A model generated the notes under the pieces. That model worked only from the letters and a program-made list of their open reading frames with translations. It did no database searches and was not told the origin of the DNA. Source: an uncultured Candidatus Saccharibacteria bacterium (GTDB lineage Bacteria > Patescibacteriota > WWE3 > 2-01-FULL-39-13). From it: DNA of 64,000 nucleotides. Positions within the stretch are counted from its first letter, which is position 1, and every line of letters starts with the position of its first letter. The position numbers were made by a program, and so were the translations under genes. The DNA lies in the NCBI GenBank assembly GCA_964370865.1, contig CAYJKF010000001.1:111766-175765 (forward strand). The letters are read 5' to 3'. Below are positions 1 to 64,000 of this stretch, piece by piece.

Positions 1-95
1 TTAATGAAAAAGGATTAATAATTGGTTTTACAGTCTTCAGTGCGACCTATTTTTTCACCACCAATATAGATACGTTAAAACATATATCTATAACA

Positions 96-1181
96 TTGCC
101 AATTAGTGTATTGTTAATAGCAATCTCCTTGAAAAGTATTAGTAAAAAAACTTTGTTAATGATCAACATACTCCTACTATCACTTATATTATTAGGGTAT
201 CTTCCTTACCTAATTACCTTTCTGATAATAGGAATCCTATTGTTGCGACAAAAATCCTTTAATCACTTAAAAATCATGATAGCGATTAACCTCCTGTTTG
301 GAATAATTAGTTCGATTCTTTGGACTTGGGAACAATCCTTATATAACCTTACAAGATTCACATGGGTCCCACAAAATGATAAAACTCTCTATCAACTATT
401 CATGAAAGTATTTTCTGCTTATGAAGGAAACATCATCTCAGAAATACTCCTTTTGATATTAATAGCCGCTGCTATTTATCAGATATATTTTGTAATCAAA
501 AATAAAAATATACATCCTTATTGGAACTATCTTCTATCATTTTTTCTCATATCCATTGTACTAGGCTATGCTCTCTCCTTAAATGTTAGGGTACGCTATA
601 ATCCATTATTTATATTAAGTTTCTTTATTCTATCTGGGTACGGATTATTAAAATTTCCTTTCCGTTATGTCTATATTACAACGCTCTTAATCACTTTATC
701 GCTAAGCACTGTTTCATTTATAGAATTAGAAAGAAGTGACAAATTTTATTTTAATAAATTAAATAATACGATTGCTCAAAAGACAAATCCCAATTTACGA
801 TACAAACTAATTGCATACCCGGATGTTAAACCATATGTCTATCTAGAAGGAACAATAACGGCTAGTGCTAACATAATTCCGAGTAATATAATCACGGATT
901 TTAGTACAAAACATGAAATTTTTGATAGACGTGTAATAGCTAGCGAAGGGCAACTGGATAAATTTCTAGATTCTCCAAATGAAGATCAATTGCGGACATT
1001 CGAAAAATTTATAACGCAAAATAATGATATTGATTCATTTATCTTATTGTTGGAACCAACTAAAGGCGATCAGCGACAATTTCTTTTAATTAATTTATTT
1101 GAAAAGTATTGTCAACCAGAATCTATAGAAGCGTTGAATTATTCGGTCTCGATAAGCTTCTATAACAAATGCGAAATATAA
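96..1181 (+). CDS. hypothetical polytopic membrane protein (N-terminal multi-TM, C-terminal soluble domain)
   Basis: 361-aa ORF. The N-terminal ~200 aa consist of successive hydrophobic helices, and the C-terminal half is hydrophilic. No recognisable family motif. Confidence 0.4.
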   Translation: MPISVLLIAISLKSISKKTLLMINILLLSLILLGYLPYLITFLIIGILLLRQKSFNHLKIMIAINLLFGIISSILWTWEQSLYNLTRFTWVPQNDKTLYQLFMKVFSAYEGNIISEILLLILIAAAIYQIYFVIKNKNIHPYWNYLLSFFLISIVLGYALSLNVRVRYNPLFILSFFILSGYGLLKFPFRYVYITTLLITLSLSTVSFIELERSDKFYFNKLNNTIAQKTNPNLRYKLIAYPDVKPYVYLEGTITASANIIPSNIITDFSTKHEIFDRRVIASEGQLDKFLDSPNEDQLRTFEKFITQNNDIDSFILLLEPTKGDQRQFLLINLFEKYCQPESIEALNYSVSISFYNKCEI

Positions 1182-1202
1182 ATTCGGTGAAAATAATACC
1201 AC

Positions 1203-1565
1203 TTAACTACCATCACCTGCTGAAAAAGGCGGATTAAAATAACTATTATCTCCTTCAGAATAACCTAATAGCTTCAAGACTAGCCCTAAGAAAAAGGTTA
1301 TATATGGTAAAGAAATTAATCCTAATACTGCGAAAACAATATTAGTTAAGCCCTCTCTTAGTTTCGTCATAGCATCTTCACTAGGAGATTTAACTACATT
1401 CATAATCGCCATGAAAACATTATATGCCACGAAAACTAACATAATCGCAAAAAGAAAATAATAAACAACATTTAATCCGACATTAGAAATTTGACCAAAA
1501 GAGGATATGAAATCAGATATATTTGTTGGGTCTGGGATACAATTTTCTACATCAGTACATGCCAT
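1203..1565 (-). CDS. small two-helix membrane protein, VirB2/TrbC-pilin-like paralog (third copy)
   Basis: 120 aa with two hydrophobic helices separated by a short loop SPSEDAMTKLREG. It shares the YxLGWA...F.G...L..L.YKL...EEAM....K..V.GL.SL.LGWL..FVGG pattern with 1570..1929 and 2033..2455. It lies 4 nt downstream of the previous paralog. Confidence 0.45.
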   Translation of the reverse strand: MACTDVENCIPDPTNISDFISSFGQISNVGLNVVYYFLFAIMLVFVAYNVFMAIMNVVKSPSEDAMTKLREGLTNIVFAVLGLISLPYITFFLGLVLKLLGYSEGDNSYFNPPFSAGDGS

Positions 1566-1569
1566 CTTT

Positions 1570-1929
1570 TTATTTCAATAAAGTAGGAATAACAAATTGA
1601 ACATTAACTCCGATTAGTCCTCCAACAAATTGTACTAGCCATCCAAGACTTAATGATAGTAAACCTAATACTACTATTACAACGGCCTTCTTGATACCGT
1701 TACTGAAATCAGCCATTGCTTCCTCGCTATCTGATTGGGATAGTTTGTATACTAGCATCATAAGAGTGTATGCAAGTCCAATAAAGGTTAACGCCCATCC
1801 AAGGTAAGAAAACAAATTCAATAGAAAATTGAAGATAGAATACATGCTATCAACTTGTCCGATTTCTGGTAATACTCCAAGATCCTCCTCGGTTATCGCA
1901 TAAGCTTTCTTCACAATAAAATCCATCAT
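1570..1929 (-). CDS. small two-helix membrane protein, VirB2/TrbC-pilin-like paralog (second copy)
   Basis: 119 aa. The motifs YLGWALTFIGLAYTLMMLVYKLSQSDSEEAMADF and LGLLSLSLGWLVQFVGGLIG align almost position by position with the 2033..2455 product. Confidence 0.5.
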   Translation of the reverse strand: MMDFIVKKAYAITEEDLGVLPEIGQVDSMYSIFNFLLNLFSYLGWALTFIGLAYTLMMLVYKLSQSDSEEAMADFSNGIKKAVVIVVLGLLSLSLGWLVQFVGGLIGVNVQFVIPTLLK

Positions 1930-1943
1930 TATTTATATTCTAG

Positions 1944-1976
1944 CAAAAAAGAACGGGGTGCTAAAGCACCCCGTTC
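1944..1976 (-). terminator. rho-independent terminator after first pilin-like gene
   Basis: Perfect 11-bp GC-rich stem gaacggggtgc/gcaccccgttc (1951-1961/1966-1976) with a 4-nt loop. On the minus strand it is followed by TTTTTT (plus-strand aaaaaa at 1945-1950). It sits between the stop of 2033..2455 and the start of 1570..1929. Confidence 0.6.
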
Positions 1977-2032
1977 TTACTCCAAGATGCACTTTTATAA
2001 CTGCATCCTTCAATACCTAAATCGAGTTGTTA

Positions 2033-2455
2033 CTATCCAACAGCAGACACTGGTACATCTGTGAACGGATCAGTTGGTGTTATTTCGTATCCGAAAATTC
2101 CACCTACGAATGTAATTAACCATCCTAAACTCAAAAGTAACAATCCTGCAATAACAATCAAAACTGCCTTAGTTATATAACCTTGTACAGTCTTCATGGC
2201 CTCTTCATTATCTGCATTAAAAAGTTTATATATTAATGAGAATAAAACGAAACCAATTCCAATAAATACCCCCGCCCATCCAAGATACCTAAAGATATTA
2301 TAAACAAACAACAATATCGTATTAAGACCCTCTAGATCTCCGAAATCATTACTCGCTGAATACTCAGTACCCACTAACTCTTGTGCAAATGAAGGAGTCA
2401 CCAATAAAACAAACATTCCAGTGTACGCTGCTAAAATTCCATATAACTTTTTCAT
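2033..2455 (-). CDS. secreted two-helix membrane protein, VirB2/TrbC-pilin-like (putative major subunit)
   Basis: 140 aa. N-terminal signal-peptide-like segment (MKKLYGILAAYTGMFVLLVTPSFAQ), then two hydrophobic helices flanking NADNEEAMKTVQGY. Strong SD AGGAGGTG sits 4-5 nt upstream of the ATG (reverse complement of 2456-2475), and the gene has its own terminator. Confidence 0.55.
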   Translation of the reverse strand: MKKLYGILAAYTGMFVLLVTPSFAQELVGTEYSASNDFGDLEGLNTILLFVYNIFRYLGWAGVFIGIGFVLFSLIYKLFNADNEEAMKTVQGYITKAVLIVIAGLLLLSLGWLITFVGGIFGYEITPTDPFTDVPVSAVG

Positions 2456-2601
2456 AATTCACCTCCTAAGGTAAAAATATTTTAATAAATATTAACTATT
2501 CAACTGAATAAATTCTATACAATAAACCAGATAAACACAACAAACAAGGCAACAGCAGATAATAGCACAACCAGGGTCAAATTGGTATACTTGTCCTAAT
2601 T

Positions 2602-4470
2602 ATGCCTGCCAATTTACGCTCAAAAATTAATAAAATTTTAGGGAACCTATTAATAGTCTTTTTATTGTTAGCGGGATTTACCTTATTTGCTACAAATACC
2701 CTAGCTGATGAAGCCGAAGATTTAAAAAAAATTGAAGAAGAAATCAAGAAACAAGAAAAAGAGCTTAAAGAAACCGAATCTGAACTTAACAAGGTCCGAG
2801 ATAAATCAAAGCAGATTTCAGATACCCTATCGAAACTCTCTGGTAATTTAAATCTAAATCAATCTCAAATAGACGATCTGCAAAAAAATATAGATGAACT
2901 TACAGTAGATATTAATAATTTAGACAAGAAAATGGGGATAAAAAAGGGCGATTTAGAACAAAATACTAAAATCAGAGATATTGCCCTTAAAGAGCTCTAT
3001 ATAAACAACAAGAAAAATCTTGCAGAAGTAGTTTTAGCCGAATCAGGTGTAAGCCAAATGTTCGAAACAGCAGCTTACTACTTCAATTTTGTGAACAACT
3101 CAGAATCACTAATTAGTCTTATAAATGGGGATATAAAGGGATACGAAGAAGACAAAAACGAAGTCGCCGAGATCAAAGCAAAAATCGAGACTCAAAAAGA
3201 CCAACTTAAAAAAGTAGTTGATCAACTGGCTGCTCAAGTAAATAAATCAAAGACTGACCTAGCCTCAACTGAAAAAGATGCTAATTCACTCGAAGGTGAG
3301 AAACAGAACATTCAAAGAAAACTATCAGAACTATCAGCAAAACAGCAAGCAATTTTAGGTGAGAAGACAGATAGTGGAACATTCACAACGAGTGTAGGAG
3401 ATATCCCTATGACAGGTGAAGCAAGTTCACGCGCTGACTTTAATCCTGGTTTTAAAAAAGCCTTCGCTGGATTCTCTTTTGGCGCACCACATAGAAAAGG
3501 TCTTAGCCAATATGGAGCAAAAGGCCGCGCTGAAGATGGCCAAGATTATAAGGAAATACTCAAAGCATATTATGGTGATATAGAAATTGTTGAAATGAGC
3601 GGACTTCCAAAAAACATATCCACCGATAAGGGTTCGCTAGAATTAGATGGTAAGTATCTAAATGGTCTAGCAGAAATGCCTGCTTCGTGGCATAAAGAAG
3701 CACTAAAAGCTCAAGCAGTCGCAGCAAGAACCTATGCACTTTCATATGTTGGATGGCGAGTCTCCGATAAAGAAGCCAAAAAATCTATTTGTACAACAGA
3801 AAGCTGCCAAGTGTGGTCATCCAGCAAAGCAACTGCTTCATCTGCGGCAAGTTGGCACAAAGCCGTAAGCGACACAAAGTCAGAAGTTATGGTAAGTAAA
3901 AAATCTGGTGATATATTCTCTGCCTTTTATGCAGCTTCATCTGGAGGATATAACTACAGTTATTCTAGTATCGGACACAGTACAAAAGGCGGCTGGGACA
4001 CAGAATGTGGCTCCAAAAACTGCTGGACTAGCGAAGCTTACGAAAGTAAAGGTGGTTCACCCTGGTTTTATAAAGGATGGTATAAATCAAGATCAAATAA
4101 AGCCTGTGGAAGATCTCACCCATGGCTAACCGAAAGTGAATTTGCAGATATAGTAGGAGCAGCTGTTCTCTACACTAAAGATGAAGGAAATGAGGCGCAT
4201 CTATCTCAAATTGATGCACAATCCTGCTGGGGTGAAAGTATAAGTGGAACATGGTCGAGAGATACAGTTAAGGAAAAAACTGGAATAACGAGCGTAGACA
4301 GCGTTTCTGTAAGTTACTCTAACGGTGGAACGACGGCTGAAGTGAAAATAAAAACTAATAAAGGCGAATATAAATTTAGCGGAGAGGACTTTAGAGATAT
4401 ATTTAATCTGAGAGCACCTGGAGTGCTAAATATAAAAAGCGCCTTATACAATATTGAAGTTAAAGATTAA
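2602..4470 (+). CDS. membrane-anchored coiled-coil protein with C-terminal SpoIID/LytB-type domain (peptidoglycan-remodelling)
   Basis: 622 aa. N-terminal TM/signal (ILGNLLIVFLLLAGFTLFA). About 250 aa of heptad-like K/E/L/Q-rich sequence follows. The C-terminal region carries EMPASWHKEALKAQAVAARTYALSY, which I recognise as the conserved SpoIID/LytB signature. Confidence 0.6.
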   Translation: MPANLRSKINKILGNLLIVFLLLAGFTLFATNTLADEAEDLKKIEEEIKKQEKELKETESELNKVRDKSKQISDTLSKLSGNLNLNQSQIDDLQKNIDELTVDINNLDKKMGIKKGDLEQNTKIRDIALKELYINNKKNLAEVVLAESGVSQMFETAAYYFNFVNNSESLISLINGDIKGYEEDKNEVAEIKAKIETQKDQLKKVVDQLAAQVNKSKTDLASTEKDANSLEGEKQNIQRKLSELSAKQQAILGEKTDSGTFTTSVGDIPMTGEASSRADFNPGFKKAFAGFSFGAPHRKGLSQYGAKGRAEDGQDYKEILKAYYGDIEIVEMSGLPKNISTDKGSLELDGKYLNGLAEMPASWHKEALKAQAVAARTYALSYVGWRVSDKEAKKSICTTESCQVWSSSKATASSAASWHKAVSDTKSEVMVSKKSGDIFSAFYAASSGGYNYSYSSIGHSTKGGWDTECGSKNCWTSEAYESKGGSPWFYKGWYKSRSNKACGRSHPWLTESEFADIVGAAVLYTKDEGNEAHLSQIDAQSCWGESISGTWSRDTVKEKTGITSVDSVSVSYSNGGTTAEVKIKTNKGEYKFSGEDFRDIFNLRAPGVLNIKSALYNIEVKD

Positions 4471-4471
4471 T

Positions 4472-5461
4472 CTAAAGTACACCAAACAAATCGGTTACCA
4501 CAATTCTAACAATCACACCTGAAAGAATTATTAAAAATAATCCTTGTATCCAAGACATGAACATATCTTTTCCCTTTTGAATTGTTGCTGGATCACCGCT
4601 AGATAAGTTAAGACCAATTAGTGGAAGCATAAAGAGCGAAGAAACAACACCAAGTCCTATTGCTAAGATATGTGCATTTGATCCAAGTGCAGTAAAACAA
4701 GACTCAATTCCAGCATCTGGACTACAACCCTCAAATAGTCCCCCATCAAATTCAAAACCGGGACCACTTAAGGGATCTCCAGGCACTGGTACATCTGGAT
4801 CACCAGGCGCATCCACTGGGTCGGGATCGCCTTCTATTGGCTCTGGAACATCATCCTCGTCAAGCGGTGCAGTGTAATCGAAGTAGAATGGTTGCAAACC
4901 CAAGGCGTCACCATAAAATATGCTACCATCTCGCGCAGGATCCCTTACTGGCCTTAGATAGGATAAGTTGTAACTAGCATTGTCATTCAGTTCCTGAATC
5001 ATCGCTGTCGGCAATAAAGGGTTTAACGGAATTCTAAGACCTGCACCCGAAAATAATGCATCTAGGGCGGTAGAAAGTTCTGTCGCTTTTGCTTGGGTAA
5101 CTTCAGAAGGTGAATCTACGCCCAACATTTGAGTATATAACAATGCGTTTAGGCTAAAACTAAACATATCCCCTCCTGCAATTGGTACAATTTCTCCGTC
5201 TTGCACTGAATAATCACCAATGACGATAATATAGTCATTTACATAATCACCTGATTCTCCAATTCCATCCCAAGGAATTGGACTATAAGTAAGGGGGTTG
5301 AAAGTAATATCTTTAAGCGTTAAGTACATCATTCCATCCTCTGGGTCCTGTTCGTAACCAATTCCACCAATCAATACGTCATCCTGGGCATATAATGGAC
5401 TTGAAGATAAAAGAAAAAAGAAAATACCAAGTAATCCTAAAATTAATTTGTTTGTTATCAT
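4472..5461 (-). CDS. secreted Asp/Pro-rich protein with C-terminal hydrophobic hairpin
   Basis: 329 aa. Signal peptide ending LYAQ|DD. Acidic proline-rich stretch DPDPVDAPGDPDVPVPGDP. Two C-terminal hydrophobic helices. It is convergent with 2602..4470 with a 1-nt gap. Confidence 0.4.
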   Translation of the reverse strand: MITNKLILGLLGIFFFLLSSSPLYAQDDVLIGGIGYEQDPEDGMMYLTLKDITFNPLTYSPIPWDGIGESGDYVNDYIIVIGDYSVQDGEIVPIAGGDMFSFSLNALLYTQMLGVDSPSEVTQAKATELSTALDALFSGAGLRIPLNPLLPTAMIQELNDNASYNLSYLRPVRDPARDGSIFYGDALGLQPFYFDYTAPLDEDDVPEPIEGDPDPVDAPGDPDVPVPGDPLSGPGFEFDGGLFEGCSPDAGIESCFTALGSNAHILAIGLGVVSSLFMLPLIGLNLSSGDPATIQKGKDMFMSWIQGLFLIILSGVIVRIVVTDLFGVL

Positions 5462-5513
5462 TTACATAAATTTAACAGATAGCATTTAAAACTTCTATGC
5501 TAAAATATTTCTA

Positions 5514-5927
5514 ATGACAAATAGAAACAGTCGATTATTGGTTTTATTCTCAATTGCAAGCGCAGAGATTTCTTTTTTACTACCTCGGTATGCATATGCC
5601 CAAGGATGCCAATACGATTTGGATGGAGATCCCCCTGAATTTGGGCCTTATATAGTTTCGTGTTTCCCTAATGTATGGTCAACGATGAGTACACTTATGA
5701 TTGCAGTCGCAATAGGCAGCGCGATGTTACTTCTTTTTACTACTATTAGAGCAAGAAACAATCCTAAAAATTTAGAAACCATTCCTTCGAGATGGATGAA
5801 TTTGATTTTATTTGCCCTTCTAGCAATTGGAGTAGGGGGAACATTATTGAATTTCTTATTAGGCCTTATTGGAGCTGGAAGAGTTCAAACATACATCGAT
5901 ATGCTAGAAAGTGTTTTAAATCCTTAA
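5514..5927 (+). CDS. small secreted membrane protein (signal peptide + two C-terminal helices)
   Basis: 137 aa. Signal-like N-terminus ending AYAQ|GC, a Cys-containing short domain, then two hydrophobic helices. Its architecture resembles the pilin-like set. Confidence 0.35.
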   Translation: MTNRNSRLLVLFSIASAEISFLLPRYAYAQGCQYDLDGDPPEFGPYIVSCFPNVWSTMSTLMIAVAIGSAMLLLFTTIRARNNPKNLETIPSRWMNLILFALLAIGVGGTLLNFLLGLIGAGRVQTYIDMLESVLNP

Positions 5928-5939
5928 AGAAATTTTATT

Positions 5940-7397
5940 CTATTTTCTCTTTTTTGGTCCTGCATCTTCTCCACCGAATAGGGGTTGAACTCCAAGTAAG
6001 CCATCTACAATTTTTCTAGCATTTCTTGCTTTCCAAATTATAGAAATACCAAGAAGCCCCTTTAGTAATACGAACCAAAATTCTAATGTTGTATTAATTA
6101 TATTAAACCCGCTAAACAAAGACTCGCCACTGACATCAGGAGCTATACTCATAATTCCCAAACCTATGACTACAAGAAGGAGCAATAACGGTAATGCAAT
6201 TACATCTGAAACGATTCTCTTTCCAAGATTCATAGCAAGACCCTGTTTACCAGGTAGAACTGATAATAAACCAACAAATGGCGCAAGAACGATTGTTGAT
6301 ACAAGGGATACAAAAATCTTAATGAAACCCCAAAGCCCCGCAAACATAACTACTACTATACCTACAATTGCGGCGACCAAAAAAAGTGCCATTCCAACAC
6401 CATATACGTGTAATCTACTTATTACTCCTATGGCACTATTTAGTGCTCCAACTGCAATAGTCCATACACTAATATCCTGAACCGTGCCCCCCATAATACT
6501 CACGAGTAAGGTTGCCCCGATCCTTAAAGCAAGACCGAGTAGAGGCGGGATTAATGCAAAAGCAGCACTAATAATCGGATAGGATAATAAAATTATTCCA
6601 AGTCCTAGCGGTATTAATGGAAGTACGGAATAAACTGACACCGTGACTTGAGGAGAAATTTTAGTTCTAAACATAATCATCAAACCTACGAGTGCTAGAG
6701 CTGCTCCGAAAAGTGCCAAAGAAATATTTCGTGTAATTTTCCAAGACTCTAAAACAAACTTCTCAAAGGTAGAACCAAAAAAACCGCTCTGAGCATAGGC
6801 CGGTGTAGTAAAAATTGTATTTCCTAAAGTATCGTCAACATATAAAGCTAAATTTGTAGGAATTGGTGCCGTATTAGGTGAAGTCAAGAAGGCGAGACTA
6901 TTACTACCTATATGCCCCAAGCCGTTAGGAATTCTGACATACTCACCTTTTCCAAGATCATTAAAATTTGTTGCATTTGTCCATGTTGCGGCTGGGTCAA
7001 TACAAACTCCACTTTCTAAAAGCTCTTCCATTGTTTGATCGCATACATGTTGAGTTATATTGTTATAAACCAAATTTTGCATTAAAAATGATTGCCCCCA
7101 CATATTCGCATTTAATTCGCATTGACCATCTGAATCTACAAATTCTTTGAAACCACACCATAGGTTGTATACAGAAGATAATGATCTCCAAGCTTGTACG
7201 CCAGCTGTAACCGGATTGATAGCCTCTGCAGGAGTTGGATCTACTAATGCTCCAACTTGTGCATTTGTGGCATTTGGTTTTAATAGTGCAGACATTAAAA
7301 CAGCAAAAATGAAAATTGATAAGGCAAAGGGGAATACCCTGTCACCAAAGTTTTGTATTTTTCTAATTAATGAGAATAAAGCGACGATAATATTCAT
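5940..7397 (-). CDS. polytopic membrane protein, VirB6/TrbL-like candidate
   Basis: 485 aa. N-terminal signal/TM, a ~180-aa extracytoplasmic region, then at least 6 hydrophobic helices and a basic C-terminal tail (KKRK). The call rests on topology and genomic context only. Confidence 0.4.
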   Translation of the reverse strand: MNIIVALFSLIRKIQNFGDRVFPFALSIFIFAVLMSALLKPNATNAQVGALVDPTPAEAINPVTAGVQAWRSLSSVYNLWCGFKEFVDSDGQCELNANMWGQSFLMQNLVYNNITQHVCDQTMEELLESGVCIDPAATWTNATNFNDLGKGEYVRIPNGLGHIGSNSLAFLTSPNTAPIPTNLALYVDDTLGNTIFTTPAYAQSGFFGSTFEKFVLESWKITRNISLALFGAALALVGLMIMFRTKISPQVTVSVYSVLPLIPLGLGIILLSYPIISAAFALIPPLLGLALRIGATLLVSIMGGTVQDISVWTIAVGALNSAIGVISRLHVYGVGMALFLVAAIVGIVVVMFAGLWGFIKIFVSLVSTIVLAPFVGLLSVLPGKQGLAMNLGKRIVSDVIALPLLLLLVVIGLGIMSIAPDVSGESLFSGFNIINTTLEFWFVLLKGLLGISIIWKARNARKIVDGLLGVQPLFGGEDAGPKKRK

Positions 7398-7496
7398 AAA
7401 TATAATTAAAGTTATTCTACAAAATATAGAAACTAATACAAGCTATATAAATATCATTAACTACGTTTTTTTTGGTAGACTTTACTAAATTAATTT

Positions 7497-10400
7497 ATGC
7501 CACCAAAAAAGTTCGAGAAACCAGTCACATTTTCTGGATGGGTTGAAGATATATTTAATCTTCCTAAAGAAGTAACTAACCAGACATTCGGAGTAATAAA
7601 AACAAAACACCAAGAATATTTGGTATGGGTAGCTAAAGCTCGTGCCTCGGATGCTGATTATGCTGAAGCAGATTTAATTCGAGCTTTTACTGAAGGTGCA
7701 GAAGCTTTATCAGATTTACAGGGTATAAATACAACTATTAAAGTTAATGAACTATACGCGAAACCTATCAATACTATTAAAGCTCTGGGACAAAGCACTC
7801 TTAAACAATTGACTGACATGGATGATCTCGCTGGTTATCGACGTGCTGATGCAATCGCTAGGTTAACCAAGGGGCAAGTTACAGACGGACGAGGTAACAT
7901 ACCAAACAGCAGATATATTGATGTTGGTCGGTCAATCAATAATCCTCAAAATTTGATCTTAAAGGGACTAACTACTTCTAGAATAATTCCTCTAAAGCCT
8001 GACGCACTAGTAGAAACCACTCCTAGTGGAAAACTGCGATCAACCATGCAACTTGTAAAAGACGTAACGGAAGGAAAAGATCCAGCAGGTGTTGGAGATT
8101 GGGAAGATCGAAAAGTTGTGGAGGATGGTGTCGGCAGGGATCAACAACATAAACCGTATTTACAACTTTCCGGAGCGTTTTCGCAAATGGCAATGGGTCT
8201 TGAGTCCTATGGCTCAAGGTTAAGTCCAAAAATTACAGTTAATACCCAATACGGTCGCGCACTTGCACAAGAAGTAGGAATTGACCTGGAAAAGGTTTTA
8301 AACGGATCAAGAGGCGGATTGAAAGCCAGTTATGACCTAGACATTAAAGATGCAGTAAGCGGAAGACCAAAATTCCTAAAAGATAATAGACTCAAAAAGA
8401 GTGGAGCAGTAACAATAGGTTCTCTGCATCTCACACTAGCAGACGATGCTGGCGGTGATATTCGGAAATTATTATCCGATGACAATTTAATAGCTAAAGC
8501 ATTATCGATTAGCCCTACTGAATACACAAGTATGAGTGGTGAAGTCAAAGAATTCTTCAAAAACTTTTTAGAAAACGAAGAAATTCAGATTCGTTCCGGT
8601 TATTTAAATCCAAGGGGCGAACTTGGTGAAGAAATAAAAGCAAAATGGAATAATGCGGGACTCGTTCCCTCTCTAGAAGGCGAAATATACACTGGTGCAG
8701 GTGCTGCTTATATTAAGAATGACTTATATCATCTATCGAATGCAAAAAGTACAAAACAGTATCTATTAGGTGATGCGTCGCAAAAACAAATTAAAGCTGA
8801 GGCCTTAAAATCTTTGAAAAAAAAATACGGACATGACGCAAAGCTATTAACAGAAAAGACCGAAGAATTTTATGACAGATTGGCTGCGTTAAATGAAGCT
8901 ACGGTATCTGCCAACACCTTATTCGCCTCTGCAACAGTTAAAGATGCACTTAAAGCTATAAAAGATGGCGATTTTATTAAAGCAGCAATCGTCAATACAA
9001 GATTGCTGGGAATGATTCCGTTTTCAAACAAAAAGATGAGATCTCCAATCGAGTGGGCTGAAATTCTTATGCCTGATAGTGCACAAGATATCATCAATAA
9101 GGGAATAAATAGACTAACTAAACCGAAAATCGATGAGTTAAAGAGATTAGCATCAAGTACGACAGATCCGGTAATTCAACAAAGATACCTTAATCAAATT
9201 AAGAATCTAGAAGGTCTGAAAAACTGGATTAATCCAATTACAATTGCCAAGAAAGTTAGCGATACCGCACAGACAGCCATTGGTATTAAGGTAAAAGGAA
9301 GTCAATTAAACGCTGCACAAAAATTGATAAATGAGCAGACCGGACTGTTCAACTCAACTGTCTTCCTGGAATGGAGACAAAGAGATCCCGTATCCATGCA
9401 AAACGCTAAACGCTACACCATGACGCGAGTAAGTTCAAAAGATGCACAAGGCTTATATGGTAAATTTGGGGTTTTTAGTATTTTTGAAGACATAGAAGCA
9501 GCAAATTTATTCGCACATCCAAGCCTATCTGGCCTCCCATATATACATGATATGCAAACGATGTTTACTGATTTATCAAACATCGATGCATTCTATGCGG
9601 AATTAGCTCGAGTTCAGAGCCATTTAAAAGCGGGGACTCCAATACCTGCGGATTTATTAGATTTTTATAACAACGTCGTAGTACCAATGAATTTCCACGA
9701 GGCATTAGGAGGTGCGGGGGAGTTTGTCATCGACAAGGTAATGGATGGATACAATCAATATAAAGTATCAGGCAAAGTTTTACTTAATAAAATATCTGAT
9801 GACGCGAAAATGGGAGTTGGCAAATTGCATGCCATTGACAGGTGGCAATTTTTAAAAACCTTCAAAGGAAGTGGCCGTGCATCACAACTAAATGATTTAT
9901 ATACAGGCTGGTTAACAAAATATAACCGCTATGCCAACTTCTTCAATGATTACATCCAAAAAAATATTATATTTGGCGATGTACTACTTGGTGTACCTAT
10001 CTTGGGAAAACTTTTTGCTCCTATTCAGGCAGTCTTACGTACGATTGGATTTAGCGAGGAAGTTACAATTGCGGCAACTGTGAGACAGTGGAAATGGGTT
10101 CAACGGCTAATCGGAACAGGAGAAAAAGCGTCGAACATAGGGGGATCACTTTCGGCACGAAGCAGTGGTTCATTATTTGTTAAATCAAGATTTTTAAGGA
10201 ATTTAACATCAAAGTTAACAGGAAAATTTGCTGGCACAGCATTAAAAGGATTAGGATTTGCACTTAAAGGTTTAACCTCTGTAATAACTGGTGGTGTAGC
10301 TTTTGTAGTTTCCACTCTCGGTACGATGGCGTTCAGTGCCAGTTTAAAACTTATTAGAGGTGATGTAAAAGGCGCAAAAATCGCGATTAAAGATGAATTT

Positions 10401-11438
10401 AAAGGATTAGTAAAAGTAGCAAAAATTGTCGTCGGTTATCCTCTTCTTGGGTTTTGTGGCTGCATTATTATTCCAATCGTAGGTATTGCCTTTGCCGTAA
10501 TCGCGATTATGGTACCAGGTTCCATGGCGCCATTTGAAGAAGTTGGTGAAGCCGTAAATGTCGGATCGGCTCTCAGTCAATCCGACTTACTACAAGTTAA
10601 TAAATCAGCAACACTTAGCGGCGACAATACTCAAATAAACTACACAGTTGTAATTACGAATATACACACACCGACTGAACCAGATGATACAGGTGAAGTT
10701 ACAATCCAACAGATTAGTGATGTCTCGTCAATGATTTTAGGATGCGACGAACCTAATGGCGGTACTTCACACAGATATGGAGATGCTGGCTTCATAGGAA
10801 ACTACGATGCTGGTTATAATTTCAACCAATATACTGGCCATGTTTTAGCAACAGGTGAAAGCTTAACCATTACTTATACTCTTTCGAATATTACAGACAA
10901 AGATGCAACGTATAATAACAATATTAACGTCCACGAATCTAGAGAAAAAATAGCTGGAAAATATGCCATCGCGAATTCAACAACAAACATAGGTAACGGG
11001 GGGTGTAATACATGTCCTAGCGGGTGGCCTGTCACTGGTGCGGTTAATATAACTAATAGGCCTGGAGAAAGTTGGACACACAGAGGTCTTTGGCCTCATT
11101 CAATAGATTTGTCACTTGTTGAAGGAACTGAAATTTATGCCACCCATAGCGGAACCGTAGCAACCTCAAATACTGGTAACTTCGGTTATGGTACACATAT
11201 TTATCTCACCTCACCGATGGGGTTTACTAGTATTTATGGACATCTTAGCGGTTTCGCGGTAGAAAACGGAGCGACTGTTCAGGCTGGAGATTTAATCGGC
11301 TATTCTGGTGATACCGGTAACTCATCCGGTCCGCATCTGCACTATGAATTCAGAATCGGGGGCTATTGCCAAGGTCAACCACTTAAGATGAAACCACCTT
11401 TCACGCCATATTATGTACCTTATGATCCGTCGTATTAG
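7497..11438 (+). CDS. giant (1313 aa) protein with central TM hairpins and C-terminal M23/LytM peptidase domain (cell-wall hydrolase)
   Basis: The C-terminus has the M23 signatures HRGLWPHSIDL (HxxxD) and GDTGNSSGPHLHYEF (HxH), flanked by glycine-rich beta segments. Residues ~870-1000 contain several hydrophobic helices (VAFVVSTLGTMAFSASL, LLGFCGCIIIPIVGIAFAVIAIMV). The N-terminal 850 aa are predicted helical and non-secreted. Confidence 0.65.
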   Translation: MPPKKFEKPVTFSGWVEDIFNLPKEVTNQTFGVIKTKHQEYLVWVAKARASDADYAEADLIRAFTEGAEALSDLQGINTTIKVNELYAKPINTIKALGQSTLKQLTDMDDLAGYRRADAIARLTKGQVTDGRGNIPNSRYIDVGRSINNPQNLILKGLTTSRIIPLKPDALVETTPSGKLRSTMQLVKDVTEGKDPAGVGDWEDRKVVEDGVGRDQQHKPYLQLSGAFSQMAMGLESYGSRLSPKITVNTQYGRALAQEVGIDLEKVLNGSRGGLKASYDLDIKDAVSGRPKFLKDNRLKKSGAVTIGSLHLTLADDAGGDIRKLLSDDNLIAKALSISPTEYTSMSGEVKEFFKNFLENEEIQIRSGYLNPRGELGEEIKAKWNNAGLVPSLEGEIYTGAGAAYIKNDLYHLSNAKSTKQYLLGDASQKQIKAEALKSLKKKYGHDAKLLTEKTEEFYDRLAALNEATVSANTLFASATVKDALKAIKDGDFIKAAIVNTRLLGMIPFSNKKMRSPIEWAEILMPDSAQDIINKGINRLTKPKIDELKRLASSTTDPVIQQRYLNQIKNLEGLKNWINPITIAKKVSDTAQTAIGIKVKGSQLNAAQKLINEQTGLFNSTVFLEWRQRDPVSMQNAKRYTMTRVSSKDAQGLYGKFGVFSIFEDIEAANLFAHPSLSGLPYIHDMQTMFTDLSNIDAFYAELARVQSHLKAGTPIPADLLDFYNNVVVPMNFHEALGGAGEFVIDKVMDGYNQYKVSGKVLLNKISDDAKMGVGKLHAIDRWQFLKTFKGSGRASQLNDLYTGWLTKYNRYANFFNDYIQKNIIFGDVLLGVPILGKLFAPIQAVLRTIGFSEEVTIAATVRQWKWVQRLIGTGEKASNIGGSLSARSSGSLFVKSRFLRNLTSKLTGKFAGTALKGLGFALKGLTSVITGGVAFVVSTLGTMAFSASLKLIRGDVKGAKIAIKDEFKGLVKVAKIVVGYPLLGFCGCIIIPIVGIAFAVIAIMVPGSMAPFEEVGEAVNVGSALSQSDLLQVNKSATLSGDNTQINYTVVITNIHTPTEPDDTGEVTIQQISDVSSMILGCDEPNGGTSHRYGDAGFIGNYDAGYNFNQYTGHVLATGESLTITYTLSNITDKDATYNNNINVHESREKIAGKYAIANSTTNIGNGGCNTCPSGWPVTGAVNITNRPGESWTHRGLWPHSIDLSLVEGTEIYATHSGTVATSNTGNFGYGTHIYLTSPMGFTSIYGHLSGFAVENGATVQAGDLIGYSGDTGNSSGPHLHYEFRIGGYCQGQPLKMKPPFTPYYVPYDPSY

Positions 11439-11457
11439 TGTTGTAAAATAAGTTAAA

Positions 11458-12489
11458 ATGATTAGTATAAAACCTTTGATAGAAAAAAATAAAAAAATAG
11501 CCATATTAATTCTAGTTTTATTTTTGGGTGGTTTAATTTATTATCTATTTTCGAGCGGTATATTTTTAGGTCCTGGACCAGGTACAAGTGTCATTGACCT
11601 TTCTACACCAAGTATTAATGTAGCTGGAAACCAAGAAAGTAAATATAAGATAGAAAGATCTCTTTATTTCAAAGTTACGAATCCGCACGGCGGTGAAATA
11701 CTTCCAATTTATAAATATAACAAAAATGATTTAACTACTGATGAGCAGTTAATAGGAAAAATAGCCGAAGAAGTTGGACTCACCAAAAAAAAAGAAATTA
11801 ATTCAGTTGGACAAGGAACTGTCCTTGTTTTGCATTCAGAAGATAGTGCAAGGGGTATCACATTAAATAAACAAAACAACGTTCTAACTTATAGTAATAT
11901 CAGCTACGACAAAGCTATACATTTTAAAACCAACGATCAAATCGAAAAGGCTCGTAATTCAGCAGAAAGTTTTTTGAAGGAATTAAACCTCTGGAGTGAA
12001 AATTATAGTCTAATTGGCGCTCTATATAGAGATGATAAAATATCTTCTCAACAGCCAGAAACTTCAACCCCACTAAATCAGTCTACAACTGTAGAATTTT
12101 TATTTGAAAATAAAATTGATGGCTATGAAGTATCTACTCTACCCTATTCGGTTCAAGGTGATTATATTAATATCGCGGTATCCGCTGATAATTACACCAT
12201 CACAAAAATTCAATTAGTAATTTCAGGTGAAATTTCAAGTGAACAAGGCAAGGTAAAGATTATTTCATTAAATGACCTTATTAGAGATATAGATAATGGA
12301 AACCTAAAATTAATAGATACGTTAGCAGAACCTGATGCGGTATTTGACAGAATCGTTGTGTCGGAAGCTACTATCTTTTATTATGCACTTGATGGTCAAA
12401 TAGTTCCTGCATATAGAATTACAGGAACAGCAACTGACCAACGAGGGCAAGCATCGCCTGTTTATTTTATCGCCAATGCTTTCAAATAA
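11458..12489 (+). CDS. bitopic membrane protein (N-terminal TM, extracytoplasmic domain); VirB8/PrgL-like candidate
   Basis: 343 aa with a single N-terminal helix IAILILVLFLGGLIYYLF, then a soluble domain. The VirB8-like call is based on size, topology and neighbourhood only. Confidence 0.35.
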   Translation: MISIKPLIEKNKKIAILILVLFLGGLIYYLFSSGIFLGPGPGTSVIDLSTPSINVAGNQESKYKIERSLYFKVTNPHGGEILPIYKYNKNDLTTDEQLIGKIAEEVGLTKKKEINSVGQGTVLVLHSEDSARGITLNKQNNVLTYSNISYDKAIHFKTNDQIEKARNSAESFLKELNLWSENYSLIGALYRDDKISSQQPETSTPLNQSTTVEFLFENKIDGYEVSTLPYSVQGDYINIAVSADNYTITKIQLVISGEISSEQGKVKIISLNDLIRDIDNGNLKLIDTLAEPDAVFDRIVVSEATIFYYALDGQIVPAYRITGTATDQRGQASPVYFIANAFK

Positions 12490-15400
12490 AATAGTTTATA
12501 AAATAATATTGGTTGCATTAATCCCTGTTGTGGTAATGGCAATTTTTGCAAATAGAAAAACCGAAAAAGTGTGCGCACAAGTTGAGGGCTTTGACCCAGC
12601 AAGCGCATTCGCAGAATGTATAGGACCGGAACTTGCAGCATACATGCTAGCAATATTAGATGCACAAGCTGCTGGATTAATTCCTTCTAATATCAAACTA
12701 CTATCTCCAGCCTTTAATATGACTTCGAGTACTCTTAATCCTATTGTTGGTGCTGTAAACGAAGCAGCTCCAGGAATCTTTAATCATCCAAATTTAGTTG
12801 GAATTGCAGGTAATATATATGACACTAGTGGTGGAAATTCTATGGGAGATTACTGGTCGAACCAAAATATTAACGGGCTATTTGGAAATATCCCAATTTA
12901 TATTACTGAAACAGGAAATACTGAAAATAGCGGACTATCAAACAGACAAACTGCAGATAATATTGCCGCATTACTGCAAAGCAATCCTAACATTCAAAAT
13001 ATTTCGCTATTTGTTCCAACCGGAAGTAATCCCGCGTATGGTCATCATTCGTGGTCTCAAGACGAAATAAATTATCTTTGCAGCATAACTAACGGGTGCG
13101 AAAAAATTGGTATTAATTATGGAACGTATTTTGGTGGAAATGATTATCACGATGTTAATAACTACAATATGAATTCAGGACTGCAAATCGCCGACATGGG
13201 AAGTATTCCAAGTATTATAGAGGCAGTAAACAATTCTAACGGGGATGTAATTGTAAGAATTGGAGTTGGATCAAGTTCAGGAGGATTTGATACTCCACAA
13301 GCTTATATAAAGTTTCTTAAAGAATTGGGTGACAGTTTACCCCCTGGAGCTAGCGTATTTGCTATTGCTGGTCCAAACGAACCGGATTTAGAGGGCTGGT
13401 TAAGTCCAGAATGCATGAACCTCTTACCTATTAATCCAGCTGACATGTTATGTGGAGGACGAATTGATGAAAAACCCGTGGGTTATCGAGGTGAGGTCGT
13501 TGGACATAATGGTGAAATTCCATGGAGTATCAATTCTAACTTACATCAACAGAAAGATCTTATAGGTGGAACGGTTGAAGGTCAATTAGCATCAACCCTC
13601 CAAGCAGAATTTATAATAAGAGTCCCGCCAAATACTTTTAGACACAATGATTTTAGAGTCGTATCCGATCAAATGGTAGGTTCATTAGATCCAGATGATC
13701 CAAACAATCTCTATTTCGAAGATCGGTTGAGAGACGAAGATGGATTTATAAGTCCACTGAAAGCAAATATGCCTATTTTCAACTCAGCCTTACCTGGAGT
13801 AAAAATTCCGAGTAGTTATTCAGTTGGCATAAATGAGACCTTTCAGTTTGCAGAGTCAAATGAGACACCTGAAGCATATTTAGAGAGAATTTTCAAAAAA
13901 ACTCCTGAACCTGGAGATGGACGTAAACCAGAATTCGGATGGCTCACAGAAATGCCAGCAATGGTTTTTCGAGCATGTATTCAACGGTCTGCCTGCAACC
14001 TTGGTGTAGAAGAATGTTTGAGGGCAGACGGAAGCGGTGAGCTATGCGATGGGAGCGATGATGCTGAGGATTGTAGACCATTTGGACGAACTTTTAATTT
14101 GACTGGCAGGATTGGCCATCGAGAACCTACTGAACTTCACTCGATTTCAAGAAGTTTTGAATTGCAAAAGAGACAACTTGTAGATAGACCAGGCGAACCA
14201 ACTAGTTTCGGAGCTGTTGTAACACAAGAAGATTTGTCTAGATCAACCTATGTCTTTAAAGATCCTGATTTAAATGAGTTAGCGGATGGTATGAAATATA
14301 TTCAAGAGATAAGTCAAAATAGAAATACAAACTATAAAACCTCAAGTGGAAAAGAAGTAACAGTTGCCAACACTAATAATGGTTCTTTAATCAAACCTGC
14401 AGTGGCAAATGCTCAAGGTGATCCAATGGCTCAACCACAAGGGTCACTCGGTGTTGTTGTTATCGAGTTAGGAGGCAATCAGGTTCAAATAGACTATGAA
14501 ACATGTGTTTGGCATCAACTTGGATCTGCTTGTGCAATTCGAGATGTTAGTACAACAATTAATGGACAAGGAACTTTTAACTATATACCAGTTACTCAAG
14601 CAAATATACCAAGGTGTCTAAAACCAAGCTGGGGAAATGCTCCAGTTATTACAGCAGATCTTGCACCAGGAACTTGTACAACACTAAGTGTTCACACAAG
14701 AGGTGGTAGAGTTGGTCCAGAAGGTTGTAGCGATACCTATCAAGACTCCTGCGAAATTTGTAGAGCAAATGATGGAACGATAACTCAAACCTGTGGAATA
14801 ATTCCTCCACCACCACCCGTTGATTGTAGTCAATGTGCAAGTTGGGCACCCAGTTGGCTATGCGCACCAATTATCGCAGACCCCTTACCCGAAGAAACCG
14901 AGTGTGCAGATGGAGCATGTACCTCAAGCGGAAAAATAAGCATAGAAAAAGAGATTCCATGGCAGGATGATGATGATGACCCCGATGATATAAATGATTG
15001 GATTATAAACTGGCTCGATCGACTTAGAGAAGGGGATTTTACCTGGCTAAGTGGACTCTTGGCTGGACTTTTAGAGACAGAAAGAACTGGCGTTAGATGC
15101 GATATCGACTATTCTCTTCCTTCAGAGTCCCCGGGAGGTATTCGTTTCCCAATAGGAATTGAATGTTGGTTTGGATCGCGAGATTATTTAGTATATGCAT
15201 ATCCAATAACATATATTGGCGACTTTGGTGAGAGAACGGTCGATATGTCTATAAACAATGCTATGTTCAGATTAAGTAACAAAACTGACCAATATTTTTG
15301 GCCACAAAGTACAAAAGCACCAGTAACCTTAAAGCTATCGTTAAGAGATCCAACAATTGATGACGAAACCGTAAGATTTGAGGTCCCAAATGGATCCGAA

Positions 15401-16027
15401 CGAGGCTTTGAAATTGGCGCACAAAATACGTTTTATTTAGGACTTAATGACTCTGGTGAAAGAACCATGTTTGTTGAGTATTACTACTTTATGCAACCAC
15501 AGACGAGTGGACAGTGTTTAAAACAGCGTTTCTTATCTCAACCGATTCCTTTGCCTGGCGGAGGAACCGGAGTTCCACTAAGTCATAATACGCTTTGCGG
15601 TTCTCAGGATTTTTGGACTTCTGGCATTACTAGTGGCGACACTACTTCAGCAGTGGATCAAAGAATGATGGCAGCCGTAGAACAAATAGAACAAAATCTA
15701 CTTGCTACTACTGATAGCCAAGATAAAGTTGCCGCTGAAATAAATTTAGATCAAGATATAGTTCCTCAAATTCGAAAATTATATGAACAAGATAAGCATG
15801 CAGATTATGCTGGTAGCAAAATTATGTCGAACATGACATTATCAGAAGTTGAAAATCTTCAAAATCAATTTCTTTCTGAATTTGAAATCATCCTAAATAA
15901 ATACTTCATGTCGAGTGGTAAAGGAGTTTTTAAGGATATAAACGATACACCCGAAAGCATGGAGAAAGAACTAGATGCCTTAGTTAGAAAATACGATAAT
16001 CGGGTTAGCGCTATCGTGAATAACTAA
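12476..16027 (+). CDS. giant (1183 aa) secreted Cys-rich surface protein
   Basis: N-terminal TM/signal (IILVALIPVVVMAIF). A Cys-dense segment CSDTYQDSCEICRANDG...CGIIPPPPPVDCSQCASWAPSWLCAP, an acidic DDDDDPDD run, and no catalytic motif I can place. The start overlaps the previous gene by 14 nt. Confidence 0.5.
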   Translation: MLSNKIVYKIILVALIPVVVMAIFANRKTEKVCAQVEGFDPASAFAECIGPELAAYMLAILDAQAAGLIPSNIKLLSPAFNMTSSTLNPIVGAVNEAAPGIFNHPNLVGIAGNIYDTSGGNSMGDYWSNQNINGLFGNIPIYITETGNTENSGLSNRQTADNIAALLQSNPNIQNISLFVPTGSNPAYGHHSWSQDEINYLCSITNGCEKIGINYGTYFGGNDYHDVNNYNMNSGLQIADMGSIPSIIEAVNNSNGDVIVRIGVGSSSGGFDTPQAYIKFLKELGDSLPPGASVFAIAGPNEPDLEGWLSPECMNLLPINPADMLCGGRIDEKPVGYRGEVVGHNGEIPWSINSNLHQQKDLIGGTVEGQLASTLQAEFIIRVPPNTFRHNDFRVVSDQMVGSLDPDDPNNLYFEDRLRDEDGFISPLKANMPIFNSALPGVKIPSSYSVGINETFQFAESNETPEAYLERIFKKTPEPGDGRKPEFGWLTEMPAMVFRACIQRSACNLGVEECLRADGSGELCDGSDDAEDCRPFGRTFNLTGRIGHREPTELHSISRSFELQKRQLVDRPGEPTSFGAVVTQEDLSRSTYVFKDPDLNELADGMKYIQEISQNRNTNYKTSSGKEVTVANTNNGSLIKPAVANAQGDPMAQPQGSLGVVVIELGGNQVQIDYETCVWHQLGSACAIRDVSTTINGQGTFNYIPVTQANIPRCLKPSWGNAPVITADLAPGTCTTLSVHTRGGRVGPEGCSDTYQDSCEICRANDGTITQTCGIIPPPPPVDCSQCASWAPSWLCAPIIADPLPEETECADGACTSSGKISIEKEIPWQDDDDDPDDINDWIINWLDRLREGDFTWLSGLLAGLLETERTGVRCDIDYSLPSESPGGIRFPIGIECWFGSRDYLVYAYPITYIGDFGERTVDMSINNAMFRLSNKTDQYFWPQSTKAPVTLKLSLRDPTIDDETVRFEVPNGSERGFEIGAQNTFYLGLNDSGERTMFVEYYYFMQPQTSGQCLKQRFLSQPIPLPGGGTGVPLSHNTLCGSQDFWTSGITSGDTTSAVDQRMMAAVEQIEQNLLATTDSQDKVAAEINLDQDIVPQIRKLYEQDKHADYAGSKIMSNMTLSEVENLQNQFLSEFEIILNKYFMSSGKGVFKDINDTPESMEKELDALVRKYDNRVSAIVNN

Positions 16028-16749
16028 TTAAAAAATTTCGCTATTTTATTAATTCCCCTTGTAACAGGAGATTCCTCCGCTTCTTCAGGTAGGTTTTTCT
16101 CAAATTTTATCCCTTTAAAATTTATTAAAGGATAATTAGGAAAAGAATTCTGTTTATAAAGTAAGTGACCTAAAAATTTCTCATAAAAACCAGCTCGGTT
16201 TAGAACAACCGTCATGTTCATTAATTCAAAGGATAATTGATGGATATCTTTTTGACGAATGTCAAAATATTCTTGAGCGGATTCACTAATGATAAATTCA
16301 ATTTCTGGCCTTTTCTTAAGCCATTTTCGTTTAAGAAAATTAAGCCTTAAAGAGGCAATCTCTTTACTTTGCTTTTTAACTATCACCAATATTTTAGTGG
16401 ATTTACTAGGATAGATTCCCACAAAAAGGACATACGGCTTACTTAAGACTTTTTTTATATCTTTCGACATTAAATTAATAGAATCCTTAAGTTCTTTAAA
16501 ATAGAGAACCCTTCTATTAATTAATCCTTTTAGTTCTTCACCTTCAGGATAAATATAATTATCTAGGAAATAAAGTGTTCCAGAGGTGATTGCTGTTGTA
16601 AGTAACTCCTTATAATTTTCAGGTGAAATTTGTTCATTTAAGAAAAAGTGATGCACTTCATCTTTTGTAGGACAAAAATAATGTTCAGATAAAAATGTAA
16701 TTGTGTCGTATAAGTCTTCAGTTAAATAATTCTCCTTATAATTTTCCAT
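16024..16749 (-). CDS. hypothetical cytoplasmic protein co-transcribed with rnhA
   Basis: 241 aa with no recognisable motifs. Its start overlaps the rnhA stop by 14 nt. It is convergent with 12476..16027, with a 4-nt overlap. Confidence 0.4.
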   Translation of the reverse strand: MENYKENYLTEDLYDTITFLSEHYFCPTKDEVHHFFLNEQISPENYKELLTTAITSGTLYFLDNYIYPEGEELKGLINRRVLYFKELKDSINLMSKDIKKVLSKPYVLFVGIYPSKSTKILVIVKKQSKEIASLRLNFLKRKWLKKRPEIEFIISESAQEYFDIRQKDIHQLSFELMNMTVVLNRAGFYEKFLGHLLYKQNSFPNYPLINFKGIKFEKNLPEEAEESPVTRGINKIAKFFN

Positions 16750-17158
16750 CGGCAGCTTTATTGTCTAAGCAGACATTTACTAATCTATCGGCTTCTTTAT
16801 TTTGTTCTCGTCTTACATGTGAAATAGTAAAATGTTCTAACTTATTAAGCAACTCACGTGCCTTGGCGTGCAGGAGCTTTAGATTCTCATCCTTAACTTT
16901 ATACTCCCCTTTTATTTGTTTAACGATTAATTCACTATCCATTCGTATCTCAATATTTGAATAAGAACCCTTCAAAGCTGATTCTATTCCCAATATCAAT
17001 GCCTTGTATTCAGCCACGTTATTTGTTGCCGTGCCGATAAATTCCGAATAACTATCCAAAATTTCCATATCTAGGTTATAAAAGACCGCGGCTATTGCTG
17101 AAGGCCCTGGATTACCCCTTGCTCCTCCATCCGTTTGTAATATTACTTTATTGTCCAT
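16736..17158 (-). CDS. rnhA: ribonuclease HI
   Basis: 140 aa. TDGGARGNPGPSAIAAV, TNNVAEYKALILGIE, MDSELIVKQ and HVRREQNKEADRLVN match the RNase H type-1 catalytic core (D, E, D, D, H). Confidence 0.8.
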   Translation of the reverse strand: MDNKVILQTDGGARGNPGPSAIAAVFYNLDMEILDSYSEFIGTATNNVAEYKALILGIESALKGSYSNIEIRMDSELIVKQIKGEYKVKDENLKLLHAKARELLNKLEHFTISHVRREQNKEADRLVNVCLDNKAADGKL

Positions 17159-17262
17159 GTAACAACCTATTATAACCGTACTTAAATAAAATCAAACTGC
17201 TTTTTTAAATTGAAAACTGTTAATATTAGTGTAGGCTTTTTTAGACGAAAGTTACTGCCAAT

Positions 17263-19944
17263 ATGAAAAAAATCTTAATCTACGGGAATAATTCAGTATC
17301 AAACTTTCTATTAAGTGGACTAAATTACTTCGACTATGAAACCTTGGATATTACTAATTCATCTGATATTAGTGAGCATTTCAATGGAGACACTGTTATC
17401 GACTGTATTATCGATGCGTCTAACGCGATAGAAACAATAGAAGAAGATCAAATCTTTTTTCACAATGATGAAGGGATTATAGAACTACTACACTATTCGA
17501 ATAGGTATAAGATTCCTTTCCTTTTTGTTTATAAGGAACCATTAACTATCGACCGAACATCATCTCTTACATACGCAATTGAAAACATAGATAAGTTAAA
17601 GAAACCTACTTCGATGTTCGTAAAGGTACAAATTGAAGATATTTATGGTCCTGATTTAAATACTTCCCAAAAAATTGAAGACTACCTAACATCGTTGGCC
17701 TCTAATCAAAGCATTAATGTTGAATCAGACTTAACAGAGTTCTACTTAATGCATCAAAAAGACTTGTTTTCTGGAATAATCGCCGCAATGAGGGATGTTA
17801 AAGCTACCAAGACCCAGAGATTCTTTACTCTCTTTCCTGAAGAACCTATAACCGAAATTGAACTTGCCCACTTGGTTACGGAACTCACTGACTTGTCAGT
17901 TGAGATCGAATATTTATCTGAAGACATTAACAGAAGAAATCTTGAAGTAGATATTGACACAATGTATCCAATTAATTGGATGCCAAAAACATCTATTGAT
18001 AAAGGGATAGTAGAGCTATTTAAGTATTATGGAATCCCATTGAAGGAAAATAAATCCGTTCAAGAATCCAACCAGGTAGACATAGGAACGGTTGATGATA
18101 CGAATGAGATGGACGAAACCCCTCCATCAACTATCTCAATTGAGATAAATCCAGAACCTGTAGACGAAGAACCTCAAATAGAACAATCGGATTCAATTGA
18201 TCCGATTGACCCACTTGGTCTATTAGAAACAAATTCTGTAGATAATATCTCTACAGAAATTGAAACCGGAACTAGGTATTATAGACCTGCTCGAACTGTT
18301 GAGTCCCACAAAAAAGAGACATCAAAATCTACCAGAAAATTGAAAAAAAACATAACAGTCGGAATAGCACTTTCTTCACTCTTGGTCTTATCTAGCCTTT
18401 CGTCAGTCGCTTATATTAGTAGATATAAACAAGTTGTAAATTTAATTGACGATAGTAATTCCTTATTCGAAAATCAACGATACGAGGAATCTGCAGAAAC
18501 TGCAGACAAGGCTTTGAGTCAATCAAATGGTTTATACAATCCACCCTTTTTAATAAATTTATATTCTCAACAATTAGGTCTAGGTGATAAACAAATTTAC
18601 GAAGCGACTAAGAATTTATCAACAGTAGCAGAATTACAGAAGAATTTAGCATTTACTTATAAGTCAATAAATTCGATTAACCCATCAGGTACTAACGTTT
18701 CCATCTCTGACAATTCAGTCTTGGGAGCAAATACTTCAGACTCAACAAATATTTATATAGATAAATTAAAGGAATTATTATCAAGTTCTCCGAGAAATAA
18801 TACCGATTACATTTTATATACAGATGAACTAAATAATATTTCTTCAGACGTTATACAGAATTCCGAGTTTATAACTAAAGTAGACACAACTTTACTAAGA
18901 AAAGTATTTGGATTTAGTTCGAAACAGAAATATTTATTTGTAACTCAAGATATAAGCAACATTAAGGCAACTGGTGGAGCTATTAGAAAATTCGGCCATC
19001 TAGACTTTGAGATAGGAAAAATAACTTTTGCAGAGCAAAAAGACATAAAAGAATTTGATGATTCAATTAAATTAACCAGCTCATCGTTTATTGCACCAAA
19101 TGAAATTAAAGTAATAAAAGGAGTCGACTTTATGCCTGCAAGTGAAATAAATTGGGATGTTGATTTTAATAAAAATGCAGAAAATTTATTAAGTGTATAT
19201 AAAAGCACTTATGGGAATACTGCTTTTGACGGTGTAATTGCTATAGATCAAAAAATTTATGATGAATTATCATCTAATAGCCTATCTTCCGATATAGATA
19301 AATTAAACAAAGTAATTAGCGGTCTAAATAGCAGGCATATTTACCTTTACCATACTGATGGACCAATCAAAGGGTATCTTCTTGAAAATAAATGGACTGG
19401 TTCAATCGAACCTTTTGAAGATGATTATTTATATGTTGTGGACACGAATTTATCGGAGGAGAATACCAATGATAAAATCACAAGGTCAATCGAATATAAG
19501 TTCTCGCCGCTTGAAAATGAAAATACGTTTGCAAGAGAATTAATAATTAAATATAAAAACGACAATACCGAAGGAACCGGATATATAAATCACTTAAGGA
19601 TTGTGGTTCCAAATAATATCCTACTTAATTCAGGATCGCTATCTATAAATAATTCCGAAAAAACATCTATTACAAGATCCATCAAGATGTTGCCCGCTGG
19701 AAAATATAACGTTATTTCAACCGATGTATTAGTTCCAAACGGCACTGAAATAGCGTTATTTATTGAATATGAATCTCCATACAAATCACTAGAGGATAAA
19801 AAAATTAACCTCTTCGTACAAAAACAACCTGGACAAATCAATGAAAAGCTTGTAATTACAGGCATATATCCAGCCCAAGGCAGAAATAGTATAATATGGG
19901 AAGGTTTGGCGGATAACGATATTAACGTTGAAATACCGCTTTAA
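17263..19944 (+). CDS. large (893 aa) hypothetical protein with central transmembrane helix
   Basis: N-terminal ~260-aa cytoplasmic-looking domain, an acidic linker, one TM helix (ITVGIALSSLLVLSSLSSVAYI, ~aa 365-386), then a ~500-aa extracytoplasmic Asn/Ser-rich domain. No family recognised. Confidence 0.45.
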   Translation: MKKILIYGNNSVSNFLLSGLNYFDYETLDITNSSDISEHFNGDTVIDCIIDASNAIETIEEDQIFFHNDEGIIELLHYSNRYKIPFLFVYKEPLTIDRTSSLTYAIENIDKLKKPTSMFVKVQIEDIYGPDLNTSQKIEDYLTSLASNQSINVESDLTEFYLMHQKDLFSGIIAAMRDVKATKTQRFFTLFPEEPITEIELAHLVTELTDLSVEIEYLSEDINRRNLEVDIDTMYPINWMPKTSIDKGIVELFKYYGIPLKENKSVQESNQVDIGTVDDTNEMDETPPSTISIEINPEPVDEEPQIEQSDSIDPIDPLGLLETNSVDNISTEIETGTRYYRPARTVESHKKETSKSTRKLKKNITVGIALSSLLVLSSLSSVAYISRYKQVVNLIDDSNSLFENQRYEESAETADKALSQSNGLYNPPFLINLYSQQLGLGDKQIYEATKNLSTVAELQKNLAFTYKSINSINPSGTNVSISDNSVLGANTSDSTNIYIDKLKELLSSSPRNNTDYILYTDELNNISSDVIQNSEFITKVDTTLLRKVFGFSSKQKYLFVTQDISNIKATGGAIRKFGHLDFEIGKITFAEQKDIKEFDDSIKLTSSSFIAPNEIKVIKGVDFMPASEINWDVDFNKNAENLLSVYKSTYGNTAFDGVIAIDQKIYDELSSNSLSSDIDKLNKVISGLNSRHIYLYHTDGPIKGYLLENKWTGSIEPFEDDYLYVVDTNLSEENTNDKITRSIEYKFSPLENENTFARELIIKYKNDNTEGTGYINHLRIVVPNNILLNSGSLSINNSEKTSITRSIKMLPAGKYNVISTDVLVPNGTEIALFIEYESPYKSLEDKKINLFVQKQPGQINEKLVITGIYPAQGRNSIIWEGLADNDINVEIPL

Positions 19945-20124
19945 TTGCTGTTTAATTAGTGCTAGAATAAACGAGCCAAAAATGACATCTGATAAGCACC
20001 TTTCGCAAACCAGACTACTGGACGAGCTTATAGCAAGTTCGGGTAAAATGGATAAGCGCAAATCGGTAACACATGAAGATGTACTATTGGTTAAAAAGTT
20101 ATTAAGAAATAATACAAATTTACT

Positions 20125-20835
20125 ATGGAATTATCTGTACAAAAAAGAGAAATCAAAGGCGCCAAAGTCAAAACATTAAGGCGCGCAGGGATTATACCTG
20201 GAGCAATATTTTCAACTAAAACATCAAGAGGTGAGGGTGAAGTTACTGATATTCAAATGAACCAGTTAGAATTCCGAAAATTATATTCAGTGGCGGGAGA
20301 ATCAACCCTTATCGAATTAAATATAGACGACGAGAAAAGAGATGTTCTAGTTAAAGAAGTACAACTAGATGTAATCTCTTTACTACCAATTCATGTTGGG
20401 TTTTTCGAAGTTGATATGAATCAACCAATTATTACCGAAATTCCTATCATTTTAATAAATGAGGATATTTGTGAACCAGTCAAAGCCAATCTTGGTATTC
20501 TGATTACTGTTTTGGACACAATAGAAGTTAAATCGTTACCTAAATTTATTCCACAAGCTTTTGAAATTGACGTTAGCGTATTAAAGAATGTCGAGGATTT
20601 CTTAACAGTAAAAGATGCTATTAAAGTAGATTCCGATAAGATTGAGATTCTGTCAGACTTAGACGAAGTTATCGTAAAAGTTGACTTCGCCGAACAGCAA
20701 GAGGTTGAAGAAGAAACAGGACCTGAAAGCGTCGAAGGTGTCGAGGTAATCGCTGAAGAAGAAGCTAAAGGCAGACAAGAAGATGGCGAAGCAGAAAAAA
20801 CAGATTCAAAACCTGATGCTAAAAGTACTGAATAG
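20125..20835 (+). CDS. rplY: 50S ribosomal protein L25 / general stress protein Ctc form
   Basis: N-terminus LSVQKREIKGAKVKTLRRAGIIPGAIFS...LYSVAGESTLIEL is typical L25. It has a long acidic C-terminal extension, as in Ctc-type L25. Confidence 0.8.
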   Translation: MELSVQKREIKGAKVKTLRRAGIIPGAIFSTKTSRGEGEVTDIQMNQLEFRKLYSVAGESTLIELNIDDEKRDVLVKEVQLDVISLLPIHVGFFEVDMNQPIITEIPIILINEDICEPVKANLGILITVLDTIEVKSLPKFIPQAFEIDVSVLKNVEDFLTVKDAIKVDSDKIEILSDLDEVIVKVDFAEQQEVEEETGPESVEGVEVIAEEEAKGRQEDGEAEKTDSKPDAKSTE

Positions 20836-20849
20836 AACTCCCCAGAGTA

Positions 20850-21419
20850 TTATCGAATCAAAAGTAAGTATTCTCTGTTGTGACCTTTATCCCCAAGAAT
20901 AGGTGAAATTATATTGTTAACGAGTTCCCTATTATCCCTTTCTAAGATTCCTCTTAATTTTGTAATATACAAAGGAATGAACTCCTCTAAATATTCTTCA
21001 GACACGGATCCTTTTATTAAATACTTTTTATCTACTTCATACTGAGGCTTAAGTAATGCGATTATCACACCTTCCTCCTTAAGATTTTTAAGGATATTCG
21101 GAATTATTTTTTCTAATTTTGTCCAACCGACATCGACAACACATAAGTCCACCAGTTCAGGAAGAAGCACGTGTAAGGCATTAGTTCTTTCCATTACAAC
21201 CACACGGGGGTCATTGCGTAACTTCCAGGCGAGTTCACCATAAGCAGTATCAACTGCATATATTTTTTGCGCTCCATTCTGTAATAGGCAATCAGTGAAT
21301 CCTCCTGTACTTACACCAAAATCCGCACAAATTAAATTTTTTGGATTTATTGAAAATGCTTCTAGGGCTGCGGCGAGTTTTAAACCGGCCCTTGAGACAT
21401 AGGGATTATTTTTATCCAT
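20850..21419 (-). CDS. TlyA/FtsJ-like RNA 2'-O-methyltransferase (no S4 domain)
   Basis: 189 aa. The motifs YVSRAGLKLAAALEAF, ICADFGVSTGGFTDCLLQNGAQKIYAVD and DVGW resemble the TlyA/RrmJ SAM-binding core. Confidence 0.55.
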   Translation of the reverse strand: MDKNNPYVSRAGLKLAAALEAFSINPKNLICADFGVSTGGFTDCLLQNGAQKIYAVDTAYGELAWKLRNDPRVVVMERTNALHVLLPELVDLCVVDVGWTKLEKIIPNILKNLKEEGVIIALLKPQYEVDKKYLIKGSVSEEYLEEFIPLYITKLRGILERDNRELVNNIISPILGDKGHNREYLLLIR

Positions 21420-23631
21420 TCTTTTGTGGCCAGTTACTAACGATTAAATCTGCGTCATCTGGTTGCTTCAACTCTTGCCAAATTGATTCCGTCACAAAAG
21501 GCATAAATGGATGTAATAATTTTAGGCATCCGAAATATACATGTTTAAATATTGCCATGGTATTCTCATCCTCACGATTCCTTATTTCTTCAAGGTATCC
21601 ATTCGCAAAATCATTCCATATAAAATCATATAATTTTTCACCTGCTATTTTGAAATTATATTTATCGAGATCTTTTGTAACTTTATCTACTAAAGAATTA
21701 TATTTGTTAACAATCTCTAAATCGGTTGCAAGATTGGTAGTAAATTTATTAGGTATTCTAAGACTTTCGGTTTTTATTTGATAATATCGACCAACATTCC
21801 ATATTTTATTTGCAAAGTTTCGATAGCCTCGAACTTTATCTTCATCAAAAGGTGTAAGCTTTGAAGCAGTATTTCCACCAACTAAGATGCCCATCCTCAG
21901 TGCATCTGCCCCATATTTATCTATTATTGTTAAAGGGTCAACCACATTCCCCTTACTTTTGCTCATCTTTACCCCATGCTTATCGGTAACCATTCCATGA
22001 AAATAAACATAATAAAAAGGAACTTTACCAGTCAGATATTTAGAGAACATAATCATTCTTGCGATCCAAAAAAACATAATATCGTAGCCAGAATCCAAAA
22101 AATTAGTTGGATAGAAGTGCTTATGTAGATCTCCATCGGGGTAGTCAGTAGTGGTTAAAGGCCATTGACCCGAACTAAACCATGTATCAAATGTATCTGT
22201 ATCTTGCAGATAATTATCTCCAGGTGAATCTACACTAATTCTGAATTTTGCATCGCTTGGTGCAACGACTTTTTGTAAACCGTTTTCTATTTCTTGAAAG
22301 GAGTATTGTTTCAATAAATTTGAGATACTCCCAATCTGAGTTTCATTATTTTTGGTTCGAAATGTAACTGACAAATTAGGATTCTCTACAACTGAATACC
22401 ATGCAGGAATTCTTATTCCAAAAACAGTTTGTCTGCTAATTGGCCAAGGCTTTTTTTGCACAATCCATTTAAGAACATCTCTTCTCCACATTTTTTGATT
22501 GAACGTTACCTCTTCATCTTCAATGGCCTCAATTGCCAGATCGCAGAATTTCTCCATATCTATAAACCAATTATCTAAAACCATAGGTTCAATTGGATTA
22601 TGATCTTTGTAGTCAACTAAAACACGATTAGTGTATTTTTCATCGACTTTCTGCAAGGCTCCTTTTTCTTTTAATATATCGGCAACTTTTACTCTCGCTT
22701 GTTTGGCAAAGAAACCAACACACTCGTCTGCGTTCTCATTCATTCTTCCATCTAAATTTATTAAGGATATAACTTCCAAATTATGAGTCTTACCAATCTT
22801 AAAGTCATTCTGGTCGTGGCCAGGCGTAATCTTCAAAGCTCCAGTACCAAATTTCTTATCGACATAACCATCTTCAATAATCTTCAACTTTCGACCGTTA
22901 AGTGGGTTAATCGCAAATTTACCAACAAATTTTGTATATCTTTTGTCTTTTGGATTTACTGCTATAGCCACATCGGCGTAAATAGTTTCTGGGCGTACTG
23001 TTGCAACTGTTATTAAATCTTCTGATCCTTCAATCTTGTATGAAACATAATAAAGTGGTGAAACCGTATCAATATATTCAGTTTCTAGGTCACTAAATGT
23101 TGTCCCATAGAAAGTGGAGTAATTTACCATATACCCAGCCCGATAAACCATTCCGTCTTTATACATTTTAAGGAAAGTATCGTAGACAGTTTTAATAACC
23201 TCATCATCAAGCATAAAAGTATTTTTTGACCAATCAGCGCTAATTCCTAAGATTTTAAATTGATTTATCGCAATATCCGAATTTTCTTTTACAAAGTCTA
23301 AAACTTTATTGTAAAAAGTAACCCTATCGAAATCAAAACGGCTTTTACCTTCTTTTTTTAAATGTTTCTCGTATACATATTGAGTTTCGAAACCAGCATG
23401 GTCGGTACCTGGTAAGTACAGAGTATCGTACCCCTGCATCCTCTTATACCTGGCAACAAGGTCCTGTATTGAATATGTGCAATGACCAATGTGTAAATGT
23501 GCGTTTGCATTTGGGGGAGGCATTAATATTGTAAAAGGACGCTTACTTGATTTAGGAGAAAAAGCACCCGCGTTTTCCCATTTTGAATATATCTCGGGCT
23601 CCTTAGTTTTGTGGTCAAATACCTTATCCAT
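21412..23631 (-). CDS. valS: class I aminoacyl-tRNA synthetase, most likely valine--tRNA ligase (compact form)
   Basis: PPPNANAHLHIGH (HIGH motif in ValRS-like context PPPN...H.GH) and KMSKSKGN (KMSKS). 739 aa, apparently lacking the C-terminal coiled-coil. IleRS or LeuRS are not fully excluded. Confidence 0.6.
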   Translation of the reverse strand: MDKVFDHKTKEPEIYSKWENAGAFSPKSSKRPFTILMPPPNANAHLHIGHCTYSIQDLVARYKRMQGYDTLYLPGTDHAGFETQYVYEKHLKKEGKSRFDFDRVTFYNKVLDFVKENSDIAINQFKILGISADWSKNTFMLDDEVIKTVYDTFLKMYKDGMVYRAGYMVNYSTFYGTTFSDLETEYIDTVSPLYYVSYKIEGSEDLITVATVRPETIYADVAIAVNPKDKRYTKFVGKFAINPLNGRKLKIIEDGYVDKKFGTGALKITPGHDQNDFKIGKTHNLEVISLINLDGRMNENADECVGFFAKQARVKVADILKEKGALQKVDEKYTNRVLVDYKDHNPIEPMVLDNWFIDMEKFCDLAIEAIEDEEVTFNQKMWRRDVLKWIVQKKPWPISRQTVFGIRIPAWYSVVENPNLSVTFRTKNNETQIGSISNLLKQYSFQEIENGLQKVVAPSDAKFRISVDSPGDNYLQDTDTFDTWFSSGQWPLTTTDYPDGDLHKHFYPTNFLDSGYDIMFFWIARMIMFSKYLTGKVPFYYVYFHGMVTDKHGVKMSKSKGNVVDPLTIIDKYGADALRMGILVGGNTASKLTPFDEDKVRGYRNFANKIWNVGRYYQIKTESLRIPNKFTTNLATDLEIVNKYNSLVDKVTKDLDKYNFKIAGEKLYDFIWNDFANGYLEEIRNREDENTMAIFKHVYFGCLKLLHPFMPFVTESIWQELKQPDDADLIVSNWPQKNG

Positions 23632-23681
23632 TTGTAATATTATACGATAGTATGGGTAAAAGCTGATAGTGTGGGCAGAGG

Positions 23682-24986
23682 CTAAAATCCCGTTCTAAAC
23701 AAACTTCTTATTTTTTCTTTTTCTGCGCTAAAGATTTTGTATAAACTGTTGTCGTTCTCGCCGATAGCTATAGCCAAATTATTAAAAACATCTATGAATT
23801 CTTTATTACCACTATTGGTGGTAAAGTAGCTATGCGAAGAAGAGTCGGCATATTCAATAAACCCTTGTAAATATTCATTACTTTTCGTAATAGAATCTAG
23901 CGATTTTACACTAGGAATTTCACCAAAATTTGCGTATTTGGAGTATTCACTAAACATCTTTGTTTGTTGTTCAGGCATACTTAACCAATTTAAAAAATCC
24001 CATGCCAACTTTTGTTCATCCTTGGAGAGATCAGTCGAAACCGTTTCAACGAACGAAGAAGCGACTGTTAACCTGGTTGTTCCTCCTTCACTAAGTGGTA
24101 ACTGCGGCACTGAAATGACTTCTAAATTCATAGATGGATTAAGGTTCAAAATAGTTTTTAAATCACCCGTTTTCACGAAAACCATTCCAACTTTACCTTC
24201 AGCGAATGCACCTATAGAATCTGGCAAACTGTCACTCCAGACTCTATCGATTTTTGAAAAATTCATATAATAGCCAATAACCTCAACGGCCGTTTCTGAG
24301 TCAATACTATCTGGAATCTTAATATTACTCTGCGCTAACATCAAGGAAATAATATCAGAATGGTTTGCAACATTATTTGTGGAACCAATTGCAGCCCCCG
24401 CTACAATGATATTGTTCCGACTGTCTCTTTTAGTAATCCTTATTGCTGCATTTCGAAAATCTTCCCATGTAACTGGAACTCCAGCACCCGATTGCTGAAA
24501 CAAGTCCTTGTTATAAGCAAGTGCCAATCCGTCATACATTATAGGAATACATTTGACCTCTTCATTAATAATACATTGTGTCCGGTAGGCTCTATAAAAG
24601 GCCGCCTCGAAATCTTTCTTTGAAACGGATGTATTTATGGCCATCTCTGATGATAGAAATGGTGACCAGGTTGCATGGATTCGAAATATATCTGGTCCCT
24701 CTCCTGAGCGTAATTTTTCTGCCAATAATTTTTTATACTCAGTTAAATCGTCATAACTCTTTCTTTCATACTTTATCAATACATTAGGATTGCTTTTCTC
24801 GTATTCAGAAATTAATGGCTGAATTACCTCTACTGGTAAGTTTATACCCCAGTATGTGAATTCAGTTCTAGAGGCGACTGTTGGACGATTATTTCCTGGG
24901 AGTGAGACATTAGTTACTAGATATAAAACAGCCAAGAGGGAAATAAAAACGATCGCCAGTGTAAATAATAACTTAGTAGTATTCAT
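23682..24986 (-). CDS. extracellular solute-binding protein (ABC transporter family-1-like), orphan
   Basis: 434 aa. N-terminal TM/signal, then TEFTYWGINLPVEVIQPLISEYEKSNPNVLIKYE, typical of sugar-type SBP N-lobes. No permease or ATPase lies adjacent. Confidence 0.45.
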   Translation of the reverse strand: MNTTKLLFTLAIVFISLLAVLYLVTNVSLPGNNRPTVASRTEFTYWGINLPVEVIQPLISEYEKSNPNVLIKYERKSYDDLTEYKKLLAEKLRSGEGPDIFRIHATWSPFLSSEMAINTSVSKKDFEAAFYRAYRTQCIINEEVKCIPIMYDGLALAYNKDLFQQSGAGVPVTWEDFRNAAIRITKRDSRNNIIVAGAAIGSTNNVANHSDIISLMLAQSNIKIPDSIDSETAVEVIGYYMNFSKIDRVWSDSLPDSIGAFAEGKVGMVFVKTGDLKTILNLNPSMNLEVISVPQLPLSEGGTTRLTVASSFVETVSTDLSKDEQKLAWDFLNWLSMPEQQTKMFSEYSKYANFGEIPSVKSLDSITKSNEYLQGFIEYADSSSHSYFTTNSGNKEFIDVFNNLAIAIGENDNSLYKIFSAEKEKIRSLFRTGF

Positions 24987-24991
24987 TGGTT

Positions 24992-26230
24992 TTATTCGAC
25001 TTTTTTAGCATAGGAACCTGATACCCAACCTTCTTTTTCTCCTTCATATTTTATTTTGTACCAACCGCTTTTTTCTTCCAATACATCAAACTCAAGCCCT
25101 TCATTAACTCGGCCGACCTCTTTACCCGAAGTAGCACCATTGTCTCTTACTCTTAAGAATCCAAGGCCAGTTGGCTGTATTTTAACTTTAAAACCAGCAC
25201 CAGCTGGGGCAGTTCCATCATTTTCAGTGATACTCACTTCTCCATTTAAAGCTTGATTAATTGACTCTTTTGCCTGATCTGTCAATTGCATTTTATCTTC
25301 ATAGCCTAAATACACGATGGCAGTATCGCCTTCTGCTTTCATTTCGGTTGGATTGATTTGATTTCCATCACCATCATATATTTCACCATTGTCTGAAATG
25401 AAATAATTAAATCTATCTATCTTGAAATTTCCAAATACATTAGCTTCTCGAGTCTTTATCCAGTAATTAATTCCCTTTGCCCAACTTTTCTTATCCATAA
25501 ATCCTGGATTTGAAACTTTAGAGAAGTTAAGGAATTTAACTCCCTCTGGTAATCCGTCTAAAGATGAATATTCTTTGGGAATTGGAATTAGAAATAAATC
25601 AACTCTAATATTTAATTGGTATCCAGGAACAGCTGTGACCGCTACTTGTTGCTCCTCATAACCGTCTTTTCTAAAAGTGAGGATATATCTATTATTTTCA
25701 TTCTCTTTTAATAAATCTTTTGTAGCGAATTTAGTTGGAGTTTTGCCAATTTCTACTCCGTCCACGATTACCGAAACACCTTCTACCAATGGTGAAACTA
25801 CGGAAATTTGAGCCTCATCTTGGCTAAAGGATTTCTCCATCCAAATATTTTGACCTGAACTAAAAGCCTCTCCTACACCAAGATCTCTACTTATAATTGC
25901 TAAAGTACTATTTGCCGGCCTAATTGAGGTGGAGTAATCATTTGTTTCGCCTCTAATCTTTACTTCAATATCGCTTGTTAGGATATCTTCAGAATAAACA
26001 GGCGCATCACCGTAATCCTTATTGTTTACGGAAACCGAGGCTTTTCCATTCATTACTTCAACCTGTATAGCAGATCTTCCGAAACCACCTGTAAAATAAT
26101 TGTAAATAAAGAATACAACTGCGCCCAGAATCGCGAGTCCTAAGAAGATGCTTGAAATTTGGTAAAAATCAAATTTTTTCATAATAATACTTATTAAAAG
26201 GTAGCATCTAGGAGGATTAAACTCAACCAC
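24992..26230 (-). CDS. membrane-anchored hypothetical protein with C-terminal SH3b-like segment
   Basis: 412 aa. N-terminal TM (IFLGLAILGAVVFFIYNYF). The C-terminal SGWYKIKYEGEKEGWVSGSYAK resembles bacterial SH3 motifs. Confidence 0.4.
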   Translation of the reverse strand: MVEFNPPRCYLLISIIMKKFDFYQISSIFLGLAILGAVVFFIYNYFTGGFGRSAIQVEVMNGKASVSVNNKDYGDAPVYSEDILTSDIEVKIRGETNDYSTSIRPANSTLAIISRDLGVGEAFSSGQNIWMEKSFSQDEAQISVVSPLVEGVSVIVDGVEIGKTPTKFATKDLLKENENNRYILTFRKDGYEEQQVAVTAVPGYQLNIRVDLFLIPIPKEYSSLDGLPEGVKFLNFSKVSNPGFMDKKSWAKGINYWIKTREANVFGNFKIDRFNYFISDNGEIYDGDGNQINPTEMKAEGDTAIVYLGYEDKMQLTDQAKESINQALNGEVSITENDGTAPAGAGFKVKIQPTGLGFLRVRDNGATSGKEVGRVNEGLEFDVLEEKSGWYKIKYEGEKEGWVSGSYAKKVE

Positions 26231-26244
26231 AATAGAGTTAAATT

Positions 26245-27069
26245 TTAGTGTTTACGGTATCGTGAAGCTATTTCCAGTCGACGATTGATGAAGTCGCTTT
26301 TATCAAGAAATGCGATTCTTATGGTCTGCCCTTTTTCTAGAATTATTTTATCGTTTTGTTTGACTTCTATCTCTTTTTTTATTCCGTCGATATAAATTAT
26401 TTCAGGTTCTCTTATGGATTTAGAAACTATCTCGAGTTTCTGGATAGTTAAGATATCCTCTAGGAATCTATTACAAACCACACCATTTATTGACCAAAGA
26501 GATGACCCAAGAGGCAAGATTGATCCTCCTAAATTAAAATTGTAACCAGTCGAGCCAAGATCCGTACTAACACAAATTCCGGACCCACTTATTTCAAAAT
26601 CAGAAAACGAGCCATCCTCTGAATTTAGAACGAAATGATGATATCCCATTATTGTTGAGCCAATCACAACATCATTTATTGCATAACCAGCAAATATTTT
26701 TTTGCCAGTCTCTTTTAAAACGCTGACTTTAATTGAGGTCGTTTTAATTTCGGTAAGTGCGACATTTTCCTTTTTCAGCCTTCCAAATAATTTTTTTATA
26801 TCGTCAGTTGGATTCATCAAGAAGTTAAGTGTTCCGCCTGCAATTCCGAAAAAAGGAACTTGAAGTTTATTGTGTTCCTGAATCGCATGCAAAAGCGCTC
26901 CGTCTCCACCAGCAACCACAAGTAACTCTGGAATCGTTTCAAGCGTAAACGAATTGAAGTACTTTTCCACAATATGGTTCACTTTTAGATTTCGTTGATC
27001 TGTCGTAGATATATATTTAATCCTCATTGGTAATACGTTATAATAGCCTAGATTCTTGAAATTAGACAA
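26245..27069 (-). CDS. nadK: NAD(+) kinase
   Basis: 274 aa. The GGDGALLHA (GGDG) motif and the NDVVIGS and TGSTGY segments are typical of NAD kinases. Confidence 0.75.
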   Translation of the reverse strand: MSNFKNLGYYNVLPMRIKYISTTDQRNLKVNHIVEKYFNSFTLETIPELLVVAGGDGALLHAIQEHNKLQVPFFGIAGGTLNFLMNPTDDIKKLFGRLKKENVALTEIKTTSIKVSVLKETGKKIFAGYAINDVVIGSTIMGYHHFVLNSEDGSFSDFEISGSGICVSTDLGSTGYNFNLGGSILPLGSSLWSINGVVCNRFLEDILTIQKLEIVSKSIREPEIIYIDGIKKEIEVKQNDKIILEKGQTIRIAFLDKSDFINRRLEIASRYRKH

Positions 27070-27142
27070 TATGGTGAGATACCAAAAACGGTCATCCGCC
27101 TATGGACTACGAATAATTGTCTAATCCAGGAGTATTCCGCGT

Positions 27143-27218
27143 GGTGAGATAGCCAAGTTGGTCACGGCATCGGTCTGAAAAACCGACTATGTGAGTTCGA
27201 TTCTCACTCTCACCACCA
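27143..27218 (+). tRNA. tRNA-Phe (anticodon GAA), CCA encoded
   Basis: Manual cloverleaf. Acceptor GGTGAGA/TCTCACC, anticodon stem TCGGT/ACCGA with loop CTGAAAA (U33, anticodon GAA, A37). T-arm GTGAG-TTCGATT-CTCAC, discriminator A, CCA. Confidence 0.7.
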
Positions 27219-27300
27219 TTAGGTTATTCCCTTATGTTATAGAGGAATGCTTCCCCCGTTAAACAGTAATGGCGTGTAATAAATGTTATAGAATTGTTTT

Positions 27301-27858
27301 ATGCCAGTACTAGAATTCGTCGGAATTGCTCGAGCAGGAAAAACTACGGTAGCGAAACTTTTAGAAAAAGACATCCTCAGTTTACGATATTATCCCGAAC
27401 GACATGATTTAATCCCAAAAGAATATTTAGAAGATAACTTTAAACAAAGTTATTGGTATGCGCAGTACTGCATAGAAAAACTAAATGAAGCGAAGAAACA
27501 AAAAGGCATACATATATTTGAACGTGGGGTAGTTGATAGATTAGTAATTGCTCGAACCTATAAAAAAATTGGCGTACTTACAGACACACAATATGAGGAT
27601 ATGGAAAAGTTACTTAAACCTCATCTCCAATATGTAGATAAAGTTTTTATATTTTTAATTCCAGTACAAGAATCGGTTATACGTGCTGAGAAAATGGGAA
27701 AAGATGTTAAGAAGGCCGTTCCTTATATGGATAACTTATTCGCGGAGTATGAAAACATTAATAAATGGTTTTCTAACTGTTTGTATTTATCTAGGAATTC
27801 AACTCCAGAACGATTGGAATCAATTATCCAAGGTGAAATAAAATTTTTAGGATTCTAA
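27301..27858 (+). CDS. P-loop kinase, deoxynucleoside-kinase-like
   Basis: 185 aa. Walker A VGIARAGKTTVA. An ERG..D motif (FERGVVDRLVIARTY) resembles the dNK ERS motif. Confidence 0.4.
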   Translation: MPVLEFVGIARAGKTTVAKLLEKDILSLRYYPERHDLIPKEYLEDNFKQSYWYAQYCIEKLNEAKKQKGIHIFERGVVDRLVIARTYKKIGVLTDTQYEDMEKLLKPHLQYVDKVFIFLIPVQESVIRAEKMGKDVKKAVPYMDNLFAEYENINKWFSNCLYLSRNSTPERLESIIQGEIKFLGF

Positions 27859-27884
27859 AGCGGTTCCTTTCCAGTTAAACCGCT
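27859..27884. terminator. possible bidirectional hairpin between convergent genes
   Basis: AGCGGTT(27859-27865)...AACCGCT(27878-27884), a 7-bp stem with a 12-nt loop, lying between the convergent stops at 27858 and 27888. No clear U-tract. Confidence 0.25.
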
Positions 27885-27887
27885 CCC

Positions 27888-28211
27888 TTAGTCTTGGATA
27901 TTAAATCCCTTTATAACAATTGTTGAGCTACTAAGATCCCAACCAACCAGACCAACTCCAAACCTTTTATATAATTCATCCTTAAACTTTTCTGTAAAGT
28001 CTTTGATGAAAGCCTCTTTATTATCGTAACCATCTTCGACATATTTATAAGTGAATCCAATTCCATTTTGGTCTTTACTACATTTTCTAACGTAAAGATT
28101 TATGAACTTATCATCACTTGCCCACTCATTTGCCAACTCTACTAATTGATTTTCATCTATGGAATCAGAAAATTTCCACAACCCTGTTGCGTAATTTGAA
28201 TATTTAACCAT
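27888..28211 (-). CDS. hypothetical small cytoplasmic protein
   Basis: 107-aa ORF with no motif. It faces 27301..27858 convergently. Confidence 0.35.
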   Translation of the reverse strand: MVKYSNYATGLWKFSDSIDENQLVELANEWASDDKFINLYVRKCSKDQNGIGFTYKYVEDGYDNKEAFIKDFTEKFKDELYKRFGVGLVGWDLSSSTIVIKGFNIQD

Positions 28212-28436
28212 TTAAAATCACCTCCTAAAAACAAAAAATCCGCTAACATAGGTTCCGCGGATTCATAAAATAAATATTAAGTTGCCTGGTAGCTCAACCT
28301 ACCCGGAACGGAAAAGAAAGGAAAGGAACCTGAATGCATAATAGCAAACTATAGGACTCTTTTCAAGAGCGGAATCGTGAAATCAATTATAAAACAAGTC
28401 CCCAATAGACCGCTCAAATACGCTATAATTACACCG

Positions 28437-29177
28437 ATGGAAATTAGAATCAACAAATACTTAGCTACGGCTGGAGTTGGAGCTAGACGAAAAGTCGAAA
28501 GAATGCTCTGGGACGGCGAAATAGAGGTCAATGGTGTCAAAGCAGTTCCTGGACAACTAATCGATGACAACGATGTGGTTACTAGGAATGGCGAAAGAAT
28601 CGTCAGAACAAATAAACTCATATATATAGCTTTAAATAAGCCTGTTGGAGTAGTTTCCACCACAAGCGATGAAAAAGGCAGGCCTACAGTTATGGATCTG
28701 ATCCCTTTCAAGGAAAGGCTTTATCCAGTCGGAAGGCTTGATCAAAATAGTACGGGACTTATTCTCCTTACAAATGACGGCGACTTGGCTTTAAGACTTA
28801 CTCATCCAAGATATCACCTACCTAAAACCTACGAGGTGACTACAAAAGAAAACATTTCTGACTATCAATTAAATAGACTTAGAAATGGGGTTTTGGTTTA
28901 TGACCAAAAAACTGACCCAGCCTTTGTAAAACTTAAGGGCCCAAATTCATTTCAAATAATTTTGCACCAAGGTCTAAAAAGGCAAATTAGAGAAATGTGT
29001 AAAAACGTAGGTCTAAACGTAAAATCTTTGCATCGTGTGCAAATCGGTCCTATTACTCTTGGCAGGATAAAGGCAGGAGAATTTAGAGAACTAAGCCCGA
29101 AAGAACTTGAAGTTCTAAGCGAAACAAAAAAGATGGAACCAGTCGACCGAAACCACCAAGAAGAAACTTCGGAATAA
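28437..29177 (+). CDS. pseudouridine synthase, RsuA/RluB family (S4 + catalytic domain)
   Basis: S4 domain IRINKYLATAGVGARRKVERMLWDGEIEVNG. Catalytic motif GRLDQNSTGLILLTNDGDLALRLTHPRY (catalytic Asp). The start is chosen at MEIRIN (28437). The ORF-track start 28377 adds 20 non-conserved residues. Confidence 0.75.
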   Translation: MEIRINKYLATAGVGARRKVERMLWDGEIEVNGVKAVPGQLIDDNDVVTRNGERIVRTNKLIYIALNKPVGVVSTTSDEKGRPTVMDLIPFKERLYPVGRLDQNSTGLILLTNDGDLALRLTHPRYHLPKTYEVTTKENISDYQLNRLRNGVLVYDQKTDPAFVKLKGPNSFQIILHQGLKRQIREMCKNVGLNVKSLHRVQIGPITLGRIKAGEFRELSPKELEVLSETKKMEPVDRNHQEETSE

Positions 29178-29217
29178 AATCTATACCGAGTTTTTCTGCT
29201 AAAATATGCATAGTTTT

Positions 29218-29291
29218 GGCGCGATAGCCAAGTGGTAAGGCAGGAGTCTGCAAAACTCCCACCGCCGGTTCGAGTCCGGCTCGCGCCTCCA
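29218..29291 (+). tRNA. tRNA-Cys (anticodon GCA), CCA encoded
   Basis: Acceptor GGCGCGA/TCGCGCC. Anticodon arm GGAGT-CTGCAAA-ACTCC (GCA). T-arm GCCGG-TTCGAGT-CCGGC. Discriminator T, CCA. Confidence 0.75.
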
Positions 29292-29295
29292 AAAA

Positions 29296-30699
29296 CTACA
29301 GATTTTCTAAAATTCCCTTTCTAACACTTAAAAATAGGATAAATAATGTAAAAATAATACCCACAATTCCATAGCCGTACGAAATCCGCATTAATGAAAG
29401 ACTAAAGTACAATCCCAATAGCACCATCGAAACACTTGAGTAAAATAAATTAAATTTTTTGGGGATCTCAAATCTATTAAATAAATAAGAAAATATAAAT
29501 GCGATTACACCAACCATTAAATAATAACTGGCAGGAGCAACCAGTAAATGAGGTTGATCCCATCTCCACAATTTATCAATCAGTGAAAATTTTTGAAAAA
29601 TAACCGCCAATAATATTACGCAATAAGAAACTAACAAAGGAATTGCAATAATGCGTGAAAGAGCCACCAAGAAAACATAACAGGCTAATAAGAAATAAAA
29701 TGGAATATCCAATAAACCAAAAAAAGCATATTCGGAATTGTGGATGTTATTCCCATAAACATACCCAATTTTTCTGTTAATTAGTTCTATAAATAATACT
29801 ATCGCTATCGTAATGAAAAAAGTTCTAATATTAATTCCTACAACAATCGTTAAAAATAAAAAAATAAAAAATATCCCGATAAAGGATAAGCTTGCAATCA
29901 CAGTGTTTTCAGGGCTAAATATCAATTTTATCGACATCAGTAATACCATTAGAATTAAAGCATTATTCTTAATTGCAGTAGTTTTTTTAAGGGTTGCTTT
30001 TGATTTATTAAAACTAAAACTTGTAGTTATTCGATAGCCTAATAGAGCAGCTAATAAATGAATAAGGTATCTGCCTGGTTGGTTAGTTTTTTCATACCGG
30101 TGAGCATCAGAAATAATAGGCGTTCTTAAAATTTTCACGACATCTTTTCCAGCTTGAGAATGAACTTTTCTCGATAAATCGATATCTTCAAAAGTAGTTA
30201 GGTCTTCTGAAAATCCTTTAACAGATTTAAAAACAGATGACTTCACTAGGATAAATCGACCTATGCCAAATCTAAAATATAGATTTACTAGATTGTGCAA
30301 CCAGACGATAAAATTACTAAACCCAATATACTTTTTAAAACTCGTATTCGCACTAATAAATTCATAGTCCTTAGAATAAAATAAGACCTGTTCAAATAAT
30401 TCAGAACTAATTTCACAATCAGAATCCAGAAAACAAATCCATTTAAATTGGGACGACTTCGCCCCGAAATTTCGCAGGACCGATTTGTTACGAGCTTTTT
30501 CGTGAACGACCCTTGCTCCTTTTCTTTTGGCGATAATTGACGTTTTATCTGTTGAACCATTATCTACAACAATAATTTCGTAAACGGTTTTTTTATTCTT
30601 ATATAATTTGTGAATAGAATCGATTGCGACACCAATTCTCTTTTCTTCATTTAATGCAGGTATAACAAAACTAATCTGCGGGGGTTTCATATGCCTCAT
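29296..30699 (-). CDS. family-2 glycosyltransferase (polyprenyl-phosphate sugar synthase-like) fused to C-terminal polytopic membrane domain
   Basis: N-terminus ISFVIPALNEEKRIGVAIDSI...EIIVVDNGSTDKTSIIA...FLDSDC (GT-A fold DxD). The C-terminal ~230 aa contain at least 6 hydrophobic helices. Confidence 0.6.
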   Translation of the reverse strand: MRHMKPPQISFVIPALNEEKRIGVAIDSIHKLYKNKKTVYEIIVVDNGSTDKTSIIAKRKGARVVHEKARNKSVLRNFGAKSSQFKWICFLDSDCEISSELFEQVLFYSKDYEFISANTSFKKYIGFSNFIVWLHNLVNLYFRFGIGRFILVKSSVFKSVKGFSEDLTTFEDIDLSRKVHSQAGKDVVKILRTPIISDAHRYEKTNQPGRYLIHLLAALLGYRITTSFSFNKSKATLKKTTAIKNNALILMVLLMSIKLIFSPENTVIASLSFIGIFFIFLFLTIVVGINIRTFFITIAIVLFIELINRKIGYVYGNNIHNSEYAFFGLLDIPFYFLLACYVFLVALSRIIAIPLLVSYCVILLAVIFQKFSLIDKLWRWDQPHLLVAPASYYLMVGVIAFIFSYLFNRFEIPKKFNLFYSSVSMVLLGLYFSLSLMRISYGYGIVGIIFTLFILFLSVRKGILENL

Positions 30700-30780
30700 C
30701 TTAGTCGAAAATGATTATCACGACAATCTTTTTGAGTGATAGAAAACCGTGTGAAACCGCCTGTCACTCTACCTCTGAAG

Positions 30781-30809
30781 TTGACAGCCTAAGTTGCCTT
30801 CTGTTATAT
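30781..30809 (+). promoter_or_regulatory. putative sigma70-type promoter of groES-groEL (TTGACA-N17-TTATAT)
   Basis: Exact -35 TTGACA (30781-30786), a 17-nt spacer, and TTATAT (30804-30809). This is only 8 nt before the groES ATG, implying a very short or leaderless 5' UTR. No CIRCE inverted repeat is present. Confidence 0.3.
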
Positions 30810-30817
30810 TTTTCTGT

Positions 30818-31111
30818 ATGAAAATAAAACCACTATCCGATAAAGTCGTCGTTAAGTTATTAGAAGCTAAAGAAATGACTTCTGGCGGAATCTATTTACC
30901 AGAGACTGGGCAAGAAGAATCACACGTCGCAGAAGTTATGGCCGTTGGAGATGGCAGGGTAATTGATAACGGAACTCTTGTAAAACCTGGCGTACAAGCT
31001 GGTCAAAAAGTAGTAATAAGAGGAAAATGGGCAGGCGATAACGTAACCGTTGATGGAGTTGAATATAAAGTAGTCGGCGAAAACGACGTACTAGCAATTT
31101 TAGAGGATTAA
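30818..31111 (+). CDS. groES: co-chaperonin GroES
   Basis: MKIKPLSDKVVVKLLEAKEMTSGGIYLPETGQEESHVAEVMAVGDGR is canonical Cpn10. The start is set at the internal ATG 30818. The ORF-track TTG start at 30794 is unlikely. Confidence 0.85.
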   Translation: MKIKPLSDKVVVKLLEAKEMTSGGIYLPETGQEESHVAEVMAVGDGRVIDNGTLVKPGVQAGQKVVIRGKWAGDNVTVDGVEYKVVGENDVLAILED

Positions 31112-31129
31112 TTAATTATAAAAAAATAC

Positions 31130-32755
31130 ATGTCAAAACAAATTTTATACAACCAAGAGGCAAGAAATAAATTAAAGAATGGCGTTGATGCTGTTGCAAA
31201 TGCAGTTGGCGCAACAATGGGACCACTCGGTAGAAATGTCGGAATCCAAAGTAAATGGGGTTCACCAAACATTACACATGACGGAGTTACCGTTGCAAAA
31301 GAAATTGAATTAAAAGATCCGTTTGAAAATATGGGAGCAAAATTAGTGCTTCAAGCAGCAACAAAAACAAATGATGTTGCTGGAGATGGAACAACTACGG
31401 CGACCGTGCTTGCTCAAGCCCTTGTCGAAGAAGGTTTAAAAAATGTAGCTGCCGGCGCGAACCCAATGTTTATAAGAAGAGGTTTAGAAAAAGCAGCAAA
31501 AAGTTTAATCGAAGAAATAAGAGCTATGGCAACTCCCATTAATGGAAAAGATGATCAAACTCAAGTTGCAACTAACTCTGCACAAGATGAACAAATCGGA
31601 GGAATTATTGCCGAGGCAATGTCAAAAGTTGGCGCTGACGGAGTAATCACTGTAGAAGAAGGAAAAAGTTTAGAGATGGAATTAAAAGTTAAAGATGGAT
31701 TAAATTTTGATAATGGATATCTCTCCCCTTACTTTGTAACTGATCCAGATAAGATGATGGCAGAAATTGAAGATGCCAGAATTTTAATCACGGATAAGAA
31801 AATTAGTAACATTCAAGATTTGGTTCCAATGCTAGAAGGTTTAGTCAAAATAACAAACAATTTAGTTATTGTCGCTGATGATGTTGAGGGACAAGCCCTT
31901 GCAACTCTTGTTGTTAACAAAATGAGGGGCACTTTGAAAGTATTAGCTGTAAAGGCTCCAGGATTTGGTGACAGAAGAAAGGCCATGTTAGAAGATATTG
32001 CAGTAGTTACAGGTGGTACTGTTATTAGTGATGATTTAGGACGTAAGTTAGATTCCGTAACCACAGAGGACCTTGGTCAAGCAGATAAAGTAATCTCCTC
32101 AAAAGAAGACACAACGATAGTTGGTGGAAAAGGAGACAAACAAGCTATCGATGCAAGAGTTGCAACAATTAGAAATGAGATGGATAAATCCACGAGTGAT
32201 TATGATAGGGAGAAATTACAAGAGAGGCTCGCTAAATTAATTGGTGGCGTTGCAATTATAAGCGTTGGAGCCGCTACCGAATCGGAAATGAAAGAGAAAA
32301 AATATAGAGTTGAAGATGCAGTAAATGCAACCCAAGCTGCAGTCGCTGAAGGAATTGTCCCTGGCGGTGGAGTTGCCTTATTAAAAGCCCGCAAACGATT
32401 GGATAATATATCCTTAGAGGGTGACGAGAAAATTGGCGCAACCATTCTATACAATGCTCTGGAAAAACCATTTAGAAAAATTGTAACCAATGCAGGTTTA
32501 GAACCAGGAATGTATATAAAAGAAATTGAAGAGAATTTAGACAAAAGCATTGGTCTTAATGTTTTAACCGGCAAACTGGAGGATATGATAAAAGCTGGAG
32601 TAATCGATCCAGCAAGAGTTACCAGAAGTGCGATCGAGAACGCAGTCAGTGTAACAATAAGTGTTATAACGACAGATGCGTTAATCGCCGATGAACCAGA
32701 AATAGAAAAAGAACATGACCACTCCGCACATGGCGGAATGGATGGCATGATGTAA
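31130..32755 (+). CDS. groL: chaperonin GroEL
   Basis: 541 aa. [34 protein letters not shown] and the C-terminal GGMDGMM tail. Confidence 0.95.
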
Positions 32756-32775
32756 ACGCTAGAAAAGATATAAAT

Positions 32776-32797
32776 GAGGGCGCCTTCGGCGCCCTCA
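32776..32797 (+). terminator. GC-rich hairpin downstream of groEL (probable terminator)
   Basis: gagggcgcc-TTCG-ggcgccctc, a perfect 9-bp stem with a tetraloop, 20 nt after the groEL stop. The U-tract is weak (aaattctcc). It is unusually GC-rich for this genome. Confidence 0.45.
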
Positions 32798-32829
32798 AAT
32801 TCTCCCCTCTATGTTAAACTTTAGGTATT

Positions 32830-34074
32830 ATGGAGAATCCTGCCAATGAGCAATTAAACACCCAAGAAGTCAACAATTCAGAATTCGCACAGAAAGAGCC
32901 ACTTGTTTATAAAAAAACTATAAAAAAATATGCAATGATCGCGGTGAGTGGCTTATTAGGACTGGCCATAATAATTACTGCTGTCGTTATCTATATGCGT
33001 TTTATGGATAGATTTAATGTGACGGAACCAACTCCACCGGTGACACCAACACCAACTCCTGAAATACCAAAAGCAGCATCGCCATTAATCGCCTATATTA
33101 AAAATGATAAATCAATTTGGATTGTAAACACTGATGGAACTGATAAAAAAGTATTGCTCGAACTGCCTGGATCATCGGATCAGTTCTTCTCGGATCTGAC
33201 TTGGAAAAGCAAAGGGTTTCTATCTTATTCACTCTGTGACACAAATCCAAATTGTACTGTGGAGACTTATAATTTAGAGACAAAGTCTTCTGTAACAGAA
33301 ATTAATAATTCAGAAGAAGGATTTGTGGAGTCATTAACTTGGGCACCTGAAAATAAATTCATCGGGTATTTTCAATACAAAGACCAAGGATCTCAGAACC
33401 AAACGGTGGAACTAAGACTTAAGACTGGAACAACCAATACTGTTTTATCAACACATAAAACAGAAATAAAAGATATCGAACAAGTCTCAAAAGTAACTTT
33501 CTCAGAAGACGAGGATCATATAGCCTTTGGTTTTGTAGAATTAGTTGCTTCAACAAGAGGCCGGACTATTACATATACAGCAAAACCTAAAATCTTAGTA
33601 TATAGAGTAAGCGGAGTATTGTTGGATACAATCAGCGATGCCAAAGACCCGATGTTCATAGACGAAAAAACCATCGCATATCAAAAGGGAGCACAGCTCA
33701 TACATAGGGAAATTGGGACATTATCAGAAACAGCTATTACTCCAATAACAGGATTCAACTTAGATGTTTCTCCTGACAAAAGTAAGTATGCATATTGGAG
33801 CCCTACAGGTGGATTCTCAGATGCTTTATTAATTATTTTTGATGGAAACCTAAACCTTCAAAGGAATATATTAAGAGGCGTCCTATTTCCACAGTGGATA
33901 AGCAACTCTACCGTTGTTGGGATAAAAGCTGATAACTGTTTAGGTTCAAAATGTGAATTATTCGATTATCAAACCATTAGTTTAGCTACCGTTAACATCG
34001 AAACAAAACAAGCAAATCCAATTGATCAAGGTCGCACTATTAAAGATGTTGAAGTAAATTACTATGCCAATTAA
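32830..34074 (+). CDS. membrane-anchored hypothetical protein with Pro/Thr linker and beta-rich extracytoplasmic domain
   Basis: 414 aa. TM helix IAVSGLLGLAIIITAVVIYM, linker TEPTPPVTPTPTPEIP, then a repetitive beta-strand-like domain. The stop overlaps the next gene's start by 11 nt. Confidence 0.4.
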   Translation: MENPANEQLNTQEVNNSEFAQKEPLVYKKTIKKYAMIAVSGLLGLAIIITAVVIYMRFMDRFNVTEPTPPVTPTPTPEIPKAASPLIAYIKNDKSIWIVNTDGTDKKVLLELPGSSDQFFSDLTWKSKGFLSYSLCDTNPNCTVETYNLETKSSVTEINNSEEGFVESLTWAPENKFIGYFQYKDQGSQNQTVELRLKTGTTNTVLSTHKTEIKDIEQVSKVTFSEDEDHIAFGFVELVASTRGRTITYTAKPKILVYRVSGVLLDTISDAKDPMFIDEKTIAYQKGAQLIHREIGTLSETAITPITGFNLDVSPDKSKYAYWSPTGGFSDALLIIFDGNLNLQRNILRGVLFPQWISNSTVVGIKADNCLGSKCELFDYQTISLATVNIETKQANPIDQGRTIKDVEVNYYAN

Positions 34075-35746
34075 AGAAGAATCACTAGAGGCCAATGCAG
34101 GTCAAAAACACCCAGTCCCACAGAACGTCATGGATGTTGAGTTTAAAGTTGTAGGAGATTTAACATTAAGGCAAGTCATGTATATTGCATTTGGGGGAGT
34201 TACAGCATACTTTTTATATAAAACAGGTTTACCAAATTTCTGGAAATATATACTAATGGGAATAAGTTTGATTACCGGAACGACAGTTGCTTTTGTTCCA
34301 ATTCAGGAACGCGGGCTTGATAAATGGTTAGTTATATTTATTAATTCAATCGTGAATCCGACCCAAATGATATGGAGAAAGTCTGTTAATTATGCCTCTG
34401 TATCCTTTTTATCAAACTACGACCAACTTCAAATAATAAAAAACGAAATGGTCTCACTTACACCTATTAAGAATCGTAACCGACTAGAAGAATATTTGGG
34501 TATGATTGAAAACACTCAAGATTCTAATTATGACCAATTCGAGATAACCCGAATGGGAGAAATCCAAAATAACCTAAGCGCTAAATCAAACGTTAGTGTC
34601 ACAACTCGCTTTGAAGAAACTCCAACTCTAGAACCTGTAATTCCGACTATTGATAAAGCCAGAATTCCAGAGAGAACACATGAAATAATTGACGTAGAAA
34701 AGAATCCAAAAATAGCTTCTCTTCCACACCAAAATACCATTGCTGAAGACGAGCTGGAGAGTAAGAAGGAGTTATTAAATGCCCTAGCAAACATCGAGGG
34801 AGGGTATAATAAAGATGGGCCAATCGAAATCTTTACTGAACAAAAGGTTAACAGACCTATTCTAAATCTACCTGAGCTTGGATCCAATAACTTCTCCTTG
34901 AAGGGTGAAATTAAATTAAAGAATATACGTAAATTCCCAACGGTAATCGTTGCCGAAGATATAAAAGGCATAAAAGAGCACGAAGAATCTCTAGAAAAAA
35001 AAGTATCAGAATTATTAATACTCGCAAAAAAAGCTAGAGCACAGTATCAAATTAAAAGTGGAAAAGAACCTAGTTTTAATACACCTATTGTTGAGGACGT
35101 TAAAGGCAGGGTTACGCAGTTAAGAGAGGAAAAGAAAAAACTTAAATTGGAAATTGATAAAAGCACAGAACAAGTAAATCTTATAGATAATACAAACAAA
35201 AACAGAGAAACACTTCAAAACCAAATTCAGATGTTAACACATAAAAATGAGGAACTTGAAACCATACTAAAGAAAATTAACTTAGAACTTGATGAACTGA
35301 AAGGAACACCAGAATACAAGGCTTCCAAGCAAAAAGAACCTGTAGAAAAGGTTGAAACTGAAGAAACTAAAACTGAAGAAGTGTTTACACCTGAAAAACC
35401 AATTACCCCAAAACCAATCGACAACCAGGTCGATGAGTTTAAATTCAAAGCAAGGCCATCCGTCAATAGTTCGTATCAAAACACTAATATTATCGAAGGA
35501 CTTGTAAAAGACATCTCTGGTAAACTAGTAGAAGGAGCAGCGGTTATTATTAAAGACTCACAGGGAAATGTTATTAGAGCCCTAAAAACTAACCAAGTCG
35601 GACAGTTCAGAACGCAGACTTCTGTACCAAATGGCAAATATACAATTGAAGTACTAAAAGGTGGCATGAGTTTTGATATTATAATAGTTGAAGCCGTTGG
35701 AAGGCATCTGAATCCAATTTACTTAGTAGCCAAGGAGTTAAATTAA
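34064..35746 (+). CDS. PrgI/VirB3-like two-helix membrane module fused to long coiled-coil domain
   Basis: The N-terminus DLTLRQVMYIAFGGVTAYFLY plus a second helix ILMGISLITGTTVAFVPI resembles the PrgI family of Gram-positive T4SS. It is followed by ~350 aa of K/E/L heptad-rich sequence. It lies directly upstream of the VirB4-like ORFs. Confidence 0.45.
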   Translation: MPIKEESLEANAGQKHPVPQNVMDVEFKVVGDLTLRQVMYIAFGGVTAYFLYKTGLPNFWKYILMGISLITGTTVAFVPIQERGLDKWLVIFINSIVNPTQMIWRKSVNYASVSFLSNYDQLQIIKNEMVSLTPIKNRNRLEEYLGMIENTQDSNYDQFEITRMGEIQNNLSAKSNVSVTTRFEETPTLEPVIPTIDKARIPERTHEIIDVEKNPKIASLPHQNTIAEDELESKKELLNALANIEGGYNKDGPIEIFTEQKVNRPILNLPELGSNNFSLKGEIKLKNIRKFPTVIVAEDIKGIKEHEESLEKKVSELLILAKKARAQYQIKSGKEPSFNTPIVEDVKGRVTQLREEKKKLKLEIDKSTEQVNLIDNTNKNRETLQNQIQMLTHKNEELETILKKINLELDELKGTPEYKASKQKEPVEKVETEETKTEEVFTPEKPITPKPIDNQVDEFKFKARPSVNSSYQNTNIIEGLVKDISGKLVEGAAVIIKDSQGNVIRALKTNQVGQFRTQTSVPNGKYTIEVLKGGMSFDIIIVEAVGRHLNPIYLVAKELN

Positions 35747-36442
35747 ATGAATAACAATATCAAAACTACGACACAAGGTCACCTTGACATAGCAGATATA
35801 AAAAATAATATTGTAATCTTAACAAACGGAGGAGCCTGCGCAATTATAGAAACCAATGCAATTAATTTTGATTTATTATCCCTACCCGAACAAGATGCAG
35901 CGATTTCATCCTTTAGTGCGTTGCTCAATTCCCTAACTTTTCCAATGCAGATTACAATTAGATCAAAAAAAATGGACATAAGCGAGTATTTAGAAAGGAT
36001 TAAAGAAGTTGAAGATAAACAAACAAACCCCAAGATCAGAGGACAAATAATGGCATACAGAACGTTCATCAAAGACGAACTTGTTACAAAAGAGGAAGTT
36101 TTAGATAAAAATTTTTACGTCACTATTCCATACAAAACAGTTTCTCTTGGTTCAATTTCACCTATGACTTGGATAAATGACTTAATGAATTTAGATACAA
36201 AAAACAAAAGTAAAATAAATGTCGAATCCATATTACAAGAAGCTACTCCAGATCTAGCCCCGAAAATTTCGTTTATACTTAAAGAATTCTCGAGGATGGG
36301 AATAAAAGCAAGACAATTAGGAACTGGCGAATTGATTAAACTTTTCTATGATTTATATAATAGTGAGAGTGCTCAGAGCCAGAAAATGAGGACCAATATG
36401 GCAGACTTCTCGTCTGTATTAGTTGAGCCAAAATTAGGATAA
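35747..36442 (+). CDS. VirB4/PrgJ-like conjugation ATPase, N-terminal domain (separate ORF)
   Basis: 231 aa. HLDIADIKNNIVILTNGGACAIIETNAINFDLLSLPEQDAAISSFSALLNSLTFPMQI matches the N-terminal domain pattern of Gram-positive VirB4 homologs. It ends at TAA 36440-36442, 4 nt before the next ORF, which is in a different frame. Confidence 0.55.
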   Translation: MNNNIKTTTQGHLDIADIKNNIVILTNGGACAIIETNAINFDLLSLPEQDAAISSFSALLNSLTFPMQITIRSKKMDISEYLERIKEVEDKQTNPKIRGQIMAYRTFIKDELVTKEEVLDKNFYVTIPYKTVSLGSISPMTWINDLMNLDTKNKSKINVESILQEATPDLAPKISFILKEFSRMGIKARQLGTGELIKLFYDLYNSESAQSQKMRTNMADFSSVLVEPKLG

Positions 36443-36446
36443 AAAT

Positions 36447-38561
36447 ATGTTAGGAATATTTGGGAAGAAAAAACAAGAGAAACCAAAAACTAATATTCCA
36501 AGCGATATGGAACAACCCGAAAATGTATCGAAAGCACTCTTAAAGGGAATTCCAGGGGTAAAAGATATAATCGCACCAAGCGCAATTGAAGTTGATTATA
36601 ATCATATAAAAATTGGAGATAAATATTTCAGAACCCTATTCATTTCTGCATACCCAAGATTCTTAGGCGCAAACTGGCTAGAACCAATAATAAACTTCAA
36701 TCATACAATGAGCATTTCAATGTTTTATTATCCAGTAAATGCGAGAAATGTTTTAGATGATATGAGAAGAAAAATCGCAGAAATGGAAGCCTCCATAAAC
36801 ATTGCGCGCGACAAAGGTAAAGTTGTAGATCCTGGAATTCAAGTGGCTCTGGAAGATGCGAAATCGCTACAGGAACAACTAGTAAAAGGGATTGAAAGAT
36901 TTTTTCACTATTCGTTCTATGTAACGTTTTCAGCCGATTCCTTAGAGGAACTAAAGGACGTATCTTATCAAGTTGAATCAACATTAGGGTCAATGGGACT
37001 GATGTCGAAAAAAGCTTCCCTTGATATGGAAAATGCTTTTAAAAGCACCCTTCCTCTTTGTTTAGATAAACTAAAAATAATTCGAAACATGGATACTACT
37101 TCCGTGGCTACAACCTTTCCGTTTACATCCAGCGATTTAACGGCGAATGAAGGAATTTTATATGGTGTAAATAAACATAACAGATCATTGGTTATTTTTG
37201 ATCGATTTAGTCTTGAGAACTACAACACTGTAGTCTTTGCCAAATCAGGTTCTGGTAAATCATATCTAGTGAAACTTGAAGCACTGAGATATTTGCTATT
37301 TGGCGTGGATATTATCGCCATAGATCCCGAAACTGAATACAGAAGATTATGCGAAGCTGTTGGGGGAGACTATATAGACTTCAATATAAAAAGTCAATCT
37401 AAGATAAATCCTTTTGAATTACCAGTTGTCACTGATACAGAAGATCAGTTAAGTCTTAAAATTTTAAGCCTTCATGCTCTTTTTAAAATTATGTTAGGAG
37501 CACTCTCCCCTGCAGAATCATCTATTCTGGATAGAGCCTTGGTAGATGTATATAGACTAAAAGGCATTACACAGGATGCTGCCACACAGAAAAATGAGCC
37601 TCCTCTAATGGAAGATTTATATAAAGTTCTACTTGCCATGGATGAACCAGAGTCTAAAGCTATTTCCGAGAGACTCGAAAGATTTATAAAGGGCTCCTTA
37701 GCAGGTGTATTTGATCAACGTTCAAATATCAATTTAGATAATAACTTCACTGCATTTTCGATTCGAAACCTTGAGGATGTATTAAGGCCAATCGCAATGT
37801 TTATGATTTTGGATTTTATTTGGACAAAGGTTAAATATGATCTCAAAAAACGTATATTAATTTTGGATGAGGCCTGGACGTTAATGCAATATCCTGATTC
37901 GGCTGCATATGTTTATTCATTAGCGAAAAGAGCCCGAAAATATTTCTTAGGATTAACAACTATTACTCAAGATGTTGCCGACTTCTTAGGTTCAGATTAT
38001 GGAAAAGCTGTTTTAAATAACTCCTCAATTCAAATACTACTAAAACAACATCCAGCCGCAATCGATAAAGTTGCTGAAGTCTTTTACTTGTCAGCAGGAG
38101 AAAGAAATTTCTTGCTTTCAGCAGGTGTTGGCGAGGGATTATTCTTTGCTGGAACCAACCACGTGGCAATTCAATTCAAGGCTTCGAAACAAGAACATTT
38201 GTTAATTACTACAAATCCTCAGGAAGTTGCGAAAATCGATGCTGATAAAAGCTTTAATGATTCACTAAAAACCGTAGATGAAAAAAACCAAACTAATGCT
38301 CCTCAGCAAGTGGGGATAGCTAATAAATATCAAATTATTGAACAGATTCCGCAACAAACACCAGTAGAAACCAATAGTGAAGTTATTGATCCTTTCGATA
38401 AAATTAGTCCCGTCTCAACTTCAGATGAGACTAAACCTATAAGCAATGCCGGCATTACTCCAATGCCAAATCCCTACTCTGGAATAACTGGAGATGACAG
38501 TGAAAATTATAAATCTGGAACAATTATTCTAAACGAAAGAAATTCAAGACCTACGGCGTAA
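36447..38561 (+). CDS. VirB4/PrgJ-like conjugation ATPase, ATPase body (Walker A/B) with C-terminal low-complexity tail
   Basis: IKIGDKYFRTLFISAYPRFLGANWLEPIINF (VirB4 mid-region), Walker A FAKSGSGKSY, Walker B RILILDEAW, then a ~100-aa Pro/Thr/Asn-rich tail. AGGA ribosome-binding site 7 nt upstream of the ATG. Confidence 0.7.
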   Translation: MLGIFGKKKQEKPKTNIPSDMEQPENVSKALLKGIPGVKDIIAPSAIEVDYNHIKIGDKYFRTLFISAYPRFLGANWLEPIINFNHTMSISMFYYPVNARNVLDDMRRKIAEMEASINIARDKGKVVDPGIQVALEDAKSLQEQLVKGIERFFHYSFYVTFSADSLEELKDVSYQVESTLGSMGLMSKKASLDMENAFKSTLPLCLDKLKIIRNMDTTSVATTFPFTSSDLTANEGILYGVNKHNRSLVIFDRFSLENYNTVVFAKSGSGKSYLVKLEALRYLLFGVDIIAIDPETEYRRLCEAVGGDYIDFNIKSQSKINPFELPVVTDTEDQLSLKILSLHALFKIMLGALSPAESSILDRALVDVYRLKGITQDAATQKNEPPLMEDLYKVLLAMDEPESKAISERLERFIKGSLAGVFDQRSNINLDNNFTAFSIRNLEDVLRPIAMFMILDFIWTKVKYDLKKRILILDEAWTLMQYPDSAAYVYSLAKRARKYFLGLTTITQDVADFLGSDYGKAVLNNSSIQILLKQHPAAIDKVAEVFYLSAGERNFLLSAGVGEGLFFAGTNHVAIQFKASKQEHLLITTNPQEVAKIDADKSFNDSLKTVDEKNQTNAPQQVGIANKYQIIEQIPQQTPVETNSEVIDPFDKISPVSTSDETKPISNAGITPMPNPYSGITGDDSENYKSGTIILNERNSRPTA

Positions 38562-39042
38562 TATTAATATTTTCTCCTACTTTTAGTCCTAACTTCTGAA
38601 CTTGACCCGCGTTTAATTCTAAAACGAATCTAGCAGGACTTGTTGGTACAATGCTATGACATAAAGCATCTACTGTAGATTCACACGGTTTTGCATTTTC
38701 TTTTATAAAAACAACTTTTCCCTCCTCATTAATCCAAATAATATCAAGTGCTATTAGGGTGTTTTTCATCCAAAATGGATATATTGAGGTGGACTCAAAT
38801 ATAAAAAGCATTCCTGCCTTTTCATCCATTTCTTTAACATGCATTAGCCCTCTTTGCCGTTTATCGTCATCATCAACAATCCATATATTATAGTTTTGTT
38901 CATTGATGGATATAGATTTAGTTGGAAGGCCGGATAAATAGGTATCGTCGGGTTTAATTTTATTTATTTTAAAATAGGTTGTGGATAAATAGAAAACACA
39001 CGCCACAACAACGAGTGTACATGCAATATAAATTACGTTCAT
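38551..39042 (-). CDS. DUF192-family protein (COG1430-like), membrane-anchored
   Basis: 163 aa. N-terminal TM, then IWIVDDDDKRQRGLMHV...GMLFIFE...YPFWMKNTLIALDIIWINEEGKVVFI, the DUF192 signature. Confidence 0.55.
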   Translation of the reverse strand: MNVIYIACTLVVVACVFYLSTTYFKINKIKPDDTYLSGLPTKSISINEQNYNIWIVDDDDKRQRGLMHVKEMDEKAGMLFIFESTSIYPFWMKNTLIALDIIWINEEGKVVFIKENAKPCESTVDALCHSIVPTSPARFVLELNAGQVQKLGLKVGENINITP

Positions 39043-39047
39043 TATTA

Positions 39048-39407
39048 CTATAATACCTGATTTGAAACTTCTTGGGATTCGATTGAAACAATTCCTTTTA
39101 GTGCTTTGAGGGCTTTTTCAATTTGTTCGTATTTGAGGTTGGTATTTCCTGTAAGTAAATCTACGTATATAAAGGAATGCTCTGGCCAAGTATGCAAAAC
39201 CAAACTAGACTCCGATAAAATGTATACTAAAGTTTCTCCTTGAATGGGATAAGCATAGTAGCATTTTTCAACAACACTTAATTGCGCTTCTTTTGAGATA
39301 GTATCGGCTAATAAATATAAGGCTTCCTTTGAATATTTATATTCCGAAGAAGTAGTGATTTTTATGACCGAATGATCAATTTTGATGTGTGTAGATGCTT
39401 TTTCCAT
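39048..39407 (-). CDS. speH: S-adenosylmethionine decarboxylase proenzyme (SpeH-type, pyruvoyl)
   Basis: ESSLVLHTWPEHSFIYVDLLTGN matches the class-1 AdoMetDC core (ES|S processing site, HTWPE). The start is set at MEKASTHIKID. The ORF-track start at 39503 would overlap the upstream gene by 128 nt. Confidence 0.65.
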   Translation of the reverse strand: MEKASTHIKIDHSVIKITTSSEYKYSKEALYLLADTISKEAQLSVVEKCYYAYPIQGETLVYILSESSLVLHTWPEHSFIYVDLLTGNTNLKYEQIEKALKALKGIVSIESQEVSNQVL

Positions 39408-40359
39408 TATATTGTCCTTTGACGAGTGGTTCTGTAGACGGAGTAACGTCGCAAACGTACAAATTACTTGAAGATCCAATACTTTCGGCTCCTTTATATA
39501 CATTAAACCTGTCGAGTGAATATCTTATCATAAGCCCACTGTCGGTTACAACCTTCTGGATTTTGAGGAATTTCTCCCTAGAAAGCTCACTATTACCGTA
39601 ACAGAAATAAATTCTTGAGGCTTTGTTATGAAAATCTAGTGCCTGAATTGCCCGGGAAAGAAATATCTTTATTCCCTCTTCTGTATAAGGTGGATCGGTA
39701 AAAACCACATCGAACTGACTTTTCAAATCTGTAGGAAAATTATCTTTAACGTCTCCTTTTATGATTTTAATTGGTAAGTTGAAACCAGCGGCATGTGTTT
39801 TTATAGAATTAATAACAAGATCATCTATTTCAAACACGCTAACTTGCTCGGCTTCATTCAATATACTTACAGCAACCGAAGTATAATCATCATCCCCAAG
39901 AAATAAAACTCGTTTACCCGACAAATCAAAATTCTTACTCATGTATAAAGCTCGTTTAGTAATAGTTTCGGAAGTTGCGGCAAATTGGTCGAACTCTCTT
40001 TTATCATGGACTTGAGACTTTTCCCTAATATCCTTTATTGTGTTATAGAGCTCTGTACTTTCAACATTTTCAATCTTTACGGACTGTCGGTTATCGGATA
40101 ATGTGGCTAAACTTTGCGCGACTTTTTTACCGTATTCGCTCAGCATAGTTTGAGGAACGATCTTCTCGAACATAGGACTTAATTCTTTTTTGATTAAAGT
40201 TAGACTTTGCAAAGATACGCCAGTTGATTGGATTACTTCTTTATTAACTAGACTACCTTGTTTAAAAAGCAGCACGAATAACTCCACAAGCTGGGAAAAA
40301 GGAATCCCAGATTTTTTAGAAAATCCTAATAAATCGGCGTTTACAAGTGGTTTTGCCAT
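39376..40359 (-). CDS. DUF43/BpsA-like aminopropyltransferase (polyamine biosynthesis)
   Basis: 327 aa. The FLGDDDYTSVAV (GDDD motif) and FTDPPYT segments resemble the DUF43 branched-polyamine synthase family. Its 3' end overlaps speH by ~32 nt. Confidence 0.5.
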   Translation of the reverse strand: MAKPLVNADLLGFSKKSGIPFSQLVELFVLLFKQGSLVNKEVIQSTGVSLQSLTLIKKELSPMFEKIVPQTMLSEYGKKVAQSLATLSDNRQSVKIENVESTELYNTIKDIREKSQVHDKREFDQFAATSETITKRALYMSKNFDLSGKRVLFLGDDDYTSVAVSILNEAEQVSVFEIDDLVINSIKTHAAGFNLPIKIIKGDVKDNFPTDLKSQFDVVFTDPPYTEEGIKIFLSRAIQALDFHNKASRIYFCYGNSELSREKFLKIQKVVTDSGLMIRYSLDRFNVYKGAESIGSSSNLYVCDVTPSTEPLVKGQYNGKSIYTHQN

Positions 40360-40426
40360 TAGGCTATTATAACGGTGCTAAGCCTGTTTGTCATATCGTT
40401 TGGATAATACGCTATAATTAGTAGGC

Positions 40427-41023
40427 ATGAATAACAAAAACATACCACTAATCTTAATACTTGGGTTAATAGTGTTAGTATCCGTTTTAATTGCTTGGAC
40501 AAATAGAGGAATCAAAGGAGATGTAACAATTCAGCCAGTCGAGAATTCCGTAAATCAATTTAACTCCACTCCAACTTCGGATAAAAATGTCGGGGAGGTT
40601 TTAAAATCAAATCCTGAATTTTCTAAATTCGTTGAGCTATTAGAATCACAAAATATGGTGTCCGCTTTAGAGGGTCTTGGACCATTTACTGTATTGGCTC
40701 CAACGAATCAGGCTTTTGATAATGTTAATCCATTAGCCTGGGCAGAACTTGTAAAAGATCAAGAAGACTTGGTCGCGGTAATCGGATATCACTTCTTACC
40801 ACAAATTGTGACGACAAGTACTATTAACTCTTTACCTGAACTAATAACGATTTCGAACAGGGAAATACAGGTAACTAATAATTTAGGTGGAAATTCTTTG
40901 CTAAACGGCGCAGAAATCGTAACTCCTAACCAACCTGCATCAAATGGAATCGTTCATGGAATCGATACGGTTCTTATACCACAAGATGAAGACGAAGAGG
41001 ATGTCGGCGAGCTTGAACTGTAA
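40427..41023 (+). CDS. fasciclin (FAS1) domain protein, secreted/membrane-anchored
   Basis: 198 aa. N-terminal TM/signal, then GPFTVLAPTNQAFDNV and IVHGIDTVLIP, the FAS1 signatures. Acidic tail. Confidence 0.7.
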   Translation: MNNKNIPLILILGLIVLVSVLIAWTNRGIKGDVTIQPVENSVNQFNSTPTSDKNVGEVLKSNPEFSKFVELLESQNMVSALEGLGPFTVLAPTNQAFDNVNPLAWAELVKDQEDLVAVIGYHFLPQIVTTSTINSLPELITISNREIQVTNNLGGNSLLNGAEIVTPNQPASNGIVHGIDTVLIPQDEDEEDVGELEL

Positions 41024-41038
41024 GAACTACTCGTTAAG

Positions 41039-42106
41039 TTAAAAACTTATAGCGTCTACAATTCTTCCCCAAAAGCTTTGAAGGCTTTCTAGCTCTTGCC
41101 CAGTTTCGGCATCATAAGTGATTAAGGTATCTATTCTCGTCTCGAAAAGACCTAATACGCTTTGTGCTTTTTCAGCAGTCAATTCATATGCGATTTTTCC
41201 GTCTTTTTCAACGATTTCAACGCTTGAGACCTCGATCGAATCATCCGACTCTGACACTTTGCTTAATATTGCGTCTGGTAAATATTGGAGAGATTTTTCC
41301 CCACTATCTGTTAAAAGCAATATATCTCCAGTCGCGTCATCTACAGTTAATGGCAATCTAACTCTAACTTTTTTGCCCCTGTGCTCCAATTCATATGTCT
41401 CATCATCTTCACTTCTAATTAATACATCGTCATCCTCAGGTTCTGATTCATCTTCTGTTTCGTCCTCTAACTCATCTTCTAGCTCATCATTATCACTCGT
41501 TCTGCCAATTACCCTAACATAATTATGATTCTCATCATATTTAACTTTCGTAATACTCTGGTCCTCGTTTTTAATCATGAGTCTAAATTCTTCTCCATCC
41601 TTTGATTTGTACTTAATTTCGGATACTTTACCACCATTCTCTGAAAACACTTTGGCTTGATACTCTTGTTCCGAGTTACCGTTTTCGTCTTTTGCTTTAT
41701 ACTCTTCGATAACTTTACCGTTTACTCCATAGGTTTTAGTCTCGATTTCCACTTTTCCGTTATCTTCAACCTTTTTCTTTGTAACAGTGCGGGTTCCATC
41801 TTGGTTTACTTTAGTAGTTCGAGTCTCTTTTTGCTCGTCATCATCTCTTTCATCTTCATCATTGTCATCATCTTCATCGTCATCATCTTCATCCCTACCA
41901 TTACGCTCACCTTCGTTTTCATCATCCTCATCTTCGTCATCGTCTTCCTCATCTTCCTCAGACTCATCCTCGTCACCAAGGACGTAGCCGAAAAAAGTAA
42001 AAGCCAAGGCTTTTGAGGGAAACATTGACCTGAATAAAATTGCCGGACTTAAAATAAGAGCAATTGAAATTACTAGGTAAAACACGAGATCTTTAAATTT
42101 CATCAT
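41039..42106 (-). CDS. secreted hyper-acidic (Asp/Glu-repeat) protein
   Basis: 355 aa. N-terminal signal/TM, then ~70 residues of nearly pure D/E (DEDESEEDEEDDDEDEDDENEGE...DDDDEDDDNDEDERDDDEQ), a beta-rich middle, and a second acidic block. Confidence 0.45.
   Translation of the reverse strand: MMKFKDLVFYLVISIALILSPAILFRSMFPSKALAFTFFGYVLGDEDESEEDEEDDDEDEDDENEGERNGRDEDDDDEDDDNDEDERDDDEQKETRTTKVNQDGTRTVTKKKVEDNGKVEIETKTYGVNGKVIEEYKAKDENGNSEQEYQAKVFSENGGKVSEIKYKSKDGEEFRLMIKNEDQSITKVKYDENHNYVRVIGRTSDNDELEDELEDETEDESEPEDDDVLIRSEDDETYELEHRGKKVRVRLPLTVDDATGDILLLTDSGEKSLQYLPDAILSKVSESDDSIEVSSVEIVEKDGKIAYELTAEKAQSVLGLFETRIDTLITYDAETGQELESLQSFWGRIVDAISF
41790..41975. repeat. GAT/GAA/GAC codon-repeat low-complexity DNA (encodes D/E tract)
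   Basis: Imperfect trinucleotide repeats (gatgatgaagatgacgaagat...). They produce spurious Ser/Ile-rich antisense ORFs (41657..42016, 41787..41987). Confidence 0.5.
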
Positions 42107-42233
42107 ATTTTTATACTATATGAACTGATTTCTATGTCAAATCAGTTTTTGGGTTTTCAAAATATTATTTATAGTTAGGAGTATTCCATATGTTTTTAAG
42201 AATAGCCGACCGAGGAATGCTATAATCGGTATC

Positions 42234-43019
42234 ATGGAAACCGATGATTGGAACATCAAGGTAGATCGAATTAAGAAAAAAATAATTGAGGCAGGAAATA
42301 TCGGATTACAACATTTTAGAAACCATCCAATAAACGCAATTGAGAAAACTACTTTCTATGAAATTGTCACTGAACAAGATATAGAAATGGAAGACATTAT
42401 AAAAAAAGAAATCTTAAAGAATTTTCCAAGTGCATTTATATTAGCCGAAGAATCTCCGACCTAAGTCGAAGGAAATTTTTGGACAGTCGATCCCCTAGAT
42501 GGCACGAGCTATTACCAAAGAGGATTATCAGACTGGTCTGTTAATGTGGCTTATATAAAAAACAAAGACGTCGTTTTAGCCATAACATACTGCCCAGTTA
42601 CTAAAGAGTTATTTTATTCTGAAAAAGGAAAAGGTGCTTATCTTAACGGAAAAAGAATTCATGTGTCTGATACTACTGAAATGAAAAAAGGATGCTTCTT
42701 CTTTGGATATAATTACCTTCGAAAGTTTAATAATTCTAAATCAATTAAATTTAGGTCTGGATTTCGTACCATCTGGAGTACAGGGTCAACTGCATTAGCA
42801 TTAGCAAACTTGGCAGCTGGAAGAGTTGATGTCGGAATTCAAATCAACCAATCTTTTTGGGATATAACTGGAATGCTTCATGTTACAGAAGCCGGAGGTC
42901 GCTTTACGAATTGGAAAAATGGGAAAAAATTCGAATACTCCGCTTCGCAGATAAACAATTTCTGTGCGACAAATGGAAAGCTCCATCCCTTAGTCATGGA
43001 TTCACTCGCGGAAAAATAA
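42234..43019 (+). pseudogene. inositol-monophosphatase-family (SuhB/CysQ-like) gene interrupted by one in-frame TAA
   Basis: ORFs 42234..42464 and 42546..43019 are in the same frame. Together they read ...ILAEESPT*VEGNFWTVDPLDGTSYY...SFWDITGMLHVTEAGG, with the IMPase motifs (EE metal site, WxVDPLDGT, WD..G...EAGG) on both sides of the TAA at 42462-42464. No other stop intervenes. Confidence 0.6.
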
Positions 43020-43117
43020 CTCCATATGTGGTGGGCAGAACTGAATGAAGTGTCGAACTGAAAATAGGTTGGATCAATTCTAAAGAGCACCCAGAAATAT
43101 TTCTTAAAAACTTATAA

Positions 43118-43924
43118 TTATTTATCTTGAGTGAAATTCATCGTTCCAATAATTTTTTCGAGCTCATCTATTGAATTTTTGTTTTCTGTGTTATTCTCAA
43201 TGCTGAATACATAAAGTGTATTAAACAATTTCTCTTCGTGTATTAATAGATAATATCTTTTAATATTATCTGCATATTTAATATCCATAACCATTACGTC
43301 TTTTCCTTGTATTTTGAAAACTCTTTTTTGTGTGACTTCCCCATTTTCCATATCCACTAAAGGTTCTGGAGTACTGAATTCAAAACCATAGTCAGCTTTA
43401 TACGAATCTAATAATGAATACTCAGTGGTTGTTAACTGGAGAAATATCTCATTTTGTTTACTTTCATTAAATAAAAAATTCATCCCTTCCGCACCAGCAA
43501 TTCTTGCCGTCCAATCAGATGGATAAATCAAGCTATAGCCACTAACTTTATATCCATCTAAAGGTACTGTTACTTTATTTTTAAATTCATCGGCTTTTTC
43601 ATAACAATACATTTCGGGTTGCTGACAATTTAACATTCCACTTTTATCAATAGCATCATTAACAACCTCATTTGTAGATATAGTTACTACGTTTTCATCA
43701 ATTGTGTTTGTTTCAGCTTTATTGGGAACTATTAGCGAATTGCTACACGAGAGTTCTACTAACTTAGGTATAGTTATAAGACTTTGATATTTCATACCAA
43801 AATAAAAGCCGATAAAGGGCATTAAGATAAATATTATCAAAGCTAATGTCTTGGACAATGGAGTAACTTTTGTAAAATTATATTTTAAGTCTTTATGAAA
43901 ACTTTCGTCAGTACTATTAACCAT
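43118..43924 (-). CDS. hypothetical membrane-anchored protein
   Basis: 268 aa. N-terminal TM LALIIFILMPFIGFYFGM, then an extracytoplasmic domain. No motif. Confidence 0.4.
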   Translation of the reverse strand: MVNSTDESFHKDLKYNFTKVTPLSKTLALIIFILMPFIGFYFGMKYQSLITIPKLVELSCSNSLIVPNKAETNTIDENVVTISTNEVVNDAIDKSGMLNCQQPEMYCYEKADEFKNKVTVPLDGYKVSGYSLIYPSDWTARIAGAEGMNFLFNESKQNEIFLQLTTTEYSLLDSYKADYGFEFSTPEPLVDMENGEVTQKRVFKIQGKDVMVMDIKYADNIKRYYLLIHEEKLFNTLYVFSIENNTENKNSIDELEKIIGTMNFTQDK

Positions 43925-43967
43925 TACTATAAATATAACCTACTTTATATTTAATGGTCAAAGAGCC

Positions 43968-44044
43968 TGGTGGGCGGACATGGACTCGAACCATGAACCT
44001 CCAAGGTATAAGCTTGATGCTCTAACCAGTTGAGCTATCCGCCC
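43968..44044 (-). tRNA. tRNA with anticodon UAU (tRNA-Ile reading AUA), CCA encoded
   Basis: Reverse complement folds as acceptor GGGCGGA/TCCGCCC, D-arm GCTC-AACTGGTTA-GAGC, anticodon arm TCAAG-CTTATAC-CTTGG (U33, TAT, A37), T-arm CATGG-TTCGAGT-CCATG, discriminator A, CCA. Confidence 0.65.
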
Positions 44045-44182
44045 GTTGAAGGATTGATAGAGTGATTTGCTTGAAGGTATACCTTTAGCTCAACTTAGAC
44101 CAAGCACGAATATTTTAACACGAAGAAATGTCTAGTAGTATAAGGAAATCAAAAGGGCTAAGTGGAATTACTGCTCTAATTT

Positions 44183-45268
44183 CTACTCATCAATAGATGT
44201 AACAAATCGAGTTTTCCCTTCTTTGCTCTGGATAGTAATGGCACGGCTTTGCATAGAATCTAGAACCTGATTTATCCCAACATAGTTATCATATCTGGCT
44301 CCCGCCCAATCAGAAATATAATCCCAAGAAGTCGAACCAGGTTTTTTATAAATCGATGCAATCCCCAATTTTGGAAGATCGGTAATACTCTTTGAATAAA
44401 TTGCGTCGGATTTTAGATTTTGAATATTTCCTTCTGAAAATTCTTTCATCTGGTCTGAAAAAACCTTGGAATTAGATATTATTAAAAATTTAGAATCATC
44501 CATTGAAGCCGTGATAATTGTGTAGGCAGCGTATTTATTTTTAGGGTTCTCTTTATACTTATTAAAAGTAGCCACCCTATCGTTTACAAATTGTTCATCT
44601 TTATACTTAAGAACGATTCCCCATCTATCAAAATTATTATCAGGAAAGAGAAAAGCAAACTCTTTATCGAAGTAAACATCAAAATCGTCGTCGGAAATAT
44701 CAAAGTCTTTTTTTATCTCTTCCAACATTTGATCATGTCCTAAAATATTTTTAAGGAAATGCCTAAAATCAAAAAGCTCTGCGAGAACATTTATGTCAGC
44801 TCCGGCAAAATTGGCATAAGCTACTGTTTCAAAGTTACCTTCTTTCAAATCCATTTCTAAATCGATACTTCTTTCATCACCGACTATTTGAACTAGATTT
44901 AAATCTTCAGTGTTTAAGGCAGAATTAAGTGAAGGTTTTTTTAAATCATCTTTAACAGGAGTCATATACGAACGACCCATATAGAAAAAGTAGTAAGCAC
45001 CGAGTGCAGCAGTGGTCGCAAATAATAAAAATAAGAATATCGGAATTAGGAATTTTAATTTTTTGCGGGAAGATACACGATTGTCTTGGGGTTTATTTGT
45101 AATTAAATCAACATTCGAACCAACCATTTGTTCAAAGATGGATTTAACCTCTGTTTTAGGACTACCATCTAAATCATCTCGTTTCTCTAAATATCCGCAA
45201 TTATGACAAAAATCAGTCTTTTTAATGGCTTTACAACTAGGGCAATAATCGTGTACTCCAATTTCCAT
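44183..45268 (-). CDS. zinc-ribbon / TM-anchored hypothetical protein
   Basis: 361 aa. N-terminal CPSCKAIKKTDFCHNCGY (C4 zinc ribbon), TM helix IPIFLFLLFATTAALGAYYFFY, and a large extracytoplasmic domain. Confidence 0.4.
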   Translation of the reverse strand: MEIGVHDYCPSCKAIKKTDFCHNCGYLEKRDDLDGSPKTEVKSIFEQMVGSNVDLITNKPQDNRVSSRKKLKFLIPIFLFLLFATTAALGAYYFFYMGRSYMTPVKDDLKKPSLNSALNTEDLNLVQIVGDERSIDLEMDLKEGNFETVAYANFAGADINVLAELFDFRHFLKNILGHDQMLEEIKKDFDISDDDFDVYFDKEFAFLFPDNNFDRWGIVLKYKDEQFVNDRVATFNKYKENPKNKYAAYTIITASMDDSKFLIISNSKVFSDQMKEFSEGNIQNLKSDAIYSKSITDLPKLGIASIYKKPGSTSWDYISDWAGARYDNYVGINQVLDSMQSRAITIQSKEGKTRFVTSIDE

Positions 45269-45313
45269 ACCTGTATTCTTTATTAATAGGTGTAAAGTGT
45301 CAACCTTAGTGAG

Positions 45314-47563
45314 TTAGTACCTAGATCTCCCGCCCCCACGTGAAAATCCTCCACGACCGCCATTATCTCTTCGGCTTCCACCAAATCTGTTTCCGCCACC
45401 TCGATCAAAGCTTGGTCTAGGTTCTGGTTCAACATATCCTTCTGGTTTTTCTAATAAAGCCTTTCGTGATAGTGAAATTTTTCCATTATCTAGTGACTTA
45501 ACTTTTGTGGTTATTTTGTCACCTAGATTTACGTATTCACTAATATCATTGATAAAATCATAAGAATATTCAGAAACATGAAGTAAACCTTCTTGTTTTG
45601 GAGCGAGTTCAATAAACGCACCATAAGGTTCAATTCTTGTAACAACACCTTCATATGTTTCACCGACTTCTATTTCGATAGTCATTCGCTCAACCATATC
45701 TACGGCTGCTGCTAATTTTTCTGGATCGTTAGACATTATTGAAACGACTCCACCTTCGGGAACTTCATCGACATCTACCTGTGCTCCAGTTGCTTCCATG
45801 ATTCCTCGAATAGTTGCTCCACCACTTCCAATAATCATACCTATTTGATCTTTTTCAATCATAATTGTAACGATTCTTGGTACGGTCTTACCCAACTCTG
45901 CCCTTGGTGTAGAGATAACAGATTCCATAACATCCAAGACCTGCATTCTAGCGGTTCTGGATACTTCGAATAATTTATCGAATATACCAAGAGGCAAACC
46001 TTGGAGTTTTAATTCTAATTGAATTGCAGTCATACCTTCTCTTGTTCCTGTTAATTTGAAATCCATATAACCTGCAAAATCCTCAATACCCATAATGTCA
46101 GTCAGCAATTTGTAATCTTCTAGGGATAAATTTTCTTTATCCTTATCAACAAAAAGACCAACGCCAATACCTGCTACATGTGATTTAATTGGTACGCCTG
46201 CATCCATTAATGCTAATGAAGATCCGCATGTTGATGCCATTGAGGTAGAACCATTTGAGGATAGTATTTCTGAGACAACCCTAATAGTATAAGGAAAATC
46301 CTTTTCGTCTGGCAGAACGGCTATGAGAGCCTTCTCAGCCAACATTCCATGTCCAATCTCTCGTCTGTTTGTATTACCTACTCTTCCTACTTCACCTGTC
46401 GAGTACGGAGGAAAATTATAATGATGCATGTAACCTTTTTTAGATTCGCCATACATACTTTGTGTGTAGTGTTTTTCACTTGCAGAACTTAACGTAACAA
46501 TGGATAATGCTTGAGTTAATCCTCTGCTGAATAATCCTGATCCATGAACCTGAGGTAATACAGCAACCTCTGCTGAAAGCTCTCGGATTTGATTATCAGG
46601 TCGTCCATCAATTCGGCTATTTTTAACCATCACTACATTTCTGACCCAATCTTTTTGAACTTCGTTAATTATTATTCCGATTTGTTTTTCGGAAAATTTA
46701 TCTTCGTATTTTGGTCCAACTTCTTTTGCAATTCCATTTAAAGTTCTGTTCCATTCTCTATCTTTATAAGTTAATCCATTTGCCAACATTTCATCAATCT
46801 TTGCAAACGTAACTTCTTTAAATTCAGCTATGGCGTCTTTACTCAACCAATTCTTTTCGTACTTTCTTATTGGAACATTTAGTTTGGAAATAAATTCATT
46901 AACTAAATCGAAAAGTGGTTTAACTTCTTCTCCTCCTTGTTTGATAGCGGCAACAACTTCTGCTTCTGGAATTATATGGGCATGAGCTTCTAGGGCTTGG
47001 ACTTTGCTTCCATTCTCTAAGTAAGAAACTACTAAATCCATTGCTGATTCTGGATGACCTTCTGATAAATCATATCTTGTTTCACCATTAACCTTAGAAA
47101 TTCGAAGTGGCAAAATAGGTCCTTTAAAAGGAATCCCACTTATCCCAAGTGCTGAAGTAACTCCCAAAAATCCTGCAAATAATGGATCATTAACACCATC
47201 TATCGAAAGAACTGTAATAACTATTTGAGTATCATCTGCATAATCTTTTGGAAATAACGGCCTAATTGCATGATCAATTAAACGTCCGTTTACAATTGCT
47301 CCATCATTTGGTCGACCTTCTCTTCTTGTATATCTTGAACCACCAAGTTTTCCCCCGGCATAAAATCTTTCTTCGTAATCAATCTTTAAAGGTAATCCAT
47401 CAGTTATTTCTACTGTTGGTTGTGAAACAACAGTTACCAAGACAGTTGTTTCACCGACAGTCGTTAAGACTGCAGCATCTGCCTGCTCAGCTAATTTACC
47501 AATTTCCAACTTAATACTTTGACCCTTAAAAGAGCCTTCCTGCTTTATTATTTTTTTATTCAT
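45314..47563 (-). CDS. pnp: polyribonucleotide nucleotidyltransferase (PNPase)
   Basis: 749 aa. Two RNase PH-like cores, KH and S1 (GETYEGVVTRIEPYGAFIEL) domains, and a C-terminal RGG-rich tail. Confidence 0.9.
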   Translation of the reverse strand: MNKKIIKQEGSFKGQSIKLEIGKLAEQADAAVLTTVGETTVLVTVVSQPTVEITDGLPLKIDYEERFYAGGKLGGSRYTRREGRPNDGAIVNGRLIDHAIRPLFPKDYADDTQIVITVLSIDGVNDPLFAGFLGVTSALGISGIPFKGPILPLRISKVNGETRYDLSEGHPESAMDLVVSYLENGSKVQALEAHAHIIPEAEVVAAIKQGGEEVKPLFDLVNEFISKLNVPIRKYEKNWLSKDAIAEFKEVTFAKIDEMLANGLTYKDREWNRTLNGIAKEVGPKYEDKFSEKQIGIIINEVQKDWVRNVVMVKNSRIDGRPDNQIRELSAEVAVLPQVHGSGLFSRGLTQALSIVTLSSASEKHYTQSMYGESKKGYMHHYNFPPYSTGEVGRVGNTNRREIGHGMLAEKALIAVLPDEKDFPYTIRVVSEILSSNGSTSMASTCGSSLALMDAGVPIKSHVAGIGVGLFVDKDKENLSLEDYKLLTDIMGIEDFAGYMDFKLTGTREGMTAIQLELKLQGLPLGIFDKLFEVSRTARMQVLDVMESVISTPRAELGKTVPRIVTIMIEKDQIGMIIGSGGATIRGIMEATGAQVDVDEVPEGGVVSIMSNDPEKLAAAVDMVERMTIEIEVGETYEGVVTRIEPYGAFIELAPKQEGLLHVSEYSYDFINDISEYVNLGDKITTKVKSLDNGKISLSRKALLEKPEGYVEPEPRPSFDRGGGNRFGGSRRDNGGRGGFSRGGGRSRY

Positions 47564-47658
47564 TTATTTTTTTTGAGATTATGGATGGAAGATTCGTAAT
47601 CGAGTATCTAACGAAAATTTTAATCAGATATCCAACTACGAAATAATCCCCTGTCCCG

Positions 47659-47928
47659 TTATCCCTTAATCTTCAACTTTTCAACTAAACTAGTATAAAC
47701 TGTATATTGTTTTGTCTTTAGGTAATTCAATAATTTTCTCCTTTTGCTGACTAATTGCAAGAGTCCTCTTCTTGAATGGAAGTCCTTTTTGTGTACCTTT
47801 AAATGGTCTGATAATGAGTTAATCCTCTCTGTTAATAAGGCGATTTGAACATCGCAAGAACCAGTATCGTTTCCGCCTCTTTGAAATTTCTTTATTACTT
47901 TTGTTTTTGTATCTTTTTTGAGCGCCAT
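47659..47928 (-). CDS. rpsO: 30S ribosomal protein S15
   Basis: 89 aa. [35 protein letters not shown] is canonical S15. Confidence 0.85.
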
Positions 47929-47974
47929 AATTACTGCTATATATTAACAGAACGAATTTATATTATCAAACTGG

Positions 47975-48694
47975 TTATTCCTTAAGTTTAGAGCTTTCAG
48001 ATGCCGATTGCTCTACGCTGACATCATCTCCCATCTCTGAGATAAAATGCTTTTGTAATCCATATAATAGCACGGTGGAGATTTGTGCACTTGGCGTATA
48101 TTTCCAATCTGCAAACTTTCTCAGTACGAGGCTTATGATTGAATCGGACTCGCTATATACATAATTAATACTTCCATATTTTTTGTTATTTTCATTCACA
48201 TCTAGATTGATAATTTCAGCAGAATCAAAGTCCGCTTTGTTTTTTTGATAGAAATCCCCTAATCCTTGTAAATCAGCAATACCGAGGGTGAAGATTAAAT
48301 CTACGTCTTCCCCTACTTCTTCCATTATAATTTTGGCTTTATCGAAATTTCTATTAATCTCTTTAAGTTCTAGAACTAGCTTTGTGTCATCGACTTTTTC
48401 CCATCCGACTGCACTTATTCCAGAATCAGAATAGTCAATTGTAATTTTAAGGCTTTTTGTTGCAAAAGAATCTTTTATTTCGACAATATCAAAAAAACTA
48501 GATTCGATTTCGGAAATATCTCCTGTGTAAACCAAACTAGCCTTTTTTGAAAATTTCTCAGACATAAAGAGTGCCATAGCAACTCCTGCATTAAAGGACT
48601 GTTTATCAGATGATGTACAAATCGCGATGTTTTTTGCTTCGGTTATTAGTTTTGATATTGTATCTAAACTGTTATTTTTCATAATATCTTCCAT
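47975..48694 (-). CDS. hypothetical protein in the nrnA/truB slot (possibly degenerate DHH-family)
   Basis: 239 aa. It sits where rbfA, nrnA or truB usually lie in the nusA-infB...rpsO-pnp operon. There is a weak resemblance to the NrnA N-terminal region but no DHH histidines. Confidence 0.3.
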   Translation of the reverse strand: MEDIMKNNSLDTISKLITEAKNIAICTSSDKQSFNAGVAMALFMSEKFSKKASLVYTGDISEIESSFFDIVEIKDSFATKSLKITIDYSDSGISAVGWEKVDDTKLVLELKEINRNFDKAKIIMEEVGEDVDLIFTLGIADLQGLGDFYQKNKADFDSAEIINLDVNENNKKYGSINYVYSESDSIISLVLRKFADWKYTPSAQISTVLLYGLQKHFISEMGDDVSVEQSASESSKLKE

Positions 48695-48996
48695 ATCTTC
48701 TGTCGGCAGTAATTAAATTTATATCGGCAGGAAATGTGAAATCCGATAAATGTATCAAAGATAGGCGGGGATGTCAAGGAGGGGACACAAAAGAGCCTAT
48801 GAATGGGCTCTTCGATATGGATATATTTTATGTTAGGCTTATTGTATGGAAAGACAGCACCAACTAATTTTTCTGTTGATATTAGCAGCTTTGTCGATTT
48901 CGCTTCTTCTTTTTATCCAAACTACGCAAGAAGCCGTGGATGTCGCTCCAGAATTAATGGCTAAGTAAACGCAATCTTAATAAATAAGAATTAGTT

Positions 48997-50481
48997 CTAA
49001 AGAATTTTCACAGTATCCTCGAGTTGTATGTCTGGAATCTCTGGTTTAAATAGTAATCCGCATTCATCACCTTTACCTGCGGTCTCTTTTTCACCTTTGC
49101 CAATATGAATACTTCTAATTCTAGCTACGTACAATGGAGTATCCATATCTTCCCTGAAGATTCCAACTCTGTTATTTACTTTAAATCTACCTGCTTCTAC
49201 AAGAGTTCCCGCAACAACCATTCCGGATTTTGGTAAGACAAATTTATCAATCACAATACCTTTACCTTTTATTTTCGATTCTTCAATTTCTAAAACGCCT
49301 TCTAGCGCTCCCTCAATCTCTTCGATTAATTTATATATAATCTCATGCTCACGAATAATAACTTTATTGGATTCTGCAATCTTAGCGATACTTCCAGGAG
49401 CGGAAACTTTGAAAGCAATTATTATTGCTTTTGCTGTAGACGCTAATAATACATCTGATTCTTTTACATCTCCAGTTCCAGCAAGTATGACTTCTGGTCT
49501 CGCATCATCTACGATGACTTTCAATAGTGATTGCTCAATTGCTTCTTGAGTACCTACTGTATCAGCTCGAATTATTAGGTTTAGCTTTTTATCTTTATTG
49601 GTATCGACTTGCTGTACTGTTTCCGATGACGTGCCAGATACTTCTTCTTGCTCGGGGGATTCTCCTTTACGATAAATAATATCTCCAACGTGGGGAACAT
49701 CTGAAATTCCCATTAATTCTCCGGCTTCTCCAGTTAAGATTTCTTTAATTGATTTTTGATTCCAAGAAGACATTGATTTTACCTTGCCTACAATCCCCGA
49801 AACGACAATTTCATCGCCTAATTTGAGAATTCCCTTTTTTACAATAACACTTACTAAAACACCTCTTCGATTATCTCTTTTTGATTCTATGATAATTGCT
49901 TCTAACCGGTCAGAAACATCTGTCTTGTACTTATCCGCTTCCATTTCGGCAGTGAGGTTTATGACCTCCAATAACTGATCGAGATTTGTTTTCTGTGTTG
50001 CCGATACGTCCACCGCTACGATATCTCCTCCAAAGCCTTCTACCATAATGCCGTTTTCACCTAATTGTTTCTTAACCCTCATGGGATCGGCAGTAGGTAA
50101 ATCAATTTTGTTTATAGCAACTATAATTGGCACATTAGCAGCCTTCGCGTGCATAATCGCCTCTTTTGTTTGTGGTTTAACTCCATCATTGGCCGCAACA
50201 ACTAAAATTACAATATCTGCGGCGGCACCACCTCGAGATCTCATTTGAGTGAAAGCTTCATGTCCTGGGGTGTCTATAAAGGTTATTTTCTTTCCGTTGG
50301 TTTCTATTGTGTAGGCTCCAATATGCTGAGTAATTCCTCCTGATTCGCCTTTAACAACATTAGAATTTCTTATAGCATCGAGAATCGATGTTTTACCGTG
50401 ATCGACGTGACCCATTATAGTTACTACCGGTGGCCGATATGTATTCGATTTAGTTGCGACAGTCTTTTTCGCCTTTGGCAT
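48997..50481 (-). CDS. infB: translation initiation factor IF-2 (minimal form lacking N-terminal domains)
   Basis: 494 aa. The G domain starts at residue ~20 (VTIMGHVDHGKTSILD, DTPGHEAF, NKID), followed by domain II and the C1/C2 domains. Confidence 0.85.
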   Translation of the reverse strand: MPKAKKTVATKSNTYRPPVVTIMGHVDHGKTSILDAIRNSNVVKGESGGITQHIGAYTIETNGKKITFIDTPGHEAFTQMRSRGGAAADIVILVVAANDGVKPQTKEAIMHAKAANVPIIVAINKIDLPTADPMRVKKQLGENGIMVEGFGGDIVAVDVSATQKTNLDQLLEVINLTAEMEADKYKTDVSDRLEAIIIESKRDNRRGVLVSVIVKKGILKLGDEIVVSGIVGKVKSMSSWNQKSIKEILTGEAGELMGISDVPHVGDIIYRKGESPEQEEVSGTSSETVQQVDTNKDKKLNLIIRADTVGTQEAIEQSLLKVIVDDARPEVILAGTGDVKESDVLLASTAKAIIIAFKVSAPGSIAKIAESNKVIIREHEIIYKLIEEIEGALEGVLEIEESKIKGKGIVIDKFVLPKSGMVVAGTLVEAGRFKVNNRVGIFREDMDTPLYVARIRSIHIGKGEKETAGKGDECGLLFKPEIPDIQLEDTVKIL

Positions 50482-50523
50482 TTATCCCCCTCCTATACTA
50501 AGTACACTCAACGATGTTGCGAT

Positions 50524-51552
50524 TTATGCTGTTTCTTCTGGGCTTTCGCTTTGTTTAGCTTCTTCTGCTGGCCCTGAGTCTGGTTTATCTTCTGCTTTTT
50601 GAGGAGCTTCACCGTCTATATTTATTTTCCAACCAGTTAATTTTGCGGCTAACCTTACATTTTGTCCGTTATTTCCAATTGCTAATGACAATTGATCTTC
50701 AGATACTTTTACTTTGGCTGATTTAGTTTCTTCATCCACAATAACGTCAATTACGTGTGCCGGTTGAAGAGATGTTGCAATAAATTTATCGATGCTTCGA
50801 CTATGATTTACGATATCTATTTTTTCTCCATTTAATTCGTCTGTTACTGCCTGGACTCTAACTCCACGTTGTCCAATACATGCTCCAGATGGATCAACTT
50901 TGTCGTCAGAAGAAGAAACGGCAATCTTTGTTCGTTCGCCAGCTTCTCTTGCGATGCTTTCAATTTTTACAATTCCAGACATCATCTCAGGCACTTCTTG
51001 TCTGAATAATTCTTCTATAAACTTTGGATCGGATCTTGAAAGAATAATGTTTGACGCTCCTGTTATATCATTCTTTTTAACCTCTTTTATCAAGACTTTC
51101 ATTTTTAAATTCATTGAATATCTCTCGGATGGTATTTGTTCTGACACAGGAAGGATTCCTTGGGTTTTTCCAATATCCATAATTGCAGTCTCTTTATCTA
51201 ATCTGAAAATATAACCCATTACAATTGTATCGATTAATTTCTTATATTCGGCAGCTATTGATTCTTTTTCAGCCTCCCTTATTTTTTGTAAGATAACCTG
51301 TTTTGCGGTTTGTGAAGCAATACGGCCAAAACCAGGGGGAGTTACATCTTTTCCATCAAGAAGGATTTTAATTTCTCCACTCTCATCATCAATGCTGGCA
51401 ACTAGTTTTTCAGCTTCCTGTTCGGAAACCTCTACATCTTTTTGATATGCCGCCACTAAAGCCTCTCTCAAGGTTTCTAAAACGTCATCTACTGATATGT
51501 TCCTTTCACTTGCAACCTGATTGATTGCTGCTGTAAATTCTGATATTGCCAT
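50524..51552 (-). CDS. nusA: transcription termination/antitermination factor NusA
   Basis: N-terminal domain, S1 and KH regions (IIDVIVDEE, LAIGNNGQNVRLAAKLTGWKI). The start is set at MAISEF (51552). An ORF-track start at 51597 is possible. Confidence 0.85.
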   Translation of the reverse strand: MAISEFTAAINQVASERNISVDDVLETLREALVAAYQKDVEVSEQEAEKLVASIDDESGEIKILLDGKDVTPPGFGRIASQTAKQVILQKIREAEKESIAAEYKKLIDTIVMGYIFRLDKETAIMDIGKTQGILPVSEQIPSERYSMNLKMKVLIKEVKKNDITGASNIILSRSDPKFIEELFRQEVPEMMSGIVKIESIAREAGERTKIAVSSSDDKVDPSGACIGQRGVRVQAVTDELNGEKIDIVNHSRSIDKFIATSLQPAHVIDVIVDEETKSAKVKVSEDQLSLAIGNNGQNVRLAAKLTGWKINIDGEAPQKAEDKPDSGPAEEAKQSESPEETA

Positions 51553-51687
51553 GTTTTTTTCAACTAATATTAATAAAAAAGGTGAGCCAAAACCCACCCA
51601 TTACACAAATTTCTAACGCTTATAAGTTACCAGAAATCAACATCTTTTGCAAAGGACAAATAAAGAAGTAAAATACCTAGTAGAAAC

Positions 51688-52242
51688 ATGAACCCTCTTA
51701 AACTCTTTCAAAAACTTAAGAATAACGAAGAAAACTTAATTTACGACCTAGAAAAGGACTTTCAAAGCAATAATTTTAGGTTAGCGCTTAAACTATATTC
51801 GGAAATCGGTAGCTCGGTACTATTATTAGTACTAATTGGTGTTATCGGCATATTATACGGATTTCAGGTATTTGTCCTAATTTTATTGGTCTATCTATTT
51901 CAGCTTGTTCTAATTGAAGTTATAAAATATGTTTTTAATCGTGGAAGGCCAAAAACCTATAAAAACGATTCGATTTTAGGTTTTCGAATGACTAGTGGTT
52001 CATTTCCATCAGGGCATACATCCAATGCATTTGCGATGGCCTTTTTGCTTGCAAATGTATTCAAAACCGATATTTACACGACAACAATGTTTTTTATAAT
52101 AGCCGGCGTAGTTGGGATTACTCGAATATTTTTAGGGAAACATTTTTTAGTCGATGTTGTCGGAGGCGCAATCCTTGGACTAGTTTTTGCAACTGTGGGA
52201 CTAGCCCTTTACGTAGCCGGGTATGGAATACTCTTCCAATAA
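51688..52242 (+). CDS. PAP2-family lipid phosphatase
   Basis: 184 aa. KYVFNRGRPK (KxxxxxxRP), SFPSGHTSNAF (PSGH) and FLGKHFLVDVVGG (SRxxxxxHxxxD-like) are the three PAP2 motifs. Four TM helices. Confidence 0.7.
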   Translation: MNPLKLFQKLKNNEENLIYDLEKDFQSNNFRLALKLYSEIGSSVLLLVLIGVIGILYGFQVFVLILLVYLFQLVLIEVIKYVFNRGRPKTYKNDSILGFRMTSGSFPSGHTSNAFAMAFLLANVFKTDIYTTTMFFIIAGVVGITRIFLGKHFLVDVVGGAILGLVFATVGLALYVAGYGILFQ

Positions 52243-52246
52243 ATAA

Positions 52247-53065
52247 ATGTTAATTGATACACACATCCATCTCTCTGATGAAAAATACACTGATGTAGAA
52301 GGAATTCTAAAGTCGGCAAACCAAAACTTGGTAAAAAATATAATTACTATTGGATGTACCGTACAGGAAATTAATAAAAATAAACAACTTGTTGAACAAT
52401 TTGACAATGTTTATTCATCGGTTGGGGCTTATCCGCTGGATAATGTTCGAGAAAATATGAATTTAGGAATAAACGAATTAATAGAGAACATTCACAAATC
52501 ATCTAAAGAAGAGCATGTCGTGGCAATCGGGGAATGCGGTTTAGACTTTAGTGAAAGTCTTCCTCCTTGGGAAGTTATGCGAACACAGAAAGAACAAGAA
52601 AAATTATTTTGTTCACAAATAGAAATCGCGAGAAATATGAATGTTCCCGTGATTGTTCATTCGAGAAATGCCGCTGACTTAACACTAGAAATTCTAACTT
52701 CAGAAATAAAGACTAAGGAATTTAAATTTGTATGGCATTGTTTTACTGAAAACTTCGAAGTCGCGAAAAAAGCCCTCGGCCTCGGAGGGTTAATTTCTTT
52801 TACTGGAATAATAACTTATAAAACAGGAAGTCCACTTGCGGACGTTATCCAGCACTTTCCACTTGAAAAAATGATGCTAGAAACTGATGGCCCCTATTTA
52901 GTACCAGAGCCGGTTCGATCAAGTGGCATAAAAATAAATCGGCCTGAATATGTTAAAATTATTGCCGAGAAAATAAGCGAAATCAAAGGGATTTCTTATG
53001 AACAGGTGGCCGCTCAAACCACGCTAAATGCCACTCAATTTTTTAGTCTAAAACCAAATGATTGA
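52247..53065 (+). CDS. TatD-family metal-dependent hydrolase (DNase)
   Basis: LIDTHIHLSDEKY (HxH), IGECGLDF, VIVHSR and METDGPY are TatD motifs. Confidence 0.8.
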   Translation: MLIDTHIHLSDEKYTDVEGILKSANQNLVKNIITIGCTVQEINKNKQLVEQFDNVYSSVGAYPLDNVRENMNLGINELIENIHKSSKEEHVVAIGECGLDFSESLPPWEVMRTQKEQEKLFCSQIEIARNMNVPVIVHSRNAADLTLEILTSEIKTKEFKFVWHCFTENFEVAKKALGLGGLISFTGIITYKTGSPLADVIQHFPLEKMMLETDGPYLVPEPVRSSGIKINRPEYVKIIAEKISEIKGISYEQVAAQTTLNATQFFSLKPND

Positions 53066-54590
53066 TCCTAAAAAGAAACTAGATAGATTTTTAATGTTCA
53101 TACCAGGATTTTCCAGTTGGGTAATGATTTTTATGCCAATTTGGCTTGGGCTAACATCTCCAAGAAGCGCTGCTTTTGTTTTAACTTTTCTTGCTGTGTA
53201 TTGGGTTTATCTTTCTGTCATTCATGTATTCAATTTATTTAAGGGATATTACCGCTATGAAAGAGAAGTAAAGATTGATTGGCTACAGAGGATTAAAGCT
53301 CTTGATTATAAAAATCTACCTGGAAAAGAAACTCTACCTGACTCATTTGAGAAAACTAAACACTTCATATTAATTCCAACAGTAAAGGAAGGATACTCAA
53401 TTCTGAAAGATACATTTGAAGCATTGATAAACAGTAACTATCCAAAAGAAAATATGATAATTATTGTTGGAACCGAAGAAATCGGAAAAGAAATAGTTGA
53501 AAATGCTTTAGCTCAAGTTAAAGAAACGTTTGGAAACAAACTTCCAAGGATTATGCATTTCATTCATCCACGTGGTTTGCCTGGGGAAATCGTTGGTGTT
53601 GCTTCACCTAATAGAAAATGGGCAACGGTAAAAGGGATTGAGACATTATTAGCAGAAGGTGAAGATATTAAGAATTATATTTTTACAACTTTTGATTCTG
53701 ACTGGAAATTACATAAAGAATTTATTCCAAGATTAACTTACGAATATTTAACCGATGAAAAAAGATTTAATAGATTTTATGAAACCGTCGTCCATCTATT
53801 TAGCAACAACTTGCTAGAGGTTCCTTTAATCTCGCGGATAGAATCACACAATATAACACTTGGGATGCTCGCAAACTGGACGTTATCTCCACAGTATAAA
53901 GAGTCGTTCTCCTGTTACTCTGCTGCGTTACAAACAGTAATTGATGCTAATTATTGGGATACAACAATGATTGATGATACGGTTTTTTATTGGAGAGCAT
54001 TATTAGCAAGAGAGGGAGATTTTACTGCAAAGCATTTTTATATTCCAATCTATGGCGATGCAACCGATGGCGATACTTATCTAAAGGCCCATAAAAATCT
54101 TTATAAACAATTGGAGAGATGGGGTTGGGGAAGTATTACTACAGTAATTGGTTTAAAAACCGTTCTAACTATTTTAAGAAAGAAAACCTCCTTCGAAGAT
54201 AAAGTCTTATGGGTGTGGTCAAAAATGGAACGACATTTATTTTTGCGAACAAGCGTTTTCTTATTAACATTTGGGTTTTCAATTATTACCTTAGTTAATA
54301 TAACTTTCAAAAGCACGACTACCGTTTATGCACTTCCTCAAACGTTAAGCGTCTTACTTACAACTGGATTGCTAATGTTAATACCAATTGGATATATAAA
54401 ATATAAGCTCTACCAAGATTTAATTCATAAAGACTGGCCACTTTGGCGAAAGGCAATTATTTTTTTGGAAGGACCCTTGATAATGATTAACTTATTAACC
54501 TTTTCATTTATCCCTTGGTTAATAGCAGAAACACAAATGATGTTTGGAAAACTACCAAAAGTGACTTTTTATACTCCCAAAACAAGATAG
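53058..54590 (+). CDS. membrane-embedded family-2 glycosyltransferase with QxxRW motif (processive-synthase-like)
   Basis: 510 aa. N-terminal TM pair, then a GT-A-like domain with TFDSDW and YKQLERWGWGS (QxxRW). Five C-terminal TM helices. Confidence 0.45.
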   Translation: MIDPKKKLDRFLMFIPGFSSWVMIFMPIWLGLTSPRSAAFVLTFLAVYWVYLSVIHVFNLFKGYYRYEREVKIDWLQRIKALDYKNLPGKETLPDSFEKTKHFILIPTVKEGYSILKDTFEALINSNYPKENMIIIVGTEEIGKEIVENALAQVKETFGNKLPRIMHFIHPRGLPGEIVGVASPNRKWATVKGIETLLAEGEDIKNYIFTTFDSDWKLHKEFIPRLTYEYLTDEKRFNRFYETVVHLFSNNLLEVPLISRIESHNITLGMLANWTLSPQYKESFSCYSAALQTVIDANYWDTTMIDDTVFYWRALLAREGDFTAKHFYIPIYGDATDGDTYLKAHKNLYKQLERWGWGSITTVIGLKTVLTILRKKTSFEDKVLWVWSKMERHLFLRTSVFLLTFGFSIITLVNITFKSTTTVYALPQTLSVLLTTGLLMLIPIGYIKYKLYQDLIHKDWPLWRKAIIFLEGPLIMINLLTFSFIPWLIAETQMMFGKLPKVTFYTPKTR

Positions 54591-54607
54591 TTATATACTA
54601 GGTAAAT

Positions 54608-56080
54608 ATGAAGCCTCGAATTAAGAAGCTAGGAACAATTAGAGACTTATTCAATGAAAACCTCCCGTATATGATAATGGTTTTGATTCTATTACTTTCA
54701 TTAGCTGGGTTTATTCAACAGAACTTTCGAAATCTTCCACTTCAGATCCCGCTTTTTTACGCATTAGGATGGGGAACTCAACAGCTTGGACCTCGTAATT
54801 ATCTTTGGATTTTTTATGGAATTCTTGTATTTATTGGCATAATCAATTCGGTAATGGCAATGATTGAAACTAGAAAAGGTAATTATCAAATCTCAAAACT
54901 TTATCATTATTTTTCTTATTTCATCATCGTAACGGGGTCAATTTTCATCAATAATACGATTTCTGCGGTTACTCTTTTTGATATGGAAGTCCCTATGATT
55001 ATTAGAATCATAGTATTACCAATGGTAGCGGCGGCCATAACCGTTTTATTCGTCACGCCGATAGTAATAAAACTTGCTAGACGAAATGGCTTTATGGATG
55101 ACCCACTCGCGCATAAACATCCCGGAATGCTAATAAAAAAACCAACTCCAAGAGCAGGAGGACTCGCTTATTATCTTGGCATTATAATTCCAGGACTAAT
55201 TATTCTACCTATACTTAGCAGTCAAAAACTTATAGGAATATTAATTGGGGCAGCCGTATGTGTTCTAGTTGGTTTAAAGGATGATAAAAAAGATATTCAT
55301 CCAATTACCAGACTAATCGTGCAAATCTTAACTGTCAGCATACCGGTTTTATCAGGAATAATTCTTTTATATATACCCAACCCTTTCGGTGACGCCGTCG
55401 TATTAGACCAATACAGAATTACTTTTAATTATTTAGGCGAACATAGTGTTTATTATTATTCAGTCCTTGTCGCAATGCTTTGGATGGGCGTCACCATGAA
55501 TTTTATGTCTTTTGCGAATGGATCAGATGGAGCATACGCAGGATTAGTCTTCGTTGCTTCTTTTGTAATTGCGATAGTTATGTTTCAAACACTCGATGTT
55601 GATCCGGAGCAAGCTATGTTTATAAAATTGGCGGCGTTGTCGGCTGGCGCCGCAATTGGAATGGCGTATTTTACATGGCCACCTCAAAAAATATTGTGGG
55701 GATTTGGTGCAACGTCCGCAGGTTTAATAATTGCGGCGCTGTCTATTATCGGTAGTACAAAAGTTGCGGTAATGTTATTGGTATTATTGATTCCATTTTT
55801 TGACGGATTAGTTGCGGTCGTTAGAAGAATTCGAAGGGGGCAACTTCCATTTTGGGGAGATCGTGAGCATCTTCATCATAAACTTTTATTTAGACTTGGA
55901 TGGAATAAATCTAAAGTAGCTACTTTTTACTGGGCATCATCAATAATGTTAGGGGTAGTTGGTATTTTAACTTCTGGAAGAATCAGAGCATTATGGGCAT
56001 TAACAATGGTTGGAATATTCTTTTTAGGAATCGCCGCACTAAACTTTATTGGAAGAGACAAAGAACCTGCTGTTAAATAA
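54608..56080 (+). CDS. polyprenyl-phosphate N-acetylhexosamine-1-phosphate transferase (MraY/WecA family, GT4) with N-terminal extension
   Basis: 490 aa, polytopic. GLKDDKKDIHP (DD motif) and FMSFANGSDGAYAGL (NxxNxxDGxDGL-like) are characteristic of the MraY/WecA superfamily. Confidence 0.65.
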   Translation: MKPRIKKLGTIRDLFNENLPYMIMVLILLLSLAGFIQQNFRNLPLQIPLFYALGWGTQQLGPRNYLWIFYGILVFIGIINSVMAMIETRKGNYQISKLYHYFSYFIIVTGSIFINNTISAVTLFDMEVPMIIRIIVLPMVAAAITVLFVTPIVIKLARRNGFMDDPLAHKHPGMLIKKPTPRAGGLAYYLGIIIPGLIILPILSSQKLIGILIGAAVCVLVGLKDDKKDIHPITRLIVQILTVSIPVLSGIILLYIPNPFGDAVVLDQYRITFNYLGEHSVYYYSVLVAMLWMGVTMNFMSFANGSDGAYAGLVFVASFVIAIVMFQTLDVDPEQAMFIKLAALSAGAAIGMAYFTWPPQKILWGFGATSAGLIIAALSIIGSTKVAVMLLVLLIPFFDGLVAVVRRIRRGQLPFWGDREHLHHKLLFRLGWNKSKVATFYWASSIMLGVVGILTSGRIRALWALTMVGIFFLGIAALNFIGRDKEPAVK

Positions 56081-57053
56081 CTACGGTTTCTGCAAAGAGT
56101 GGCAGTACATTTGTAATCACTACAATAATAATTGTCATTAAAATTACTGAGAATAGTAAAGGGCGATCATTCAGCAAGACTCTTTCTGGACTTTCCCCTT
56201 CTTTCTTCTCGTAAATTACATATAAATATCTAGCGACTCCATAAATTACGATTGGAATAGTTAACATTAATAACTTTGGCCCGGCTAAAGTGGATGGAAG
56301 AAATTTTCCAAATTCCCCTTGAAATGGATTGTCTGGAGATGTTTGAAACGCAAATAAAGCGTATGTGATTATAGAAAAAGACGCCGACATTGAAATCATT
56401 GAGTCTAATAAATTATCTGGATAGTGTTTTAAAATAGTTCGTGTACTCTCTCTCGAAATTCCTTGGGCTTCAAGCAATGTTCTTTCTGCACGTCTCTTTC
56501 CAAAAGCTAGTAGAAGTGACGCCCCAGTAATTGCCAGTATCAACCAAGACGAAATTGATAACGGAATTGCTAAAGCTCCTGCAAATGCTCTAAGAATAAA
56601 ACCTAATGAAATCGTTAAAGCATCAACAATTATTACATCTTTTAGCTTAAGGTTATAAGCCATTTGAAGTAACACATATATACAGAGTACAATCCCAAAA
56701 TACTTTCCAACATTTACAAATGAAAGAGGCAAAAATACTGCAAAAATTACCAACGCGATAGCGATGGCCAATCGAACAGGAAGCTTTCCTGACGCGATTG
56801 GCCTATTCTTTTTAACAGGATGAAGCTTATCTTTTTCAATATCCTTTATATCATTTATTAGGTAGACTCCGGAAGCTATAACACTAAAGAATACAAATGC
56901 ACTCGTGGATTTCCAAAAAATTTCAGCATTAAAAAGTTCTCCAGAGAAGATTACAGGGGCAAAAATTATAAGATTCTTAATCCATTGCCTTGGCCTAAAC
57001 GCTCGAATAATATGATAGATTAAATGATCCGACTTCAATACCATTTGATGCAA
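56073..57053 (-). CDS. UbiA-family prenyltransferase (decaprenyl-phosphate phosphoribosyltransferase-like)
   Basis: 326 aa, polytopic. YLINDIKDIEKDKLHPVKKNRPIASGK carries the NDxxDxxxD motif plus a basic loop, as in DPPR synthases. Confidence 0.6.
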   Translation of the reverse strand: MHQMVLKSDHLIYHIIRAFRPRQWIKNLIIFAPVIFSGELFNAEIFWKSTSAFVFFSVIASGVYLINDIKDIEKDKLHPVKKNRPIASGKLPVRLAIAIALVIFAVFLPLSFVNVGKYFGIVLCIYVLLQMAYNLKLKDVIIVDALTISLGFILRAFAGALAIPLSISSWLILAITGASLLLAFGKRRAERTLLEAQGISRESTRTILKHYPDNLLDSMISMSASFSIITYALFAFQTSPDNPFQGEFGKFLPSTLAGPKLLMLTIPIVIYGVARYLYVIYEKKEGESPERVLLNDRPLLFSVILMTIIIVVITNVLPLFAETVVI

Positions 57054-57066
57054 TTATAGCAAACCG

Positions 57067-57618
57067 CTAGATTTTGATTTTTCTACCTATCTTCGCTATT
57101 AAATCTTCGTAAAAGGTACTCTCTGGTTCTTCTTCTATTGATAGATACTCGTTTACAATACGTACCAGCGCCGTTTTATCCATATCGTTTGGAAGTATAA
57201 GAAATAATCTCCCAGGTAAGGGATCTACTGTGTTAAAAGTCAAAAGCTCGTAACCATATTTTTTTTCTAAGAAAAAGTTCTTGAAATAGTCCCACTTGTA
57301 TAAATGTGCGGACGCATAATGTACTCCACTCGTACTTATTTTATGAACTACATTTTTTGGCGGGATTGAGGTAGCAACGTATACGACGAAATAAACCGCA
57401 AACAACACAAGAACAAAAACAATCTCTTTAAATATTAGAAGTAATATAGAAAAGAAAATAATAATCACCGCGATTTTTCTGTAAAATTCTCTGGATTTTT
57501 TCACGAAAATTCTTTCAGGGGCTTCCCATTCTAGAAGTACTTGTGTTGGTTTTATGATTTTAGGGGCACTCTCTACCTCGGTTTGCTCTGGTGGTAAGAA
57601 TTTACTAAAAATAGCCAT
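57067..57618 (-). CDS. hypothetical two-TM membrane protein
   Basis: 183 aa with central helices IAVIIIFFSILLLIF and IVFVLVLFAVYFVVYV. No motif. Confidence 0.35.
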   Translation of the reverse strand: MAIFSKFLPPEQTEVESAPKIIKPTQVLLEWEAPERIFVKKSREFYRKIAVIIIFFSILLLIFKEIVFVLVLFAVYFVVYVATSIPPKNVVHKISTSGVHYASAHLYKWDYFKNFFLEKKYGYELLTFNTVDPLPGRLFLILPNDMDKTALVRIVNEYLSIEEEPESTFYEDLIAKIGRKIKI

Positions 57619-57641
57619 TTGATATAGCTATATTAACATAA

Positions 57642-58205
57642 CTATATCTTCGTATCATACAACCGTGTATGAGCCGCGTCTGAGACCGAAATGATATGTT
57701 CAAAGCCTGTATCGTCAATATCTATGATTGTTAAAGAAGTATTATGAATAACAAAATGTGTAAATGTAGTTGGACTGGCCTCTCCCAATATTCGCATTAA
57801 TAAAGATCTTATTAGATTGCCATGTGTAAACAGAATAATTTCTTCATTTAAGTGACGTTTAACAAATCTGTGAAATAATTCATAGATTCTATCAGAATGC
57901 TCTTTCAAATCCTTTATCCCAGCAACGGGAGTAGGTTGCCCTGGTCTTGGCCAATCATCATTTCCCACCTCATTTAAGGCTGAGGTGTAAATAACAGGCA
58001 TTTCATGAACTTCGTTAACAATTTGGCAGGTTTCCATTGCTCTTTGAAGTCGACTACAGTACATAGTATTAAATTTGTTTTCTTTTAAACGTCGGGCAAG
58101 TTGTAACGCTTGGATTTTTCCTTGGTTATTTAATGGATAATTATCTAACTGAAGACCATCAAGTCCATAAGCATCCCCATGCCTGACTAGATAAATACGA
58201 GTCAT
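57642..58205 (-). CDS. histidine phosphatase family protein (phosphoglycerate-mutase-like)
   Basis: 187 aa. The RIYLVRHGDA (RHG motif), RAMETC and LFTHGNLIRS (H-G) segments are typical of the family. Confidence 0.65.
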   Translation of the reverse strand: MTRIYLVRHGDAYGLDGLQLDNYPLNNQGKIQALQLARRLKENKFNTMYCSRLQRAMETCQIVNEVHEMPVIYTSALNEVGNDDWPRPGQPTPVAGIKDLKEHSDRIYELFHRFVKRHLNEEIILFTHGNLIRSLLMRILGEASPTTFTHFVIHNTSLTIIDIDDTGFEHIISVSDAAHTRLYDTKI

Positions 58206-58305
58206 ATATATTTATAGTAGCAGAAAAACACATCTCTTAGTAGGAATTTTATGCGGATTTAAGCGCTAAAATCGTGATACAATTGCGTAGTTACAGGCTA
58301 AACGA

Positions 58306-58398
58306 GGAGGGATGGCCGAGTGGTTTAAGGCGACGGTTTGCTAAACCGTTGGGGGTCTAAAAGCTCCCGCGCAGGTTCAAATCCTGTTCCCTCCGCCA
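58306..58398 (+). tRNA. tRNA-Ser (anticodon GCU), long variable arm, CCA encoded
   Basis: Acceptor GGAGGGA/TCCCTCC. Anticodon arm ACGGT-TTGCTAA-ACCGT (GCU). Long extra arm TGGGGGTCTAAAAGCTCCCGC. T-loop TTCAAAT. Discriminator G, CCA. Confidence 0.75.
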
Positions 58399-58401
58399 AG
58401 A

Positions 58402-59343
58402 TTATTCGAATAACAAATACTGTATATAACTTGACAGGTCAGGGTGGTTATTCAAATAATCTCCAATAGTTCGAGAGGTAATCGGACCTCCAGCATTAAA
58501 TTCCCTCGCAAAATCTGGAGAGAAACGCGAAAGATATTTAATAATCCTAATTTGAAAACCTGGTCCTAGATTTGACTGTACATAATGCTCAAACTTAGCC
58601 TTATATGGATCTTCCGGTAATGCGCACCAGCAGTCCAAAAGGCCTTTTAGTAGATTTGCTTCTTCTCTTGCTAACTCTGGATGAACCTGTAAGGCAGACT
58701 GAAAACCTAATTCTTTATAATCATCGGTTAGATGAAATCCCCGATGAAGTCTCCACGAATTCCCTGAAGGAGCTTTTGAAAACCCAACGGCAACACTCTT
58801 AAAAGGATAAGTCATTTTTTTCCCTCTCCTTGTATTATCCATCTGGGAAAATTCCATCTCAATTGAACAAAACTCATCTGTTTTAGTAAATATTAGAAAC
58901 CCCATATTTTCCATCCTTAATCTTATGATTTTGCCTTCAGAAAGTGAATTATCAACTAGTGTCGGCTGAAATGAGGGTAGTACTCCTTTTTGATACGTTC
59001 CTAAACGAGAGACTCTAGGTAAGTCTTGCATCTTCACTGGCGCCAAACCAAGGTTGTTAAGTACAGTGTGAGAAATATTATCGGGATCAAAAACTCTAGA
59101 ATTACTATTAAAATACGCCCAGGTAGAATCAGAAAACGTCTGCTCCACTACGGTTAAGAACGTCTGGTCGAACTCAGGAAAACCTTTAGCCGAGGGATTT
59201 CTTTGACAAGTTTTAAGATGATTAGAAGCTTCGATAAAAATGTCGTAGGCGTCGTCTAGAGCCGTAACCCATGGGTCGAGCTCTCTTCGAGCCTGCTCAA
59301 TCTCTTCATATTTTGGGTCAAAATTACTAAATTCGTCGCTCAT
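58402..59343 (-). CDS. hypothetical cytoplasmic protein
   Basis: 313-aa ORF beginning 3 nt after tRNA-Ser. No recognisable motif. Confidence 0.4.
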   Translation of the reverse strand: MSDEFSNFDPKYEEIEQARRELDPWVTALDDAYDIFIEASNHLKTCQRNPSAKGFPEFDQTFLTVVEQTFSDSTWAYFNSNSRVFDPDNISHTVLNNLGLAPVKMQDLPRVSRLGTYQKGVLPSFQPTLVDNSLSEGKIIRLRMENMGFLIFTKTDEFCSIEMEFSQMDNTRRGKKMTYPFKSVAVGFSKAPSGNSWRLHRGFHLTDDYKELGFQSALQVHPELAREEANLLKGLLDCWCALPEDPYKAKFEHYVQSNLGPGFQIRIIKYLSRFSPDFAREFNAGGPITSRTIGDYLNNHPDLSSYIQYLLFE

Positions 59344-59402
59344 GGCTATAGGGTACTATATTTATTGGAAAAGTAAATCGATAAATTTGGTAAAATAAAT
59401 AC

Positions 59403-59888
59403 ATGAAACATAACCACCTAGCAATCTGGATACTAGTTTTAGCTCTGCAAGTTTATTCTTTACTTTGGTACTCCGCACCGATGTTTGGGGGGCAATGGGC
59501 AAGACTCCAAGGCAAAGAAACCGTTGTGAATGTTTCAACCGACCCATTTCCATATATTGTTAATATTTTAGCTACGGTTATTCTTGCTTACATAACCTCT
59601 GTACTCATAAATAAATTTAGTTTATTTAATGTAGCCAAATCTGCACTAGTTGGTTTTTTAATTTCTATTGGATTTGTATTACCTACACTTTTTAGCCGCT
59701 ATGCATTTATGCAATTAAACTTTTTAATTGCATTAATAGATGCAGGAGTTGTTTCATCGGTAGTTGTAATATCCTTTGTAGTTCTTTCGTTATTTAGAAG
59801 CAAGGAAACAACAGTCAAGGCCGACTCGATAGAAGAGAGCTTACCAGAAGAACCAGCGGATGAAGTTACGGTCGTAGAGGATCTTTAA
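59403..59888 (+). CDS. hypothetical four-TM membrane protein
   Basis: 161 aa with four hydrophobic helices and an acidic C-terminal tail. Confidence 0.4.
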   Translation: MKHNHLAIWILVLALQVYSLLWYSAPMFGGQWARLQGKETVVNVSTDPFPYIVNILATVILAYITSVLINKFSLFNVAKSALVGFLISIGFVLPTLFSRYAFMQLNFLIALIDAGVVSSVVVISFVVLSLFRSKETTVKADSIEESLPEEPADEVTVVEDL

Positions 59889-60880
59889 ATATCCAAGAGT
59901 TTCATTGCCGTTTTAACTTCATGTAAAGTTTCTGAAGCAATTTCTCTTGCCCGGTTAGTTCCAAATTTTAGAATATCCATTAACAAAGATTGATCCTCAT
60001 AAAGTTTTCTACTTTCTCTTATTGGGTCAAGAAAAGAATTAACCGCAATCACTAATTTTTGTTTAACTTCGATATCTCCAACTTCACCTTTTACATATCT
60101 ATTTTTTAGGTCTTCAACTTCTGATTTATTTGGATTAAAAATATCGTGGTAAATAAAAACGGGATTACCTTCGACTTTTCCTGGATCAGTTGCCCTAATT
60201 CTATTTGGATCTGTGTACATCGACATTATTTTCGTTTTAACCATCTCTGAATCATCATCAAGATAAATAGCGTTATTAGAGGATTTTCCCATTTTAGAAC
60301 TATTATCTAAACCAATAAGTCTTGCGGTCTCTCCCACTTTTGCTTCTGGAACTGGAAACACCTCCCCATAAACAGAATTAAATTTGCGAACGATTTCTCT
60401 TGTTTGTTCTATATGAGGTAATTGGTCTTCACCCACGGGCACAAGATTTGCTTTAAAAATTGTTATGTCTGCGGCCTGTGAAACTGGATACATGAAAAAC
60501 CCAAGTGGCACACCTTCATTAAACTTTTGTTTCTCTTTTATTTCATCCTTAACAGTAGGATTTCTTTCGAGCCGAGCAGTTGTTACTAAATTTGCATAAA
60601 AAATAGTTAGCTCTGCAATTTGTGGAATTGCAGACTGTAATAGGAAAGTAACCTTCTTTGGATCCAATCCTACTGCTAAATTATCTTGCAAAACTTGTAA
60701 TGTATTTTTTGAAACTTTTTCTGGATCGTCAAAATTATCAGTCAAAGCCTGAACATCTGCAATCATAATAAATGTTTCATAGTCGTCTTGAAGCCGCACT
60801 CTATTTGCAAGTGTTCCAACATAATGACCAAGATGTAGATGACCAGTAGGACGATCACCCGTTAAAATTCGTTTCTTCAT
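59885..60880 (-). CDS. trpS: tryptophan--tRNA ligase
   Basis: 331 aa. N-terminal ILTGDRPTGHLHLGHYVG (HIGH-type) and KMGKSSNN (KMSKS) in TrpRS arrangement. Confidence 0.85.
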   Translation of the reverse strand: MKKRILTGDRPTGHLHLGHYVGTLANRVRLQDDYETFIMIADVQALTDNFDDPEKVSKNTLQVLQDNLAVGLDPKKVTFLLQSAIPQIAELTIFYANLVTTARLERNPTVKDEIKEKQKFNEGVPLGFFMYPVSQAADITIFKANLVPVGEDQLPHIEQTREIVRKFNSVYGEVFPVPEAKVGETARLIGLDNSSKMGKSSNNAIYLDDDSEMVKTKIMSMYTDPNRIRATDPGKVEGNPVFIYHDIFNPNKSEVEDLKNRYVKGEVGDIEVKQKLVIAVNSFLDPIRESRKLYEDQSLLMDILKFGTNRAREIASETLHEVKTAMKLLDI

Positions 60881-60889
60881 ATAGGAATA

Positions 60890-63800
60890 TTATACGTTAT
60901 TCTTTTTACGTCTTCGAAAAATAAACAAGAAGACTGCGGACAGGATTATTCCAACGGTAAAACCATACACATATTTAAGTTTTGACTGTGTACCATTTTC
61001 CTCTAGTTGAATTTTTATCTCAATTCTTTTGTTATCAGAAGTGGAATCAATCGTAAACTCTTGCTTTGCTAATAAATCTCCTTTATAGATTTCGAGTTTA
61101 TGTGCACCTTTTTCTACATTTGTAAATAGGACCTCACCCTTTTCGTCTGTAATCCCCTCTTGAACTTCTGAATGAAGAATGACCTTGGCGCCAATAACAG
61201 CGTTTTGATTTTTATCTACTATCTGTAAAAGTAAACTTTCAATTCTTTCTTGAGGTAAAACTTCTGTGTTTGTTTCGTTTTCAGTTGTAACCGAATGCGT
61301 AGGTGAAATAATCTCCTCCGCTTCTTCAATAACTTCGGTCTTTCCGGGGAATACTTCCGTTTCAGAATTCTCGACAACCGACTTAATTAAAAGGCTACTC
61401 GATTCACCACTCTTCAAGGTTTTAACTGAAATATGATCTGACCAATCGCTATCTCCACAATCATGAGTTGCTCTAATTTGGAAAAAGTATTCAGTATCGA
61501 TCTCCAGACTTTTAATAGTATCTGATAAATCACCTCTTTTTGAAATATTTCTTATAGTTTTTTCATGCGTTACTTTTGACTTGCCATACCTTAAATCAAA
61601 AGTCTCGTAATCATCTTTTAACTCTCCATAGAATAGCTTAATTTCTGAAGGACTTTCGGCAATGGCTGATATTATTTTTGGCTCTCTGGGAATATCATCA
61701 TCTTCACATTGATCGTTTTCACTGCTACTTGCTTCAACTTCTTCCGGAGGAGTTGGTGTCGGCGTTGGTGTAGGAGTAGGCGTTGGCGTCGGCGTTATAT
61801 AGTTAAAAGTAATATCTTGTAGCTCTGAACTAGCAGAAGAGGTTCCTCCAAAATTTGCACGGTACTGTAGGTACCTTCCTACCAATCCGATTTCATCTAA
61901 ATCACTAAAATCACTGGACCAAGAAGACCAGGTAATTGCATCATCAGAGGTCCTCGCTTGAATTCCAAGAGTAGTGCTTCCGGGGAGTTCTAGATTATAA
62001 GACAGCTCACCCCACTCGGTGTTGGCAGTCTGCGAATCGAGAAAACATGAATTATAGACACCAGAAGTGGCGGTATACGATTCTGGTGTATCTATCCAAT
62101 CCAGAGTAAGATCCGAACCCGACGTCGTTGTATTATTGGAAAGAATTACAACTTGATTCGACGCTGGAATATTTGTAGTCACGGTATCTACTAAGACATC
62201 ATCGATATAGTATCTAACTTCAGTTGTATCCCAATCAATTTTATATTTATGAAATGCTCCCAGATACGAAGTCCCTAGCGTTGTCTGTGTCTGACTACCC
62301 CCATCGTAAGTTCGCGTTTTTAAAGTAGCTTCATTCCCTGTACTAAACATAACAAATGTGTTAAACCCTTCATCCGATGCAAATCCAATATGTTGGTCAT
62401 TATGAGCCGTAAATTGTGCTCTAAATTCTAGCGTTGTTCCTACGGCAAAACTAGAACTAGTTTTCACATAAACTCCAGTGGAGTTTTTATAGACCAGTAG
62501 ATTTCCATCGGGGATAGGATCAAAGAAACCTGAAGCATATACGCCGCCCGTCCATTTATCTGAAAAAAGACTTGTGTAAGGAACCTGAGGTGTCTGAAAA
62601 TCATCAGCAAGAGTATTAAGAAGTGAAATTTCCCCTCCCTCTCGATTCTTCACCACCGTATCCTCAAGTACAGCGCATGAACCACCAAATACATCCCAGT
62701 CAGTCTGAACATATGGGGAGCTTGCTACATTGATATCTGAAAAAGTATTACTGTCAGAGAGTGTTACATAGCCAAAATGGATTTCATGGGGAGGAGTGCT
62801 AGCATCCAACGCGTTATTGAGTCTGTAAAACAACAGAATTTTATCATCAACTCTAGATTCATAAGTAATGGGAATATCTATGGAACGATTCGGAACAGTG
62901 TAGTACGAAACCGATGAGGACCAACTATTTCCATCAAAGGTTTTATAGTAAGTATGCCCACAAACAGAAGCATCCCCACTTATTAAATAAAAGTAATAAA
63001 GGTTGTCTTCAACATTGTCATAACTTATATCAAAAGTTGGGTATAAACAATGTGTTCCACTTGCCGAATATACATTGCTTACAAGTGAAACGGTATCATC
63101 CGCACTAACTTCGAAAAGACTTTGAGTATCACCCGACCCACCTGTGATCCAGCGAGCAATTCCAATATAAACTTTTTCATGTGCATAAATGGGTTTGCTT
63201 ATGAGCTCATGTTTTAACGAATAACCGCTATTATTATTGATTGGACCACCAAACTCTTCGGCTGTAGTCCAACTACCGCTCCAATTCATTTCGACTTCAT
63301 CATAATTCAACCGACGATAAATATACGTATCATTACCCGAAGCAAAATAGTACAAGTCATTTATATTGGGACCACTATCAACGACTAGAGCAGATTGTTG
63401 TTGGACCGCCGCCGAACCAGACACAACATAAAGAATATTGTAATCGACTAATGCATTAGAGACAGAAGTATCCGAAACTCCATTGAGCGCGTCCCAATTT
63501 CCAGCAATAAAATCGTTTGAATTATTGCTTAAGATACGTGTAGTTGCACGAAATTCCGTAATATCTTCTCCCGAACAACCCGTTTTTCCAGCAAACCACA
63601 TTGCCACTAATACTTTTTGCCCATTAAATTCTTTTAAAATTGCGATGGGGTTATATCCCCACATATCACTACACCCCGTCCCGTCATCTAATTTAAGGTT
63701 TGTTGTCCCGGGGTCTACTACAAAGCCAGTTATTTCATAATTAGAATTTCGAGTGATTTTTATTCGTGTGTAGTAAACAGCTCCACCAACAACATTTCCA

Positions 63801-64000
63801 ATTGCATGCAATTTGTCAGTGGAATCATCATAAACAACAGATGATCGATTCAGGATCGTCGTTGTGGCAAAATCAAACTCATTCCAATTAACTCCTTTAT
63901 CATTACTGTAAGCAATTCGAAGGCTACTATCTCCGTGTTCCTGAATTGGAACCATGTAGTGCCCATACGCATCAATCATGATTGGTCTGCCCTGTGACCA
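60890..64000 (-). CDS. giant cell-surface protein, 5'-partial (N-terminus lies beyond the window end), C-terminal TM anchor
   Basis: More than 1029 aa, still open at the window edge. A PT-repeat linker, an FN3-like segment, a CarbopepD_reg-like beta-sandwich (GAKVILHSEVQEGITDEKGEVLFTNVEKGAHKLEIY), then the C-terminal helix GFTVGIILSAVFLFIF followed by RRRKKNNV. Confidence 0.55.
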   Translation of the reverse strand, partial: WSQGRPIMIDAYGHYMVPIQEHGDSSLRIAYSNDKGVNWNEFDFATTTILNRSSVVYDDSTDKLHAIGNVVGGAVYYTRIKITRNSNYEITGFVVDPGTTNLKLDDGTGCSDMWGYNPIAILKEFNGQKVLVAMWFAGKTGCSGEDITEFRATTRILSNNSNDFIAGNWDALNGVSDTSVSNALVDYNILYVVSGSAAVQQQSALVVDSGPNINDLYYFASGNDTYIYRRLNYDEVEMNWSGSWTTAEEFGGPINNNSGYSLKHELISKPIYAHEKVYIGIARWITGGSGDTQSLFEVSADDTVSLVSNVYSASGTHCLYPTFDISYDNVEDNLYYFYLISGDASVCGHTYYKTFDGNSWSSSVSYYTVPNRSIDIPITYESRVDDKILLFYRLNNALDASTPPHEIHFGYVTLSDSNTFSDINVASSPYVQTDWDVFGGSCAVLEDTVVKNREGGEISLLNTLADDFQTPQVPYTSLFSDKWTGGVYASGFFDPIPDGNLLVYKNSTGVYVKTSSSFAVGTTLEFRAQFTAHNDQHIGFASDEGFNTFVMFSTGNEATLKTRTYDGGSQTQTTLGTSYLGAFHKYKIDWDTTEVRYYIDDVLVDTVTTNIPASNQVVILSNNTTTSGSDLTLDWIDTPESYTATSGVYNSCFLDSQTANTEWGELSYNLELPGSTTLGIQARTSDDAITWSSWSSDFSDLDEIGLVGRYLQYRANFGGTSSASSELQDITFNYITPTPTPTPTPTPTPTPPEEVEASSSENDQCEDDDIPREPKIISAIAESPSEIKLFYGELKDDYETFDLRYGKSKVTHEKTIRNISKRGDLSDTIKSLEIDTEYFFQIRATHDCGDSDWSDHISVKTLKSGESSSLLIKSVVENSETEVFPGKTEVIEEAEEIISPTHSVTTENETNTEVLPQERIESLLLQIVDKNQNAVIGAKVILHSEVQEGITDEKGEVLFTNVEKGAHKLEIYKGDLLAKQEFTIDSTSDNKRIEIKIQLEENGTQSKLKYVYGFTVGIILSAVFLFIFRRRKKNNV
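61749..61796. repeat. ACNCCN hexanucleotide tandem repeat encoding (PT)8 linker
   Basis: The minus strand reads acg ccg acg cca acg cct act cct aca cca acg ccg aca cca act cct, which encodes TPTPTPTPTPTPTPTP. Confidence 0.5.

Follow-up and report, generated by a model that had tools for sequence, protein, structure and literature searches.

A very young nonsense mutation probably inactivates an IMPase-family phosphatase gene in a clonal Patescibacteria strain

We find that a single in-frame TAA interrupts an otherwise intact IMPase-family phosphatase gene in a Patescibacteria strain. It is very likely that this TAA is a genuine and very young nonsense mutation, E77* (GAA to TAA), which inactivates the gene in one clonal strain. 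The stop is fixed in that strain, which has been assembled many times, and the intact allele survives on a rare sister haplotype. The gene lies in a 64-kb stretch of DNA, all of which we analyzed and which we call the window; coordinates are those of the window unless another contig is named.

We propose the following course of events. A G-to-T change at position 42462 turned Glu77 (GAA) into an ochre stop, in a variable loop between the EE pair and the DPLDGT motif. Translation from the native ATG (42234) would then end after 76 residues, on an mRNA that is probably leaderless, with transcription from an extended -10 promoter that is conserved. After the stop, the first start codon in frame is the GTG of codon 105, which lies past DPLDGT and has no ribosome-binding site, and hence no active enzyme would be made. 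The gene would look perfect because the event is very young, and its low dN/dS would reflect selection before the stop.

Results

One internal stop in a gene with all family motifs

Translating positions 42234-43019 of the plus strand, we obtained a single frame of 261 codons followed by a terminal TAA; only one stop lies inside it. The gene and the two features that frame the interruption are as follows.

42234..43019, plus strand: IMPase-family (PF00459) gene with one interruption, from the Pfam match and the alignment with intact homologues
42462..42464, plus strand: in-frame ochre stop TAA, codon 77; GAA in the related sequences L002, L004, and L005
42489..42506, plus strand: DPLDGT metal-binding motif, codons 86-91, 3' of the stop and 5' of the first possible restart

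The joined product, with an X at codon 77, matched the Pfam profile PF00459 (Inositol_P) at E = 7.1e-41 and 140.9 bits, against a gathering score of 27. This match is one stretch that covers residues 18-256 and profile positions 14-264 out of 271, and it bridges the stop. The EE pair (codons 72-73, 42447-42452) lies 5' of the stop, and the WD...EAGG motif occupies codons 209-222 (WD 209-210, EAGG 219-222). Aligning the window protein with 15 homologues (16 sequences in all), we find that E72, E73, D86, P87, D89, G90, W209, D210, and E219-G222 fall in invariant or nearly invariant columns. Codon 77 itself sits in the variable, indel-tolerant loop between EE and DPLDGT, where the residue is E, R, K, T, N, or S in the homologues. 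The original prediction had placed both halves in one frame with every family motif in its place, and the translation, the Pfam match across the stop, and the alignment confirm this. The uninterrupted frame and single polypeptide that define a superfamily member are absent from the window gene and present in the sister allele (P0122).

The WDIAAG motif region departs from the family pattern by a one-residue deletion and a T in place of A (WDI-TGM), which the window protein has in common with the homologues P0001, P0002, and P0004. Since intact orthologues carry it too, WDI-TGM is a trait of the clade and not a sign of decay.

By sequence, the closest solved structure is the Thermotoga maritima IMPase (PDB 2p3n; phmmer E = 4e-36), and the closest named homologue is a "monophosphatase [Patescibacteria group bacterium]" with 85% identity. 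The window protein resembles the T. maritima TM1415 inositol monophosphatase/fructose-1,6-bisphosphatase (2p3n), SuhB, HisN, and CysQ in its fold family, as judged by sequence, and in the EE, DPxDGT, and WD motifs. It differs from them in the deletion plus T of its subclade at WDIAAG and in scoring far below the cut-off of every NCBIfam equivalog model (HisN, FBPase/IMPase, SuhB/IMPase, CysQ); the best of these matches, HisN, gave 118.7 bits against a cut-off of 275. The protein is thus placed by sequence as an IMPase superfamily member, with no specific subfamily or substrate assignable from the NCBIfam scores.

Relatives carry GAA at the position of the stop

We compared the window gene with one intact allele and with orthologues. 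The intact allele encodes a 261-aa protein (P0122), the only intact one in the same 90% cluster, and is found on L002, a rare contig of 1.6 kb at 1.8x coverage (ENA ERZ13692938). That accession belongs to the same ENA series as the stop-carrying contigs, and L002 and the stop-carrying ENA contigs are possibly from the same study. The two orthologues, at about 85% identity, come from L004, a contig of a metagenome-assembled genome (MAG), and from L005 (Logan SRR24011139). Codon 77 is GAA (Glu) in all three sequences. The ancestral codon was therefore GAA, and one G-to-T transversion at 42462 made the stop. This is the outcome of the ortholog comparison that had been proposed together with the idea of a recent nonsense mutation, and it supports that idea.

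L002 aligned without gaps over 1600 bp to window positions 42037-43636, with 21 mismatches (98.7% identity). Within the gene, 18 codons differ; 15 of the differences are synonymous and at third positions, and the remaining three are E77*, D81N, and E112D. D81N and E112D are both conservative, and intact homologues vary at these two positions. Comparison with L002 and the orthologues revealed no second lesion in the window gene. The earlier statement that the gene has no frameshifts or motif decay therefore stands: the TAA is the sole lesion, and the motifs lie on conserved columns.

Among the GTDB species-representative genomes we found only the MAG of the 85% orthologue (L007) and not the window's own species, and the JGI metagenomes yielded no relative. 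The isolate name of the MAG behind the 85% homologue bears the tags "erpe_2018_sw" and "WHONDRS", which we take to denote river surface water.

The two alleles differ in two short tracts

The 18 in-gene differences between the window and L002 are not spread along the gene. They fall into two tracts.

42461..42596, plus strand: divergent tract 1, with 14 of the 18 in-gene differences from L002, codons 76-121, 9.9% over 141 nt, dS 0.49
42785..42845, plus strand: divergent tract 2, where 4 of 66 nt differ from L002, all synonymously, codons 184-204

Outside both tracts, the other 579 nt of the gene showed no difference and the 814 nt of flanks showed three. The T of the stop is the second variant site of tract 1, at the very edge of the tract, right after a C/A difference at 42461. 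The dS of 0.49 in tract 1 is close to the species-level dS against L004 (about 0.65), which suggests that the alleles differ by short homologous-recombination tracts from a diverged relative.

Polarizing the 18 sites with L004 as outgroup, we find that L002 agrees with it at 13, the window at 3, and neither at 2. Within the patch, L002 stood at a dS of 0.56 from L004 and the window at 0.91, where the background is about 0.65; these values come from only about 30 synonymous sites. Two histories would fit equally: a more distant lineage may have donated the tract to the window, or a lineage nearer to L004 may have donated it to L002. We found no paralogue or gene-conversion donor copy within the window. 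Adenine-directed (diversity-generating) mutagenesis of the variant tract was also considered and rejected; the differences are synonymous third-position changes and are not adenine-specific.

The signal of purifying selection is older than the stop

Performing a Nei-Gojobori analysis of the stop allele against L002 with codon 77 skipped, we obtained a dN/dS of 0.03 (15 differences synonymous, 2 non-synonymous). Under neutrality 21% of changes should be synonymous, and this was rejected by a binomial test (p = 4e-9). Against L004, omega was 0.126 upstream of the stop and 0.098 downstream, with no sign of relaxed constraint after the stop. The stop-allele copies are all identical, leaving no variation within the lineage in which relaxed selection after the stop could be tested.

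The divergence from the intact allele built up in a gene that still worked, and the stop came last. The dN/dS of 0.03 against the intact allele therefore records purifying selection that is older than the stop. The original prediction had described the gene as appearing to be under purifying selection; that signal is real, but it predates the stop and is no evidence of continued function.

Expression of the gene and routes past the stop

We then list the features that bear on translation of the interrupted gene.

42218..42226, plus strand: extended -10 promoter-like element TGCTATAAT, which ends 7 nt upstream of the ATG; unchanged among the window, L004, and L005
42234..42464, plus strand: N-terminal ORF fragment of 76 aa (P0121), which ends after EE; identical product on 29 contigs
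42546..43019, plus strand: C-terminal ORF of 157 aa (P0003), start GTG at codon 105, without EE, DPLDGT, or a Shine-Dalgarno sequence; found on 27 contigs

The element TGCTATAAT is kept in L005, though the rest of the L005 upstream region is unrelated. A consensus promoter scan did not report it, there being no -35 match. The ATG at 42234 has no Shine-Dalgarno sequence (window 42218-42236). Together with the position of TGCTATAAT, this suggests that the phosphatase mRNA is leaderless or nearly so. A divergent and a convergent neighbor flank the gene, which is monocistronic, and the stop is therefore expected to have no polar effect.

The codons that follow the TAA in frame are GTC GAA GGA AAT TTT TGG ACA GTC GAT CCC CTA GAT GGC. 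No in-frame ATG, GTG, or TTG lies between the stop and codon 105, where the first is the GTG at 42546. No Shine-Dalgarno sequence precedes this GTG; the one SD-like AAGGA found 3' of the stop stands before a TTG in another frame. A restart at codon 105 lies past DPLDGT, and its product would hence lack four metal ligands. The 157-aa C-terminal ORF is presumably untranslated or inactive. From this lack of an in-frame restart before codon 105, we infer that enzyme activity is lost.

One could imagine that the stop allele is a tolerated leaky state, in which low-level UAA read-through leaves a reduced amount of enzyme, or that the gene is toggled on and off by recombination tracts among co-occurring strains. 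The toggling reading takes its cue from the position of the stop at the edge of a tract and from the one rare haplotype with a "repaired" version. We regard such a leaky or switchable state as improbable.

Functional read-through or suppression of the TAA, by a suppressor tRNA or leaky termination, would produce the full-length enzyme, possibly at a down-regulated level. The loop position accepts E, R, K, T, N, or S and indels in the homologues; any inserted residue should be tolerated there, and any read-through product would thus be active. The remaining gene and its promoter are intact, and the stop allele is dominant in the sampled population. However, relatives do not share the stop: codon 77 is GAA in the sister allele and in the orthologues, and a sense codon in every intact homologue. 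Folding of the RNA around the TAA was no more stable than that of shuffled sequences (z = -0.94). Using ARAGORN and Rfam, we found four tRNAs in the window, namely Phe, Cys, Ile(UAU), and Ser, and none with the anticodon UUA of a suppressor; tRNAs were the only Rfam matches. Efficient suppression would be costly because TAA ends most genes here, and the intactness of the gene is equally explained by recency. UAA is the least leaky bacterial stop codon. Programmed read-through and suppressor-tRNA recoding share with the window gene an in-frame stop in an otherwise intact gene, but the window stop is not conserved among relatives, is UAA and not UGA or UAG, and comes with no stimulatory element or suppressor tRNA that we could find in the window. 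Read-through, which the original prediction had kept as an option, drew no support from these results, and we consider it very unlikely.

A split enzyme, with an active phosphatase put together from the 76-aa fragment and a separately translated C-terminal one, would agree with the fact that gene finders call both ORFs on every contig. However, the first in-frame start is codon 105, and residues 78-104, including DPLDGT, are absent from both pieces. Moreover, the GTG of codon 105 has no Shine-Dalgarno sequence, and the AAGGA could serve only the out-of-frame TTG. An active enzyme of two pieces is therefore hardly credible, and we retain the reading that the stop ends production of the enzyme.

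The split gene recurs across assemblies

We searched ENA, Logan, and NCBI assemblies for the two fragments. The 76-aa and 157-aa products occurred with identical sequence on 29 and 27 contigs, respectively (up to 571 kb), counts of limited biological independence: the contigs are independent assemblies, but one study may be the origin of most, some of them may be the same reads put through different pipelines, and they may not represent separate populations. The ENA assemblies with the locus are ERZ13692936, ERZ13692938, and ERZ13692942, and several of the assemblies are probably from one study because these accession numbers are close together. A position index placed P0121 in 45 blocks and P0003 in 40 blocks. 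The 24 contigs read per fragment look-up all led to one locus with the same split into 76 aa and 157 aa. The neighboring 268-aa gene was found in 39 index blocks, always adjoining the split gene. Contigs L001, L003, and L006 are 100% identical to the window across 3.4-6.5 kb; we conclude that the strain is clonal and that different assemblies reproduce the TAA.

A sequencing or assembly error at this site, with G as the true base and GAA as the true codon, would leave the gene intact. Such an error might be suspected from the intact GAA allele in the same ENA accession series and from the modest coverage (5.9-7.3x) of the stop-carrying ENA contigs. However, ENA, Logan, and NCBI assemblies all have the identical split gene, on 27-29 contigs between them, and the site lies outside homopolymers and otherwise error-prone contexts. 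Moreover, the TAA is linked with 17 other in-gene differences from the GAA allele, a pattern of two haplotypes and not of one miscalled base. The error that had been offered as one explanation of the stop is thus rejected as highly improbable, and a genuine nonsense mutation remains our preferred reading.

The genetic code and other interrupted frames in the window

The window has about 35% G+C and is densely coding under the standard bacterial code. TAA is the terminator of 31 out of 49 open stretches with 150 codons or more, and the terminator of the IMPase-family gene is a TAA at the same residue as in its orthologues.

Searching all six frames for pairs of open stretches, each 60 codons or longer, that are parted by just one stop, we found 12 cases, the IMPase-family gene among them. 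The other cases appear to be boundaries of adjacent ORFs or lie antisense to genes. Examples are a 105-aa/541-aa ORF pair at 31109, which is GroES/GroEL-like in its sizes only, and a PNPase gene (a 749-aa ORF with the full PNPase domain set) with its 361-aa neighbor at 45314. With the TAA-ATG junction at 35744-35746 set aside, the IMPase-family gene is the only interrupted conserved gene in the 64-kb window, in agreement with what had been predicted from the letters.

Reassignment of TAA to a sense codon has nothing in its favor beyond this one codon, and its chance is negligible: most long stretches, the gene itself included, end in TAA, and no other conserved gene is interrupted in 64 kb, which bears out the earlier view that genome-wide TAA recoding is unlikely.

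The neighborhood of the gene

The region from the 3' end of the IMPase-family gene to a tRNA-Ile gene (window 43020-44044; L007 5170-9946; L005 875-1553) is a strain-variable slot.

43968-44044, minus strand in the window (L005 1477-1553; L007 9870-9946): tRNA-Ile, anticodon UAU, conserved in all three related genomes

The slot holds a 268-aa gene with no known domain in the window, a 189-aa gene in L005, and about 4.7 kb with ABC-transporter, FtsX, PadR, and His_Phos_1 genes in L007. L007 has a second copy of the 3' end of the IMPase-family gene, 176 bp long (L007 9092-9267) and about 84% identical to window 42819-42994; a 47-aa ORF in this copy is the exact C terminus of the L005-type protein. 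Judged by these sequences, it looks as if an island had inserted into the 3' end of the IMPase-family gene and brought a replacement end with it. Contig L003 breaks at this same point.

Most bacteria read AUA by a lysidine-modified CAU tRNA, and a UAU tRNA-Ile is unusual. This tRNA may point to a lineage without TilS.

On the other side, the divergent neighbor (41039-42106, minus strand) encodes a 355-aa protein whose N-terminal part includes a hydrophobic segment and which contains long low-complexity runs rich in Asp and Glu. It had no Pfam match, and its orthologue in L004 has 366 aa. Further away, polyamine-related genes lie upstream of a fasciclin-domain gene (38551-40359, minus strand) and are syntenic with L004; they encode a DUF192 protein, an AdoMet decarboxylase-like ORF, and a BpsA_C protein (branched-chain polyamine synthase C-terminal domain). 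A cluster that resembles a conjugation or type IV secretion system occupies 34064-38561 on the plus strand, with a 560-aa PrgI-family protein, a 231-aa protein without a Pfam match, and a 704-aa TraG/VirB4-like P-loop ATPase. The 560-aa PrgI-like and 231-aa ORFs share a frame, with nothing to separate them but a TAA followed directly by an ATG (35744-35749).

Discussion

The phenomenon described here is ordinary. Strain-specific, polymorphic loss-of-function alleles that arise by a single nonsense mutation are well documented in many bacterial populations. Like other nascent bacterial pseudogenes of this type, the window gene is one base away from the sense codon of its relatives, shows no further decay, has an intact allele segregating beside it, and is without polar effects. 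Nothing essential sets it apart from them; its host is an uncultured member of the Patescibacteria, and its allele differs from the intact one by what appear to be short recombination tracts.

For the locus, the finding means that its annotation should be one pseudogene that contains an internal stop, not two small proteins, and that it is no evidence for recoding. It also means that an interrupted gene that looks intact can simply be a very young knockout. The locus offers a small and clean example of a segregating loss-of-function allele, together with recombination tracts, in an uncultured CPR bacterium, and the stop could be useful as a strain marker in the source samples.

Follow-up and report, generated by a model that had tools for sequence, protein, structure and literature searches.

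A tRNA gene with the anticodon UAU, lying on a bacterial chromosome of the Patescibacteria (CPR), raises the question of how this lineage reads AUA codons and whether it does so without lysidine. The canonical solution to the same task, the reading of AUA as Ile, is tRNA-Ile2(CAU) with TilS or the ava2C variant (PMC11938285). Bacterial tRNA-Ile(UAU) has been described as a "rare case", with tilS present in nearly all bacteria (bioRxiv 10.64898/2026.02.03.703510, preprint 2026; PMC11947777). In 2013, nine species without tilS were counted, Mycoplasma mobile and eight others (PMC3575796), and in 2014 a TAT gene was reported for 19 species (PMC4013482). The literature searched contained no paper that connects CPR with lysidine or tilS.

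The gene was studied within a 64-kb stretch of DNA, hereafter the window, with a GC content of about 36%. The window PNPase shares 96% identity with the PNPase of the "Patescibacteria group bacterium" MAG JAUPVU01, and its nearest named relatives in the protein collection come from candidate division WWE3 (56%) and Woesebacteria (44%). The same species has also been assembled in contigs of up to 571 kb. One such contig runs past the right end of the window to dnaN and dnaA, and thus the window is located near the replication origin. ARAGORN predicts four tRNAs in the window. In addition to the features collected in Table 1, it contains genes for GroEL and ribosomal protein L25/TL5, a PrgI/TraC-like/VirB4 cluster, polyamine genes, and cell-envelope genes. 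A 1029-aa ORF at its right end is part of a 1084-aa gene that starts outside. In the 138 nt that separate the tRNA gene from the 361-aa ORF, no sigma-70-like promoter was detected.

Table 1. Features of the window that bear on the tRNA-Ile(UAU) gene, ordered by position.
Feature	Position	Strand	Remarks	Basis
ValRS	21412-23631			
tRNA-Cys	29218-29291			
tRNA-Ile(UAU) gene	43968..44044	minus	77 nt with encoded CCA	ARAGORN + Rfam
Encoded 3' CCA	43968..43970	minus	discriminator A73 at 43971	sequence reading
Anticodon loop C32-U33-U34-A35-U36-A37-C38	44006..44012	minus	UAU anticodon = 44010-44008	sequence reading
nusA-infB-rpsO-pnp gene string	44183..51597	minus	syntenic anchor of the tRNA	
Hypothetical, 361 aa	44183-45268	minus	last ORF upstream of the tRNA	
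pnp	45314-47563	minus		NCBIfam/Pfam
rpsO	47659-47928	minus		NCBIfam/Pfam
Hypothetical	47975-48694	minus	between infB and rpsO	
infB	48997-50481	minus		NCBIfam/Pfam
nusA	50524-51597	minus	upstream of the tRNA, co-oriented	NCBIfam/Pfam
Class I W/Y-family synthetase (tRNA-synt_1b)	59885-60880			PF00579

At exactly the interval and strand given in Table 1, ARAGORN predicts a tRNA-Ile with anticodon (tat), the same anticodon that had been read from the letters alone. The Rfam model RF00005 matches 43971-44044 (-) over its full length (Infernal; 69.8 bits at a gathering score of 29, E 3.6e-13), and no non-canonical pairs are flagged in the match. In RNA sense, the gene reads GGGCGGAUAGCUCAACUGGUUAGAGCAUCAAGCUUAUACCUUGGAGGUUCAUGGUUCGAGUCCAUGUCCGCCCACCA. 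Its acceptor stem has 7 bp (GGGCGGA/UCCGCCC), the D stem has 4 bp with a 9-nt loop (AACUGGUUA, including U20 and U20a), and the 5-bp anticodon stem (UCAAG/CUUGG) closes the 7-nt loop CUUAUAC. A variable loop of 5 nt is followed by the T arm GGUUCGAGUCC, composed of CAUGG-UUCGAGU-CCAUG. The elements that the sequence-only reading had named, namely the cloverleaf, U33, A37, the T-loop, the 7-bp acceptor stem, and the encoded CCA, are all in place. A shifted register of the anticodon was discarded, since ARAGORN and Infernal agree and a 5-bp stem closes a 7-nt loop. Folded by MFE, the sequence alone gives a long rod with no cloverleaf, as is common among tRNAs; this result is discounted because the covariation in relatives outweighs it.

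The tRNA gene is identical within the species (loci L001 and L009-L011). In more distant genomes, members of the family were found by synteny, with no tRNA pattern used. The pnp-linked family comprises 7 distinct sequences. The relatives examined are L012, L013/L014, L015 (the 945-kb record OZ246395.1), L016 (a named WWE3 bacterium), L017, and L018. Loci L012-L018 share the string nusA-infB-rpsO-pnp. In 7/7 relatives, at a PNPase identity of 56-65%, it is followed downstream by a tRNA-Ile(tat), whose distance from pnp is 1.2-3.7 kb. In all seven sequences, 21/21 stem pairs are intact, and the CUUAUAC loop and A73 are invariant. The stems themselves have changed. In the acceptor stem G5:C68 is replaced by A5:U68, in the anticodon stem U27:G43 by U27:A43, and the T stem occurs as CAUGG/CCAUG, CUAGG/CCUAG, and CCUGG/CCAGG, so that compensatory changes are observed at 5:68, 50:64, and 51:63. 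Covariation around an invariant loop is the signature of a functional gene, and this pattern indicates that the tRNA gene and its CUUAUAC loop are under purifying selection across the clade. A chance match or a pseudogene is at odds both with the high score and with compensatory stem changes at such PNPase divergence. No tRNA was found near pnp in L019 (WWE3, 45% PNPase identity) or L020 (Woesebacteria, 44%); the linkage of the tRNA to pnp is therefore clade-specific.

AUA is a major codon in the window genome. It accounts for 518 of the 19,053 codons in 45 ORFs (27.2 per 1000) and for 31% of Ile codons; AUG is rarer (19.5 per 1000). Very probably, the gene encodes a genuine tRNA-Ile(UAU) by which AUA is read as Ile. 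In the mechanism that we propose, IleRS would charge this tRNA, accepting U34, and the abundant AUA codons would be read by a Watson-Crick pair between U34 and A, which would make lysidine unnecessary. The tRNA would be the principal AUA decoder, and probably the sole one, of a lineage presumed to have neither TilS nor tRNA-Ile2(CAU). Misreading of AUG may be limited by competition with tRNA-Met, in combination with the ribosome, the tRNA body or loop, or a modification of U34; the invariant C32/C38 is a candidate feature of the tRNA that could act against such misreading. TilS-independent AUA decoding in the lineage of the window appears rather likely. The proposal as a whole, a functional chromosomal tRNA-Ile(UAU) of a WWE3-like CPR bacterium and the reading of AUA without lysidine, is held with moderate confidence.

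The window gene belongs to a known kind, the bacterial tRNA-Ile(UAU). It resembles tRNA-Ile2(UAU) of M. mobile in the encoded UAU, A37, a small AT-rich genome, and heavy use of AUA (Taniguchi et al., 2013, PMC3575796; Silva et al., 2006, PMC1635315). M. mobile provides the only biochemically studied bacterial case, where U34 is unmodified and the ribosome discriminates against AUG (PMC3575796). The earlier statement that such a tRNA needs a modified U34 was thus too strong, since in M. mobile the ribosome and IleRS serve instead. For M. mobile, experiments have demonstrated the lack of tilS and of tRNA-Ile(CAU), an unmodified U34, Arg865 of IleRS, and the rejection of AUG by the ribosome, whereas the case of the window is made from sequence. 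Moreover, M. mobile represents an isolated, recent event in the Mollicutes, whereas the window tRNA is clade-wide and has homologues in many CPR lineages. In Bifidobacterium and Neorickettsia, a UAU tRNA replaces the lysidine system, with no tilS and with an IleRS2 of the eukaryote type (PMC3575796). These cases are defined by the link to IleRS2; no IleRS gene was found in the window by profile scans of its ORFs, and the window is also devoid of U34-modification genes and of rRNA. A suppressor of a tilS deletion in Bacillus subtilis, tRNA-Ile1 with the change G34U, demonstrates that a UAU tRNA-Ile sustains AUA decoding without TilS (PMC3919564); it is a laboratory mutation of tRNA-Ile1(GAU), whereas the window tRNA is a natural gene.

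The canonical tRNA-Ile2(CAU) shares with the window tRNA the Ile-type acceptor (G3/A3:C70/U70, C4:G69). The C34 that characterizes tRNA-Ile2(CAU) is replaced by an encoded T in the window tRNA and throughout the pnp-linked family, and hence the TilS step is neither possible nor needed. Encoded tRNA-Ile(UAU) is also known from Nanoarchaeota and Korarchaeota. In Archaea and eukaryotes, tRNA-Ile(UAU) likewise serves AUA with an encoded UAU, the eukaryotic anticodon being pseudoU-A-pseudoU (PMC3575796). Unlike these, the window tRNA is bacterial: it is intronless, its CCA is encoded, and its neighbouring genes are bacterial.

The distribution of similar tRNAs was analyzed by scanning JGI metagenomes with a narrow pattern that allows C or T at position 34 and fixes the D arm and C38. 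At least 120 loci matched, with 116 UAU and 4 CAU tRNAs among the matches listed, and the UAU matches listed comprise at least 98 distinct complete sequences. In these 98 distinct sequences, stem positions are paired in 99.5% of cases, and 16/21 pairs vary on both sides, four D-stem pairs being fixed by the pattern. A73, a position left free by the pattern, occurs in 98/98 of the distinct UAU tRNAs listed. All 98 have G3:C70, A3:U70, or U3:A70, C3:G70 occurs in 0/98, and C4:G69 in 72/98. The nearest non-UAU tRNA in the sample is a CAU tRNA (L101) with an Ile-type acceptor stem and 73% identity. In at least 48 loci, the tRNA lies directly 3' of ftsH. A few AT-rich loci contain tRNA arrays and may be phage.

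For eight loci, organism names could be assigned by exact-sequence look-up of the neighbouring proteins. Among the matches listed, 7/7 named bacterial UAU loci belong to Patescibacteria: three to "Patescibacteria group" and one each to Paceibacterota, a Yanofsky-/Niyogibacteria cluster, Uhrbacteria, and WWE3. The eighth named locus, L139, is an archaeal MAG with the UAU tRNA near IleRS; this IleRS, the only one found next to a UAU tRNA, is of the archaeal/eukaryote type and was set aside as a guide to CPR because the contig is archaeal. Thus, tRNA-Ile(UAU) is common in CPR. The view that a genomic UAU anticodon is rare and confined to a few reduced, AT-rich lineages does not hold for CPR, given the ratio of UAU to CAU tRNAs among the matches listed and the affiliation of the named bacterial loci. 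For CPR, a UAU anticodon seems to be the usual solution and not an exception.

A functional tRNA-Ile(UAU) does not by itself imply the loss of the lysidine system. It may be a redundant decoder in a genome that also encodes, elsewhere, tilS and a tRNA-Ile2(CAU) converted to the lysidine form; we regard this as a serious but rather unlikely explanation. Such co-occurrence has precedents, as tRNA-Ile(TAT) is found beside tilS in Lactobacillus casei, L. plantarum, Cyanothece PCC 7424, and Ferrimonas (PMC3575796). However, these cases are sporadic and come from larger genomes, whereas the window gene belongs to a deep clade with genomes of about 1 Mb. Neither tilS (Pfam, NCBIfam, and a TilS HMM) nor an Ile2-type CAU tRNA was found in the window and about 7 kb past its right end (L142). 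These approximately 71 kb are about 8% of a genome of about 0.9 Mb, a coverage that is in keeping with redundancy. A broader search, with TilS of E. coli, TilS of Margulisbacteria, and a 61-sequence TilS profile HMM against 3,037 ORFs of the window and fetched loci, yielded TilS only in L037 (Margulisbacteria) and none in WWE3-like loci. The sampled CPR DNA, about 0.9 Mb, has no tilS, but this result lacks significance, since approximately one gene would be expected there under random placement, and it too is compatible with a redundant UAU tRNA.

One of the four CAU matches listed, a tRNA with the corresponding loop CUCAUAC, lies directly upstream of the tilS gene of L037, at a distance of 330 nt. 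A database search with the L037 TilS retrieved only proteins of Margulisbacteria, WOR-1, and Saganbacteria; because L037 itself is from Margulisbacteria, this search is uninformative on CPR. In Firmicutes and Actinobacteria, tilS is linked to hpt and ftsH. In CPR, tilS was found upstream of ftsH in 0/19 loci, which is weak evidence, as the tilS-ftsH linkage is not known for CPR.

The CAU tRNAs observed speak against redundancy. When the anticodon arm of tRNA-Ile(UAU) was changed to CAU and otherwise kept exact, it had 0 matches in 241 million metagenome records, and accordingly the tRNA backbone has no CAU twin in this collection. In the species of the window, the CAU tRNAs found (L142) are an initiator (C1xA72) and a Met-type elongator (C3:G70), and only these fMet and Met kinds are observed in the relatives L015 and L018. 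The UAU tRNA appears to be strictly kept across WWE3, Paceibacterota, and Uhrbacteria. Retention over such deep divergence of CPR in genomes of about 1 Mb makes redundancy unlikely, and from this we infer that tilS is probably absent, in agreement with a UAU tRNA that decodes AUA unaided.

A wider extension of this proposal is more tentative. UAU decoding may be ancestral and near-universal in CPR, with TilS and tRNA-Ile2(CAU) lacking throughout and the C32...C38 loop (CUUAUAC) invariant, a possibility that we favour less than the lineage-level claim. In such a case, AUG would be rejected by means of ribosomal or IleRS adaptation, or by a new modification of U34. If CPR genomes lack TilS, the textbook account of bacterial AUA decoding needs a large exception, and if this is true CPR-wide, a large share of bacterial diversity decodes AUA without lysidine. 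TIGR02432 would then be biased in CPR as a phylogenetic or completeness marker, and the avoidance of AUG by U34 could be tested on co-evolving sequences of tRNA, IleRS, and 16S, of which nature offers thousands, as well as on cultivated Saccharibacteria. If, instead, CPR keep TilS, the UAU gene is an ordinary extra isoacceptor that fits high AUA usage.

In another scenario, the gene would be an accessory copy outside the core translation apparatus, either decaying or carried by a mobile element. We consider this highly improbable, although the spot is prone to rearrangement: the strand of the tRNA and its distance from pnp vary among relatives, and the intervening ORFs are lineage-specific and differ from locus to locus. 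In L016, a second, decayed copy of the tRNA lies 1.8 kb from the intact one, and the two copies bracket NTPase and PIN genes. This arrangement suggests integration at the tRNA; such a use would account for the local rearrangements, and the tRNA itself need not be accessory. A VirB4/PrgI conjugation-like cluster is located 5-10 kb from the tRNA gene, but the relatives hold this cluster at the same place, as ordinary chromosomal genes. Profile scans of the window ORFs detected no integrase flanking the tRNA. The interval from tRNA-Cys to tRNA-Ile contains GroEL, a glycosyltransferase, polyamine genes, and the VirB4/PrgI cluster; an integrated element bounded by these two tRNAs was considered and dropped, given the lack of an integrase and the conserved position of the VirB4 cluster. 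Finally, the window gene is intact, high-scoring, and paired at all stem positions, and every relative examined has an intact copy, as expected for a core chromosomal tRNA-Ile(UAU).

The isotype of the tRNA can be predicted from its identity elements. The window tRNA carries A73, C4:G69, U12:A23, A37, and G3:C70, and these putative identity features are of the Ile type, not of the Met or Arg type. Two identity elements of E. coli IleRS, A38 and C29:G41, are changed to C38 and A29:U41. The bases A35-U36 narrow the plausible synthetases to IleRS and MetRS. MetRS needs C34. The combination of G3 or A3 with C70 or T70 excludes tRNA-Met and tRNA-fMet, which have C3:G70, and C4:G69 is frequent among tRNA-Ile (Silva et al., 2006, PMC1635315). 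The sequence-only reading had suggested a comparison with tRNA-Arg(UCU), on the basis of which an origin from that tRNA was rejected. A20 is present in 9/9 tRNA-Arg(UCU) genes of the fetched CPR and phage-like loci, all of which have GGAUAGAGC, whereas the window tRNA reads GGUUAGAGC, with U20 and A35 in place of the ArgRS determinants A20 and C35. In BLAST searches, the best, though weak, matches in E. coli genomes are prophage-type tRNA-Arg genes, and the matches in phages are T4-like "tRNA-Met/Ile" genes. As weak partial matches to tRNA-Met/Ile/Arg/Lys, they are uninformative and were rejected as a guide to isotype.

The meaning of AUA was examined by aligning the window PNPase with 119 homologues and tallying the residues opposite each type of codon. 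Opposite the 18 AUA codons of pnp, the residues are Ile (33%), Val (22%), and Leu (10%), Met being outside the top six. The ATT and ATC codons have the same profile as AUA, whereas ATG faces Met in 38%. AUA is thus read as Ile in the window genome, as had been supposed at the outset, and this codon-by-column test speaks against reassignment. Some CPR classes use an altered code, with UGA as Gly. Notwithstanding this and the weak BLAST matches, we give hardly any credence to a non-Ile tRNA, be it a tRNA-Arg(UCU) with the change C35A or a derivative of tRNA-Met/Lys, that would accompany a reassigned AUA or act as a suppressor, because A20 and C35 are missing, Met and fMet are disfavoured by the anti-determinant G3:C70 (PMC1635315), the AUA codons of pnp occupy Ile/Val/Leu positions and not Met positions, and translation with table 11 gives long, contiguous ORFs. 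At the best conserved AUA sites of pnp, Ile is found in 112/119, 99/119, and 77/119 homologues.

Among the 120 metagenome loci listed as matches to a tRNA pattern allowing C or T at position 34, 48 carry tRNA-Ile(UAU) 3' of ftsH, in most cases at a distance of 20-800 nt from the ftsH stop codon (Table). Most of these ftsH-linked loci belong to a Paceibacterota-type group, in which the acceptor stem starts with CCGCCC or CCACCC. A link between tilS and ftsH is seen in many other bacteria. Thus, both solutions to AUA decoding adjoin ftsH. The same tRNA pattern is matched by a tRNA-Ile(UAU) on an archaeal MAG contig (L139), where it shares a 13.5-kb locus with an IleRS lacking the bacterial C-terminal zinc-binding domain.

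In the named WWE3 relative L016, tRNA-Ile(UAU) is present in two copies spaced by 1.8 kb, with NTPase, PIN, and nucleotidyltransferase genes between them. In the second copy, the T loop (UUUACGU) is damaged and the anticodon stem contains a mismatch. The duplication looks like a scar from an element integrated into the tRNA.

On the Margulisbacteria contig L037, tilS is preceded, 330 nt upstream, by a tRNA(CAU) with the anticodon loop CUCAUAC, the C34 counterpart of the CUUAUAC loop of CPR bacteria. Its acceptor stem contains C3:G70 and is therefore of the Met type under the rule that G3 or A3 with C70 or T70 excludes tRNA-Met and tRNA-fMet (Silva et al., 2006; PMC1635315). The rule may therefore not be valid for the Margulisbacteria phylum. 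In the window species, tRNA-fMet and elongator tRNA-Met lie just past the right end of the window (locus L142), flanking a DivIC-like gene; xerC, dnaN, jag, yidC, yidD, and dnaA come next. At the base of its anticodon stem, the elongator tRNA-Met has an A31.C39 mismatch, which is retained in each of the three lineages observed.

Five CPR loci encode tRNA-Ser(ACU) with the loop UUACUAA, whereas the window tRNA-Ser has the usual GCU anticodon. A34 is very unusual in bacteria except in tRNA-Arg(ACG). Its presence in tRNA-Ser would imply inosine or other means of reading AGY codons.

The 45 window ORFs end in TAA (30), TAG (13), or, in only two cases, TGA. They are intact under table 11, which rules out for the window the UGA=Gly reassignment found in Gracilibacteria and Absconditabacteria. 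The window also contains a type IV secretion or conjugation-like gene cluster, which relatives (L009, L013, and L014) keep at an unchanged chromosomal position. A BpsA-like branched-chain polyamine synthase gene adjoins an S-adenosylmethionine decarboxylase gene and a DUF192 gene; relatives keep all three, which constitute a polyamine pathway in a genome that is very reduced in other respects. In the 271-position Pfam profile, the 157-aa inositol-monophosphatase ORF (GTG start) matches no more than positions 110-264, reflecting either a truncation or a mis-set start; public gene calls for the species contain the identical 157-aa call.

Table. Positions of tRNAs and genes in the window and in the compared loci
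Locus	Feature	Position	Strand
L016	tRNA-Ile(UAU), two copies	13536-13612; 15440-15516	
L071	ftsH	3984-5960	
L071	tRNA-Ile(UAU)	5979-6055	
L059	ftsH	773-2692	
L059	tRNA-Ile(UAU)	2704-2780	
L139	IleRS	9879-12794	-
L037	tRNA(CAU)	10159-10233	
L037	tilS	10566-11939	
L142	tRNA-fMet and elongator tRNA-Met	5949-6023; 6593-6668	-; +
L015 (relative)	tRNA-Met type, comparison	10977-11052	
L018 (relative)	tRNA-Met type, comparison	21547-21623	
L025	tRNA-Ser(ACU)	4725-4814	
L033	tRNA-Ser(ACU)	5601-5688	-
L054	tRNA-Ser(ACU)	10258-10345	
L111	tRNA-Ser(ACU)	2667-2755	-
L116	tRNA-Ser(ACU)	5948-6035	
Window	PrgI-domain protein, TraC-like protein, VirB4/CD1110-family ATPase	34064-38561	
Window	BpsA-like branched-chain polyamine synthase, S-adenosylmethionine decarboxylase, DUF192 gene	39048-40359	-
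Window	Inositol-monophosphatase ORF	42546-43019	+

Follow-up and report, generated by a model that had tools for sequence, protein, structure and literature searches.

A putative polyprenyl-phosphate-carried cell-surface glycan module, rearranged in a WWE3 member of the Patescibacteria

The window, by which we mean the whole 64-kb stretch of DNA analysed, carries at positions 51688-57053 five consecutive open reading frames that are best read, at a probability of roughly 55% for this reading and its working together, as the form taken in WWE3 (Patescibacteria) by an ancient, conserved module for a polyprenyl-phosphate-carried cell-surface glycan. We infer both the product, most likely a cell-surface sugar polymer on a polyprenyl-phosphate lipid carrier, and the mechanism by which it would be made. 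An initial annotation had called the five genes a PAP2 phosphatase, TatD, a GT2, a polyprenyl-phosphate HexNAc-1-phosphate transferase (GT4) and a UbiA enzyme, and had proposed a lipid-linked glycan as their product. As a whole this interpretation is partly supported. The coordinates are exact and all five family assignments are borne out, PAP2, TatD, GT4 (a WecA-type PNPT) and UbiA by Pfam matches and the GT2 by motif and fold; TatD, GT2, PNPT and UbiA are conserved, but PAP2 is specific to a subclade and the set is larger than the five, including also a 183-aa membrane protein, a histidine phosphatase and a displaced PEGA/SH3 protein. New here are the recognition that the N-terminal extension of the PNPT is a fusion, the Phe at the position of its Mg2+-site Asp, and the lack of DprE1/E2, which makes ribofuranose more likely than arabinofuranose. 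The features are as follows.

51688..52242, + strand: PAP2 lipid-phosphate phosphatase, 184 aa; first gene of the + operon
52247..53065, + strand: TatD-family metal-dependent hydrolase, 272 aa; 3' end overlaps the GT2 start by 8 nt
53058..54590, + strand: membrane-embedded GT2 (GT2L) with a predicted cellulose/hyaluronan-synthase-like fold, 510 aa
54608..55030, + strand: GT4 protein, N-terminal module (roughly residues 1-140) with 4 predicted TM helices; boundary approximate
55031..56080, + strand: core of a WecA-type polyprenyl-phosphate N-acetylhexosamine-1-phosphate transferase (PNPT); active site non-canonical
56073..57053, - strand: UbiA-family polyprenyl-phosphate 5-phosphoribosyltransferase (DPPRS/PPPRS type), 326 aa; convergent with the GT4 gene
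57067..57618, - strand: 183-aa membrane protein, between the histidine phosphatase and UbiA
57642..58205, - strand: branch 1 histidine phosphatase; leads the - operon (histidine phosphatase, 183-aa protein, UbiA)
24992..26230, - strand: membrane-anchored protein with PEGA and SH3_3 Pfam matches

By their ORF coordinates, PAP2 and TatD are separated by 4 nt and GT2 and GT4 by 17 nt, while TatD and GT2 overlap by 8 nt, as do the 3' ends of the GT4 and UbiA genes; this spacing fits two convergent operons. The five-gene order is far beyond chance. Members of the same subclade (L005-L007, L088, L089) show it too, and its core is found in two deeply diverged lineages of Patescibacteria, the candidate phyla radiation. 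The window holds a rearranged WWE3 version of the module, in which UbiA is inverted, PAP2 and the histidine phosphatase are added and the PEGA/SH3 gene is displaced. The module adjoins the universally conserved nusA-infB-rpsO-pnp block.

Gene order was compared across 80 WWE3 species-representative loci and 80 Daviesbacteria-like metagenome loci, with fractions counting the testable loci. Both sets repeatedly show TatD–GT2–(small membrane protein)–PNPT–UbiA–PEGA/SH3, the genes being adjacent in about 70–100% of the loci that could be tested. In WWE3, GT4 directly follows GT2 in 66/71 loci, TatD is immediately upstream of GT2 in 57/72, UbiA lies within 8 kb and next to PNPT in 39/56, a PEGA/SH3 gene is found downstream in 36/53 and a Wzy_C gene is present in 31/53. 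The dominant Daviesbacteria-like order is TatD, GT2, small protein, PNPT, UbiA, PEGA; here UbiA adjoins PNPT in 50 of 53 loci, PEGA/SH3 is downstream in 38 of 39, a GT2 homologue is present in 48 of 49 and TatD is upstream in all 35. In two loci (L090 and L091) the PNPT and UbiA reading frames share 55 nt. GT2 homologues are only 27-31% identical between these lineages, and the linkage is therefore old; L088 and L089 reproduce the exact layout of the window, with about 60-75% identity. Synteny thus supports a functional link and a joint envelope-glycan role. Taken alone, it overstates functional linkage in Patescibacteria, since in these streamlined genomes gene order is conserved over long stretches. 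The glycan role had initially been extended to a second GT2 at 29296-30699; this is a genuine GT2, but it lies near the module in 0/80 WWE3 loci.

The UbiA-family protein (PF01040, 66 bits in Pfam) passes two curated NCBIfam models for decaprenyl-phosphate phosphoribosyltransferases, NF008978 at 237.9 bits (cut-off 207) and NF008977 at 238 bits (cut-off 234), compared with no more than 39 bits on models of other UbiA subfamilies (CyoE 25.7, UbiA 22.3); the MenA model gave no match in the NCBIfam search. A PDB sequence search matches it to Rv3806c (8j8j) with E = 7.7e-40. The DPPRS-like character suggested earlier, as opposed to kinship with MenA or CyoE, is confirmed by these scores. The sequence NDIKDIEKD (residues 67-75) gives an intact N67-D68-x-x-D71-x-x-x-D75 motif, kept in 120/120 relatives, and G185KRRAE is likewise intact and kept in 119/120; the motif residues match those shown to be essential in Citrobacter ORF15. 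The view of the initial annotation that such an enzyme is unusual outside Actinobacteria finds no support. Experimental evidence for UbiA-type polyprenyl-phosphoribose synthases exists from Citrobacter and Pseudomonas, and Gram-positives and a phage have candidates (PMC11127046); the closest relatives of the present protein already carry the DPPRS annotation in WWE3 and Parcubacteria, and the gene stands beside PNPT in the 39/56 and 50/53 loci given above. Neither DprE1 (FAD_binding_4/ALO) nor DprE2 (SDR) is present among the window ORFs or in the Pfam-labelled neighbourhoods of relatives, which favours ribofuranose over arabinofuranose as the lipid-linked sugar.

In GT2L, a GT-A domain stands between two TM helices at the N-terminus and about four at the C-terminus; the protein gave no sequence match in Pfam, NCBIfam or the PDB. 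Its QxxRW motif, already picked out as that of processive synthases, is QLERW (residues 351-355), and it also carries D213-S-D215 and D306-D307. Its AlphaFold model (pLDDT 90.9) matches BcsA as well as hyaluronan and chitin synthases, and the predicted fold and the motifs are those of processive, self-exporting synthases of the BcsA/HAS type.

The GT4 gene (54608-56080, + strand) encodes 490 residues. Its long N-terminal extension, noted before, is real but is better described as a fused small membrane protein, which in other Patescibacteria is separately encoded just upstream of PNPT. Residues 25-84 align at 37% identity (E = 2e-6) with a 109-aa protein of L090, sharing the motif LP..LPLFY.L.WG..QLA, and also with a 129-aa protein of L091, and a small gene precedes a short PNPT in 64/70 Daviesbacteria-like loci; in Foldseek only about 345 residues of the model align to MraY/DPAGT1. 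The core matches Glycos_transf_4 (PF00953, 58.7 bits in Pfam) and scores 49.5 bits on the TIGR02380 wecA model, against a cut-off of 326, while structure comparison confirms the PNPT fold (TM 0.74-0.81 for MraY, 0.65 for DPAGT1). The C-terminal motif is of the WecA type and no mur/dcw neighbours are seen, in keeping with the earlier view that this is not MraY in a dcw cluster. Alignments to MraY structures and E. coli WecA place N304 at WecA D156 and F366 at WecA D217 / MraY D267, the Mg2+-site Asp; D225/D226, D307 and H421/H423/H424 are retained. At the D217 position 120/120 close relatives have an aromatic residue (F/Y/W), and no acidic residue is found within about 4 positions of it. Among wider WecA-like representatives the position is D in 46, E in 26, T/S/N in 19 and F/Y/W in 57, and P0360 and P0367 are among the few clade members with Asp. 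The other PNPT signatures are invariant (DD pair, D307, K361, P..D399, RR, DR.H.HH).

PAP2 (PF01569, 89 bits in Pfam) has intact catalytic motifs, KxxxxxxRP (80), PSGH (107) and TRxxxxxHxxxD (145), and its best NCBIfam matches are undecaprenyl-diphosphatases, far under cut-off. It is found in the subclade relatives L087-L089, but in 1/67 other WWE3 loci, and is a subclade-specific addition; it is a candidate polyprenyl-diphosphate recycler or Rv3807c-like 5'-phosphatase. The histidine phosphatase (PF00300, 110 bits in Pfam; RHG (8) and THG (127) motifs intact) is a candidate 5'-phosphatase for polyprenyl-P-ribose-5-P; its best NCBIfam match, under cut-off at 60 bits, is alpha-ribazole-5'-phosphate phosphatase, and it occupies the same position in L088 and L089 and occurs in 1/53 other WWE3 loci. 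The 183-aa protein has one long hydrophobic hairpin and a soluble C-terminal part, with no Pfam or NCBIfam match; homologues (50% identity) are found at the same position in L088 and L089, and elsewhere in WWE3 it is rare (3/53 loci). TatD (PF01026, 231 bits in Pfam; TIGR00010, 227 bits, cut-off 206) has no obvious role in the module. The PEGA/SH3 protein is a displaced module member: in most relatives its gene is directly beside the UbiA/Wzy_C genes, and the window protein is 50% identical to the one next to Wzy_C-UbiA in L087.

How might these proteins work together? The PNPT would load polyprenyl phosphate with HexNAc-1-P, giving a lipid-PP-linked primer from which the GT2 synthase could extend a polymer, using a nucleotide sugar and threading the chain through its own membrane channel. 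BcsA/HAS-type processive synthases generally need no lipid primer, and the PNPT–synthase coupling is for this reason an analogy only, modelled on the WecA-primed, WbbF-type synthase-dependent O-antigen route, in which WbbF extends an Und-PP primer (PMC2841628); without the Mg2+-site Asp (F366) the loading step may not occur as written. The UbiA enzyme would convert PRPP and polyprenyl phosphate to polyprenyl-P-ribofuranose-5-P, whose 5'-phosphate could be removed by one of two phosphatases recruited in the subclade, His_Phos_1 in the UbiA operon or PAP2, the latter alternatively serving in polyprenyl-PP recycling. The resulting polyprenyl-P-ribofuranose, not epimerised to arabinose as DprE1/E2 are lacking, might act as a lipid-linked pentofuranose donor or anchor, and a role as acceptor or wall-binding partner is plausible for the PEGA/SH3 protein. 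A PPPRS working with a separate phosphatase and an extracytoplasmic transferase has precedent (PMC11127046). A Wzy_C-family protein is present in many WWE3 relatives and a GT-C-like protein in some Patescibacteria; flippase, GT-C and Wzy_C genes are absent from the 64-kb window and from the vicinity of the module in 25 Daviesbacteria-like loci, leaving the pentofuranose-donor step without its last enzyme, the extracytoplasmic transferase, in the window.

Could the genes instead be neighbours in separate pathways, their order kept only because reduced genomes rarely rearrange? The WecA-like enzyme would then initiate a wall-polymer linkage unit, the GT2 would be a stand-alone exopolysaccharide synthase, UbiA would supply a pentofuranose decoration unrelated to either, and housekeeping would be the task of TatD and PAP2. 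We know of no glycan role for TatD, which often follows metG in other bacteria; the L091 module is headed by tRNA-synthetase-TatD, and the nusA-infB-rpsO-pnp block lies beside the module. The GT2 gene is about 500 kb from the other module genes in one close relative (OZ246395.1), where these have not been lost, and 17/56 WWE3 loci have no UbiA within 8 kb. Against this, the linkage survives between lineages with orthologues of only 27-47% identity and completely different flanking genes, the PNPT and UbiA reading frames share 55 nt, the small protein has become fused to PNPT, and rearrangement of the cluster in the subclade of the window left the same genes together. We regard separate pathways as unlikely, though a serious alternative.

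Somewhat less probable still is that the PNPT-like protein, having lost the Mg2+-site Asp, is no conventional sugar-phosphate transferase and works in a complex with UbiA and the synthase, as a polyprenyl-phosphate-binding or scaffold subunit, with different chemistry, or on another acceptor such as the 5-phosphate of polyprenyl-P-ribose-5-P. F366 and N304, the uniformly aromatic D217 site with no acidic residue nearby, and the tight coupling of the gene to UbiA and its fusion to a partner protein all favour this idea, and AaMraY D265 is described as the catalytic residue beside Mg2+ (PMC5039524). The invariance of all other signatures argues, however, for retained catalysis, and the variation in the wider WecA-like set shows that this site is not strictly fixed in the sequence neighbourhood, so that substitution may be tolerated; a few clade members, P0360 and P0367, still have Asp. 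A mycobacterial-type decaprenyl-phospho-arabinose pathway, leading to an arabinan or lipoarabinomannan-like lipoglycan, is very improbable: a DPPRS-type enzyme with a PAP2 phosphatase does correspond to the Rv3806c/Rv3807c pair, but DprE1, DprE2 and GT-C arabinosyltransferases are missing from the window ORFs and the relatives' Pfam-labelled neighbourhoods, and PAP2 is in just 1/67 other WWE3 loci.

The preferred reading, a joint glycan module, has partial counterparts in several known systems. With the mycobacterial pathway, with Rv3806c, Rv3807c and DprE1-DprE2, the window shares the match of UbiA to Rv3806c and a PAP2 encoded four genes away; it differs in having no DprE1/DprE2 or Emb/Aft GT-C enzymes, in a PAP2 that is no conserved partner across WWE3, and in a lipid that is presumably C55, not C50. 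The PNPT resembles E. coli WecA and MraY in its fold, DD pair, D159, P..D, RR, DR.H.HH (WecA type) and Pfam GT4 match, but differs in its Asn at WecA D156, Phe at D217 and fused 4-TM N-terminal module, in lying outside a dcw or ECA context and in scoring 49.5 bits against the 326-bit wecA cut-off. GT2L is only 12-17% identical to BcsA, class I hyaluronan synthases and chitin synthases, reaches no Pfam model at threshold and has no PilZ or accessory subunit.

The three-component pentofuranose systems of Kelly et al. 2024 (PMC11127046), found for Citrobacter youngae O1/O2 and Pseudomonas aeruginosa pilin D-Araf, comprise a PPPRS, a flippase and a GT-C. They share with the window a UbiA-type polyprenyl-phosphate phosphoribosyltransferase, in which the NDxxDxxxD and R/E motifs are the same, and the need for a 5'-phosphatase, which may come from various structural families. 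The window, in contrast, has no MATE/GtrA flippase or GT-C, and its UbiA lacks a fused HAD phosphatase domain, with His_Phos_1 and PAP2 as candidate phosphatases; this UbiA sits with a synthase-type GT2 and a PNPT rather than in an O-antigen locus, in a monoderm-like Patescibacterium, and the absence of an epimerase implies ribofuranose here. Compared with Salmonella O:54, which uses a WecA primer, the WbbF synthase and the WaaL ligase, the window has no ligase, a non-canonical PNPT active site and an added UbiA PPPRS, and use of a lipid-linked acceptor by its GT2 is putative. It nevertheless pairs a WecA-type initiator with a HAS/BcsA-like GT2 potentially capable of elongation as well as export, and many WWE3 relatives carry a Wzy_C protein, of the O-antigen-ligase family, in the module.

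All five ORFs that the initial annotation grouped as an envelope glycolipid gene set at 51688-57053 exist, with exact coordinates, and they belong to the following layout.

Features of the proposed glycan locus in the window
24992-26230: PEGA/SH3 protein, 26 kb from the module
51688-52242, + strand: PAP2 phosphatase
52247-53065, + strand: TatD-family hydrolase
53058-54590, + strand: GT2, 510 aa
54608-56080, + strand: GT4 protein, a WecA-type polyprenyl-phosphate N-acetylhexosamine-1-phosphate transferase (PNPT) with an N-terminal module
56073-57053, - strand: UbiA enzyme
57067-57618, - strand: 183-aa membrane protein, between the histidine phosphatase and UbiA
57642-58205, - strand: histidine phosphatase (His_Phos_1), heading the unit that ends with UbiA
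58306-58398, + strand: tRNA-Ser (GCT), found by Rfam (61.5 bits) and ARAGORN

The + strand genes from PAP2 to PNPT show operon-like packing: PAP2 and TatD are 4 nt apart, TatD runs 8 nt into GT2 and so covers its start codon, and 17 nt separate GT2 from PNPT. A nusA-infB-rpsO-pnp block lies upstream of them on the opposite strand. The PNPT and UbiA genes are convergent, with their 3' ends overlapping by 8 nt. On the - strand, the histidine phosphatase, the 183-aa protein and UbiA are separated by 23 and 13 nt, and the tRNA-Ser gene bounds this unit, parting it from the next gene. The tRNA is the sole Rfam match in the window, which comes from a genome of candidate division WWE3 (Patescibacteria) and has a G+C content of ~36%. 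Scans for consensus promoters and terminators gave sites no more numerous than in shuffled sequence and are therefore not used as evidence. The GT4 protein is identical to one database protein, and the same locus is found in three members of the window's subclade (L005-L007).

The linkage of these genes recurs in WWE3 and in Daviesbacteria-like loci, and the case for a gene set is stronger than the window alone suggests. For the 80 species-representative WWE3 loci retrieved with the GT2 family, with denominators that vary by feature, PNPT lies directly downstream of GT2 in 66/71 and TatD directly upstream in 57/72; UbiA is within 8 kb in 39/56, a Wzy_C-family protein is present in 31/53 and a PEGA/SH3 protein in 36/53. 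WWE3 loci are usually arranged as TatD > GT2 > PNPT > < small gene, UbiA > Wzy_C > < PEGA/SH3. In the 80 Daviesbacteria-like metagenome loci, retrieved with the short PNPT, the order is nearly invariant (TatD, GT2 homologue, small gene, PNPT, UbiA, PEGA/SH3): UbiA is adjacent in 50/53, and a GT2 homologue, PEGA/SH3 and TatD are found in 48/49, 38/39 and 35/35, respectively. The PNPT and UbiA ORFs of this lineage overlap by 55 nt. Orthologues in the two groups share only 27-47% identity and sit between different flanking genes, which makes this an old linkage.

The canonical WWE3 module also carries two small membrane proteins, one of ~158 aa on the opposite strand after PNPT (36/56 loci; 12970-13446, - strand, in the WWE3 locus L036) and one of ~185 aa with 4-5 TM segments between UbiA and Wzy_C (L036, 15606-16163, - strand); both have counterparts in L002, in L087 and widely among the WWE3 loci. 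The TatD-family hydrolase tied to the module (52247-53065 in the window; L007-L171) matches PF01026 at 231 bits and scores over the cut-off of TIGR00010; we know of no glycan-synthesis role for a TatD 'DNase'.

What the window carries is a derived, rearranged form of the WWE3 module. UbiA is inverted, PAP2 has been gained at the head of the + operon, the histidine phosphatase and the 183-aa protein have been gained upstream of UbiA, and PEGA/SH3 has been displaced, the displaced copy being 50% identical to the module-linked copy in the subclade relative L087. PAP2 is found in 1/67 and the histidine phosphatase in 1/53 other WWE3 loci; both are nevertheless stable within the subclade, because the exact layout of the window recurs in two of its members, L088 and L089. 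In the complete 945-kb sequence OZ246395.1 (loci L001/L008 versus L087), GT2 lies ~500 kb from PAP2-TatD-PNPT/UbiA-Wzy_C-PEGA, and the module can therefore split without gene loss.

The DPPRS-like character first proposed for the UbiA enzyme is borne out: it belongs to the polyprenyl-phosphate 5-phosphoribosyltransferases of the UbiA superfamily (DPPRS/PPPRS), with PRPP-dependent transfer of ribose-5-P as its predicted activity. It exceeds the cut-offs of two curated NCBIfam DPPRS models (NF008978, 237.9 bits against 207; NF008977, 238 against 234) and lies under that of the actinobacterial-type model NF008976 (173.5 against 474). Every non-DPPRS UbiA subfamily scores at most 39 bits (CyoE 25.7, UbiA 22.3), which excludes a quinone or heme prenyltransferase of the MenA, CyoE or UbiA kind. 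Rv3806c of M. tuberculosis (PDB 8j8j) matches at E = 7.7e-40, and its NDVRDVEAD and GKRYAE segments align to the intact motifs of the window enzyme: the first Asp-rich motif, N67-D68-x-x-D71-x-x-x-D75, kept in all 120 nearest relatives, and the second, G185-K-R-R-A-E190. Residues of the NDxxDxxxD and R/E motifs are important or essential in Citrobacter ORF15 and Rv3806c (PMC11127046). The assignment is not new, and the suggestion that such an enzyme is unusual outside Actinobacteria is not supported, because the closest relatives, from WWE3, Parcubacteria and other Patescibacteria, already bear the name decaprenyl-phosphate phosphoribosyltransferase at NCBI, and because Kelly et al. 2024 showed such enzymes experimentally in Gram-negative O-antigen and pilin glycosylation, with further PPPRS candidates in Gram-positives and a phage (PMC11127046). 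For that narrower claim our result is deflationary, DPPRS-type enzymes being already known to be widespread outside Actinobacteria.

The GT4 protein carries a PNPT domain (Pfam Glycos_transf_4, PF00953, 58.7 bits), and its AF2 model (pLDDT 85) gives TM scores of 0.74-0.81 with MraY and 0.65 with DPAGT1 over ~345 aligned residues. The choice between WecA and MraY, which the initial annotation had left to be checked, falls on the WecA-like side: the C-terminal P..D...RR...DR.H.HH motif (P396..D399, R406 R407, D418-R-E-H-L-H-H424) aligns with E. coli WecA, and the sole NCBIfam match is wecA (TIGR02380, 49.5 bits against a cut-off of 326), with no MraY model among the matches. No mur or fts genes were found in the window, and their absence as neighbours, together with the WecA-type motifs, rules out an MraY within a dcw cluster. 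The long N-terminal extension noted earlier is present, but it is not a plain extension. The PNPT of Daviesbacteria-like and other Patescibacteria has a length of ~350 aa and is preceded immediately by a separate gene for a 109-129-aa membrane protein (64/70 Daviesbacteria-like loci), with which residues 25-84 of the GT4 protein align at 37% identity, sharing the motif LP..LPLFY.L.WG..QLA. On this alignment, the extension is a fusion of the small membrane protein to PNPT.

Active-site positions were taken from two comparisons that agree with one another, one with three MraY structures and one with genuine E. coli WecA. Among the five conserved Asp residues of WecA (D90, D91, D156, D159 and D217), D90, D91 and D159 are kept as D225, D226 and D307, as is the His motif; D156 is replaced by N304 and D217 by F366. 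D217 of WecA supplies the Asp in F-x-G-D-x-G-S and is equivalent to AaMraY D265 and EcMraY D267, and AaMraY D265 is the catalytic residue beside Mg2+ (PMC5039524). There is no acidic residue within 35 residues around F366. The position is F, Y or W in 120/120 retrieved relatives. A wider set, obtained by exhaustive search from a short-form member and cleanly aligned throughout (P.K-I-F-x-G-X-x-G-S), has D in 46, E in 26, F/Y/W in 57 and T/S/N in 19 of its best 150 representatives, where the aromatic state is always paired with the 'S.GVDGQ' form of the second motif. This spread, together with the Asp retained by two close relatives within the clade, weakens any view of the Asp-less PNPT as a unique clade-defining loss. 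The aromatic residue is therefore a lineage-level variant at a position evidently not fixed in that part of the family, and the protein may still be active.

GT2, whose GT-A domain is flanked by TM helices, has the invariant residues D213, D215, D307, Q351, R354 and W355, and its fold matches BcsA/HAS/Chs-type processive synthases, with six TM helices plus interface helices in the model. By motifs and fold it is a processive-synthase-type membrane enzyme, for which polymerisation and export are predicted. The second GT2, at 29296-30699, which had been added to the set, is a real GT2, but its link to the module is rejected: it is near the module in 0/80 WWE3 loci and its domain resembles small soluble-type GT2s.

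PAP2 (PF01569, 89 bits) has its three catalytic motifs intact (KxxxxxxRP at 80, PSGH at 107 and an SRxxxxxHxxxD-type motif at 145, where TR replaces SR); its nearest curated models are undecaprenyl-diphosphatases, with scores far under the cut-offs. The nearest curated relative of the histidine phosphatase is alpha-ribazole-5'-phosphate phosphatase. There are two catalytically intact candidates for a 5'-phosphatase that would act on polyprenyl-P-ribose-5-P, His_Phos_1 in the UbiA operon and PAP2.

Other genes of the window lie outside the module. An apparatus for type IV secretion, or one resembling a conjugation system, is suggested by a PrgI-family protein (34064-35746, +) and by a protein that by eye is a VirB4-like ATPase with Walker A motif (36447-38561, +), perhaps together with two giant secreted or membrane proteins of 1313 and 1183 aa (7497-16027, +). 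A 1029-aa surface protein (60890-63979, -; 1084 aa by gene callers in L005) is anchored in the membrane at its C terminus; it has a segment weakly resembling GH16/ConA, a (TP)n linker, and further parts of fn3-like (a segment) and CarboxypepD_reg-like (a domain) type. An 893-aa protein with a DUF4012 domain (17263-19944, +) has, by eye, a degenerate Rossmann/epimerase-like N-terminal region of ~260 residues. At 39048-40359 (-), an S-adenosylmethionine decarboxylase (PF02675) adjoins a BpsA_C branched-chain polyamine synthase-like protein (PF01861, 155 bits), the two forming a polyamine biosynthesis pair.

Partners for the pentose branch were sought in the window. No MatE or GtrA flippase family was found among its ORFs. 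A 137-aa ORF 46 kb from the module (5514-5927, +) has a sub-threshold match to EamA, a DMT-family half-transporter (22.7 against 28.2 bits), and is a possible candidate for a small lipid-linked-sugar flippase; in L088, the histidine phosphatase has a full EamA gene ~2 kb away. The small reverse gene of canonical WWE3 loci (s159) and the 185-aa protein next to Wzy_C were rejected as flippases, having neither a Pfam/NCBIfam match nor a homologue in the window. Wzy_C queries from L002, L036 and L087 and a GT-C-like query from L091, another patescibacterial locus, had no tblastn counterpart in the 64-kb window, nor were GT-C Pfam families detected. Two multi-TM ORFs, 3-1181 and 5940-7397, have no match and might conceivably be GT-C-like transferases. 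The former (listed from 96, + strand; no Pfam/NCBIfam match) has at least seven hydrophobic segments followed by a soluble domain and, being open to the window's left edge, is the C-terminal part of a larger protein. The L091 protein (5238-6599, +; 453 aa, multi-TM) weakly matches NF052499, a model of a mycobacterial GT-C mannosyltransferase (E = 1e-8, far under the cut-off). Some Patescibacteria have it within the module or next to it, upstream of TatD in L045, L037, L020 and L084, and it may be the extracytoplasmic transferase that is missing.

Patescibacteria account for a large share of bacterial diversity, and to our knowledge almost nothing is known of their cell envelope past peptidoglycan and pili. 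That GT2, PNPT and the ribose-lipid synthase stay together between lineages with orthologues only about 30-45% identical points to a conserved, probably important surface polymer. All parts of the module are known families. In the searchable literature we found no description of the patescibacterial combination (synthase-type GT2, PNPT variant with small partner, PPPRS, TatD and PEGA/SH3), of a small-protein fusion to PNPT or of an aromatic swap for the Mg2+-site Asp, and nothing on the WecA VFMGD motif. The module supplies concrete genes to express and assay. The Asp missing from its PNPT is considered catalytic in MraY and WecA; should the protein prove active, this would bear on how a family of antibiotic-target enzymes works.

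The evidence establishes the family-level chemistry of the enzymes and their conserved linkage; the pathway itself we infer. We propose, with a probability of about 0.55, that these genes form one polyprenyl-phosphate-based surface-glycan module. PNPT with its fused partner would load a sugar-1-phosphate onto polyprenyl-P, and the synthase-type GT2 would lengthen and export the polymer, a step with an analogue in the WecA-primed, WbbF-type synthase-dependent O-antigen route (PMC2841628). UbiA would make polyprenyl-P-ribose-5-P from PRPP. The 5'-phosphate might then be removed by the histidine phosphatase, given that alpha-ribazole-5'-phosphate phosphatase likewise acts on ribose 5'-phosphate, or by PAP2, a member of the same family as Rv3807c (PMC11127046).

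The pathway is weakest at the pentose donor, for whose use no extracytoplasmic transferase was found in the window, at the non-canonical active site of PNPT, and at the constant presence of TatD, for which it offers no explanation. A further weak point is that BcsA/HAS-type synthases usually need no lipid primer. The genes may be conserved neighbours with separate roles, a reading that has to be set against linkage kept in two diverged lineages and that we think unlikely. Still less probable, in our judgement, is that the PNPT-like protein, with its altered Asp positions but retained His motif, is a scaffold or has altered chemistry. A long shot that combines several of these elements is an undescribed, ancient envelope-polymer machine of Patescibacteria (WWE3 and Microgenomates at least), in which a HAS/BcsA-like synthase, an Asp-less PNPT with its small partner and a polyprenyl-phosphoribose synthase would act as one complex, making a polyprenyl-phosphate-anchored ribofuranose lipoglycan; PNPT would then have altered chemistry and might, for example, target the ribose-5-phosphate that the UbiA product carries instead of bare polyprenyl-P. 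If true, this lipoglycan would be the analogue of teichoic acid or lipoarabinomannan in cells unable to make their own fatty-acid lipids.

How does the proposed surface-glycan module compare with known pentose systems? The three-component pentofuranose system combines a PPPRS, a flippase and a GT-C enzyme, whereas the window has the PPPRS type without a detected flippase or GT-C. The mycobacterial DPA (arabinan precursor) pathway has the DprE1/DprE2 pair, in contrast to the window, where neither protein (FAD_binding_4/ALO or SDR) was found, as was also the case in the Pfam-labelled neighbourhoods of relatives; this makes a mycobacterial-type arabinan pathway very improbable here. With that pair found in neither place, the lipid-linked sugar of the proposed module would stay ribofuranose, as it does in the Citrobacter system (PMC11127046).
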